Source of the DNA: Mobula hypostoma
Taxonomy: Eukaryota
Length of the DNA stretch: 64,000 nucleotides
Assembly (NCBI RefSeq): GCF_963921235.1
Contig: NC_086097.1
Location: 31,188,001-31,252,000 of the forward strand
Direction of reading: 5' to 3'
In this document: positions 1 to 64,000 of the stretch, one piece after another
How the letters are laid out: each line of letters opens with the position of its first letter
Position numbering within the stretch: position 1 is the stretch's first letter
Position numbers and translations under genes: made by a program
The notes under the pieces: model-generated
What the model saw: the letters and a program-made list of their open reading frames with translations, nothing else
What the model was told of the DNA's origin: nothing
Database searches by the model: none

Positions 1-790
1 TATTTAAAGTGGAGGTTCATAGGTTCTTGCTTAGTAAGGGCATTAAAGGTTATGCGGAGAATGCAGGGAAATGGGGATGAGAGGGAAAATAAATCAGTTA
101 TGAATGAATAGCAGAACAGACTTGACGGGTTGAATGGGCTAATTCTGCTCCTCTGTCTTGTGGTCTTACAGTCTTTCAAACTTGCAAGTGTACGCACATA
201 TTAGTCCAAGGGTAACATGAAAAACTGAAGAATTCCCAGCCTCTTCCCCGACTGAGGGAGAAGTACTAGTGAGCTCACATGAGGGAAGAACGGCCAGATA
301 AAATACACACCACAGTGCCTGGGATCAACGTAGCTGGACATAGTGGAGAGAAATGTCAGAGATCAGTCTGAATATACATGATACCTCTTTGCGAGGTTGT
401 TAACTGGATTGCCAAGATGTCTCATCGCCAAACCCTATTCTGCTGATTACAGATAACTCACAGGATGCTACAATATAGGTGGACATTAGGCTGATCAAAT
501 GTTAAAGGTGAACATGGTAGGAGCCCTTCTGATGCAGTGGTTGACATTTACTACTGGCCGAACTCAAACAACATAATCTGTTGGCTTGTAGTATTGCTAA
601 CTGTGGAAACTTGCCATGGAATAGAAGGCTACTGCAATCATCAGTCACTACATTTAAAATAAACTTTAGAGTGCCTGTAGTGAAGATAGAATAAAAATAA
701 AGGCATTTATATTTCTTCTTTTTAATTAATTATGACCACATTTCTAAATAAAAGAGCATAGTGGAGACCCTCATGCCTTTGAAAGAAAAA

Positions 791-1130
791 GGGCAGCACA
801 TAACATAGCAGTTAGCACAATGCTTTACAGCGCCAATGATAACTGATCAGGGTTTAATTCCCACTGCAGTCAGTAAGGCGTTGGTCTCCCCATGATCAAC
901 TGGGCTTTCCCTGGGTGTTCCAGTTTCCTCTCACATTACAAAAATGTACAGCTTAGGGTTAGAGAGTTGTGGGCATGCTATCTTGGGACCAGAAGTGTGG
1001 CAACACTTGCAAGCTGCTCCCCCCACCAGGACATCCTCAAACTATGTTGGTTGTTGACACAAAAGACACATTTCACTGTATGCTTCAATGACTCAATGTA
1101 TATATAACATATAAAGCTAATTTCTTTAAT
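791..1130 (+). mobile_element. tRNA-derived V-type SINE (dominant family in the window)
   Basis: tRNA-like head, V-domain GGGYTTTCC..GGGTGYTCCAGTTTCCTC.CACA and tail ...ataaagctaatcttt. Further full or partial copies at about 5213-5598, 8764-9015, 14783-15063, 18655-18925, 22720-23010, 23570-23855, 37995-38155, 50735-50975, 53935-54125 and 58208-58500 (+), and 23150-23390, 51020-51215, 55230-55520 and 60870-60995/62558-62750 (-). Confidence 0.8.
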
Positions 1131-2374
1131 CACTTCTAATTTTTTTTGACCACATTACTTGAGAAAATAGCACAGTGGAGATCCTTATGCCTTTTAACCT
1201 GAATGCATCTGTTCCTCTAATGTGGTTTAGGAGGCTCAAAAATAGAATTATTGTACTAATAATGGGGCTAATTAAAGAACAGTAGGCTGCTATTTATCTT
1301 AAGAGCATTCACAATTCCCAGTAGTTATCTCCATAATAATACCCCTTTAGTTTCACTGGGTTCATGGTATCTGTATGGTGGAAAATTTACCCCACCCTGC
1401 TGTCCATATCCAGTTATTGTCTCAGGGCTACAGTGAGATTGGCCAGGGTCTCAGCTGGAAAAGTTTGGGGAAATAATAATGACAATCATCAATATAAACA
1501 CAGATATTCTGCAGATGCTGGAATTCCAGAGCATCACACACAAAATGCTGGAGGAACTCAGCAGGTCAGGCAGCAGCTAAGGAGAGGAATAAAGAGTCAA
1601 TGTCCCTGGCCAAGATCCTTCATCAAGGACCATCCTCAGCATCCAGACTACCCAAAAGCCATCAGATGAAGACAGGTTCAGCAGCAGTTAACAGGCTCCA
1701 CACATTCACTAACTTGGATTTAAACTATCATGATCAAGGCACTGCAAGGCCAAAGTCAGTATAGTTTCCTTAAGGGGAAATCTTCTCTGACAAATCTTTT
1801 GGAATTCTTCAAGGAAATAACAGACAGTATAGACGAAGAATCAGTAGATGCTGTTTACTTGGGAGTTTCGGAAGGATTTGACATGACCTTGCATATGAGG
1901 CTGCTAAAAACAGTAAGAGCCCTTGGTACTACAGGAAAGATACTAGCATGGACAGAAGATAGGCCTTTTGTTGGCCGCTGGTGACTGTGAATTTATGGCA
2001 ACACCACAGTAAACAGCAGATATGTGGAAGAAAGAAAATTAGAGAGGGACAGAATTTACGGTATATGAGGGATGGGTCACCCAGGTGTAAGGGTTGGAAA
2101 TACTACATTTGGTATCTCAGCTATAGATTGTGAAGAATTGGGGCCCAAACATCAATCCCTTCAGTACTCCACTCCCCAAAGCTGCCAATCTGACCATAAC
2201 TTGTTCTATTAATATTTATCAAGGAGTCATAGAGCACTGTAGCACAGAAATAGGCCTTTTGGTCCATTTACACCATGCCAAACTATTATTCTGCTTAGTC
2301 CCATTGACCTGTACCTGAACTATAGTTCTTCATATCCCTTTTCTTAAATTACATGAATATATTAGCCCAACTAC

Positions 2375-3945
2375 ATTTTCCAGTGGTCTGATATCTACTC
2401 TTGCCTTTCTTTTATTCTTTATACATCTGAAAAAAAATTAGGTATCCTCTTTGATATTATTGGCTAGCTTACTTTCATATTTCATCTTTTCACTCCTTAT
2501 GGCTTTTTTAGTTGCCTTCTTTTGGTTTTTAAAAGCTTCTCAAATCCAATAATTTCCCACTAATTTTTGCTTTATTATATGCCCTCTCTTTTGCTTTTAT
2601 GTTGGTTTTGACTACCATTGTCAGCCACGTGTGCATCATCCTGCCTTAAGAATACTTCTTCTTTGGGATGTACCTATCCTGCAGCTTCTAAATTGCCCCC
2701 AGAAGCTCCAGCCATCGCTGTTCTGCCATCATCCTTGCTAGTGTCCCCTTCCACTCAACTTTGGTCAGCTCCTCTCTCATTCCTCTGCAATTTCCTTTAA
2801 TCCACTGTAATACTGATACATTTCACTTTAGTTTCTCCCTTTCAAATTGCAGGGTGAATTCTATCATATTATAATCACTGCCTCCGAAGGGTTCCTTTAC
2901 CTTAATTAAGTCTGGTTCATTACATAACACCCAATGCAGAATTGCCTTTTCCCTAGTAGTGTCAACCAGAAGCTGCCCTAAAAAACTAACTTTTTTTGGC
3001 GTGTGCGATGTTGGCTGGACGATGTCTTTTTCAAGCCTTTACAAGGTGCAGAGAGAGAGAGACTGTGTAGTACGCCACTCCTCACACAGACATTTCACAG
3101 TATTTTTCCCTTTATTTTACAAAGTCGAGTTGCGATCACGACACTCAGCCCGGCACGGATGGAAAGCGTACTCGGGAGCGGACCCGGCTGGGTTTGAACC
3201 CGGGAACCTCCGTTCCAGAGTCCGACACTGATGTCATTGTGCCACCAGCCGGCCCCTAAAAAACTAACTTGAAGGCATTTTACAAATTCACTCTCTTGTG
3301 ATTCAAATCCACACCGATCTGACTTTCCCAATCTACCTGCACATTCAAATCCCCCATTGTCCTTTTGACATGCATTTTCTATTTTTCGTTGTAATTTGTA
3401 GCTCACACCCTGGCTACTGTTCAGAGGCCTTTATATAACTCCCAAAAGAGTCTTTTACCCTTACTATTCCTTAACTTTACTCACAGCAATTCTACATTTT
3501 CCGATTCCTATGTCACCTCTTTCTCAGAACCTGATTTTATTTTTTACTAACAGTGCCACACCACCCCCTCAGCCTGCCTGCCTGCCTGTTCTTTCAATAC
3601 AATGTATATCCTTGGATGTTCAGCTCCCAACTATAATCTTCTTTCAGCCGTGACTCAGTGATGCCCATGTCATATCCGCCAATCTCTAACTGTACCAAAA
3701 TCATCTACTTCATTCTGTGTACTGCATGCACTGAAGTATAACACCTTCAGTCCTGTATTTGCTACCCATTTCAATTTTGTCCCCCTGCTACACTGCAACT
3801 CATCCTACTGACTGCAATGTTGCCCTATCATCTGCCTGTTCCGTCCTGACAGTCTCACTATACACTGCCTCCATTCCCCCTTCCTTAGCCCCATCAGTCA
3901 GCTTCCCATCCCTCTGCCAAATTAGTTTAAACCCTCCCCATAGAG
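2375..3945 (-). mobile_element. Decayed CR1 LINE fragment (endonuclease/linker region) interrupted by a SINE
   Basis: Similar to CR1 sequence at 6980-7180, 35290-35450, 42100-42420 and 44024-44245; many stops. Confidence 0.75.
2993..3254 (-). mobile_element. Young tRNA-derived SINE with poly(A) tail and 16-bp TSD
   Basis: Minus-strand head GGCCGGCTGGTGGCACAATGA...GGTTCAAACCC (A and B boxes) and a short A tail. Perfect direct repeat CCTAAAAAACTAACTT at 2977-2992 and 3255-3270. Confidence 0.88.
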
Positions 3946-5597
3946 TATCTGGTACTCTACTGGATACATCCACAAAGAACACCAATGAGTTAAGTATGAT
4001 TTTGGTTTCATACTGTAAACGCATGATAACTCTCAATCATATTATTGCTTGCCAAGAGGTTTCCTCTTTTGTAGATTTCACGATTTCCCAAACACCTACG
4101 TCAGGGTAATAGGTGTTAAGTCCACTCCCACTGTATCTTTGTCTCTTTTATATAGTGTGGTCACACTTGGCACCTTCTATAGAAACCATTCCAGAAGCCA
4201 GAGAGTTTTGGAATGAATGCCTCCTTAAGAGTCATGGGGCCCTTAGCACAGAAAAAGGCCCTCTGGTCCACTACTCTGTACCAAACAGTTAGTCTGTCTA
4301 GTTCCCTCAACCCACACCTGGACCACAGCCCTTCACTCTCTTCCCATCCATGTACTTATCCAAACTTGACTTAAATGTTACTACCAAACCCACATCCACC
4401 ACTTCACTGGCAGCTCTTTCCATACTCACACTACCCTTCGAATGAAGAAGATCCCCCTTAATAAAGAATTTTAACTAATTTTATCTTCATGGCCACCTCT
4501 TTTGAACCTCTGGGAAATATATTTCAATAGGAGTTTGACGATATTTGGTTTGTTACCTAAAACACTCAAAAACTTCTACAGATGTACCATGGAGAGCATG
4601 TTGACAGATTGCATCACAGGCTGATGTGGGGGGCGGGGGGTCTATACTGCACAAGACTGAAAGAAGCTACAGAAAGTTGTAAAATTAGTCAGCTCCACCT
4701 TGGTTCTAGACTCCATAGTATCAAAGACATTATCAAGGAGTGATGCCTCTATTACTAAGGACCCCCGTCACCCAGGACATTCTCTCTTCTCACTGTTAGC
4801 GTCGGGAAGTAGGTACCGAAGCCTGAAGGCACAAACTCAGTGATTCAGGAACAGCTTCTTTCCACTGCCATCCCATTTCTAAATGGACATTAGACCCATG
4901 AACACTACCTCACTTTTTCTTTATTATTTCTGTTTTTGTACTACTGTTTTTAATTTAGCTATTTAATATACATATATATTTACTGCATTTCATTTCTTTA
5001 TTGTTTTCTATACTTATCGTAGAAAAATGCGAAGTTAACAAATTTCATGACATAGGCTGGTGACAGTAAACCTGATTCTGATGAGGTAACCCTTGAGATT
5101 GATGTGAGAATTGCACGTTCTTCCACCAAAAGGACACGATGACCTCAGTACAGCAGCCTGCAAAATCAAAGACCACACCCACCCTGAACATTTTCTCTTC
5201 TACCCTTCCCCAACATGGTACAGCAGTGTAGTGGTTGGTGTAATGCTTTAAAGCATCAGCGATCACCAATCGCGGGTCAATTCCTGCCACTGTCTTTAAG
5301 GAGTTTGTACACTGTCCTCGTGACCACGTTGGTTTCCTCCAGGTACTCCAGTTTCCTCGCACATTTCAAAGACGTATGGGTTAGGGTTAGTGAGCTGTGG
5401 GCATGCTATGTTGCCGTCAGAAGCATGGTGACACTTGTGGCCTGTTCCCAGCACATCCTTGGACTGTGTTGGCCGTTGATGCATCTCACTGTATGTTTCC
5501 ACAATACCAGAAGACATAGGAGCAGAATCAGGCCACTCGGCCCATCAAGTTTGCCTTGCCATTCACGTTTTGAAGTACACATGACAAATAAGGCTAA

Positions 5598-7180
5598 TAA
5601 GACCATAAGACATAGGAGCAGCATCAGGCCATTCGACAATTCAGCTGCCACTCCATCATGGCTGATTTAATTTGCCTCTCAATCCCATTCTCCTGCCTTC
5701 TCCCCATAACCTTGGCACCCTTACTAATCAAGCACCTATAAACTTTCACTTTTAATATAGTTAATGACTTGGCCTCCACAACTGTCTGTGGTAATGAATT
5801 CTAGATTCACTATCCTCTGGCTGAAGAAATTCCTCCTCATCTCTGTTCTAAAGGGACATCCTTCTATTCTGAGTCTGTGCCCACTGGATCTAGACTCCCC
5901 ACTAAATGAAACATCCTCTCCAAATCCACTCTATCTGGGTCTTTCAATGGTCAATAGGTTTCACTGAAATCCTCCTTCATTCTTCTGGCATGGCCTGCTG
6001 AGTTCCTCCAGCATTTTGCGTGTGTTGCTTCATTCTTCCAAACTGCAGTGAGTACAGACCCAGAGCCATCAAACACACTTTGCACTTCTGATTTTTGATT
6101 TTTTTCCAGTTTAAAGAATAGTCTATGTATTTATCCTTTTACCAAATTGCATGACCCCACACTGTATTCCATCTCCCACATCTTTGCCCATTCTTCTAAT
6201 CTGTCTAAGTCCTTCTGTAGACTCCCTGCTTTCTCAACAATACCAGCCCTTTAAGTTTGTATCATCCACAAACTTAGCCACAAAGCCATCAATTCCATCA
6301 TTCAAATTATAACATGAAAAGAATCAGTCCCAACACCAATCCCTGTGGAACATCATGAGTCACCAGCTGCCAACCAGAAAAGGCCCCCTTTATACACACT
6401 CTTTGCCTCCTACCAGTCAGCCAATCTACTATCCATGGTATTATCTTTCCTATAATACCATGAGTTCTCATCTTGTTTAGCAGCCTTCTGAAAATCCAAT
6501 TAAACAACATGCACTGACTCTCATTTGTCTGTTATTTCCTCAAAGGATTCCAGCAGATTTGTCAGGCAAGATTTCTCTTTGGAACCACGCTGACTTTGGC
6601 CTATTTTATCATGTGACTCCAAAGTACATCCTTATTAATGGGCTCCAACACCTTCTCAATCACTAAAGTCAGGCTCATTGGCCTGTAATTTCCTTTCTTT
6701 TGCCTCCCTCCCTTCTTAAATAACGGAGTGACATTTGCTGTTTTCCTCTGGAACCATTCCAGAATCTAGTGATTCTTGAAAGACCTAATGCCTAATGGCT
6801 CCACAACCTCTTCAACTACCTCTTTCAGAGCCCTGTGGTGTAATCCATCTGGTCCACATGAGTTATCTACTTTCAGACCTTTCAGCTTTCTAAGCATCTT
6901 CCCCTTAGTAACAGCAGCTACACTCACTCCTGCTCCTTGACACTCTTGACTATCTGGCATATTGCTGGTGTCTTCCACAGTGAGGACTGATACAAAATAC
7001 TTCTTATGTTCATCTGCCATTTCTTTGTTCCCCATTACCACCTCTACAGCATCATTTTCCAGCAGTTCAATATCCACTCTCACCTTTCTTTTACTCTTTA
7101 GGTGTCTGAAAACACTTATGGTATCCTCCTTCATATTATTGCCTAGCTTACCTTCATATTTAATCTTTTCTCTCCCTAAG
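5598..7180 (-). mobile_element. Decayed CR1 LINE (RT region to 3' end)
   Basis: Translated fragments WLTGRRQRV...VPQGLVLG and LKGLKVDNSCGPDGLHHRALKE; CR1 3' tail (agaccataagacatagg on +). Confidence 0.85.
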
Positions 7181-7759
7181 GATTTAATTATTTTATTTAA
7201 ATTAAATGTCTGAAAGCATGTAGCCCCAGGCTCAAAGACAGCTTCTACCCAGCTATTATAAGACTATTGAATAGTCTCCTAGTACAAGGTTGACTCTTGA
7301 CCTCACAATCTACCTTGTTATGACCTTGCACCTTGACTGCCTGCACTGTACTTTCTCTGTAACTGTAAGTTTATTCTGCACTCCCTTGTACGACCTCAAT
7401 GATCTGTATAAACAGTATGCGAGAAGATTTCCTCTGTATCTCAGTATGTGACAACAATAAACCAATTTACCAATTTACATAATGTCTCAGACAGGATGAG
7501 CAAGTAGGTGTTCAGAGAGGGAGTGTTTAATCTGCTGTTTACAGTAGGCTTTTGCGTGCCTGAAATGTGAACTAATGATTCTTAAGAACTAAATGTTCCT
7601 TCTCCACCTTAAGTGGTCATGAGCTAGGAATTCCCAGAAGTCAGTCAGGAAATTAATTTATCAAGAAGGTTTTTAGCACATCCTTGAATCTTTCACTATC
7701 TCAGAGGACCTGTCCTAGACCCTTCATATAAATGTAATTGCAAGGAAACAGTGCCTCTA

Positions 7760-8350
7760 CTTCCTTAGGAGTCTGTGGAGATTTGGCATGTCACCAAAAA
7801 CCTTAACAAACTTCTATAGATGGTGGTGGAAAGCGCATTGACTGGCTGCACTGAACAGAAAATCCAACAAAAGGTAGTGGATTTGGCCCAATACATCATG
7901 GGTAAAACCCTCCCAACCATTGAGAACATATATATAAAATGTTGTCGTAGAAAAACAGCTTTTATCATCAAAGATCCTAAACACCCAGCCCACGAGCTTC
8001 ACTTCTTCCTGCCATCAGGGAGAAGGTACAAGAACTTCAGGATTCGCACCACCTGATTCAAGAACAGTTACTACCCCTCAACCATCAGGGTCTTGAACGA
8101 AAGAAGGTAATTACACTCATTCTATTTCTGATGTTCCCACAACCAAGGATCTCACTATAAGGACTCTTTACCTTGTTATTTCAGGTTCTCATTATTTATT
8201 ACTAATTATTTATATTTGCATTTGCACAGCTTGTTGTTCATAGATCCTGTTTCCAGTTATTGTTCTTTTGATTCTCAGGAAAAAGAGTCGCAGGGTTGTA
8301 TGTAGTGACATGTATGTACTCTGACAATAAATTTTACTTTGAACTTTGAG
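7760..8350 (+). mobile_element. Rex1/Babar-type LINE 3' fragment
   Basis: ESALTGC...IIKDPKHPAHELHFFLPSGRRY and tail aataaattttactttgaactttga. Related fragments at about 4530-5085, 36830-37570, 52560-53250, 55975-56845, 59280-59735 and 63170-63980. Confidence 0.8.
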
Positions 8351-11300
8351 TTTGTCCATCCAAGAAGAGCTTGAAAAATAAGTGTGTGTTTCTGGAACCT
8401 GCTGTTAAATATGACAATAACATGCCCGAAGCAAAAAAAACACAGGAGGAACTCAGTGGGTTATGATGTTAGTTATCTTACTTCTTTCTGGCCATCCAGA
8501 GTTTTATTTTATTTAGAGATAAAGCACAGAAACAAACCCTTCTTGCCCAACACGATCCCCTTACTGCCCTTGCCCTTCATGGTGGCCGGGATCTACTGGT
8601 TTGGGAGTCGCAAATGGAATGCAATATTATGACAATATCAGCTAGAACTTTGACTGCTGTTCTTGTGATAGAAGGGAAGCCCATTGATGAAAGAGCTGCA
8701 GATCAACTCCTCCAGTGATGTCTAAGGTAAGAATGACAGAGGGCAGGGATGCTCTTAGGAGCCTTGGCATAGCAGTATAGCAGTTAGCATAACTCTATTA
8801 GAGCACTAGATTCTGATTCAGATTCTTCCTATTAACACATGGGTTTCCTTCGGGTGCTCCAGTTTCCTCCCACATTTCAATGACACATGGGTTAGGGTTA
8901 GTAAGTTGAGGGCATGCTATATTGGCAACATTTGCTAGCTGCCCCCAGCATTTCCTTGGTTGTGTTGGACATTGCATTTCACTGTACATGTGACAAATAA
9001 AGCAAATCTCTTTAATCTTCTCCTTCCATTAAATGTCCACTGCCATTCATCACCAGGCGTGATAGGACTGTGGAGATTCGATCTGACCCACTGCACGAGA
9101 TCACGATCCCCAGCATGTTATTTTTGCTATTGAGCATGTACACCATCTAGCAGCTTCACTAGCATTGTACCTCGTCCTTTCTTACGCAGACCTCATGCTT
9201 CTATCATGTCTTTCTGCACTCCTTAAGGTGCTCTAAGTCCCTGGATCTGCATGTCCAGGAGTTGGAGGCCCAACGCCTGCAAGTTTAGGCCAAGGCAACC
9301 CTGCGCGCCCCCCCCCCCCAAGATCCTGGGGTCAGAGACTGTGCAAGTCTGCAGTTCTCAGTACTGTTAGCTGTGAGTCCTGGTGTTGATACTGAAGGAC
9401 GAAGCCCTTCGATATTAGACCAAAGTTGGCGAGTCTGGAAATTAAGGTTCAATGGTCAATGCCACTGCGCCAGTGGGTCTGGTAGTTGGAGGTTCGATCT
9501 CTACATGTCTGAGAGTTCAGAGCTAAGGACTCTAAGCCAGCCTGTCTGTGCGTGGGAAGGAAGGTGTGAAAGGAGCTTGTTTTGCTGTTGTTGTTTTGTT
9601 GCCGATTGTGTTGTTCTGCTGAACATTATGGACATGCTACGTTGCTGCCGGAATATGTGGCAACACTTGCAGACAGCCCCAGCACAGGTTTAGGTTGTGT
9701 TGGTTATTAACATAAATGACGCATTTCACTGTATGCTTTGATGCATGTGTGATGGAGAGCACTTGGAAAATGTACTCCTTACACACATGCACGTATACAC
9801 ACCCAAACATTGCCTTGTCATTTTGCTATAGATTGTATTTAAGATAGATACTTCTGTTTATTGTGTAATATGATTGTAACTACATTGTGGGGTGCATCAT
9901 ATTCTAATTCATGTTGGTAATTAAAGATGATTTGTCCTAGTGCTGAATAAATAGGGATCATCACTCTTGGTAGGAACCATAGAACCATAGAACCATAGAC
10001 CACTGCAGCACAGAAAACAGGCCATTCGGCCCTTCTAGTCTGTGCCGAAACTTTATTCTGCTAGTCCCATTGACCTGCACCCAGTCCATAACTCTCCAGA
10101 CCTCTCCCATCCATGTATCTATCCACTTTATTCTTAAAACTTAAGAGTGAGCAAGAGATGAGGGCTGCCAGGAGTTCACACTGGGTAAAAATAGTAAGGA
10201 GCTATTATTGTGTTTTCTAGTAGATATCTTTTTGTAAATGTTGGCAGCTTTCTTTTTACCTCAAATTTGTAAGTTTGATTTTTGAGGCACCTAGTAAACA
10301 CTTTTGCACTAAAGTGCCAAAGCAACTCCACACATTTTTTTTCTTTGGTCATACTGCTCATATCCAAGAACATGTGATAAATACATCTAAACCTAAATCC
10401 TTTGACAACAGTGGTAGGATGAGGGATGTGACAGGCCATGAGGTTACATACTGATGTGATGGACTTCTCTGTGGGTCCCCAGGGCTCAGTTTTGAGCTGC
10501 CACATCATACCAGAGCCCATCCCATTTCCCACACTTGCAGTGACACACACATCAGAAGACGGCCATCATGTGAAGATGGGACTTGTCTCCACAAGGACAG
10601 GGTGCAATAAGAGGCAGATGCACCAACTACAGGTAGACCAGGGAGGTTTATTCCTCATGTATATCTCATCACCAGCAAACCCAGTCAGTCACAGAGCACT
10701 ATAGCACAGAAACAGGCCCTTCAGCCCATCTAGTCAATGTCAAACTGCTTTTTGCCTAGTCCCACCCACCAGCACCCAGACCATAGCCCTCTATACCCCT
10801 CCCACCTATGTACTTATCCAAACTTCTCTTCAACATTGAAATTGAATCCTCATCTACCACTTGCGCAGGCAGCTCATTCGCACCACCCTCGGAGTGAAAA
10901 TCTCCCCCTCATGATCCCCTTAAACATTTCACCTTTCAACCTTAACCCATGACTTCTAGTTCTAGTTCACTCAATCTCAGTGGGAAAACACACGAGAAAA
11001 TCTGCAGATGCTGGAGAAAGGCAGCATCTGTGGAAAAGAGAAAAAAATCCTCTAGAAGGGTCTCAGCCCAAAACATCGACTGCTTACTATTTTCCATGGA
11101 TGCTGCCTGGCCTGCTGAGTTCCTCCAGCATTTTGTGTCTGTTGCTCTCAGTGGAAAAAGCCTGCTTACATTTAACCTATCTATATCCCTCATAATTGTG
11201 TATATCTCTATCAAATCTCCCTCCTTCTCTTTACGCTCCAGTCCTCCAGCGCACTGTCAGAACCATCCCAAGTATATTCTGTGCTTCTGGTGTCGCCATT

Positions 11301-12726
11301 ATTGGGTCGTTTTGTGGTGCTGCTTGACATAAATCCCTATCAAGCTGCCCAGTGTTTGATCAACAAAGCTGAAACACTATGTAATATAACAGATTGCCCC
11401 TTAAATCGCACGTCCGCCAAAGGCACGGATGTTTATTCGGTATCTCGGGGTCCCTCTGCCGTTGCAGGCAGGAATCGTTCGGGAAAATAACACACACTGT
11501 TTAAGCCCAACCCCCCACCACCTCCTCTTGTGTCATTTCCAATTCCTGAATCGCTTGGTTTTGAAGAGGGGTGGGAGGATCGAGCTTGATCATGGTTTCC
11601 TGCTCCTGGGAGCTTCGCGGGACCCAAAGTTTGGCCGTCTGTTCTCGCCTTGCCGAGCTCAGTTAAAGGCAGCCCAGGTACGGAAGCGGCCGGAGAAATA
11701 GCTTAGGTCGGCGGATCGACAAATAAATGGCGTTCTGATTCACGGAGTCAGCGCAACAGTGGCCTCTGAGAACGGCGGAGCGGGTTCGGTACACCGCAAT
11801 CCGTCCCTCCTCTTGCTGTTAGTAATTCGCTTTTTTTTTGCTTTAAAAAAGGTTGAATTTATTAGGCGAAATGCAGGTTAAATCCTTGGGGGCGGTCGGA
11901 TTTGTTTTTTTTTGTTTTCTCTCTACTTTGTTTAAAAACTGATTAATCGACCGAATTTGTGAGGTTTCGATTGCTAAACCAACTTTTTAAAAAAAATTCT
12001 GTTTTAACCAGACTGAATTAACACAACCGGTGGAATTAATCTATAAATATTGATGTGTCGGATCACTCTGTAATTGTGTGCGCGCGTGCGCGAGTGCATG
12101 TGGGTGGGTTGATTGGATTGACATGCAAATATCTCTCTGGTCCGTCCCCTTCTTTGCTTGTATTTTAATATCTCGCTCAATCTGAGCTGGTTCAGATTTC
12201 ATTACCGCCCCCTCGTTTCTCTCTGCCTTTCCTCCTCCTCGATTATTGGAGCTTGGTGTTTGGGTTAGGTTGGGTCGGCATCACGTGAACACCTGCTGTT
12301 AGTAAAAGGGGGAAGCCAGCAAAATCGGATAGTTTGTAGACTGCAGCCAGCATCGGGATTAAACAAAATACCTTCTGTTTGTTTGCCGTTCGCTGAGAGT
12401 TGGCCCCAGCAAAGCAAGAACCTACTTAGTCTAAGATGTAGATGCCTTCAACTTTTGCCCCAAGAAGTGACCGAAATCTTACAAAGACAAATCTGACGAT
12501 TTTTAAAAACGAAACGTTTTATAAGCGTACGCAGCAGTAGTAGCTCGCCTGGATATTTACTGGGCTGTATTTTTTTCTTTGGGATTTAAATCGGAGGACG
12601 CGAAGGACGGATTTTTTTTAAAAAGAAATCGTTATATCTGCTTCGAGAGAGTGAAATAAACTTTTAACTGCAAATCTGGCTCGCATCCACTGGTGGAAAA
12701 TTAAACTAAAGCAGTCCAGGATCTTT

Positions 12727-12751
12727 ATGTTGTTGGTGAAATATATTCAGG
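12727..12751 (+). CDS. BTBD6: Candidate first coding exon of BTBD6 (MLLVKYIQ+G)
   Basis: ATG at 12727 and donor G|GTTAGT at 12752. The phase-1 G joins AA at 12857 to give E-T-L-K-K in frame across a 105-nt intron. Spliced CDS would be 1542 nt / 513 aa. Confidence 0.55.
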
Positions 12752-12856
12752 GTTAGTAAATGAACAAAGTTTCCCTCCCCATTTATTATATATTTTTTGA
12801 GGGTATGAATTAAGGGAGACGGTCTGGTTTAACGACTCATTTCTCCCTTTCTGTAG

Positions 12857-13130
12857 AAACGCTGAAGAAGTCCAAGAGTGTGAGAAAAGATAGCGGCAGG
12901 CTGCCAGCTTGCTATGAGATTGTAACTATTTCTCTGAGCAAGAAGATGGCTGCGGAACTGTACCCGTCGAAACACGGTAACAGCCAGCAGAACAGCGAGC
13001 ACAGCGGCAACAGCGCGGTGAACGCTTCCAAGAGGAGCCTACTGCTTCGACAGGGTCAACAGAAGCCACTGAACAACAATCACATCCACAACACCAACTG
13101 GCAGTCCTTTTACCCTACCCTGCGGGAAAG
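12857..13130 (+). CDS. BTBD6: BTBD6 coding exon (ETLKKSK...CYEIV...KKMAAELY...NWQSFYPTLRER); alternative ATG at 12946 gives 475 aa
   Basis: Acceptor ttctccctttctgtag and donor AG|GTGAGC. MAAELY is characteristic of BTBD6 (BTBD3 has MAADIF). Confidence 0.9.
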
Positions 13131-13236
13131 GTGAGCGCCTCTTCCACCAGCAATCACCCCGCCCTTCCTGCTAAATCGAACCATCCGCTAAAGTTTTTTT
13201 GTTTTTACAACCTGTTTTGCACTTTACTCGCCACAG

Positions 13237-13327
13237 GAATGCCATGATGTACAACAACGAACTGATGGCTGACGTGCATTTCATCGTGGGGCCGCCGGGA
13301 GCATCACAGAGAGTGCCAGCTCACAAG
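13237..13327 (+). CDS. BTBD6: BTBD6 coding exon, 91 nt, start of BTB domain (NAMMYNNELMADVHFIVGPPGASQRVPAHK)
   Basis: cacag|G acceptor, AAG|GTGTGT donor, phases consistent on both sides, BTB ADVHF...PAHK motif. Confidence 0.95.
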
Positions 13328-13631
13328 GTGTGTGTGTGTGTGCGTGCGTAAACACGGGCTCCCGCTCAAATAAAAACACTTCTGCTCATTTAGCAACGTT
13401 AATAAAAGACATTAAGAGGAGAGTAAAAAGGGGCGTGGATTCAATTTTTTTACTCACACAATAACTGATTTAGGTTGAAACCGGCAGCGCCTCTTGGAGA
13501 AACTACATTCACAGTAATTTTAAATTAGAGAGTTCTGTTCTATGCATGTAAGGTTCTGTATTGGGAAGAGCTAATAATCCGTGTGCCGCGCTGTGATCTT
13601 TTGTTTTCAACTTGTGCTGTTTGTCTTCCAG

Positions 13632-13750
13632 TACATCTTGGCGGTCGGCAGTTCGGTCTTCTACGCTATGTTTTATGGAGAACTAGCTGAGAATCAATCC
13701 GACATTCAAATTCCGGACGTGGAGCCCGCGGCTTTCCTTATTCTGCTAAA
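13632..13750 (+). CDS. BTBD6: BTBD6 coding exon, 119 nt (YILAVGSSVFYAMFYGELAENQSDIQIPDVEPAAFLILLK)
   Basis: ttccag| acceptor, AA|GTAAGG donor, BTB core sequence. Confidence 0.95.
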
Positions 13751-15173
13751 GTAAGGAGATTTGCGTAGGTTGACTGTGTGTGTGTGTTGGGCGGGGGGGG
13801 GAGGTGTAACGCCGCGGGCGGAATATTTACACTCCATTCTGAGGCAGTAATCAATCTTTTAGACAAACTTCCTGGTGAACGGTCAACAAGGAGAACTGTA
13901 GAGTGTAGGAACAGGCCCTTCGGCCCACCATGTGTATGCTGATCTTGGTGCCAAATGAAACTAATCCCATCTTCATTATTTTGTACTTTTTGTAATTTAG
14001 TCACTTTGCACTGTATTGCTGCTGCAAAACAACACATTTCATGGCATTTAGAGATAATACCTTGATTCTGATCCTCGTCTGCCTGCACATGATCCATATC
14101 CATCCATTCTTTGCCTGGAGAGGAGATAGAGCAGGATGCTGTGTGTATTATGTTGAATGAGGAAAGGTTGAGCTTTTCCCTTTGTAACCAAGGAGGATGA
14201 GAAGGAGACTTGATAGATGTGTAAGATGATAAGAGGCATAGATGGAGCAGACAGCCTGAGATTTTTTTCCTTCAGGCCAGAAATGGTTAATACATTTTAC
14301 TTTTTTTTACAGAGAGAGTGGTGAGTGCATGGAATGTGCTGCCAGAGGTGGTGGTAGAAGCAGATACATTAGAGACATTTAAGAGACTCTTAGATAGGCT
14401 CAGATGAATGAAAATGGGAGGGAAGGGCAAGACTGATCTTAAGAGTGGTTTAAAAGGTTGGTACGACATTGTACATGTTCATAAATTTGTCTAAAAGCCT
14501 CTCAGACATCATTATTATATCTGCTTTCACCACCATCCCCATAGCATGTTCCATACATCCACCGCTCCGGTGTAAAATAAATAAATAGATAGAATGTTGG
14601 GTCTGGTAAACTTCACTCACAATCATCTTGAAGTTGTACCCTTTAGTCTCTGAAATTCCCACCCTGGAGAGAAAGATTCTGACTCTGCCTCTCATAACTT
14701 TTATAAACTTCCATCAAGTGAGCTTAAGAATTTTTCGTGTGTGTGGGGTCTCTGCAGGTGGAACAAGAATATTTAACAATGGATGGCACAGTAGTGTAGT
14801 GGTTAGCACAATGCTTTCAGGTTTCAATTCCCATCACTGTCCATGTGGAGTTTGTACGTTCTCCCTCTAACTACATGGGTTTCCTCTGGGCGCCCGTTTC
14901 CTCCACATTCCAGAGACATTCGGTTCGGGTTAGTAAGTAATGCTACGATGGAAGCATGGCGACATATTCTGACTGCCTCCAACACATCCTCTGTCTGTAT
15001 TGGTCATTAATGCAGGCAATGTTTCACTGTGTGTTTCAATGTGAATGTGACAAAGCTAATCTTTACATTTTGAAATCTTTAAGATGATTTGTAATGTGGA
15101 GGTTTATTAGCTTTAACATGTGAAACAAGTTTTGTTGATAATTGTTACACTTTGTATCTGGTCCTGTCCACAG

Positions 15174-16206
15174 GTATTTGTATAGTGATGAGATTGACTT
15201 GGAGGCAGATACGGTGCTGGCTACCCTGTACGCTGCCAAGAAGTACATCGTCCCTTACCTAGCAAAGGCCTGCGTCAACTTCCTGGAGACTAGCCTGGAG
15301 GCCAAGAACGCCTGTGTCCTGTTGTCGCAGAGCAGGCTGTTTGAGGAACCCGAGTTGACCCAGCGGTGCTGGGAGGTGATAGACGCCCAGGCGGAGCTGG
15401 CCCTGAGGTCAGAGGGCTTCTGCGAGATTGACCTGCAAACGCTAGAGATCATCCTGTCCCGAGAGACACTGAATGCCAAGGAGGTGGTGGTGTTTGAGGC
15501 CATCGTCAATTGGGCCGAGGCGGAGTGCAAGAGGCAGGGCTTGCCGCCAAGCGCCCGGAACAAGAGGAGTGTGCTGGGAAAAGCCCTATACATCGTACGC
15601 ATCCCCACAATGTCGCTGGAGGAGTTCGCCAATGGGGCCGCGCAGTGCGATCTGCTCACCCTGGAGCAGACGCACGACATCTTCCTGTGGTACACGGCCG
15701 TCAACAAGCCCCAGCTGGAGTTCTCCACCGCACAGAGGAAGGGGCTGGCCCCCCAGCGCTGTCACCGGTTCCAGTCCTCCGCCTACCGCAGCAACCAGTG
15801 GCGGTACCGGGGCCGCTGCGACAGCATTCAGTTTGCAGTGGACAAGCGTGTCTTCATCGCTGGCCTGGGCCTATACGGCTCGAGCTGTGGCAAGGCAGAG
15901 TATAGCGTCAAGATCGAGCTGAAGCGACAGGGGGTGGTCCTGGCTCAGAACTTCACCAAATTTATTTCAGACGGTTCCAGCATCACGTTTTCAGTGTGGT
16001 TCGAGCACCCTGTGCAGGTGGAGCAGGACACCTTCTATACTGCCAGTGCCATCCTGGATGGCAATGAGCTGAGCTACTTCGGGCAGGAGGGGATGACGGA
16101 GGTGCAGTGCGGCAAAGTGACGTTTCAGTTCCAGTGTTCGTCTGACAGCACGAACGGCACAGGCGTACAAGGCGGCCAAATCCCCGAACTCATTTTCTAT
16201 GCCTGA
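15174..16206 (+). CDS. BTBD6: BTBD6 terminal coding exon: end of BTB, BACK and PHR domains, ending GGQIPELIFYA*
   Basis: cacag|G acceptor in frame with ORF 15142..16206. YLYSDEIDLEADTVLATLYAAKKY, RFQSSAYRSNQWRYRGRCDSIQFAVD and the C-terminus are BTBD3/6 signatures. Nesting in BRF1 supports BTBD6. Confidence 0.97.
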
Positions 16207-16745
16207 GTCAGGGCGTCTTGCCGTGGAAATCACAAAATGAGAGGACATTCTGCCTTCAACTGCTGCTAACCAAGGGAGTATAGCAAGAATTTGACCTCTT
16301 GCTGCTTCTACTGACATTATCAGACTGTATCAGTGGTCCTCTGGGATCAACTGTCAACTCAAACTATCTTAAATTGAAGGAATGTTTGATTGTAAATTAA
16401 TTTTATTTATTTATAATGGCTAGAGTATTATTGGACACACTGAAGCTGCAAGGGCCAGTTGTTCAGTGTTGCACTCATTTTTGTGCTGTCTTTTGTACAG
16501 AAGTGCTGTTTAAAATGGTGAATGACTGATGAATGACATTTCAATACCTGTGTACTTACAGCTGATGAACTTGTACAGTATAAAGATTTTTACATGATTA
16601 TTCATTAGCCTGAAGTTGTCCTTTATTGCTGCTTAAGATGGTAGGAGCAACTGGGTGCTAAATATGGCAAATCAATTGCTGCTTATTCACCCATATTTTC
16701 TAAAGGGGCTTTTCTTCTTCTCCCTTGAATAGACTCATTGTAATA
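16207..16745 (+). other. Probable BTBD6 3' UTR (repeat-free, AU-rich)
   Basis: Unique sequence after the stop with TTATTTATTTATAA (~16403). No canonical AATAAA before the next repeat; TATAAA variant at ~16579. Confidence 0.5.
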
Positions 16746-17329
16746 AGACAGAGGAACAGAATTAGGCCACTCAGTCCATCAAATCTGTTCCACCATTCCA
16801 TCATGGTGGATTTATTTAACCTCTCAACCCTATTCTTCTACCTTCTGTCTACCCTTTGATGTCCTTACTAATCAAAAACCTATCAACCTCTGCTTTAAAT
16901 GTACCAATCACTTGACCTCCACAGCCATCTGTGGCAATGAATTTCACAGATTCACCACCCTCTGGCTAAAAAAAATTTCTGTTCTAAAGGGACATCCATG
17001 TAATGTTACTACCTCTATTATCCATTCACTTTCTTTTCTCTGGGAAAGGTTTTGAGGTTAAGGGTTCCTCCCTCAATGGCCCTAGTTCAGTATAACCTTA
17101 AAATTTTAGACTAAATTACTCACTGCCCACCTAGGTTATTAATATACATACATTTTTCTAGTACTGTTTCTTGAGGAGCCCCACATTCTACCTTGCTCAA
17201 TTTGAATACTGCTACCCTCATTCCTTAATGTGCATTCTCTTGTTTAACCCTGTGCATGTCAGAGTAATACAGCACAGTCTTAAATTCTATTTCTCTGTCT
17301 ACCACCAATTCTGTACCATCCACCAACTG

Positions 17330-18240
17330 TAGTTTCCTAGGTAATGCATTTGATAAGGTTCCCCAAGTTAGGCTCATTCAGAAAGTCAGGAGCAATAGGA
17401 TCCAGGGAAACTTGGTTTGTGAATTCAGACTTGGCTTTCCCATGGAAGAATGGTGGTTATATTTCCCATGGTGGTTATAGATGGAGTGTGTTTTGCTGCA
17501 AGGTGGGTGACTAACAGTGACCTGTTCTGGGACCCTTGCTCTTTGTGATTTTTTTTTCATGAATGATTTGGATGAGGAAGTGGAAGGCTGGGTTAGTAGG
17601 TTTGCAGATGACAAAGCATGGTGGTGCTGTAAATAGTGTAAAAGGTTGTTGTAGGTTACAGTGGGACTCCAACAGGATGCAGAGCTGGGCTAAAAAGTGG
17701 CAGATGGGGTTCAGGCTGGAAAAGTGAAGTGATTCACTTAGGAAGGTTGAACTTGAAGGCAGAATACAGGGTTAAGGGCAGGATTCTCAACAGTGTGGAA
17801 GAACAGAGGGATCTAGAAATCCATGCCCATAGATCCCTCAAAGATGCTGCGCAAGTCAATTGGGTTGTTGAGAATGCATATAGTGTGCTGGCCTATATTA
17901 GTTGGGGGACTGAGTTCAAAGGCTGCGAGGTAATGTTACAGCTTTATAAAACCCTGGTTAGATTACATTTGGAATATTCCACTTGGAGCGAAAGAAAATG
18001 ATAAGTGACTTGATGGAAGTGTTGCAGATATGTGAGGGACATTTAAGAGCTCTTCAATACACTGATGAAAGAAAAATGGAGGACTATGTGAGAGGGAAGG
18101 GTTAGCTCAGTGGTACTGAACCTAGGGTCCAAGGCATAAAAAGTGGTTGGGAATCCCTGAGTTAGATTGATCTTGGAGTAGGTTAAAGGGCTGGCACAAC
18201 ATTATTGCCCAGGGCTGTGCTGTACAGTTTTATATTACTA
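17330..18240 (+). mobile_element. Decayed CR1 LINE (RT C-terminal half to 3' end)
   Basis: AFDKVP, FADD and EEQRDL...LYKTLVRLHLEY motifs. Confidence 0.85.
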
Positions 18241-19139
18241 TATAATGCAGTTAAGGCTGGTCCACATACTTGAAAGAAGAGTAGGCAACCTTTATAACAC
18301 TAAATTGCTTCATAATCCCTTCTCTCACTTTCCCCATGTTGAACTAAAGATTCTCACATCCTCATTTTCTGGAGTGCTTCATCAAAGCACAGTGTCATCC
18401 CCTGTGTATAACAGCAGCAGATGTGTCAGCTCTGTTGGCCTGGACCAGCAAGTATTCTGGAGTAACACCAAAAAATTTGATTATCAGATTTGCAAAGCCC
18501 AAAGGTCAACCTGGGGTCTAATAAGCTTACAAAATATCCTGGATAGTGACAGGGTGCACGTTAGTGCTGAGGAAACAAGTGTACAGGGGGGACCGGGACA
18601 AAGCAGTTCATGTCCTTTGAGCCTTAGATATCCCATTTGGAAAAAAATACAGGGGAGAGGGCACAGAACAGTAGCAGGTAGTGTAACATAAGCTGTAAGA
18701 TCGAGGTTCAATTCCTGCCGCTGTCTGTGAGAAGCTTATATGCCTGACTTTGTGTGTTTCCTCCCACATTCCTAAGATGTTTTGTTAGGGTTAATGAGTT
18801 GTGGGCATGCTATACTGGTGCTAGTTGCATGGCAGGCTGTCCCCAGCACATCTCTGATCATATTAGTCGTTGATGCAAAAACTGTATGTTTCAATGTACA
18901 TGTGACAAATAAAGCTAATCTTTAAATAGGATTATGAGTGAATTAATATTAGGAAAACTATCATTTTCACCAAGGATATCCAGTCCCTACATACTTCTAT
19001 CTCTCATCAAGAAGGCTTTAAAGCTGTCTTCTTTCTTGAGAGCCAATCTAACAGTTTTCCTCCACCACAACCATCCTCCATTTGGTTTAACTGGTCCTCA
19101 CGCTCAACAATTTATTTCTCTTTCAGCTATTCCCACTTA

Positions 19140-20320
19140 CTCCAAACCCAAGTTGTAGTCATAGGCCCCAGCTATGCCTACCTTTTTGTTGGTTATGTGA
19201 AACAGAACAGCCCTTTCTGATAATGCTTCCCAAGTATTCCTGTGCTACACTACTGATTGTATTGGTGCTGATTCATGCACCCATGCTGAGCTCGTCGATT
19301 TTGTCAACTTTGCCTCCAACTTCCACCTTTCCCTTAAATTAACTTGGTCCATTTCTGACACATCTCTCCCCCTTCTCCATCTGTCTCCCATCTCTGGAGC
19401 TTCACCCTGTGAAACTTGCAGCATCTTCAATGAGACTCGACCACCAAAGACACCTTTACTTCCTCTCACCCCCCCCCCCCCAATCTGCTTTCTGCAGGGA
19501 CCACTCTCACCTGTGATTCTTTGTCCATTTTTCCCACCCCACTAATCTTCTTCCGGGCATTTATCCCTACAAGTGGAAGATTTGCTATACCTGCCCATTC
19601 ACCTATCCCTCAGGCCACCATCCTTCCAGGTGAGGCAACACTGTTGAGGTTGCTTACTGCATCCAGTGCTCCCAATGTGACCTTCTCTACATTGATGAGA
19701 CCCAATGTTGATTGAAGGCTGCATTGTCAAGCACTTCTGTTCCATCTGACACAACCATGATTTCCTGGTGTCCAACCATTTTAATTCAAATCCCTATTCC
19801 CATTCCAACATGCAGGTCCATGGCCCCTCTCCTGCCACAATGAGCCTACTATCAGGTTGGAGAAGTAATGCCTCATATTCCAATTGGGTAGCCTCCAACC
19901 TGAAAGCACGAACATCGATTTCTCTAATCTATGGTCATTTCCCCCCCTCCCCTTCCCTCTTCTTTCTTTCCTCACTCTGGCTCCCCTCTTACCTCCTCTC
20001 AACTGTCTATCATACCCCTCTGGTGCCCTGCTCCTTCCCTTTCTCCCTTGGTCCATTTGCCTGTCCAATCAGATTCATTCTTCTTCAGCCATTTACCTTT
20101 TCCACCTATCATATCCCAGCTTCTCACTTCACTCCCCACCTGGCTTCACCTATCAGCTTCTAGCTTGTACCCCTTCTCCTCCCGCACCTTCTTATTCTGG
20201 CTACTCCCCTCTTCCTTTCCAGTTCTGATGAAGGGTCTCAGACAAAACGTCAACAGTTTATTCCTTTCTATAGATACTACCTGCCCCGTTGAGTTCTTCC
20301 AGCATTTTGTGTGTGTTAAA
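19140..20320 (+). mobile_element. Penelope-like retroelement relic (RT fragment, GIY-YIG endonuclease, 3' terminal repeat)
   Basis: GPSYAYLFVGYV RT motif, decayed LYI(G)ET and NHFNS...GSLQPESTNIDFSN endonuclease C-terminus, a pyrimidine-rich tail, then a degenerate CTGATGA hammerhead repeat at ~20221-20257. Confidence 0.8.
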
Positions 20321-21289
20321 GAGTGATGAGTCTTCACAGCCTGATGGCTTGCATTCCAAGATCCTAAAAGAGGGCTAAAAATATTGTGATTGTAATTCCC
20401 CAAAAACTCCATAGACTAGAGGCTTGGAAAATTGCCAATACTTGAAGGAGAGGAAGCAAAAAGCAGGTAATTACAGCAACAAGTACAAAATGCTGGAGGA
20501 AATCAACAAGTCAGGCAGCATCTATGGAGGGGAGTGAACAGGCATCGTTTCAGCCCAAGACTTCACCAGGACTGCAGGTAATTACAGGTTGATTTGCATA
20601 ATGTATTTTATCTGAACTATGTTAGAACCCATTATGAAACAAGTAATGCAATACTTGAAAAGTTGCAGTCTAACAAGGCTGAGTCAGCATGGGGGAAATA
20701 ACGCCTGATGGTTCAGGGCAAAACACAATCCGCTGGAGGAACTCAGTGGGTAGAGCAGCATCTGAGGGAGAAAGGAAATTGTCAACACTTCAGATCGAAA
20801 CCCAGCACCAACTGAGAGGGATATGATCTGAAACATCAACAATTCCTTTCTGCCTGCCCTAAGTTGCTGCTCAACCCGCTGACTTCCTCCAGCAGATATT
20901 TGTTACTCCAGATTCCAGCATCTGCAGTTTCTTATGTCTCCTGATGAATTACAGTTTTTAAAGGAGTAACAGCCAGGGTTGATAAAGAGGAACCAGTAGA
21001 TGTAAAATATTCGTATGTTCTATATGTTGAAAAAAATTGCTTCGTAAACCTCTTTAAACCTTTACCCCTCACCTTACACCAGTGCACTTTCGTATTTTAT
21101 ATTTCTACCTGGAAAAAATACACCATCAACCCAAAACTATGGAATTCCTTTACAGAGTTATAGTCACAAAGCAGACAAACAGGTCCTTTCAGCCCAACTC
21201 ATCCATGCCTCCTGAGAATCCCATCGAAGTCAGTCACATCTGCCCATGTTTGATCATATAAACTGCACATTGTATTACTGGGATTCCTT

Positions 21290-22605
21290 AGACCATAAGA
21301 CCATTAAGACACAGGAGCAGAATTAGGCCATCCAGCCATTCGAGTCTGCTCCGCCATTCCGGCATAGCTGATACCGGATCCCATTCAACATATCTTGTCA
21401 CCATATCCTTTGATGCCCTGACCAATCAGGAAACAATCAACTTTTGCCTTAAATAAATGCACGAACATGGCCTCCACCGAAGCCTGTGAAAGCATTCCAC
21501 AGATTTACTACATTCTGGCTAAGCAAATTCCTCCTTACCTCTGTTCTAAAGGGTTGCCCCTTAATTTTGAGGCCATGCCCTCTAGTTCTGGATTACCCCC
21601 AACATCGGAATTATCCTCTCCACATCCACCCCTATCTAGTCCTTCAACATTCGGTAGTTTTCAATGAGATCCTCCCACATTCTTCTAAATTCCAGTGAGT
21701 ACAGGCCCAAAGCTGCCAAAACCTCCTTATGTACTAAACCCTTCGTTCCCGGAATCATCCTCGTGAACCTCCTCTGGACTCTTTCCAATGACAACACATC
21801 CTTTCTGAGATATGGGACCCAAAACTGTTGACAATACTCCAAGTGCAGCCTGACTAGTGTCTTATAAAGCCTCAGCATTATCTCCTTGCTTTTATATTCT
21901 ATTCTCCTTGAAATAAATGCCAACATTGCATTTGCCTTCTTTACCACAGACTCGACTTGTAAATTAACCTTCTGGGAATCTTGCATGAGGACTCCTAAGT
22001 CTCTCTGCATCTCTGATGTTTGAACCTTCTCCCTATTTAGATAATAGTCCACACTATTGTTCCTTTTACCAAAATGCATTATCATATATTTCCTAACACT
22101 GTATACCGTCTGCCACTTCTTTTTTACCCATTCTTCCAATTTGTCCAAGACCTGCTGTAATCGTATTGCTTCCTCAGCACTACCTACCGCTCCACCTATC
22201 TTCATATCATCCACAACTTTGCCACAAGGCCATCAACTCCATTATCTAAATCACTGACAAACAATGTGAAAACCAGTGGTCCCAATACTGACCCTTGAGG
22301 AACATCACTAGTCATCAGCAGCCAAACAGAAAAGGCCCCTTTTATTCCCACTCACTGCCTCCTGCCTGTCAGCCATTCTGCTGTCCCTGCCAGTACCTTT
22401 ACTGTAATGCCATAGGATTTTATCTTGTTAAGCAGCCTCATGTGTGACACCTCATCAAACAGCTTCTGAAAATCCAAATAAATGACATCCACTCTCTCCT
22501 TTGTCCACCCTGCTTGTTACTTCCTCAAAGAACAGATTTGTCAGGCAGATTTCCCTTTACAGAAACCATGCTGACTTTGACTTATTTTATCATTACTCTC
22601 CAAGC
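21290..22605 (-). mobile_element. Decayed CR1 LINE (RT to 3' end)
   Basis: ORF 21636..22214: DDMKIGG...QRDLGVL...LYKTLVRLHLEYCQQFW. Confidence 0.9.
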
Positions 22606-25501
22606 TTCAACACATGAGATTTTTCAACATTAAACACACTGAGATGGCATCAGGTTTAGTTTATGTCTTGCACTCCTGGAAAGTGGACCATTTAAACACT
22701 GAAGTAGTGAGAACCACACACAGCGCAGCAGGGTAGCAATTAGTACAATTGATTTCTAGCACGAACAATCACTGATCGTGTTACAGTTCACGCCACAGCC
22801 TTTAAGTGTTCTTCCCATGCCACCTGGGATTCCTCCGACATTTCAAAGACGCACAGGTTAGGATTAGTAAATTGTGGCCATGCCATGTTGGTGCCAGAAG
22901 CATGGCGATATTTACGGGCTGCCCCCAGTACATCCTTGACTATGTTGGTCAATGATACCAATGGCACATTTCACTGTATGCTTCAATGTACATGTGATAA
23001 ATAATGCTGATCTAACCATTTACATGTTTAATGATAGAGTGCACCGTCTACACATTCTCCATTAAAGAGCCATGTGGTGATCAACACCTTTTTAGTATTT
23101 AGCAGATACATAAACCAGCCAACACACGTGACACATGTTTAACTTTTAATTTAGAAATACAGCACAGCAACAGGGCCTTCCGGACCAAAGAGCCCGTGCC
23201 ACCTAATTACACCCATGTGACCAATTAACCTACTAATTCTTACGTCTTTGCAAAGTGGGAGAAAACGGGAGCTGAGGAAGTCCACACAGTCACAGGGAGA
23301 ACGTACAAACTTCTGACAGACAATGGCGGGGATTGAACCCCAATCACTGGAGCTGTGCAGCATTGCACAAATCGCTAGGTTACATGCTGCCTTAGTGGGA
23401 CTTGAGTGGATTAGTCTCATATTCAGCAGACAAACCAAAGGATGTGCACAATTTCCTAATCTCTGCTGTTACTTAACTTCAGTTGAACAGCAACTGAGAT
23501 AGCACTGGCTCTCAGCAGTCCCTTGGTGAATCAGGAGGGGAGAAAGGAAGTGGTTAACCTACTGCTTGCAGCACTAGCTATCACCAATCGGGGTTCAATT
23601 CCCGGTGCTGTCTGTAAGGAGTTTGCACATTCTCCCAATGACATTCCCCCTGGGTGCTCTGCTTTCCTCCTGCATTCGAAAGGTGTACAGTTATGGTCAG
23701 GGTTAGTAAGTTGTCATCATGCTAGGTTGGTGCAAGAAGCATGACGACACTTGCTGGCTGCCCCCAGCACATCCTTGGACTGTGCTGGCCGTTGGCGGAA
23801 ACGGCGCGTTTCACTCTGTGTTTCAATGAAATGTGACAAAAAATAGCTAATCTTTGTTTCTAAAAAGAAGGAACCAAACAGGATCTTCCACATAATGTTA
23901 ACCAAGGAGCAGATTATGCTACTGCAGAAGATGTGTACTGTGGAATCACAGCCCAACCAAGGTAGCATCAAACTGAGAAGGATGGTGAGGTCCAAAGTTG
24001 GACATGTATGCCTGAGAATTTACACAGCTTGGTGGGTGGTGACATTAGGATCTGATACTGCAGACAGCATTAATTCAATTGTCAGAATCGAGACAGCAAG
24101 AAAGAGAGACAAATCACTTTCAACAGTGAGTATTCAGCTTAGCCCTCCTCCTCCAACATCTTCCAGGTACAAACTACAAACAAAACATGTAATGCTCCTG
24201 GCAAGGTTGATGGATGACAGAAGCACAAGCAAGAATGATACTGCACACTGAGTAGAGGGGCAGAGAGAGAAAGGAAATGGAGAAAGAAATGTATAGACCA
24301 GGTGGATGGCGATACAACAGAGCTATAGATAACTGATACCCAGAAAAAGGAAGTATATCCATAGTACTGGAGTCACCACTCAGCCAGCTACACTCCAGGG
24401 AATAAAGATCCAGCCTTTCCTCATAACTCAAGCCTCCAATGTTAGCAACATCCTTGTGAATTTTTTTTCTGCACCCTCCCTTGCATAATCAAGTCCTTCT
24501 TTCTGTGTGGTGACCAAAACTGTACACTATACTCCAACTGCAGCCAAACCGGTGTTTAGTTTCAAATTACAGTATTTGTTTCTCACGCAATTAGGACTTT
24601 GGTTTTACATTCAACCAAGAATCTTCACCAGACTATTGACCTTTACTTGCATATAGTTCCATCTTCTCAGGTCCTCCAAGGCGAAGATAACTGACCCTTC
24701 CTCTCATCTATTTCCCTCACACTCTTTAGAGAGAGGGTGCAGAAGAGATTTACCAGGATGCCTCCTTGATTAGACAGCATATCACAACAGAATTGAGTCA
24801 GCTAGTGCTTTTCTCTTTGGAGAGGATGAGGAAGAGAGGTGACTTTATAGAAGTATACAGGATGATAACAGTACAAATAGAGTGGACAACCATAGAGTTT
24901 TTCCTGGAGTGGAAACAGCTAATACAAAAGAGCATAATTTAAAGGTGGCTGGAGGAAAGCATAGGGGGGGATGTCAGAAGTAGTTTTTTTTAAACATATA
25001 CACAGAGAGTGGTGAGTGCTACAGTGGTGGTAGAGGTAGATACCTTAGGGACATTTAACAGACACTTCGATAGGCCTGGGGATGATAGAAAAATAGAGGG
25101 CTACGTAGGGAGGAAGAGCTAGATTGATTTCAGAATAGTCCAAAAGGTCGGCACAATATTGTGGGCCAAAGGGCCTGTATTATGCTGTAGTGTTCTATGT
25201 TCTTCTAGCACACCACAAGCTTACCTTACAGTGGGCTAGCTGCTTGGTACATTGTCACAGTTCTGTTAAAAGGATTTCTCGGGAAGCAGCAGACAGTATT
25301 TTAATTCCCGCGTTTGATTCAATTTCAGCTTACACTGTCTCAGCATAGAGAGAACAGCCCTTTCCCCATCTGGTTTTCTCAGACACAGCACACAGGTTCA
25401 GTCCTCCATACGTGTATAAAGCAAGTCACCTTTGCTAACATACTTAGCTTAAAAACAAATCAGCAGTGCACTCATACATTAGTGAAAAGAATCATGGCTT
25501 A

Positions 25502-25612
<111 letters not shown>

Positions 25613-26841
25613 TTAAAAAAACGTTTTAAACATCTGAGCAACACACAAAAAACGCTGGAGGAACACAGCAGGTCAGGTAGCATCTATGGAGCAGGAAAAA
25701 AAAATCAATGTTTCAGGCCAGGACTTAGCAGGCCTTCATTTTCTTTTAAAGATGCTCTCAATTTCATTTTGATGAATGTTCAATTATCTTCTTGTACTTT
25801 CAGAAGAGTTATGAAACAAGCTGCCAGTTGAAATGCTTGAGGCAGATACAATAGTATCATTTGAGAAGCACTTGACAGGTACATGAAAGGCCAGGGCTTA
25901 GAGGGATATGAGCTAAATGCAGAAAACAGGGACTAGCTGGGTGGGCACCACGGTCAGCTTAGATTGGTTAGGCTGAATGGACTGTATTTTTACTATATTG
26001 TTTTATGACTCTAAAAGATGAGCTCAGGCCAAAATTCTACGTGTAGGTTACTGCTGCTGCTTTAAGTTCTACCAACATACAGCGAAACCATAAAATCCCC
26101 ACTTGTTCCACACAGGCTTCTCCCTATCCACCCTCTCCATTCTTTAGATTATAGGTTGAACCTCCTCCAATAACTCAGTTCAAATTAGCTGCTTCATCAA
26201 ACATTTCAGTACCGTTCTGTGTTGTGTTCTAACAGGGGACAGGGAATAGAAATGAAGGCCTCCTTCATCACACCTTTCCAATTCATCGCCCCCCAAAGAA
26301 ACCATGCAGATTTCTTCACCCTTGAAACACTCTGACTTGGTTCTCGAGTCTGTTACCATAGAAACAACCATGGTAACTTTGGCATAAAGCCATCAAAATA
26401 CAATAAAGACATTAAATGGAGCAGAAAATAAGAACACAGGAATCTGCAATGGCAGCATTTCTACTCTGTTCAGTGCCTTGCTTCTTTACAAGTACAGTGC
26501 CCACCACCACCTCTCTAACTATAGCACTTCTGAGAAAAAGATGGATACGATTTTTGTAAGTATTTCAGTGACAGAAAGTATTGTTAAGTCACATAGTATT
26601 CAGTCATTGCTGACAAGGCCAATGTTACAGAGACCTAAATTTCCTAGATAAGCTCTCCCATTGAAGGAGCGCCCAGCGTTGCCACAAAGGGACATAGTCA
26701 CATAGCTCCACAGTCAGGATGATGCACATTTTGAGGGACAATCTGCAAATGGTGATCCTCCCATGCAGTTCCTGCCCATCTACTTCGAGTGAGAGGTGAC
26801 GTTGAAGCCTTTGACAGACTGCTTAGTGCATCTTGCAAATA

Positions 26842-27895
26842 CAGGTGTCCCCCGCTTTTCGAACGTTTGCTTTACAAAACCTCACTGTTACAAAAGACCT
26901 ACATTAGTACCCTGTTTTCACTAACAGAAGGTGTTTTCGCTGTTACGAAAAAAAATCAGCGCGCGAAAAAATCAGCGCACGATAAAAGGCAGCGCACGCC
27001 CCAAGCAGCCACTCTCCCCCGGATTCGGAACGGCATTGCTTTAACACGTGCCTGTGAGCAGCCGTTTGCAAGATGAGTTCTAAGGTATTGGAAAAACCTA
27101 AAAGAGCTCATAAGGCTGTTACACTTAGCTTAAAACTAGACATAATTAAGCGTTTCGATCGTGGTGAACGAAGTAAGGAAAACGTGAGTTTGGCTTGTGG
27201 AAGCTGACGAACATGACATTGAAGAGGTTTTGGCATCCCATGACCAAGAACTGACAGATGAAGAGCTGATGCAATTGCAAGAGGAAAGGATAACAATCGA
27301 AACCGAATGCAGTAGCGAACGGACCGAAAGTGAAGTTGTCCAGGAACTGAACGTGAAGCAACTGCATGAGATTTTCGCTGCAATGATAAAGTATGACTTT
27401 AATTTTGAAAGGGTACGTAGGTCTAGGGGATATTTGCAGGATGGTTTGAGTCCTTACAAAGAACTGTATGAGAAAAATGTGTGAGGCTCAGCAGTCAAGC
27501 AAGCCTACCACATCAGCCACAGCAGACGACGAACCTCGACCTTCGACATCGAGGCAGGCAGTCATAGGAGAAGATGAGCTGCCTGCTCTAATGGAAACAG
27601 ACGACAAGATGACATCCCAGTGTCCCACCACCCCGCAATTCGCAGAGAATGCAGCAGTAGCCGGGAGACACACAGCACATCTTTAAGAATAAAGCTGAAA
27701 TAAACATGCTAATTGTTGGCCCAGATCAGCAATGATGCAATCGGAAATCAGCACTGATCTGGGCCGACAATTACGTGCTGGGTGGCACCTAATTAATTAG
27801 CATGTTTACTTCGGCTTTTTTCATAAAGATGTGCTCTGTGCCTCCCGGCTACCGCTGCACCCCTGCATGCTTCGTGGTTCGGTATCTGTCGGCGG
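26842..27895 (+). mobile_element. Tigger/pogo non-autonomous deletion derivative (right end missing)
   Basis: TA|CAGGTGTCCCCCGCTTTTCG left TIR. ATG at 27073 MSSKVLEKPKRAHKAVTLSLKLDIIKRFDRGE (psq HTH start) jumps to the acidic C-terminus DIEEVLASHDQELTDEELMQL. Confidence 0.85.
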
Positions 27896-29181
27896 ATGAT
27901 GAGGGAATTTTGTTAGCCAGAGGATGTTGAATCTGTGAAATTCATTGCATTAGGTAAATTTAAAACATAGGTTGAAGGATTCTTGATTAATAAGGGTGTC
28001 AAAGGTCACAGGGAGAAGATGGGAAAAGGCAGGAACAATGACGGAATGGCAGAGCAGACTCAATGGCCCAAATGGCCTAATGCAGTTCCTGTTTTATGGA
28101 CTTTAATATTCTGCTTTTCTTGCCATCCAATATGATCACAGTGATCGGCCCCAGACTCTTTTTTTCTGTGCCAGTTCCCGACAGCCCCGATCTTTCGACC
28201 TCTTCTGTAAAAACTCCCAATAATTTGACCTTCATAACCCTCTGGGGAAGAGAAGTCCCGAGATGGGCCATGATCTGTGACAATGAATTCCTATGAATCT
28301 CTGTTTTAAACAGTTGACCCCTTATCTACTAACTCTGTCCCTTTGTTGAAGATTTCCCATGGGTGAAAACATCTGCCCTTAGAAGCCCGCTTAGAATCTC
28401 AGGTTAAATGGTTATTCTCCTCATTCTTTTCAACTCCAAGGAATGTAGATTGTAGCAAGACTCCCGGCCTCCCATTCTAACCAATCTTTACAGGAGCACC
28501 ATCAAGAGTATCCTGTACACAATGTCAGATTTTTAACCATTCAAAAGTTCTGACCTGCTTCAAAAGGCCAATAATCATACTATTGCACAGGAAGAGCAGG
28601 GTGAGGTACCTTAATGACTATCATCCAATAGCACTTACATCTACGGCGATGAAGTGCTTTGAGAGATTGGTCATGGCTAGAATCAATTCCTGCCTCAACA
28701 AGGACCTGGACCCAGTTTGGCTATTGCCACATTAGGTCTATGGCAGACATGATCTCATTAGGTCTCCACGCAGCCTTGGATCACTGGACAATAAAATATA
28801 AATACTTATGTCAGGATGCTGCTTATTGACTACAGCTCAGATTTTAACACCATCATTCCTATAGCTCTGATCAAAAAACTCCAGAACCTGGGCCTCTGTA
28901 TCTCCCTCTGCAACTGGATTCTCGACCTCCTAACCGAAAAATCACAATCTGTATGGATTGGTAATAACATCTCAACCTCGCTGATCAATACTGGTGCATC
29001 TCAGGGATGTGTACTTAGCCTGCTGCTCTGCTCTCTCTACACCCACGACTCTGATGCTAGGCACAGCTCAAATTCCATCCATAAATTTGCTGATGATAAA
29101 AGCTTTGTTAGCAGAATCTCAAGAGGGTGAACAGGAGTGAGATATACCAGCTAGTTGAGTGATGTTGCAGCAACAACCTTG

Positions 29182-30482
29182 AATTGAATTGACTTTATTT
29201 CTTACATCCTTCACATACATGAGGAGTAAAAATCTTTACATTACATCTCCATCTAAATGTGCAAAGTGCAATTTATAGTAATTTATAATAAATAGTATGC
29301 ACAACAGAACAATCAATATAACATAGAAATATAGTTGCCTAAGCAGTCTGATGGCCTGGTGGATGAAGCTGTCCTGGAGCCTGTTGGTCCTGGCTTTTAT
29401 GCTGCAATACCATTTCCCGAATGGTAGCAGCTGGAACAGTTTGTGGTTGGGGTGACTTAGGTCCCCAATGATCCTCCAGGCCCTTTTTACACACCTGTCT
29501 TTGTAAATGTCCTGAATAGTGGGGAGTTCACATCTACAGATGCGCTGGGCTGTCCATACCACTCTCTGTAGAGTCTTGCGATTGAGGGAAGTGCAGTTCC
29601 CATACCAGGCAGTGATGCAGCCAGTCAGGATGCTCTCAATCGTGCCCCTGTAGAGGAGAGAGAAGCAGTGCGCCGCACATGCGCAGCCCTCCGGTGAAAA
29701 ATGATATCATATCTGTTAAATAGGGGCTGTGGACAATTCTGATTTGATGGAGATGGATGTGAAAGCGCAGAGGAACATCTGCAAAAATTTCTGAAATGCT
29801 CGTTCGCTGCTGTCGTTACTGCGCGGTCGGGAATCTTTCGGAGGGAAGGCTTCAAAATCCCCAGCTTTGCCTGCTGTTGGCGACTGAGATGGAGGTCGAA
29901 TCGTTCGGATAGAGATGGGGCTCAGTACTCGGTGTCGGAGAGCTGATCAGAGCTCAAAGTTTTCGGATGACTCAGAGTCGGACTGTGATCGGGTATGGCA
30001 GGGAGAGTTTTTCTTCCTTCTCCCGTCTGCGTGACATGTGGGACATTTGAGAGACTTTGAACTTTTACTGTGCTCATGGACTTCTTCATCAAGTTATGGT
30101 ATTGTTGCACTGCTGTAACTATATGTTATAATTATGTGGTTTTGTTAGTTTTTTTCAGTCTTGGTCTGTCCTGTGTTTTGTGATATCACACCGGAGGAAA
30201 TATTGTATCACTTCTTAATGCATGCATTACTAAATGACAATAAAAGAGCATTGCATGTCTTCATAATCTAGAAAGTTCTTAGGATTTGGCGGCCCATACC
30301 AAACTTCTTCAACTGTCTGAGGTGAAAGAGGTGTTGTGCCTTTTTTACCACACAGCTGGTATGTACAGACCATGTGAGATCCTCGGTAATGTTTATGCTG
30401 AGGAACTTAAAACTGTTCACCCCCTTAACCCCAGATCCATTGATGTCAATAAGGGCTAGCATGTTTCCATTCCTCCTGTACT
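29182..30482 (-). mobile_element. Second Rex/Babar LINE 3' portion inserted antisense into the first
   Basis: ORFs 30268..30462 and 29236..29562 (FKFLSINITEDLTW; HPNHKLFQLLP..RTNRLQDSFIHQAIRLL), (CAATT)n tail, and CCTTG duplicated at 29177-29181 and 30483-30487. Confidence 0.8.
29654..30268 (+). mobile_element. Non-coding, non-tRNA retroposon-like insertion with a Rex-like tail
   Basis: Interrupts the Rex sequence cctgtaga|aagttctt with TAGA duplicated. The 3' end ccggaggaaat...atgacaataaa resembles the tail at 37175-37230. Confidence 0.65.
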
Positions 30483-31289
30483 CCTTGTACTCAATATCAG
30501 TAGGACCAAAGAACTGATTGTGGACTCAGAAAAGATAAGACAAGGGAACTTACACCAGTCCTCAGAGGGATCAGAAGTGGAAAGAGTGAGCAATTCTAAG
30601 TTCTTGGGTGGCAATATCTCCTAAGACCTAACCTGGACCCAACATATTGACGTAGCTATAAAGGCAGCAAGACAGCGGCTATATTTTATTAGGAGTTTGA
30701 GGAGATTTTGTATGTTACCAAAACACTCACAAACTTCTGCAGATGTACCATGGCTGCATCATCTTCTGGTATTAGGGGTGGGGGGGGGGCTACTGCACAA
30801 GATCAAAGTAAGCTGCAGAGAATTGTAAGATTAGTCAGCTCCATCATGGGCACTAGCCTCTGTAGTATCTTCAAAGAGCCACTGCTACCTTCAGGAAGGA
30901 GGCATGCACTCAAAGATTCAGAAACAGCATCTTCCCCTCTACCATACGATTTCTGAATGATCATTGAACCCATGAATGCTACCTCACTACTTTTTAATAT
31001 TTATTTTTGCACTTATTTAATTTCAATATTTTATATATATATGTGTATACACACACACACACACACACACATACTTCGTAATTCACATTTTTTTCTATTA
31101 TTACGTATTGCATTGTACAGCTGCCGCAAAGTTAACAAATTTCTCAATGTATGCTGGTGATATTAAACCTGAATTTGATTCTGACTGGCTGCATCATTGT
31201 CTGATACAACAATTGCAAGTCATCGGACCGCAAGTCGCTACAAAGGATTGCGAGGATCGCGAGGACTGCAGAAAGGATCATAAGACCAT

Positions 31290-34200
31290 AATAACATAAG
31301 AGAAGACATAGGAGCAGAATTAGGTAATTCAGTCCATGAAGTTTGCTCCACCATTTGATCAAGGCTACTTCCCTCCTAACCCCATCCTCCTGCCTTCTCC
31401 CAGTAATCTTTCACACCCTGACTTATCAAGAAACTATCAACCTCCATCTTAAAAACACCCAATGACCTGGCCTCCACAGCTGCCTGTGGCAATAAATTCT
31501 AGATCTGCCCCCCTCTGGCTGAAGGAATTCCTCCTCATCTCCATTCGAAATGGACATCCCTCTATTCTGAGGCTGTGTTCTTTGGACTTAAAGACTCCCC
31601 CACTACAAAAACATGCTCTCTACATCCACCCTATCTTGGCCATTGAACATTCGATATGTTTCACTGAGATCCGCCTCATTGCTCTAAACTCCAGTGAATA
31701 CAGGCCCAGAGCCATCAAACGCTCCTCACATGATAAATTCTTCATTACTAAAATCATTTTTATAAACCTTCTTTGAACTCTCTCCAATGTAAGCACATCC
31801 TTTCTTAGCTAAGGGGCCCAAAACTGCTCACAATACTCTCAAATGAGGTCTCACCAATGCCTTATAAAGCCTCAGCATTACATTCTTGTTTTGATATTCT
31901 AGTCCTCTCAAAATGAATGCTAACGTTGCATTTCCCTTCCTTGCTACTGACTCAAACTTCAAGTTAACCTTGAGGGAGTCCTGCATAAGGACTCCCAATC
32001 CCTTTGCACCAAGGATTTTGGAATTTTCTCCCCAGTTAGAAAATAGTCTATGCTTTTGTTCGTTCTACCAAAGTTCATAACCATACACTTCCTGACACTG
32101 TATTCCATCTGTCACTTCTTTGCCCATTCTCCTAATTTATCTAGGTTCTTCTATAAGCTCCCTGCTTCCTTAACACTAGCTGCCCTTCCACCTTGTCATT
32201 TGTCTGCAGACTTGGCAACAAAACCAATAATTCCGTCATCCAAATCACTGACATACAATATATAAAAAGTCAGTGGAACACCACTAGTCACCAGCAACCA
32301 ATCAGGAAAGGTTCCCTTCAATTCCATCTTTGTCTCCTGCGAATCAGCCAATATTCTATCCACGTTTCTTTCTTATAATACCATGGGCTCTTATTTTGCT
32401 AAGCAGCCTCATGTGCAACACCTTGTCACAGGCCTCCTAAAAATCTAAGTACACAAATGCTTTGTCAATCTGTTTGTTACTTCTTCAAAGAATTCCAACA
32501 GATTTATAGAACATAGAACATAGAATAGTACATCACAGTACAGGCCCTTCGGCCCACAATGTTGTGCCGACCCTCCAACCCTGCCTCCCATATAAGCCCC
32601 CACCTTAAATTCCTCCATATACCTGCCTAGTAGTCTCTTAAACTTCACTAGTGTATCTGCCTCCACCACTGACTCAGGCAGTGCATTCCATGCACCAACC
32701 ACTCTCTCAGTAAAAAACCTTCCTCTAATATCCCCCTTGAACTTCCCACCCCTTACCTTAAAGCCATGTCCTCTTGTATTGAGCAGTGGTGCCCTGGGGA
32801 AGAGGCGCTGGCTATCCACTCTATCTATTCCTCTTATTATCTTGTACACCTCTATCATGTCTCCTCTCATCCTCCTTCTCTCCAAAGAGTAAAGCCCTAG
32901 CTCCCTTAATCTCTGATCATAATGCATACTCTCTAAACCAGGCAGCATCCTGGTAAATCTCCTCTGTACCCATTCCAATGCTTCCACATCCTTCCTTTAG
33001 TGAGGTGACCAGAACTGGACACAGTACTCCAAGTGTGGCCTAACCAGAGTTTTATAGAGCTGCATTATTACATCGCAACTCTTAAACTCTATCCCTCAAC
33101 TTATGAAAGCTAACACCCCATAAGCTTTCTTAACTACCCTATCCACCTGTGAGGCAACTTTCAGGGATCTGTGGACATGTACCCCGAGATCCCTCTGTTC
33201 CTCCACACTGCCAAGTATCCTGCCATTTACTTTGTACTCTGCCTTGGAGTTTGTCCTTCCAAAGTGTACCAACTCACACTTCTCCAGGTTGAACTCCATC
33301 TGCCAGTTCTCAGCCCATTTCTGCATCCTATCAATGTCTCTCTGCAATCTTTGACAATCCTCTACACTATCTACAACACCACCAACCTTTGTGTCGTCTG
33401 CAAACTTGCCAACCCAACCTTCTACCCCCACATCCAGGTCGTTAATAAAAATCACGAAAAGTAGAGGTCCCAGAACAGATCCTTGTGGGACACCACTAGT
33501 CACAATCCTCCAATCTGAATGTACTCCCTCCACCACCACCCTCTGCCTTCTGCAGGCAAGCCAATTCTGAATCCACCTGGCCAAACTTCCCTGGATCCCA
33601 TGCCTTCTAACTTTCTGAATAAGCCTACCGTGTGGAACCTTGTCAAATGCCTTACTAAAATCCATATAGATCACATCCACTGCACTACCCTCATCTATAT
33701 GCCTGGTCACCTCCTCAAAGAACTCTATCAGGCTTGTTAGACACGATCTGCCCTTCACAAAGCCATGCTGACTGTCCCTGATCAGACCATGATTCTCTAA
33801 ATGCCTATATACCCTATCTCCAAGAATCTTTTCCAACAACTTTCCCACCACAGACGCAAGACTCACTGGTCTATAATTACCCGGACTATCCCTACTACCT
33901 TTTTTGAACAAGGGGACAACATTCGCCTCCCTCCAATCCTCCGGTACCATTCCCGTGGACAACGAGGACATAAAGATCCTAGCCAGAGGCTCAGCAATCT
34001 CTTCTCTCGCCTCGTGGAGCAGCCTGGGGAATATTCCATCAGGCCCCGGGGACTTATCTGTCCTAATGTATTTTAACAACTCCAACACCTCCTCTCCCTT
34101 AATATCAACATGCTCCAGAACATCAACCTCACTCATATTGTCCTCACCATCATCAAGTTCCCTCTCATTGGTGAATACCGAAGAGAAGTATTCACTGAGG

Positions 34201-36450
34201 ACCTCGCTCACTTCCACAGCCTCCAGGCTCATCTTCCCACTTTTATCTCTAATCGGTCCTACCTTCACTCCTGTCATCGTTTTTTTCTTCACATAATTGA
34301 AGAATGCTTTGGGGTTTTCCTTTACCCTACTTGCCAAGGCCTTCTCATGCCTCCTTCTTGTTCTTCTCAGCCCCTTCTTAAGCTCCTTTCTTGCTTCCCT
34401 ATATTCCTCAATAGACCCATCTGATCCTTGCTTCCTAAACCTCAAGTATGCTGCCTTCTTCCACCTGACTAGATTTTCCACCTCACTTGTCACCCATGGT
34501 TCCTTCACCCTACCATTCTTTATCTTCCTTACCGGGACAAATTTATCCCTAACATCCTGCAAGAGATCTCTAAACATCGACCACATGTCCATAGTACATT
34601 TCCCTGCAAAAACATCATCCCAATTCACATCTGCAAGTTCTAGCCTTATAGCCTCATAATTTGCCTTTCCCCAATTAAAAATTTTCCTGTGCTCTCTGAT
34701 TCTATCCTTTTCCATGATAATGCTAAAGGCCAGGGAGCGGTGGTCACTGTCCCCCAGATGCTCACCCACTGAGAGATCTGTGACCTGACCCAGTTCATTA
34801 CCTAGTACTAGAACTAGTATGGTATTCCCCCTGGTCGGCCTGTCCACATACTGTGACAGGAATCCGTCCTGGACACACTTAACAAACTCTGCCCCATCTA
34901 AACCCTTGGAACTCATCAGGTGCCAATCAATATTAGGGAAGTTAAAGTCACCCATGATAACAACCCTGTTATTTTTGCACCTTTCCAAAATCTGCCTCCC
35001 AATCTGCTCCCCTGTATCTCTGCTGCTACCAGGGGGCCTATAGAATACCCCCAATAGAGTAACTGCTCCCTTCCTGTTCCTGACTTCCACTCATATTGAC
35101 TCAAAAGAGGATCCTGCTACATTACCCACCCTTTCTGTAGCTGTAATAGTATCCCTGACCAGTAATGCCACCCCTCCTCCCCTTTTTCCACCCTCCTTAT
35201 CCCTTTTAAAGCACTGAAATCCAGGAATATTTGACAGGCAAGATTCTCCCTTAAGGAAAAGATAGCATCTTCAGTCCTGTAGTCATCACCCTTTTCAATT
35301 TTGTTCGTTACACTGCATCTCATCTCCTGCCTGTCCTTCCTGACAGTCTCACTATACATCGCCTCTGCCTGTATACCAACTGGCCCATCCTCAGCCCCAT
35401 TACTCAGTTTCATCCCCCTGCCAAATTAGTTTAAACCCTCCCCAATAGCTCTAAGCAAACCTGTCCATAAGGATTCTGGCCTCCTTTGGGTTCAGGTGTA
35501 ACCTGTCTTTTTTGTACAAGTCATACCTTTCCCAGAAGAGATACCAATGATCCAGAAATCTGAAACCCTGCTCCAGCACCAGTTCCACAGTCGTGCACTT
35601 ATATGCCAAATCATTCTATTCTTACCCTCAGTGTTGCGTGAAATAAGCAGCAATCTGGAGAATACTACCCTGGAGGTCCTGCTTTTCAGTTTTCTACTGA
35701 GTTCCCTAAATTCTCTCTTCAGGACCTCCTCCCTTTTCCTACCCATGTCATTAACGCCCACATGTACCAAGACTTTTGGATTATCTCCCTCCCCCTTTAG
35801 AATGTCATGGACCCATCCAAGATGTTACTGACCCTGCACCTGGAAGCCAATATACCATCCGGGTGTCTCTATCACGTCCACAGAAGCTAGCGTCTTCTCC
35901 TCTAACTATGGAATCCCTTATCACTTCTGCAGTCCTCTTCTCCCCCTGTGCCTTCTGAGCCACTACGCCAGACTCAGTGCCAGAGACCTGATTGCTGCAG
36001 CTTCCCTCTGGGTGGCTCCCCACCCCCCACAATAGTATCCAAAATGGCATACCGATTCTTGAAAGGAATGGCCACAGGGGTACACCATACTAGCTGCTTT
36101 CCCTCTGCTTACAGTCACTCAAGATACCTGCCTCCTGCAACCTAGGGGTGAATACCTCCCTGTAACTCCTATCTATCCCCTCCTCAGTTTCCCGCATGAG
36201 CTGAAGACCATCAAGATGCAGCTCCATTTCCTTAACACATTCTCTGAGGAGCTACAGCTCAGTGCACCTGGTGCAGATGTGATTATCCCACATCTCCACA
36301 AAGAACACAACATAGCCCCTGGAATCATCCTCACTGCACTAACAGACAAAGAATGAATAAGAACATTACCAGGTACTTAGCTTGCCCAAGCCTATTCTCA
36401 TCGACGCCTGATGAGCCAAAGACTCCCCACTCTAACAATGGTACACTCAC
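31290..36450 (-). mobile_element. Older, internally deleted CR1 LINE retaining ORF1 (esterase) remnants at about 35450-36290
   Basis: (G)DSIVRG and VHVGVNDMGRKREEVLKREFRELSRKLKSRTSRVVFS SGNH-esterase ORF1 motifs; RT and 3' end at 31290-32505. Confidence 0.8.
32506..35228 (-). mobile_element. Young 5'-truncated CR1 LINE with near-intact ORF2 (APE endonuclease part + RT)
   Basis: 664-aa ORF 33096..35090 (GVFYRPP, MGDFNFP, SDH, DFSKAFDKVPH, GVPQGSVLGP, FADDTK) continues in frame through two stops into 32445..32987. 3' (TTCTATG)n tail; ATTT duplicated at 32502-32505 and 35229-35232. Confidence 0.95.
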
Positions 36451-39400
36451 ACAATGGCCACTCCACTTGTCCCTGTCTTATGTTTATTTGTTCTTAGTAA
36501 TGTATATTTGATTGGTGTGCTGGAAAATGCTGAAAGCTCGCAAAAGCTCCTTTTTAAAATCTCAGCAACACACATCAAAGTTGCTGGTGAATGCAGCAGG
36601 CCAGGCAACATCTCTAGGAAGAGGTACAGTCGACGTTTCAGGCTGAGACCCTTCGTCGAGTTGCCTCCTCTCTTGCTCTCGATTTGATTCAGCTACTGGA
36701 AAAACACCAAAAGCCCATAGACACTCCTTTTTAAAATCTCACTCGTGGAACTGTGAGTTGCCTCCTCTCTTGCTGTAATTTGATTGAGCCACCGGAAAAA
36801 CCATTGATCACTGTGGTCTCTCCTCCACTATTCAGAGATATTTACACAGTATGCTGCGCATGTACAGCCCTTAGCATTATCAATGATCCTTCCCATCCGT
36901 CCAATAATTTCTTTGAACCCCTACCATCAGGCAAGAGATATCACTGCATTAAGACAAGAACTTTTAGGGCTGGAAACAGCTTCCTCACTGAGGCTGTGAG
37001 ACGACCTAACTCCCTGCCACCAGCCCAGGTCTCATCACATATTAAGTGCCAGAGGCATTATACTATTTACTTTTTAACTTATATCATTACTGCACTTTAT
37101 TATTTGTTAATTTATTTGTGGTAGTATTACTTTACGTGTTGTGTGTGAATTATATGTACTATGTTGTGCAATTTGGTCAGGAGGAATGTTCTTTCATTTG
37201 ACAGTATGCATGACAATAAACTTGAACTTGAGCCATCTGCCATCAAGGATATCTTCAAAAGGTGATGCCCCAAGAAGGCAGCATCCATCGTGAAGGACCC
37301 TCACCATCCAGGACCATGCCTTTTGTCTTTATTACCATCAGGGAGGAGGTACAGGAGCCTGAAGACACACAGTCAATGTTTTTAAGAAGAGCTTTTTCCC
37401 CTCCAGAATCAGATTTCTGAATGCACCATGAATCCATGAACACTACCTCACTGCTTTGCACTCTTAATGTAATTTTTACATATTCTTGTTGTAATTAGTT
37501 ATTTTTCATATAATGTATTGTTGCTTCAAAACAACAAATTTCATTTCAGTGATAGTAAACCTGATTCTGATTCGGAGCTCTGTCTGAAAATATATGGTAA
37601 CACACCTTACCCCTAGAATGAGATTCAAACTCATTACGGTCTGACCAAAGGGTTAAAATGAACAGTAATGTACTGAAGAAATATTAGATTGTACCAAGTC
37701 AACAAGAGGATTGCAACGTTGGCAAAAGCTCGGCAGGTCAGGCAGCATATGTGGAGAAAGAAACAGAGTGAATGGCTCATGTGAAAGGCCCTTATCAGAA
37801 CTGGAAAAGTGATGAAACAAGTTAGTCTGAAGTTGCAACGTGGCTGGATGATGGGAGGTAGGGAATAGCTCTGATAGGGCGGTGCCAGGACTGCCATGTT
37901 GAAAAAGCCATCTGCTGGATAAATACATCAGAAAAAGAAACATGTGAAAATGCAGTTCAGAGCTACAGAAAATGCTCAGCAGACTGGGCACCATCAGTGG
38001 CAACACAGTAGCATAGCGGCTAGCGTAACAATTTTCAATGCTAGATGTAAGATCAGGGTTCAATTCCCACCGCTGTCTGAAAGGATTTTGTACATTCTCT
38101 GGTTTCTTCCCACAATCCAAAGATGTATGGGTTAGAGTTAGTGAGTTGTGAGCATATAACAGTGTTAAGCTAACTGCTACACGATTGTGCCACCTTCTAT
38201 ATTTAATGCCCTGACTCTGGTTAGGCTGTACTTGGGAGTACTGACTTATTTCTCCTCACCTCATTATAGGAAGGATGTGCAAGCTTTCGAGAAGGTGTGG
38301 AGGAGATTTACGAGTTTGTTGCCTGGAGAGAGGAGAGGTTGAGCAAGCTAGAGCTTTTCTCTTTGGAGAGAAGGAGAACACGAGGAGACTTGATAGAGGT
38401 GTATAAGATAATAAGCAGCATTGAAAGGATGGCCAGCGCGGATATGGCTAATACCGGGGGCAGCATAATTAGAGAAAAGTATGGGGGATGTCGGATATAT
38501 GATTTATTTTTTAAACGTAGAGTGGTGGGTGCTTGGTAGGGGTAATTACATTAGGGACATTTAAGGGACTCAGATAGGCACATGGATGAAAGAAAAATGT
38601 AGGGTTATGCAGGAGGGAAGGATTAGATTGATCTTAAAAGGTTGGCACAACATCATGGGCTGAAGGGCCTGTATTGTGCTGTAAGGTTCCATGAGGAGGA
38701 TAGAGAAATCATCATATTTCAAAATGTATCTATGAACATTTGATCTCCCATAACACACAGAGCTATGCACCGAGAGCTGGTTCTATTTTGATCAGGATTC
38801 ACAACGAGACCAAAGACTTCTTTTTGTGCCATGAATTTCTATAGGTTCACCAACGCCCACAGAAGAGCTGTCAAATAGACTGTAGGGTGTGTTTGTGTGT
38901 GTGTATTTATAAACAGAAAGTACAAAAAAGGGAAAATAATCCTGCTGATATGGGGCAGTATACAAGCTGCTCACTCAGGAGGAGCAGCTGGAAAGTCAAA
39001 AATAAACTGGGCACCAGCTGCATCCACGCAGAATTTACAAATACACTTGGTCAAGTTAAAATGCAAACAAATAGCAACCTAATTTAGCTCTCAACAGCTG
39101 CAAACCATTCAGCAGAAATAGGATTTAAAGGGAATCTAAAGGGCATGTTCTCACTGGAAGTGGAGTGGCTGCGTTTGATGGAGGTGGGCCAATATGTTAG
39201 CCTACTGAGCAGCTGAAATTTTCAGTCCCTGCAGCACTGGTGGCCCATACCTGCAGTGTGTCATATCGGTGAGATGTAATTCAGGAACTCTCCAGAGCTT
39301 CTAACAGCATATCCCTGCAGTTGAGATGATGAAGAAGCCTGTGCCTGCACTGAACCCTGGAGTACAATAAGCCATGGGCTCAGTAACAAACAGCATTCTT

Positions 39401-40275
39401 GCCACAGCAACCAACTTCTCCAGCAAGAGGGACTGCAAACACCACCTGTTGGCATTCAACAGCAGCCTCACAATCAAATAAGATACTGATTTATTTATCA
39501 AATGTACATTGAAACATACAGTAAAGTGCATCGCTTATATTAACAGCCAACACATCCGGGGGTGCTTTGGGAGCAGCCCACATTCTGGCACCAATAAAGC
39601 ATGCCCACCATGTTCAAGTTCAAGATCGAATTTATTATCACTCAACCATATACATACAAACGTGTATATACCACCAAACAAAACAATGTTCCTCCAGACC
39701 AAGGTGCACAACACAGAACATAAAACTCACAAACAACAATAAAGTAATATTACCAGAAATAAGTTAACAAATATTTGCGCTTTACAACACAAGTTAAAAA
39801 GTAAACAGTAAAATGTTATTACTGCTTTATGTGATGAAAAGAACACAAAAGATAAGTGACAAAACAACAACAGACAAAAAGCCACATTCCTCTCTCCCAC
39901 TACACACACAGATATTCCTTCAATATCAGATCAGGCCATCTTCAGCCACCAGGCTCAAAGACTTGGACTTGCAGACTTCGTGCCTTCGGCTGCCTTAGTG
40001 GACTTGACTAGATTCACGGACTCGGGTCTGGCCATTGAGACTCGACTTCCAATCGACCTTCGGGCTTTGAGCTTCAATCTCGATCCCAGGACTCACTCAT
40101 CACCAAACACTAGGCCTCGAACGCCTGTATGCCCAGGGGGTCACTAGCCCTTGTTCCTCCTGCCTGCACAGAACTCCGATTCCAGAACCCACTAACAACT
40201 TGCTAACCCTGGGGAGGCCACCAGCCCTTGTCAATGCTGTTCTGCCAGCCCAACATCAAAATAAGGATGATAGTC

Positions 40276-40346
40276 CACACACACACACACACACACAACA
40301 CACACACACACACACACCACACACACAACACACACACACACCACAC

Positions 40347-40376
<30 letters not shown>
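40276..40376. repeat. Compound (CA)n microsatellite
   Basis: About 100 bp of interrupted CA repeats. Confidence 0.95.
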
Positions 40377-40380
<4 letters not shown>

Positions 40381-40589
40381 CACAACACCTAATCTACTTG
40401 ACAGTTAATGCTGAGGGACTTGGTGAACTATAGAAACTCATGACACAAGAGGAGCTCTTTTGACCAAGATAAAACTTTAGATCTCCAGTTCTTGGTCCAT
40501 ATCTCTGTGTTATGGGAGATCAAATATTTATGCACATATTTTAAATTTAACAGAACTAGTTGTATAACTACTATGGCTTCCAAGAGCCA

Positions 40590-43500
40590 TAAAACTACAA
40601 GATATAGGAGCAGAATTAGGCTATTTGGCTCATCCATTCCATCATGGTTAATTGATTATCCCTTTCAAACTTATTTTCTTGCCTTCTCCTGTAATCTTTG
40701 ATGCCCTGACAGATCAAGAACCTTTGCTTTAAATACATCCAATGATTTGGCCTCCACAGCCATTTGTAACGATGAATTCCCACCCTCTGGCTAAGTAGGA
40801 ACATCATTCCTTCTGCTCTGAAGGAACATCATTCTATTCTGAGGCTATGCAATCTGGGACTAGACAGCCCCACTATAGGAAACATTCTCTCCACATCCAT
40901 TCTATCTAGGCCTTTCAATATTGAATAGGTTTCAATGAGATTCCCCTTCTTCCAAGTTCCAGCGAGTACACCCCAAAGCCATCATACGCTCCTCATACCT
41001 TAATCCTTTCATTCCCAGAATCATTCTTCTCCTCTGGATCCTCTCCAATGCCAGCACATCTTTTCTTGGACAAGGATCCCAAAGCTGCTCACAATACTCC
41101 AAGTGCAGTCTGACCAATGCCTTATAAAGCCTCAGCATTACATCCTTCCTTTTATATTCTAGTCCTCTCAAAATGAATGCTAATATTACATTTGCCTTCC
41201 CTACCACCGATTCAATCTGCAAATTAACTTTTAGGGAATCCTGCATGAAGACTCCCAGGTCCCTTTGCACCTCTGATTTTTTTAATTTTCTCCCCATTTT
41301 GAAAATAGCCTATGCCTTAATCCCTTCTAACACATTGCATGAGTTCATAGATCCCTACACTATATTCCATCTGCCTTTTCTTTGCTTTTTCTCCTAATCG
41401 AAGTCCTTCTATAGACTCCCTGCTTCCTCAACACTACTTGCCCTTCCATTTATCTTCATAAATTTGTCCACAAATTTGGCCACAAAGACATCAAGTAAGT
41501 TATCCAAACCATTAAAGTGGTTCCAATACCAACCCCTGTACCACAACACTAGTCACTGTCAACCAATCAAAAAAGGCCCTTTTTATTCCCACTCTTTGCG
41601 TTCTGCCAGTCAGCCAATGCTCTATTCATGCTCGTAACTTTTCTGTAATACCATGGACTCTTATCAAGTTAAGCGGCCTCATGAGCGGAACATTGTCAAA
41701 GGATTCTGAAAAAGCAAGTAAACAACATCCACTGATTCACCTTCGTCTATGCTGCCTATTATTTCCTTAAAGAACAAATTTGTCCGGTAAGATTTTCCCT
41801 TAAGGAAACAATACTGACTTCGGCTTATTTTATCATGTGCCTTAAAGTACCCTGAACTTACACTCTTAATAACGGTTTCCAACAGCCTCCCAACCACTGA
41901 AGGCAGGCAAATTGACCTATATTTTTTCTTCTTCTGCCTCGCTCCCTTCTCAAAGAGTAGAGGTGACATTTGCAATTTTTCAGTCTTCTGGAACCATTCC
42001 AGAATCTAGTGACTCTTGAAAGAGCGCTACTAATACCTCCACAAATACTTAAGGAATACTTAGGTTACACTTAAGCTACCACTTTCAGAGGTGTCAGTAT
42101 GTCCCCGACACTATCAAATTTCTGGCATACTGCTAGTGTCTTGCACAGTGAAGACCAATGCAAAATACTTATCAAGTTTGTCTGCCATTTCTTTGTCCCG
42201 CATTACTACCTCTCCAGTGTCATTTTCCAGTGATCCAATATTCACCTTCACTCCTCCTTTACTCTTTATATATCTAAAAAGACTTTTTGTATCCTCTTTT
42301 ATATTATTGGCTAGTTTACCATTATAGTTCATCTTTTCTCTCATTTTTTTTTTATGTTACTTTCTGTTGGCTTTTAAAAGGTTCCCAATCCTCTAATTTC
42401 CCACCAACTTTTGGTATTTATACAGTGGCTTGAAAAAGTATTCCAGCCCCACAAATATTTTCACATTTTACTGTCTCATTTTCTGAATTTAAAATATACT
42501 GAAGTTGCATTTTGAGCTAATCTACAAAACATTGTGCACCATGTAAAATCAAAATTCCAAAACTTCTCAACAATTTGCTAAAACTTACAAACCAAAATTG
42601 TGAGGCTGACAAAGTATCCATCCCCTTTGCAACCACCACCATGCTAACTTTCCTCAGGTAAAATTATCTTACCAACTCATCCATATTTATTGATTTTCAA
42701 AAATTAGAGGATCACCTATTTTCAATGAATTCATAAGAATAAACACTCCTTCTCTCTGTAAGGTCCAGATTTTCAACAGACCAAACTAAAATGAAGAATA
42801 AAGAACATTCAGGAAAAGTCTGGGAAATGATAATAGAGAAGCACAAATCTGGGGAAAGGTATAAGACCATCTTAAAGGCACTGAACATATCTCGGAGCTC
42901 AGTTCAGTCCATCCTGAAAAAAGTGGTAAAAATATGAAACAGCAACCACACCCCCTAGGTCAGGGTACCCCTCTAAACTTAGTTGCTGGAGAAGAATGGC
43001 ACTTGTGAGAGAGGTTACTGTGATGCCAGCAGGCACTCTGAGTGAGCTGCAGGTCAATGTCTGCAACTGGAGATGAAGTTCATGGCTCCACAATCTCTAA
43101 GGTCTTGCACAAGAAGGGTATTAATGCAAGACTGGCAAGGACAAAGTCCTAGCTATAAAAAAAGCATATCCTTGCCCATAAAGACTTTGCAAAGCATCAC
43201 TTAGAAGATATTGTAAAGATGTGGAAGAAGGTCTTGTAGTCAAATGGGACTAAAGTGGAACTTTTTGGCCTTAAATCTAAGTGGTATACATGGTATAAAT
43301 CTAATACTGCATATCAGCCAGGTAACACCATCCTTATTGTAAAGTATGGCAGAGGTAGCATCATGCAATGGAAACACTTTTCAATAGCAGGGACTTGAAA
43401 TCTTGTCAGGATTGATGGAAAAATAAGTGCTGCTAAATACAGAGAGATCCTGGATAAAAACAAACTAGGCTCTGCCAGAAAGTTTAAACTGGGTGGGAAG

Positions 43501-44245
43501 TTTGTCTTTTAGCAGGAAAACACCCAACACACACTGCCAGAACTACTATGGAGTGACTTTAAATGAAGAAAATTGATGTCCTTGAGTGGCCCAGTCAGAA
43601 TCCTGACCTTAACCCCAATCGAGCATCTCTGGCAAGAATTCAAGATTTTTGTCCACTGCAGCTATCCAATTAACCTGGCATAACTTGAGCAATTTTTCAA
43701 GGGGGAATGGGCAAACGTCGCTCCGTCACGTTGTGCAAAGCTAATAGACTTATCCAAAAAGACTACTGGCGTAACACCTGTGAGCGGTGGTTCAACTAAG
43801 TACTGAGCAAATGAAGATGGATACTTTTGAACTGCTGACATTTCAGGTTTTGAATTTTTAGTTTTTCATGCTTCAAATTTTCCATGATTTTTGGGCTCTA
43901 CTGTGAAAAAGGAGAATGTGACCCACAAATAAAACTTCTCAACTAAATTGATCAAAATTCCTGTTTGTAATACTCATTTATGTGAGCAAAGGGTTGGGGG
44001 CTGAATACTTTTTCAGGGCACTGGATGCCCTCTTTAATTCTGTCTTTGACTTGTCTTGTCAGCCAGTTACCTCATCCTCTCTTTGGAATACTTATTTGGG
44101 ATGCATTTATCCTGCACCTTCTGAATTGCTTGCAGAAACTCCAGCCATTGCAGTTCTGCTGCCATCCCTGCTAGTGTCCCTTTCCAATCAACTTTGGCCA
44201 GCTCCTCTTTCATGCTTATGCACTTCTTTTTACTCCACTATAATA
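40590..44245 (-). mobile_element. Decayed CR1 LINE split by a Tc1 transposon
   Basis: CR1 ORF2 fragments 40932..41297, 41679..41975 and 42114..42344; the CR1 sequence resumes at ~44026 (tgccctcttt). Confidence 0.85.
42423..44023 (+). mobile_element. Full-length Tc1/mariner transposon with pseudogenised transposase (about 42791-43806)
   Basis: TIRs CAGTGGCTTGAAAAAGTATTCCAGCCCC and GGGGCTGAATACTTTTTCAGGGCACTG, TA on the left (GA on the right), 1.6 kb. Motifs MKNKEHS..IIEKHKSG, VKYGRGSIMQW and WPSQNPDLNP; multiple stops and frameshifts. Confidence 0.92.
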
Positions 44246-46408
44246 TGCTAAAAGATAATATTCTTGTCTGCAAGCTTATTTGAACTAAATAACTTAACCA
44301 GTATTTTCAGGTTTGAAACAAGCCAAATTAAAATTGCCTTACACTACAACTGTTGAGCAATAAGCCCAAGCGCTGTGGCACCACTGAGTCTGTTCTACAG
44401 ACAGCATTTGTTTGCAAAGCTGTCTTTAACTTCAAACTGATCACTGTTTTCCATTTGCATCATGACCTGAAGACCGGCTCCCGTTTATGACAAGAAGCTA
44501 AACAAAGAATATTAGTTGGAAAATCAACTGATTCAAAGCAACACTTTGATCTTTAGAGGTGTCAGCTGCTGTGTTTAGAAAGCTGAGCTTGGCAAAAAAG
44601 AAGGCCCCCTGGACAGTGAATATCCATCACAGAATAAGTTTAAAGATTATAGAGAAAGGACAGGTGATATTACTCGACTATAATACATCTGACTTTAGTT
44701 TCTCCCTCTCTATTAGCTGGGTGAATTCTATCATATCAGGATCACTGACTCCTAGGGGTTCCTTTACCTTAAGCTCCCTAATCAAATCTGACTTATTAAA
44801 CAACACTATTCTTCTGGCACCTCCCTGTAACCTTTGACACCCTTACAATCAAAAACCTATCAACCTCCACTTTAAGAAAAGCTAATGACAGATTTTACAG
44901 TTGTCCATGGCAACGAATTCCACAGATTCACCACCCTCTAGCTAAGGAAACTCCTCCTCGTCCGTTCTAAAGGTACATCCTTGTATTTTGAGTCCATGCC
45001 CTCTGATCTTAGATTCCCCTACTACAGGAAACATTCTCTGCACATCCACTCTATCTAGGCCTTTCAATATTCAATAGGTTTCAATGAGATTCCACCTTGT
45101 GCTTCTAAACTCCAGCAAGTATAGGCCCAGAGTTATCAAACGCTCCTCACAAGTGCAGGTCTGAGGCTGACTATTCTCTAGGGGATGACTTGTATTAACT
45201 CTTCAGGCACACTAACTATGTGATAAAATATTTTTCACTTGTCCAAGGTCAATATAGAACCTCAATATTATCCTAGATCAAGCTGACACTGCCTACTTGG
45301 CAACCGATTCACCACCTTAAACTTTCACCCCCTCCACCAACAGCACAGTGGCTGGAGTTTATACAGATAAAGAATGCATTATACTCAGACCCAGAGTCCT
45401 AGAGTCTGTGAGTCTCTTTGAACCCCACTAGGGAAGTCAAAGGCCCAATGTCTACAAATTCATGCGTCCCCTGGAGGCTGTAGGCTCCCGGTTAGAGGAC
45501 TGTGCATGTGTGTTTGGTCGGCGGGGGGCAGAATGGAGGACAAACGGGGCTTGAGTAGCTGTTGTTGCTTGGTATGTTCTGTTTATTTGTGCTCTGTGGT
45601 ATTCTGCTGAGCATTTCAGGCATGCTAGGTTGGCACTGGAATGTATGGTGCACTACCCACAGCACATTCTTGGGTGCACGATGCATTGACTGTATGTTTC
45701 AATGCACATGTGATATATAAATCTGAATCTGATCAAGCTTCCCTAACAACATAAGCAAGACCTGTGAACTTCACCCTCTCCACAATACCTGGAAGGACAA
45801 AACCTTCATAGTTACGGAACTTGAATCGTGATCAACTTCCAAATTGCACTGTGGAAATATCCAAAATACGACAATTACAGTGGTTCAAGGCATAGTACCA
45901 GCTTACCACACACTTCTCATAGGGACGTGCAATAACAACAGGTTTCTTCTGCAGGAAACCCACAGAGAGTAGATGAAACAATTTCCTCGATAGAGCAGAT
46001 AGTAAACCCATAATAAAACAGGGAATGATGAAAATATTCAGCATCAGACAGCTTATTTGGAGAACACGACAGAAGTATTCCCTCTCTACAGAAGCTGAAT
46101 GACCTGCTCAGTACTGCTATAATGTTTTTTTCTGCTTACATTTCAAATTTTCATCATCCGTAGCTTTTTTTATTTTCAAAAATTTTATTTTATTTTATTT
46201 TATTATTTATGAACTAAATGGTGCTGCATTTGAGGTAACAGGGAGTGAAACAATCGGGTATAGGAACAGAATTAGGCCATTCTGCCCATCAGGTCTGTTC
46301 TGCCATTCAATCATGGCTGAATTTTTTTTTAAATCCCATTCTCCCATCTTCGACCTGCAACCCCTAACTCCCTTACCACACAAGAACTGTCAATTACTGC
46401 CTTAAATA

Positions 46409-47755
46409 CAGGTTTCCCCCGTTATCCGAAAGTACAGCGTTCCTATGAAATGGTTCGTAAGCCGGAATGTCATAAAGTGAATAAGCAATTATCATTTATT
46501 TATATGGGAAAAATTTTTGAGCGTTCCCAGACCTAAAAATAACCTACAAAATCATGCCAATTAACACATAAAACCTAAAACAACAGTAACATATAGTAAA
46601 AGCAGGAATGATATGACAATACACAGCCTATATAAAGTAGAAATACTTTTCTGCAGCACCGTCTAGCGCAGCGAAAATCTCGCGGAAGCGCTCTCGGCAG
46701 AAACACTCTCTCCAGTAACCTTTAAGCTATGAAGCTGCCAAATCATACCAAATAACACATAAAAATACACAGCCTATATAAAGTAGAAATAATGTATGCA
46801 CAGTGTAGTTTCACTTACCAAAATTGGGAAGACTCTAATAAATTGCAGTTTCGTCACAGTTAAACACTTGCTTATACAAATAAGCACCTGACGCAATCGG
46901 TAATTTCCTCTGATCTGGGCCAACATTTACGTGCCGGGCGGCACCAAATTAATTAGCTTGTTTATTTTGGCTTTTTTCTTAAAGATGTGCTGGGTGCATT
47001 CCGACTGCTGCTGCACCCCTGCATTCTTCGCAGCAATGTACCGGTCCGCAGCCCTGAGTTTGGGGACCACTGCTTAAGCTATGAAGCTGCCCTCGCCTCA
47101 GAAACCCATCAAACCACCCATAACCTTTAAATTCCACTTTCGCAACACTTTCATCACCATCGTCCAGTGTTTTCTGTTTCAGCTTATTAAAGAGACTGAC
47201 TGATTTCTCCTTAAGTATAAGAAAACTTAACGGAACACCACACTTTGTACACCCATCAATCCACTCAAGCAACAGACTTTCCATTTTATCCATTATTGGA
47301 TGCCGACTAAGAGAGACCACTTTGCTATGAGCAGAACCAACAGTAACATTGGCAGCTTTCAAAATTCTTTCTCTCTGCGTATAAATAGTGCGAATGGTGG
47401 ACGCAGGCAAGTTTAACGCGCAGACAATATCCTTACTTCGTTCACCACAATCAAAGTGCTTAATTATGTCTAGTTTTATGTTAAGTGTAACACCCTTACG
47501 AGCTCTTTTAGGCTTTTTCGATACCTTAGAACTCATCTTGCTAACGGATGCACAAAATAAATAGAGATAAAGCACGCGTTCAAGCAATGCCGGCTAGAAT
47601 TTAGTTCCGGGGGAGGAGCTTGGCTGTTCGGGCGCGTGCTGCCTTTTCTTGTAACAGTGAAAACACCTTCTGTTAGCGAAAACAGGTAACTAATGTAGGT
47701 CTTTCATAACAGCGAGGTGTCGTAAAGCGAACGTTCAGAAAACAGGGGCCACCTG
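46409..47755 (-). mobile_element. Tigger/pogo deletion derivative with both TIRs and TA TSD
   Basis: TA|CAGGTTTCCCCCG ... GGGGCCACCTG|TA, inserted in a CR1 3' fragment. Same family as 26842-27895. Confidence 0.88.
46979..47536 (-). CDS. Truncated Tigger transposase ORF (185 aa): psq-type HTH + CENP-B HTH, no DDE domain
   Basis: MSSKVSKKPKRARKGVTLNIKLDIIKHFDCGERSKDIVCALNLPASTIRTI...MESLLLEWID...GVPLSFLILKEKS...FKGYGWFDGFLRR, open throughout. Expression unknown. Confidence 0.5.
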   Translation of the reverse strand: MSSKVSKKPKRARKGVTLNIKLDIIKHFDCGERSKDIVCALNLPASTIRTIYTQRERILKAANVTVGSAHSKVVSLSRHPIMDKMESLLLEWIDGCTKCGVPLSFLILKEKSVSLFNKLKQKTLDDGDESVAKVEFKGYGWFDGFLRRGQLHSLSSGPQTQGCGPVHCCEECRGAAAVGMHPAHL

Positions 47756-48245
47756 TATACCCAATGATTTGACCTCCACAGATGACTGTGGCAACAAATT
47801 CCTAAAGATTCACCACTGTCTGCCTGAAGAAATTTCTCCTCATCTCAATTTTAAAGGGACATAATTTTATTCTGAAGCTGTGCCCTTGCATTCTAAACTT
47901 TCCCACTGATAGAAACATTCTCTCCATATCCCTTCTGTATGTCCTTTCAGTATTCAGATTTCAATGAGATCTCTCACTCTTTCCGAACTCCATCACATAT
48001 GGAAGTACAGCTCCAGAGACATCAAACACTCCTCATATGTACTCCACAAACCTTTCTCATCTGTTACTGAGGGGTCCATGGTACTTCATAAAAATGCTGT
48101 AAAAGAAACACATCTCTATGGAAAACAAGCCAATGTGGGTCACATTTCAATACACGAGGGAATGTTAGGGAGACCAAGTCTTACCTGCTCCCTCACCTTC
48201 GTGAAAGTATCTAACAAATACCACAAAATAACGTACAGGGAAATA

Positions 48246-48790
48246 CACTTAGTGGCCACTTTATTAGGTACACCTGTACACTTACTCGTAAATGCACATA
48301 ATCTTAACAGCCAATCATGCAACAGCAACTTAAATGTTTAAAGGCATGCAAACATGGCTAAGAAGTTCGGTTGTTCAGACCAAACATGAAAATGGTGAAG
48401 AAATGTGATCTAAGTAACTATGACTATGGAATGATTGCTGGTGTCAGACAGGATGGTTTGAGTGTCTCAGAAACTGCTAATCTCCTACGATTTTCACACA
48501 CAACAGTCACTAATAGAGCTTATGGAGAACGGTGTGGAAAAACAAAAAACATCCAGTTAACATCAACTCTGTGGGCAAAAACAGTTTGTTAATGACAGGT
48601 CAGAGGAGAATGGCCAGACTGGTTCAAGTTGACAGGAAAACAACTAACTTAAATAACCACATGTTAAATCAGTGGTGTGCAGAAGAGTGTCTCTGAATGG
48701 CAACACGTTGTGCCTTGAAGTGGTTGGGCTTCAGCAGCAGAAGAACACAACAGGTTCTACTCCTGTACCTAATAAAGTGGGCACTGAGTA
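48246..48790 (+). mobile_element. Short non-autonomous Tc1 element
   Basis: TA|CACTTAGTGGCCACTTTATTAGGTACA ... TGTACCTAATAAAGTGGGCACTGAGTA|TA. Internal KKCDLSNYDYGMIAGVRQDGLSVSETANLLRFSHTTV is a Tc1 N-terminal HTH relic. Confidence 0.88.
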
Positions 48791-48867
48791 TATATAGTCA
48801 CATACCAAAGACTTAACGAAGAAAACAGGATAAGCACAAACATTTCCATCCATTGCACAGTACGTAC

Positions 48868-48899
48868 CTGCAGCAGGTCACTGAGATCCAACAACATAT
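48868..48899 (-). CDS. BRF1: BRF1 internal coding exon, 32 nt (equivalent to human exon 4)
   Basis: Minus strand reads ...ttcaag|AT ATG TTG TTG GAT CTC AGT GAC CTG CTG CAG|gtacgt = (H)MLLDLSDLLQ, the BRF1 first cyclin-fold segment. AG/GT boundaries; phase-0 join to the next exon. Confidence 0.93.
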
Positions 48900-49504
48900 C
48901 TTGAAGGTTTTGTCAAGGAACACATAAAACAATGACAGTTCAACAATAAAACCAACTTGACTGCTGAATCACCTAGCCACAATTCCAAACCACGTTTACC
49001 CATCAGAAGTGTTACAATCAAAGCCAGCATGGTTTAACATTGCTGCAGAGGCACATAGCTGAGCTGTCAATGCTTAGAGAACTATCCAACACTGACAACA
49101 AGCATCACAATCGAGAATCAGCCGGAATTGAATAGCAGAGCAGACTTGATGGACTGAACGGCCTAATTCTTTTCCTATGTCTTACGGTCTCCAAAAACAG
49201 ACCATGCCGAACTATTATTATACCTAGTCCCACTGACCCACACTCAGACCGTAGCTCTCAATACCACTCCCATTATTCAGCTTGGAAATCTCCCACTCTC
49301 TTTGGAAAACCCTTTACATGGGTAAATCGCCCTGTACCCTCTCTAAAGCTCCCACATCCTTCCTATAGTGACCCTATAATAGTCCTTTGTACTTCTTCCT
49401 CTCAGTCTATTAGTTTGGCACAATACTGTAAGTACGACTAAAATACAAATTATCTGGCCATTAACATGCTGGATGCTTCATCAGCTGTAACGGATTCTGG
49501 GACT

Positions 49505-50205
49505 TCAAGGGCACAATATTACCACCTCCATACTGGGAAGACCTGACGTAGATTGGGAGACTGCTTTGTCAAGCACCTTTGCTAGGATAGACACAAAAGG
49601 TTGGATCTCCCAGCGGCCAGCCATTTCAATTCCACTTCCCATTCCCATTCTGACATGGTGGTCCATAGCCTCCTCTACTGCCACGGTGAAAACACATTCA
49701 GTTTGGAGAAGCAATACTCATATTCCATCTGGGAGCCTCAAGCCCGATGGCATGAACATTGATTTCTCCAACTTCTGTTAATTTTTACCCACCACTTTTT
49801 TTCTTTATCAGTTGCCCGTTTTGCTCTTACTTCTTCCCTTTTCCTCACCTGCCCATTGCCTCTCTCTGCTGCCCCTCCTCCTTCCCTTTCTCCCACAGAC
49901 CACCCTCCTCTCCTTTCAGATTCCTTCTTGAGCCCAATATCTCTTCAGCTCCTTAGTTCATCCCTCCCTTACTCACCCAGCTTCCTCCTCACCCAGTCTC
50001 ACGTGCCAACTTGTACTCCTCCTGCTCCCTACACCTCCATGCTCTGACTTCTGCTCAATTCCTTTACAGTCCTGATGAAAGGTCGTGGCACAGAATGTTG
50101 ACTGTTTATTACCCTCCATCGATACTGCCTGACGTGCTGGGTTCCTTCAGCATTTTGTGTGTGTTACTCTAGATTTCCAGCGTCTGCAGAACCTCTTTTG
50201 TTTAC
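49505..50205 (+). mobile_element. Penelope-like element 3' fragment
   Basis: GSLKPDGMNIDFSNF endonuclease end, pyrimidine tail and terminal repeat with degenerate cagtcCTGATGA. An antisense relic lies at about 51300-52300. Confidence 0.78.
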
Positions 50206-53200
50206 AATTTGCTACATAAATGCTGTGTTTCCCCATATTTAAACAAGGGCATAGTTTGAAAGGGTAAGATCCCAGTCCGTGTTTCTAATGGAATCCTACA
50301 TAACTCCATCGCTGCTCCAGAATGAAAAACAAGCTTTTGTTCTCTTGGTGTCCTTCAACAGTCATTCACCCGCACAGTTCGGACAAATCGAAACAGATTG
50401 GAGATAGATCATTTCTACATTTAACAGCAGTGCCCTGTACTTGTTTCTGAAAAGAACAAGAGCCACTCTGTGTTATATTTACACTTAAATAAAGAGAGGA
50501 ATCACACAGGCACCCGAGAGAGCCCAGCAGCTCAATCACATTTCCTTCTGGGTTCTTTGTCATAATAACTCTCACAAGTGAGCTGTTCTTGAACATCAAA
50601 TTCAACACAAGAGTGCACAAAGATATTTAACCACAGTGGCAACACATTTAAACCCACTGTAGTTCCCTCTAGACTACTCACTCACCTTCTTCCCAACAAA
50701 CCTCCCCCTCTGCACCACCCCCCCAGCATCAGGGTACAATTCCCTCCCCGTGACTATGTGGGTTTCTTCTGGGTGCTCTGGATCCCTCTCACACTCCAAA
50801 GTTGTGCGGGTCAGGGTTAGTGGGTTGTGGGCATGCTACGTTGAGTCCAGCAGCATGGTGACACTTGCAGGATGCCCCAAACACATATTCAGACTGTGTT
50901 GGTCATTGATGCAAAGCAATACATTTCACTGCACGTTCTGATATACTGTACATATAGCAAATAAAGCTAATCTTTAAATCTCCCCCTACCCAAAGGTGCA
51001 ATCATTTCAGCTTCTAAAAGAGGGTAATTTGCAGTAGTCAATTAATCAATTAATAATTGGTCAATCAGTGTCAATCTGCATGTCTTTGGATAGTGGGAAG
51101 AAGTCCATACAGTCACAGGAGGAACATGCAAACTCCATAAAGACAGCACTAGAGGTTAGGACTGAACCGAGTCCCTGGAGCTGTGAGGCAGTGGATCTAT
51201 CAGTGACGCCACTGTGCTTCCCTGACTAATTTAACAGCAAAGGTTATAAAGTTTTAGGTAAATGGTCTCCATCCACAAACAGCAACCGTAAGATAGTCAA
51301 GCCACAAAGAAATTACCAGAGGAACTCAGCAGGTTGGTCAGACAGCATGCCTACGAAGGGAAATGGTTAATATTTTGGGTTGAAAGCCTTTGTCTGGATT
51401 CAGAGATGACAGCAAGTATAATGGTGAGGGGCAGGTATGGAGCAAGAGCTGGCAGGTGTCGGGCAGGTCTGTAGCGGTAGTTACAAGTAACCTGCTTCCC
51501 CTTGAACCCACACCTCCAATTGGTGCTATGGGTAAAATGAACTCAACCTCTCAATTTCAGTGACTATATTTTCAATGAAGTTCTCTGGACAAGAAGTACA
51601 TACCTAGTTTTTCTTCTTTCTCAAGAATGGGTGATATAGTGGTAGTTAATAATGTTACTCTTATGCCACTCAGTTAGTCACTCACACATGAGAGGAGTTC
51701 ACATACTACACAAGCAGGATTGTCAACAAAGTTCAGTTGAGTATCCTGCATGCTGGCATCCAGGTGTGCTCTGCACTATCCCACAGTGACAAACACAACA
51801 CTGTGTCAGAAGGTAATAGGCAAATGAAGGAGTAGAGTCTGGGAACGGCGACAGAAGCTGGGAGGTGAGAGGTGTAGGCAACAAAAGAGAGTAGGATCTG
51901 ATAGAAGAGGAAGGTGGAGAGTGGAACCGAACAGGGGAGGTGGGAACAGTGGCAGGGAGAGGTACCCAATGGGAGGACTGCGTGAGTGATAGACAGATGG
52001 AGTGGGTAGAGGAAGAGAAAGAAACAGGGTGATTGGGGGTGTGGAGGTACTTGAGTGGGTATAAAATGAATTGAATAGATCAGGAAGACAGAGAAAGGGA
52101 CAGATGGGGGAAGCAGGTTACCTGAAACTTGAGAACTCAATATTCATGACATCAGGTTGTAAACCACCCAAGCAGAATACGAGATGCTGTTCCTCTAGTT
52201 GGAATTGAGCCTCTCCCAGCACTAGAGATCGAAGACAGACAGGTTAGTACAGAAATGAGGGGGTGGGGGTTAAAATGGTTGGGAACCAGGAACTCCAGAA
52301 GACTATTAGATGGAACACAGGTGCACAAGAGACTCTGCAGAAGGTGGAAATCCAGAGTAACATGCACAAAATGCTGGAAGAACTCAGCAGATAAAGCAAC
52401 ATCTGTGTAATTAATTGATGTTTTGGGCTGAGACCCTTCATTAGGAAAGAAAGGAAGAAGAAACCAGAACAGGTACAAAGCAGTTGGACTCCTGATGCAG
52501 GAAATTTTACAGCCAATTGATATCAAAAGGTACTGGGTTACCAATATGAGTATTTTTGAATGCCCTGCCATTGAGAAGGTTGAGAGCTTCAAGTTCTTTG
52601 GAGTGAACATCACCAAAGTCTGTCCTGGTTCAACCACGTACACGCCACAGCCAAGAAATCTCACCAGCACCTCTACTTCCTCAGGAGGCTAAAGAAATTT
52701 GGTATGTCCCCTTTGACTTTCATATATTTTGTTGATATACCACAGAAAACCTCTTATCTGGACCCATCACAGGTTGATATGGCAACTAGTTTGCCTGAGA
52801 ACACAAGAACACAAGAACACAGCTCAGCACATCACAGAAGCCAGTTTCCCCTCCATGGACTCTGTCCACACTTCTGGCACTCCTTGGTAAAGCAGTCAAC
52901 ATAATCAAAGATCCCCATCCACTCTGGACATTCTCTGTTCCCCCTCTCTCATCGGGCGGAAGACACAAACGCCTGAAAGCACGTACCATCAGGATCAAGG
53001 GCAGCTTCTGACTCACTGTTGAACAGTCCCTTAGTTTGATAAACTGGACTTGACCTCACAATCAACCTCATTACAGCTTTGCACCTTACTGTCTGCCTGC
53101 ACTGTACTTTCTCTGTAGCTATTACACTTTATTCTACACTCCATTGTTTTACCTTGTATTACTTCAGTACACTGTTTAATGATTTGTCTGTATGGACAGC

Positions 53201-56200
53201 TGTATGCAAGTGTTTCACTGCACCTCAGTATATCTGACAATAATAAACCAACGTACCACTCTTCCTTCCTTTCAACTCTGCTCACGAGGAATAACCATGG
53301 CACTACAGGATGTCAATAAAAGGGTTAATGCATTCGGGTAGAGAATCAGAATTGTGGCAGAGGTGGGGAGTTAACAGTTGGCTTAGTGCCACGAAGACGT
53401 TTCATTAATTACTTCTTTCTTCAATGGATATGGTGTAACCACAAACCCACTGACTTTTTTTTTAAACATACTTCAAAAACCTGAGTAGAAATTTTAAAAT
53501 AGATTTAAAAACGTTTTATAGATTCTTTTACAAAGAAACATTTTTTAAAGGCTTTACCAATTCAGAATCACTTTGATAATTCCTGAGGTCCTCCTTCATG
53601 TCACAGGCAAAAGGTTTTAGTTTTTCTCAAAAGCAAGCAACTCTCTACAAGAAGAACATGCTTTCTTCAGGCCATGTGAAATGAGCAACCACACCTATGC
53701 TCAACGATGTGACCCCTGGCACCAGGTAACTCACTCATAGATCCATTTTTGGCCAATGCAAATATTATGATCATGAACACAAAAGATTCTGCAGATGATG
53801 GAAATCCAGAGCAACACACGTACACAATACTGGAGGAACTCAGCAGGTCAAGCAGCATCTACAGAGGGAAGTAAACTGTCAAAGTTACAGGTCAAGAAGG
53901 GTCTTGGCCTGAAATGTCAAAAGTCAAAGTAAAATGTACAGGTTAGGGTTAGTAAATTGTTGGGGTTCGGGTTACAGGTTAGGATTAGTACATTGGCACT
54001 GGAAGCGTGGCGACTCTTACAGGCTGCTCCAGGCACATCCTCAGATTGTGTTGTTTGTTCACGCAAACAATGTATTTCACTGTATGGTTCAATGTCCACT
54101 TGAAAAATAAAGCTAATCTCTTTAATCTTTTACTGCACTGAAGCGTCAGTTTAGATTCCATCATGAGTCTGTGGATTGTGGCTTGAACTCATGATCACTT
54201 GGTTCAGAGGGGAACACATTTTCAAGTGATTCAAATCAACACAAAGTATTGAGAACAAACACTCCCCTTTTGGAACCATTCTTGAGGAGATTTTTGGATG
54301 AACAGGGAGAAAAGAAAAGGAATTTCATTTTGCACCAACACCAGAGATTCTGTAGATGCTGGAAATCCAGAGCAACACACAAAAAATGCTGGAGGAACTC
54401 AACAGGTCAGGCAGCATCTATGGAGAGGAACAGTCGACGTTTCAGGCCAAGACTCTTTACCAGGACAGATTATTTTGATTAAAAACAAATTAGTGAAGAT
54501 ATTTGCGATAGTGTAATTATCTGCTGCTGTGCCAATTATTTTCTCTATACCTTGTCCGATTATATAAAAAAGTTTTTAAAAAAAATTAGATTCTGCCGTT
54601 CCCAGCATTAAATCCAGTTCTTTATCCCATCAGACGAAGCACAGGAATATAAAATTTACTGATAGGAGCAAGTTTTCATGGAGTTTACAGTAGAGTCTGG
54701 AGTTCAAGACTCTAAATTATAACATCCAGCTGTGGTAAATCAAAGGAACAATTTCAACAGCAACTTGCTTTGCAGCCCTGTATCTTAAACCAGTTTCTCG
54801 TCTGTGAGTCAGATCTAATGGCTTCCATTCGTTCATGCTTCAGAACCACAATTATCAGGATTCCACGCTGTGGTAACATGCTTAACAAGACTTAAAATAG
54901 TTCAGATCTGACGACAATAAAACCCACTGGAGAAATCAGGATATAAGCCGGATTCAAGTTGAGGCAGGCATGTCAGCTATTTAAATCTTAAATTACTTCC
55001 CAACTTCCACCATTCGTTGAGATTAAGGCTCATCATTTATCTCAGTACCACTTTCCTGCACTGACTGCATCCGCTTAATATTCACAATAGGTAGATGTTA
55101 TAAACCAGAGAGACCTGGGGTAAAGTGGGGGCACGGGTAGATAAGGTGGTGAAAATGGTGTCTGACAGGATGGCCTTCATCAGTCAGGGAACTGAATACA
55201 AGAGTAGGTACCATACAAAATTTAAAGATTTACTCTATTTGTCACATGTACATCAATGCATACAGTGATATAGGTCATTTGCATCAACAACCAACACAGT
55301 TCAAACATGAACTATGGGTACCCACAACTGTCGACATGCTTCCAGTATCAACATAGCATGCTTTAACCCTTACATCTTTGGAACGTGGGAGGAAACCCGA
55401 AGGAAATTCACACAGTCACGGGAGAATGCACAAACTCTTTATAGTCAGCAACAGGAATTGAACTCCAATTGTTGATCACTGATGCTGTAAAAGCATTACC
55501 CTAGCCGCTACACTACCATGCAAGACTTTAGGAAGACTACAATTAGTGTCTTGTGCACAGTTCTGATTGCCTAATTCCTTAACAAGGAATGAATCTGGTG
55601 AACCTTCATTACAATCTTTCTCTCACTGTATTAGAAGACCAACACAGTAAGAGAAATACTCACCAAAACCCTATGTAATTTCAGTCAGGCATCTTGTTTT
55701 CAAATCCTCTCATAATAAAGGCCAACATACCATTTGCCGACTTTGAGTGGTAATTGGAAAAAGGCGGCAGATGGATTCATGGTGCACTTATCCAATTCTC
55801 AGCCATCATCACTGACACATCTTTCCAAAGCATTAAGACCATAAAACACAGGAGCAGAATTATGTTATTCAGCCCATCAAATCTGCTCCCCATTTAATCG
55901 TGGCCGATTTTCTTTTTAAATCCCATTTTCCCACATTGTCCCATAACTTTAAATCCCTTACCAATCAAGAACCTACGACAGTGTGTACAGCTCCAACCCC
56001 ATGTACAAGTTGGCTGATGACACCACTGTTGTGGGTTGTATCAAAGGGGGTAATAAATCTGCATACAGGAGGGAGACTGAAAACTTGGCTGAGTGGTGTA
56101 ATAACGATAACCTCTGACTCAGAGTCGAGGAACTGATTGTAGATTTCAGGGGAGGGAAACCAGAGGTCCATGAGCCAGTAATCATCAGAGGATCTGAGAT

Positions 56201-58510
56201 GGAGAGGGTCAGTAACTTTAAATTCCTGGGTGTCACTAGTTCAGAGGACTTGTCCTGGACCCATCATATAAATATAATTGCAAAGAAAGCATGGCAGCGC
56301 CTCTACTTCCTCGGGGGTCTGCGGAGATAAGTGGTGGAAAGTGTGCTGACTGGCTGCATTACAGCCTGTTTTTGGGAACACCAATGCCTTTGATAGGAAA
56401 ATCCTACAAAAGGTAGTGGATTCAGTCCAGTACATCATGGGTAAACCCAACTATTGAGCATATCTACATGAAACATTGCTGTAGAAAAGTGGCATCCATC
56501 ATCAAAGATCCTCACCACCAGGTCATGCTCTCTTCTCGCTGCTGCCATCAGGTAGAAGGTACAATTGCCTCAGGACTCACTCCACCTGGTTCAAGAACAG
56601 TTACTACCCCTCAACCATCAGGTTCTTGAACAAAAGGGAATAATCAAACTCATTTAAGGACTCTTACCTTGTTATTTCATGCTCGTTATTTATTGTTATG
56701 TATTTATATCTGCATTTGCAGTTTGTTGTCCGTTGTTTAGTTACTGTTCTATAGATTTGCTAAGTATTCCCGCAGAAAAAGAATCTTGGGGTTTAATGTG
56801 GTGACATGTATGTATACTGATAATAAATTTTACTTCGAACTTTGATCCTATCAATATAGCCTTAAATACACCCAATGAATTGGCCTCCACAGCTGTCTGA
56901 GGTAAAGAATTCCAGACTCACCACCCTGTAGCTTAAGAAATTCCTCTTCGCCTCTGTTCTAAGGGACATCCCTTATTCTGAGGCTGTGCCCTCTGACCTT
57001 AAATTCTCCTACTGATGGAAACATCTATCCACATCCACTCTCTTCAGGCTTTCAGTATCCAGTAGGTTTCAAACAGACATCCCCACCATCCTGATCAACC
57101 CTCAGGATGCAGATCATAAAGTTGATAGAATCTATCCTATTAATTACTTCTTAAATAATTTCAGTTCTTCATTTTCTCCTATGCCAGCTGTCCACCATTT
57201 CCAGGAAATGTTTATATCTTCTATGAATAAGGTCAGAAAATACATCTGCCCCTTTTTTATTCCCAATACAATTTCACCTATGTTAATCTGTAAGTAATCT
57301 GCTTTGATTTATAATTGTTTTACATTTTTGTGGAAACTTTTACAGTTTGTTTTTAATTTTCTTTATAGATTATGCTAATCTACTTTCCCTTTCCTTATCA
57401 TTGCAAAGGTCAAAATCGAGTTTATTATCATATACGCAAGTACATATGTGCACAGAAAGAGAACTGACTTGCAGCAGTGTCACAGGCACAATGCATCATA
57501 TAAGCATTTACAATAAAAACATAAATTATACACCATTTATGCAAGAAAGAACTTAACTGGAACATAAGAAAAAAGTTTCATTTTACTGCAATGTAGTCAG
57601 AGTGTTGCCAAGCTGAAGTGATTAGGATTTTGCCAGTTTGTTCAAAAACCAACTGGTTGAAGAGACAAGGCTGTTCTTGACCCTTTGCTGAATTAGGATA
57701 GGTTCCCAAATTACAAGCTTATTGCTTTTTTTGGCAACATGAAAATCTTTTTTCTTTGATCTAAAATTATGCTCAACTTGTTCTGCTGACCATGACAGCT
57801 TCTTTTTCTATGTTTTGGTGCCTTATAGGGATATATGTGTACAATAAACTAAACAGCAAATCTTTAAATGTTAGCCTTTCCTTATTTACTTTCATGATGT
57901 AATTTTCATTATTGTCGAGACATGCTGCAGTTTGCTTATTTGAATTTAAAGACTCTCGTTAGGTTTGAACTTTTCTGCATTCTATTCCTGTTTTCCCATT
58001 GTACTATCTTCGACGTACTGATGTACGGAATGATCCAACTCGATGACACGCAAGCAAAAGCTTCTCAGTGTATCTCGGAACATGGGACAATGGAAAACAA
58101 ATTAACAATGTTATTAAGTATTTAAGATTGTGTGAGGCACAGATAGTAAAGATATTTTTTCCCTTAGTGGGGTTATGAAAAACAAGAAGCCGAATGTTTT
58201 AAGGTGAAGAGCGGCATGGCAGGTGTAACACTTTACAGTGCCAATGACTGGGGTTCTATTTCCACCGCTGTCTGTAAGAACTTGGCATGTTCTCCCTGTG
58301 ACTGCATGGGTTTCCTCCCACATTCCAAAGACATATGGGTTAGGGTTAGTAAGTTGTGGGCATGGCATGTTGGCGGCAAAAGCATGGTGACAATTGCAGT
58401 CTGCCCCTAACACATATTCAAATTATTTTGGTCATTGATGCAAATGACGCATGTCACTGTATATTTTGATGTACCTGTAACAAATAAAACTAATCTTTTT
58501 ATCAACAAGG

Positions 58511-58781
58511 TGTTGGTGTGTGGCCAAGTGGTTAAGGCGTTCGTCTCGTGATTTGAAGGTCACTAGTTCGAGTCTTGGCAGCGCGTGTGTCCTTGAGCAA
58601 GGCACTTAACCAAACATTGCTCTGCGACGACACCAGTGCCAAGCTGTATGGGTCCTAATGCCCTTCCCTTGGACAACTCGGTGGGGTGGAGAGGGGAGAC
58701 TTGCAGTATGGGCAACTGCTGGTCTTCCATACAACCTTGCCCAGGCCTGCGCCCTGGAAACCTTCCAAGGCACAAATCCTA
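58511..58781 (+). mobile_element. tRNA-derived SINE with a CORE-like central motif and 13-bp TSD
   Basis: A box TGGCCAAGTGG, B box AGTTCGAGTC, motif GTGTCCTTGAGCAAGGCACTTAACC. TTTATCAACAAGG at 58498-58510 and 58782-58794. Confidence 0.85.
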
Positions 58782-60995
58782 TTTATCAACAAGGAGTTTT
58801 GAAGGGGATCTAAAGACCAAGTTTATTCCTTTACATAAAGTGATATCTAGATGTGCTGTCAGAAAACATGATGGAATCATATATTTGGACAGGGCACTAA
58901 TATAGTCATAGTCATAGTCGTACTGTGGTCTGCCAGTCAGGTAATCAATAATCCATGACACCAGGAAAGCATCCACCTGCATAGCTGTCAGCTTCTCCCC
59001 CAGCAGAGCAGGGCGGATGGTGTTAATACGCAAGGCATAGAAGGTTACGAATCTAAAGCAGGCAAAAGTGATTAGTGTAGATGGACAGCAAGATCGACAT
59101 GAACACAGTGGGCCAAAGGGCCTGCTTCTGTACTGTACAAATCTACAACTTTCAATCTTCACATAAAATTTTTCATCACCAAGTTTAAATCCCACTAGAG
59201 CTCAAATTTTGGCTGGATCTCCTGAAACTAATGAATGTCTACAAATATACTACTTGCATCAAGGTCTGGTACAACAATTTGAATGCAGGACATAAGATGT
59301 TGTAGAGAATAGTGGACTCAGTCCAACACATCACGGGCATATCCCTCCCTAACACCAGTAGTATCTGAAGGAAGTGCTGGCTCAAGACGACAACATCCAT
59401 CATCAAAGATCCCCACTATCCAGGCAAGAGCACTTCTTACAGCTACCATTGGGCAGGAGGTACAGAGGCCTGAAGTTCCACACTACCAGATTCAAGAACA
59501 GCTACTTCCCTTCAACCATTTGCTTCTTAAACCAACTGGCACAATCCTAATCACTATAATTTAGCAACACTATGACAATTTTTGATAACTTTACACTTTG
59601 ATTTTTTGTTACAATCCTGTTTTCTTGTGAATGCTGCTTATCTGATGTTGTGTGCCTGTGACGCTGCTGCAAGTGTTTAACTGCACCTGTGTATATAGTA
59701 CATGCACTTCTACAAATAACAATAAATTTGACTTATTTAATTCATTTACTTAGTTGAAAACACGTCACTCCTGACCCCAAGGGACCTACAAAAGAATCCC
59801 CACCCAACAGTGTTCAATGTAGAGTTTCAGGTCATTATTCCTGTGACTCATTTTCATCCACCTCCCTGTTACATCCACACACAACACATCAATTTTAGCC
59901 ACAGGCTCTCTTTGCTGACTTACCCATTTGGTTCTGGATCCACCTGCCATACACCTCTTACCTTATTGTTACTATTCTCACCTCTATTACTTATCAGATT
60001 ACAACAGTGGTAGCCCTTTGTGTTACTCCCTCCAGCAGCTATCTTCACCTTCAACCTCCCCTCTTCCCTTTCACTTCAACCATCTCTTTTTTTGTCTGCC
60101 TCCATCTATCACCCACTGGTTTTGGTCTCTCAACTCCAATCCTCCCCTTACCCTACTGGGCTCAATCTGCCAAAATATCCATCACTTCACCCTCCCTAGT
60201 CCACCTATCATCCTGGTGCTCCTCTGCATCTTTTCTCTACACTGGCTGTGCTGACCTTTTAACCTACTCAAGATCCATTTAACTCTTTCCTCCATTTTTC
60301 TATCATCCATATGCCTATCTAAGAGTTTCTTAAATGTCCCTAATGTATCTGCCACTATCACCGCCCTTGGCGGTGTGTTCCACACACCACTCTGCAAAAA
60401 CCTACCTCTGACATCCTCCTATACTTTCCTCCAATCATCTTGAAATTACGCCCTCTCACATTAGCCACTTTCACCCTGGGAGAAAGTCTCTGACTGTCTG
60501 TTCAATCGATACTTCTAATTAATTTGTACACTTCTATCAAGTCATCTTTCATTCTCCTTCGCTTCAAAGAGGAAAGCCTTTTCTCACAAAACCCAGTAAT
60601 CTTGAAAATCTGCTTGTTCAGCATCAAAGTCTCAAGTATGCTGGTTTATCAGAGATTTACTGATTTATTTTTCAATCCCAGAAAGAGGACTCTGCCGGCC
60701 GAGCCATCAATGGTCACCTTGGCTAACTGTCCTTGAGAACATGGTGGTAAGCTGCCTTCCTAAATAGCTGCATCGTGCTGTTAGCTGGAGAGTTAAAGCA
60801 TTTAGTTTCAAAAAGTCGTTGATTCATTGAATCTCACACAGTCTTTTTCCCAGGGTAGGGGAGTCTAAGATTTAAGATTAACTTCATTGTCACATGTAAA
60901 TCGAAACATATAGTGAAAGGCATCATTTGCGTAAATGACCAACATAGTCCAAAGATGTGCCAGAGGCAGCCCACAAGTGTCGCCATGCTTCTGGC

Positions 60996-62557
60996 CATTT
61001 ATTTATTTTTTTTACCAACCATTGCTTTGAGGAGGAAATTAATTTTTTTAAATACAGCCTGAAAACTGCACAATACTTTAAATGTTCTTATGTAATATGC
61101 ATACTAATATTTATTTCATTCTAAATATGAATATTTAGAATGAAAAATTTAAAATCACATTATAATTTATTTATTAATTGAAGGGCATAATGAAATAGAG
61201 CACCAAGAAAATCTTTCACATTTTGTAAACCTTTTCCTCATCTGCATTTTATTATAAATCTATTGTCTATTAACACTGTCCAGATTAATTTTGCATCCAG
61301 ATGAAAGATATCTGTTTCTCGATTTACATTTGACTGAATTCATAAAACCAAATCCACATTTACGGTCAGCACTAGAAGCTTGATATGTTCCAGCGGTGTC
61401 AACAAGAATTAACAGTTCTTCAAATCTTTCATTTCTAAGCATATAGTTCAAATATCAGTGAATGTCTTAATTTAACCAGTCTTAACTTTCTCAGAAACAA
61501 CATATTTGAAATCATATTATTGCTACGATATTTTTGAGGTGATGCTTTTGTTGTAGTTCGTAATAGCTGAGTGTTTTTTTAATCAGTCAACAACATTCTC
61601 TTTTCCAGATTCTCTTAACTCATTGCCAGGAAATCTATTATCCAAGTGATTATACACACGTTGATTGAATCAAGTAATAGCTGCAATATTGACGTCAGAA
61701 CTCATAGATGCAAACAGATCTTTCACAATGTTACTCCAATAAACAATATTGCCAAGATAATGTGAGCATAACTTGTTAATTTTTGCTTTTGCATACTGCA
61801 GTGCTTCAATTGTATTCAAACAGCTTTTCAGTAGGAATCTACAAAGAGATTGCAGATCTCCTAAAACATCGTTAATGCTACTCAATATGGTGGATTGATC
61901 AAAATCTTCAGTTGATGATTTGGATCGTTACATTCATTAACTTGTTTTTTGCAATACAGGATCAAAACTTCGTAATTCCTTACAAAAATGTAATGGCAAA
62001 ATGTCTTGACTGCCATTCTATTTTGTTTAGTGGCCTAAATGACACGACAACACATTCTGTGATATTAGCTCATTCTTCTAGCTTTCTTTTTCTTAACCAA
62101 TGATCTGCTGAACAATGTATACACTGCTTGTAACAATGTTGTAACTTGAAACACAGACAATGTAAATACTGTAAACACAAGGAAATCTGCAGATGCTGGA
62201 AATTCAAGCAACACACACGGTGGAACGCAGCAGGTCAGGCAGCATCTATAGGAAGAGGTACAGTCGACGTTTCGGGCATTTTGTGTGTGTTGAATGTAAA
62301 TACTATATGTTGAATGTAAATACTATATTTCAAAGTAAAGATTGTGGTATATTTATTATTAAGGATTATATTCATTAACATAATTATTTACAGGGTATTT
62401 CACAATTATATTAACATAGATATTAAAATTATATTAATTAATTTCAATATTACATAATTATATAGAAGAAAATTCCAGCTGTGCAGCAAAGGCTACGTGC
62501 AGGGGAGCATTGCAATTACTGCGCAACCATGCATCCTGCAGCTCAGAGAGAACAATG
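60996..62557 (-). mobile_element. Decayed hAT-superfamily DNA transposon
   Basis: Minus-strand relics IHCSAD (HCxxH-like), FRPLNKIEWQSRHFAI (RW-like) and QASSADRKCGFGFMNSVKCKSRNR (hAT dimerisation-like). 8-bp TSD CTTCTGGC/CTTCTGGG at 60988-60995 and 62558-62565 splits a V-SINE. Confidence 0.75.
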
Positions 62558-63586
62558 CTTCTGGGGCCAATATAGCATGCCTACAACTTACTAAGCCACA
62601 TGTCTTTGGAATGTGGGAGGAAACTGGAGCATGCAGAAGAAACCCACATAGTCACAAGGAAAACATACAAACTCCTTACATACACTGGTGGGAATTGAAC
62701 CCTGTTCGCTGGAGTTGTAAAGTATTGTACAAAGTGCTATTTTACTCTGCCTTCTTCATAACCCTGTCTACCTAAGACACTATTAGCTAAATCTGTGAAC
62801 TTTCTTGCACAGGTGCAGAGGGTCACTAGGAATCCTCAAAGTTACAGTGTAGATGCATATATTATCCAGTTTGCTCCAAAGAAAAACACCCTAGCTTTAT
62901 CAACCTTTTCTCATAAGCCCTGGCTCCAGCACTTCGAACTTCCCGGCGCACCCCTTGCACATCTCCATCATGCTCATGTACGCAGGAGCCAGGATGGTCA
63001 CCTGTTCCCCACCAGGCTCCTGTAGCAAGATAGACAGTAAATCCTTTGGGAAGAGGAAGAGAAGAGAAGGCAGAGTTAATGGTAGAGACCTTTAACTTCT
63101 CCCAAGCATCCTCATCTAGATCAAAGCTCTCCCTACCTGGTCCAGAAACTGTGGGGAATCCTGGGGATATCAAGGACACCTTCGGGTATCAAGAAGGCAA
63201 CATCCATCATGAAGGTCCCTCCCCATCCAGGGTGTGCCCTCTTCGCATTACTACCACCAGGGAGGAGATGCAGGAGTCTGAAGACTGACACTCAATGTTT
63301 TAGGAACAACTTTTTCCCCACCGCCATCTAATGTCTGAATGGTCCATGAACACTAACTTGTTATTCATCTTTTGCGTTTTATGCATTGCACAAAACAACA
63401 AATTTCACAACATACGTCAGTGATAGTAAGCATACTCCTGATTCAGACAGTCACAACTTCTTACAGAAGAGTAGTCTGTGAGGTCAAATGCAAGAGGCTG
63501 CAAAGAATAGCAGGCACAGCCCTCCCCACTACTGGCTGCATCTACAGGTGACACTGCCTCAGACAGGCAACATCTATCACCAAGTA

Positions 63587-63809
63587 ACACACATCAAAGT
63601 TGCTGGTGAACGCAGCAGGCCAGGCAGCATCTATAGGAAGAGGTGCAGTCGACGTTTCAGGCCGATACCCTTCGTCAGGACTACGAAGGTCTCGGCCTGA
63701 AACGTCGACTGCACCTCTTTCTATAGATGCTGCCTGGCCTGCTGCGTTCACCAGCAACTTTGATGTGTGTTGCTTGAATTTCCAGCATCTGCAGAATTCC
63801 TGTTGTTTG
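63587..63809. mobile_element. Penelope-derived fold-back (hairpin) element with 16-bp TSD
   Basis: Near-perfect inverted repeat about 63581-63776; CATCTATCACCAAGTA at 63571-63586 and 63810-63825. Confidence 0.9.
63646..63682 (-). ncRNA. Minimal type I hammerhead ribozyme motif
   Basis: Minus strand AGTC-CTGACGA-AGG gtatcgg CCT-GAAA-C-GTC-GACT(G): complete CUGANGA/GAAA/GUC core, stem I AGTC:GACT, stem II AGG:CCT, vestigial stem III. Confidence 0.7.
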
Positions 63810-64000
63810 CATCTATCACCAAGTACTGTATTCCCCAACATCCAGGTCATGCCATCTTCTCACAGCTACTATTGGGCAGGAGGTACAGAAGTCCAGAATC
63901 CCACATTACCAGAGTTGAGAAACAGCTACTTTCCTACAACCATAAGGTTCTTGAACTGATCTGCACAACTAACCAGCAATAGAACAGTATTTCTTGCATT

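What the first reader, a model, noticed from the sequence alone, without database searches (positions are those of the whole stretch)
63571..63825. Young non-coding hairpin retroelement carrying an intact hammerhead ribozyme core
Seen: a 223-bp insert with a perfect 16-bp TSD. It is a near-perfect fold-back with about 95-bp arms, retains its CpGs, and on the minus strand reads AGTC CTGACGA AGG-loop-CCT GAAA C GTC GACT. The opposite arm has lost its CTGA core. Known: Penelope-like elements carry minimal hammerheads with almost no stem III that are thought to cleave as dimers, and non-autonomous ribozyme-bearing retroelements (retrozymes) exist. Inference: this is a recently active, protein-free parasite of Penelope. 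The intact motif is on the strand transcribed as BRF1 pre-mRNA, so a potential self-cleavage site and a long dsRNA lie in an essential gene's intron.
Basis: partly seen in the sequence, partly recalled or inferred. Interest (0 to 1): 0.75.

Follow-up and report, generated by a model that had tools for sequence, protein, structure and literature searches.

The report
Penelope stub folded back at hammerhead
This hairpin in a BRF1 intron is one of thousands of stub insertions of an ordinary protein-coding Penelope-type jumping gene, and its ribozyme is predicted to be locked shut; the one notable point is that such stubs pile up at the ribozyme's front edge, likely where the copied RNA begins.

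Summary
In detail: a 223-bp insert, 16-bp TSD, 89-bp stem and a minimal hammerhead core on BRF1's strand. The interpretation mostly does not. The insert is two head-to-head copies of the 3' end (pLTR) of an autonomous ~3.5-kb Penelope-like element; intact 1,043-aa RT + GIY-YIG frames exist, and the tail 34-mer occurs 33,950 times. The inverted arm lacks the 38-bp tail, the described PLE insertion signature. A sample of 245 copies forms a continuum of lengths, and 28 window-like hairpins show 22 different joints, so each was likely built at its own insertion rather than copied as a unit. The hammerhead would need about 44 kcal/mol to escape the hairpin, and its core decays like its flanks. Side result: 65 of 348 arm ends fall in 6 nt at the first bases of hammerhead stem I (18-fold enrichment; genome-wide 32% loss across that step against 11% in a control), with no clear peak at the cut site. 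The copied RNA likely begins there, uncleaved. The scan noted this hotspot before in other shark-like genomes; my nine literature searches did not find it.

The parts
63571..63586 (+). Left target-site duplication (16 bp). Its last 6 bases complement the element RNA at the start of the tail (5 of 6 matched plus one T.G wobble), a possible priming microhomology (inferred).
   Evidence: D2; inverted repeat I1 extends to 63581; sequence
63587..63682 (-). Inverted, tail-less copy of the PLE pLTR, from -135 (first base of hammerhead stem I) to -40, counted from the element's 3' end
63647..63682 (-). Minimal type I hammerhead motif: 4-bp stem I, CUGACGA, stem II, GAAA-C-GUC, no intramolecular stem III; predicted cut between 63651 and 63650; predicted to be buried in the hairpin
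63683..63809 (+). Direct 5'-truncated copy of the pLTR, from -128 to the 3' end; starts inside the hammerhead core; joined to the other arm over 1 shared base
63772..63809 (+). 38-bp PLE 'tail', present on one arm only; in tandem full-length copies it runs straight into the ORF start
63810..63825 (+). Right target-site duplication (16 bp)
48868..48899 (-). 32-bp BRF1 exon, the nearest one found downstream of the insert (14.7 kb away); host context
   Evidence: located with short BRF1 motifs recalled from memory, consistent
25507..25579 (-). 73-bp BRF1 exon; host context

Best explanation
The insert is a dead-end, head-to-head pair of 3'-end copies of an autonomous Penelope-like retrotransposon, likely made in one insertion by two separately primed reverse-transcription runs that both stopped near the first base of the hammerhead, likely the 5' end of the copied RNA. 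Shown: identity with the element's pLTR, tail on one arm only, TSD, continuum of lengths, the end hotspot, and that neither arm can be a copy of the other in most insertions. Inferred steps: (1) the GIY-YIG endonuclease nicks both strands 13-16 bp apart; (2) one nick primes at the tail end and the other about 35-40 nt further in, the two start sites seen in vitro for the Anolis element; (3) both cDNAs come from the same RNA or the same source locus; (4) both run off an uncleaved RNA that begins at about -135, most likely a start site of the pLTR's internal promoter (about 0.5 for this step alone); (5) the two cDNA 3' ends are joined by short microhomology or a few filler bases. In BRF1 pre-mRNA the copy would form a long inert hairpin.
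For: The longer copies carrying the same tail run into an RT + GIY-YIG frame. 8 of 20 selected near-full-length copies have open frames over 1,000 aa, and 4 of 20 the whole 1,043 aa starting in an upstream pLTR. 245 copies: 103 inverted, 68 simple, 74 longer than 515 nt; insert lengths 64 to 4,442 bp. The inverted arm starts at -29 to -48 in 91 of 103, matching the tail described in PMC8557442 and PMC11167929. The inverted arm reaches further 5' than the tailed arm in 50 of 103 and the reverse in 24 of 103. Arms of one insertion differ at 11 of 280 subfamily-diagnostic positions against 43% between insertions, while other positions differ 1.9% against 2.3%, so later homogenisation is not the cause. 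Hotspot: 65 of 348 ends at -132 to -137, rate ratio 18 against -60 to -120; 21 of 134 in the first set and 44 of 214 in the second; 10 of 32 clean simple truncations. Genome-wide, 64,082 falls to 43,761 (68%) across -135 to -142, against 37,506 to 33,375 (89%) across -157 to -164. One full-length copy's 5' pLTR starts at -135 (L145/L332). The pLTR holds the promoter in D. virilis Penelope (PMC2377424), and TTAGTCC fits the initiator consensus YYANWYY (consensus recalled).
Against: No RNA 5' end was mapped, so step 4 is untested. No clear cap-derived extra G: by eye 5 of 12 inverted arms ending at -135 carry it, and 3 of those are microhomologies. The same bases also look like a 3' splice site (branch-like CTCAC or TACTAAC, pyrimidine tract, AG), and in D. 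virilis an intron ends at helix I (PMC4209133). Only 1 of the 6 tandem copies has its 5' pLTR starting at -135. Arm ends are correlated (Spearman 0.51; 29 of 103 within 5 nt against 13.8 in shuffles), and 6 of 68 outside the hotspot zone are symmetric, so a minority may be snap-backs. The RT and GIY-YIG Pfam hits are below the curated cut-offs.
Confidence: 0.85

Rival explanations
1. A discrete non-autonomous hairpin family (retrozyme-like) that is transcribed and copied as a unit by Penelope proteins.
For: A DNA search returned 40 of 40 scored candidates with the full 223-bp layout at 92-100% identity. Some joints recur: one 5 times and one 3 times among 28. About 3,900 window-like hairpins are estimated (28/245 x 33,950).
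Against: ranks by likeness to the query, so it selects that layout. The tail-anchored sample shows a continuum and 22 distinct joints in 28 hairpins. Recurrent joints sit on 1-3-nt microhomologies and occur in different subfamilies. The insert is a single head-to-head unit with a minimal hammerhead, not a tandem array.
Confidence: 0.07
2. Same element, but the -135 hotspot has another cause: splicing factors bound on a 3' splice site block the RT, or a 5'-to-3' exonuclease trims read-through RNA up to the protein-bound hammerhead. This addresses step 4 only.
For: Branch-like motif at -150, pyrimidine tract and AG at -135/-134; a second cluster of ends at -146 to -151 (16 ends); a pyrimidine tract and CAG sit at the same place in other PLE families of this genome; an intron ends at helix I in D. 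virilis (PMC4209133).
Against: No shared upstream exon sequence at the 5' joints of clean truncations, where the TSD abuts. The -150 A also fits an initiator, and the AG is needed for stem I pairing anyway.
Confidence: 0.35
3. The hairpin arises by snap-back: one cDNA folds on itself and is copied (self-priming, as proposed in PMC3846280).
For: Some insertions are near-perfect palindromes at the joint; 6 of 68 outside the hotspot zone are symmetric within 5 nt; arms share subfamily variants.
Against: In 50 of 103 the tail-less arm holds sequence that the tailed arm lacks, up to hundreds of bases. In the window copy each arm has sequence missing from the other. Later deletion at hairpin centres could mimic small asymmetries only.
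Confidence: 0.1
4. The intact hammerhead cleaves BRF1 pre-mRNA, or the hairpin has a regulatory role.
For: All core bases are intact on the BRF1 sense strand; without the other arm the fold costs only 4-5.8 kcal/mol; the Anolis PLE hammerhead cleaves when its protein is present (PMC11167929).
Against: Cost of 43.5-45.3 kcal/mol in the hairpin, with the blocking arm transcribed first. Minimal hammerheads showed no monomer cleavage and low dimer cleavage (PMC4209133); 1 of 9 Xenopus dimers cleaved (bioRxiv 10.64898/2026.07.22.740005). Core and non-core positions decay alike: non-CpG 0.6% against 0.8%, p = 0.51; CpG 4.6% against 6.1%, p = 0.46.
Confidence: 0.03

Closest known systems
Insertion unit of EN+ Penelope-like elements: 5' truncation, adjacent inverted pLTR, 30-40-bp tail (PMC8557442, PMC3846280, PMC8969392; passages seen)
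   Same: Inverted 5'-truncated copy next to a direct copy, tail on one end only, TSD, partial tandems in full-length copies, single RT + C-terminal GIY-YIG ORF that starts in the pLTR.
   Different: Both copies are cut down to pLTR size, and their ends pile up at the first bases of the hammerhead; those passages report no such hotspot.
Minimal type I hammerheads of metazoan PLEs (PMC4209133; results and discussion read)
   Same: Short stem I, bulged base before stem II, palindromic 15.2-16.2 with no stem III. The paper already notes pairs of motifs 100-700 bp apart on opposite strands, probably truncated PLEs.
   Different: Stem II is short here (3-4 bp) and position 11.1 is U rather than C in 129 of 132 copies. 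No cartilaginous fish is named in the parts read.
Poseidon element of Anolis carolinensis, PAc (PMC11167929; main text read)
   Same: Two adjacent internal RT start sites that bound the tail, extension of both DNA strands, uncleaved RNA as the main template.
   Different: This element has a C-X4-C-X2-C linker between RT and EN, so it is likely Neptune or Nematis rather than Poseidon (no tree built). Its ORF starts in or just after the tail, not in stem II.
Non-LTR retrozymes (PMC7229834, passages; bioRxiv 10.64898/2026.07.22.740005, parts 1-3 of 5)
   Same: Short, non-coding, hammerhead-bearing, related to PLE pLTRs, long TSDs.
   Different: Those are head-to-tail tandem repeats that yield circular RNA; this is a single head-to-head insert with one intact minimal motif.

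Membership tests
EN+ Penelope-like element | Single ORF with telomerase-like RT and C-terminal GIY-YIG endonuclease in the parent element | tested here: met
   1,043-aa frames with DKG, YIDD, CCHH and GIY-YIG-type motifs; Pfam RVT_1 E about 5e-5 and GIY-YIG E about 6e-4, both below the curated cut-offs
EN+ Penelope-like element | pLTR from partial tandems; inverted 5'-truncated copy; 30-40-bp tail at one end | tested here: met
   inverted arm starts at -29 to -48 in 91 of 103
EN+ Penelope-like element | Hammerhead motif within the pLTR | tested here: met
   -135 to -100 of the element
Neptune/Nematis clade | CX2-5CxxC zinc-finger-like linker between RT and EN (PMC8557442) | tested here: met
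   C-X4-C-X2-C present in the intact frames
Neptune/Nematis clade | RT phylogenetic placement | not tested
   No reference RT set was fetched and no tree was built
Non-LTR retrozyme | Head-to-tail tandem units, each with a complete type I hammerhead | tested here: not met
   Single head-to-head insert with one intact motif
Non-LTR retrozyme | Expression as self-cleaved linear and circular RNA | not testable with these tools
   Only assembled contigs of runs guessed to be RNA were available
Discrete non-autonomous family (SINE- or MITE-like unit) | Fixed ends and a fixed internal structure inherited between copies | tested here: not met
   22 joints in 28 hairpins; continuum of lengths
Minimal type I hammerhead | Conserved core C3-A9, G12-A15.1, U16.1-H17 with stems I and II | tested here: met
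   no Rfam hammerhead model matched at E <= 1
Minimal type I hammerhead | Self-cleavage (as a dimer or protein-assisted) | not testable with these tools
   Needs an in vitro assay; no clear excess of copy ends at the cut site (8 ends, rate ratio 2.1, p = 0.055)

The most novel reading that the evidence does not exclude
A short, uncleaved, capped RNA that starts at the first base of the hammerhead, made from the pLTR promoter (including from ORF-less stubs), is the main template of this Penelope family; each integration copies it twice, once from each nick. The thousands of stubs would then be a base-resolution in vivo record of PLE transcription start, twin priming and joining, with the hammerhead marking the RNA's 5' end rather than cutting it.
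Probability: 0.3. Interest if true: 0.55.

Novelty: new member of a known kind. Interest (0 to 1): 0.27.

Why it matters
The locus itself is ordinary: one of an estimated 3,900 or more similar hairpin stubs, with no sign of an effect on BRF1. The family matters a little more. PLE integration and the role of the PLE hammerhead are open questions (PMC8557442, PMC11167929). Here a young family with intact ORFs and tens of thousands of copies gives precise predictions: the template's 5' end lies at -135, cleavage is not used, and both arms come from one source. Each can be tested with 5'-end mapping and the published in vitro assay.

Tried and rejected
Rfam: no hammerhead family matched; 4 miRNA-hairpin matches below gathering score were rejected as generic hairpins. 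The open frame at 62900-63040 had no Pfam match and was not treated as a BRF1 exon. The 30 loci suggested a fixed layout but are selected for likeness, so they were left out of all counts. A hotspot at the predicted cut site was not significant (p = 0.055; 6 of 134 ends in set 1, 2 of 214 in set 2). Run search: no RNA holder listed; 22 runs, all kept as contigs. Laying four of them on the pLTR-ORF junction showed no start site and no joint with GT..AG ends among the 15 shown (110 not shown). Laying four on the left flank gave no contig across the insertion site, so empty-site polymorphism, editing and circular RNA stay untested. The sequence look-up in earlier findings returned nothing. Nine paper searches found no description of this family or of the hotspot; Repbase and Dfam could not be searched and no supplements were read, so either may already hold the family.

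Full report
Observation. The feature is real and placed as stated. A perfect 16-bp duplication (63571-63586, 63810-63825) encloses 223 bp with an 89-nt, 97% inverted repeat. The minus strand folds at -185.9 kcal/mol, z = -23. It carries a minimal type I hammerhead at 63682-63647, with the predicted cut after 63651. BRF1 lies on the minus strand around it: TFIIB-repeat hits flank the insert at C1:31349222 and 31179387, the BRF1 domain lies further on, and exons sit at window 48868-48899 and 25507-25579. The insert is 14.7 kb from the nearest exon found. The genome is 3.5 Gb; the repeat resembles those of sharks and rays (recalled, not tested).

What it is. A search with the insert returned 40 of 40 scored candidates with the same layout, but that search ranks by likeness. 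I therefore sampled by the 34-base tail alone, which occurs exactly 33,950 times. Among the first 95 tail-bearing copies on contig 1, inserts ran from 64 to 4,442 bp, and the longer ones continued into a reverse transcriptase and GIY-YIG frame (Pfam hits below the curated cut-offs). The unit is about 3.5 kb, and in tandems the tail runs into the ORF start. Of 20 near-full-length copies chosen for likeness to one young copy, 8 have frames over 1,000 aa and 4 the whole 1,043 aa. A C-X4-C-X2-C linker points to the Neptune or Nematis clade (PMC8557442); no tree was built. The insert is thus the element's own 3' end twice: an inverted copy from -135 to -40 and a direct copy from -128 through the tail. 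This inverted, tail-less arrangement is described for PLEs (PMC8557442, PMC3846280, PMC8969392; passages seen), and PMC4209133 already mentions pairs of minimal hammerheads on opposite strands 100-700 bp apart.

Not a unit-copied family. I enlarged the sample with copies chosen by the bases after the tail. Of 247 tail occurrences, one failed alignment and one duplicate were dropped. The 245 left comprise 103 inverted, 68 simple and 74 long copies; the inverted arms of the long ones were not scored, a few inverted copies were misfiled as simple, and one tandem insertion counts twice. TSDs were found in 143 of 171 short copies, 138 of them 11-17 bp. Window-like hairpins were 28 of 245, with 22 different joints. 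Joints show microhomology in 45, blunt joins in 11 and extra bases in 47 of 103. The inverted arm reaches further 5' than the tailed arm in 50 of 103, so it cannot usually be a copy of that arm. The two arms still share subfamily variants (11 of 280 mismatches against 43% between insertions) without sharing private ones (1.9% against 2.3%; 48 pairs). The best reading is two cDNAs primed at the two nicks on one RNA or one source locus. The inverted arm starts at -29 to -48 in 91 of 103, which fits the two RT start sites bounding the tail in vitro (PMC11167929, main text read). Against this, arm ends are correlated and a few joints are symmetric, so snap-back may explain a minority.

The hotspot. 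65 of 348 arm ends lie at -132 to -137, 42 of them at -134 and -135, the first bases of stem I; the rate is 18 times that at -60 to -120. The interval was chosen after seeing the first set (21 of 134); the second set repeated it (44 of 214), and so did simple truncations with an abutting TSD (10 of 32). Whole-genome counts agree: 68% of pattern matches survive an 8-base extension across -135 to -142, against 89% across -157 to -164. The predicted cut site shows no clear excess (8 ends, p = 0.055). An RT blocked by the fold should stop on its 3' side, so a template that begins at -135 is the simplest reading (inference). A promoter start is most likely: D. virilis Penelope has its promoter in the pLTR (PMC2377424, passages), TTAGTCC fits the recalled initiator consensus, and one full-length copy starts there. 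But no cap signature is clear, and the same bases resemble a 3' splice site, as at helix I in D. virilis (PMC4209133). The available runs were contigs and could not decide.

The ribozyme in BRF1. Forcing the hammerhead fold costs 43.5-45.3 kcal/mol in the hairpin and 4-5.8 in the sense arm alone, and the blocking arm is transcribed first. Across 132 copies the core decays like other positions (p = 0.51 non-CpG, p = 0.46 CpG). Minimal PLE hammerheads showed no monomer activity and low dimer activity (PMC4209133, results read); the Anolis one needs its protein (PMC11167929). Cleavage of BRF1 pre-mRNA is therefore unlikely. The long double-stranded RNA would be real if the intron is transcribed, but an estimated 3,900 or more similar hairpins exist in this genome.

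Novelty. The element is a new member of a known kind, and the structure is a described insertion product. It fails the retrozyme test of tandem units (PMC7229834, passages; bioRxiv 10.64898/2026.07.22.740005, parts 1-3 of 5). Nine searches found no report of the end hotspot; Repbase, Dfam and supplements were not seen. Four earlier scan notes on other shark-like genomes reach the same reading; I read them after my own tests and do not count them as support. One of them files its element near Poseidon, whereas this one has the Neptune-type linker.

Verdict. Observation confirmed, interpretation partly supported; the locus is ordinary, and the family-wide hotspot is a modest, testable clue to PLE mechanism. 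The rival confidences address different sub-questions and do not sum to one. Interest 0.27.

Noticed in passing
window 15142-16203 (+): 354-aa open frame with BTB, BACK and PHR domains: a BTBD6-like gene nested antisense within BRF1 (gene name and the human arrangement are recalled).
   Followed up: partly
window 1496-1630, 5988-6048, 11055-11148, 20221-20573, 25637-25738, 36564-36657, 50067-50203, 52334-52439, 53786-53918, 54337-54466, 62173-62277: About eleven older or shorter stubs of related Penelope pLTRs in the same 64 kb; two appear by eye to end at the same stem I edge (near 54466 and 20573).
   Followed up: partly
element positions -146 to -151 (e.g. L119, L140, L319): Second, weaker cluster of ends (16 of 348) at an A that fits both an initiator and a branch point; one subfamily reads TACTAAC there.
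   Followed up: partly
L102 (G000:C1:3874210-3879650): A hairpin joined through hammerhead stem I itself (arms end at -135 and -103), which would leave an intact core in the loop of a long stem I on the tailed strand.
   Followed up: no
L334, L335, L347, L349: Tandem copies with an uninterrupted 1,043-aa frame; candidates for still-active source elements.
   Followed up: partly
window 33099-35090 and 32448-32996 (-); 46982-47593 (-): A long CR1/L2-type LINE frame (664 aa and 183 aa) and a 204-aa frame resembling a Tigger/pogo transposase N-terminus (family names recalled, not tested).
   Followed up: no
L026 and L027 (G000:C91:57883852 and 57903754): Two identical insertions with identical flanks 20 kb apart: a local duplication or an assembly duplicate.
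   Followed up: no
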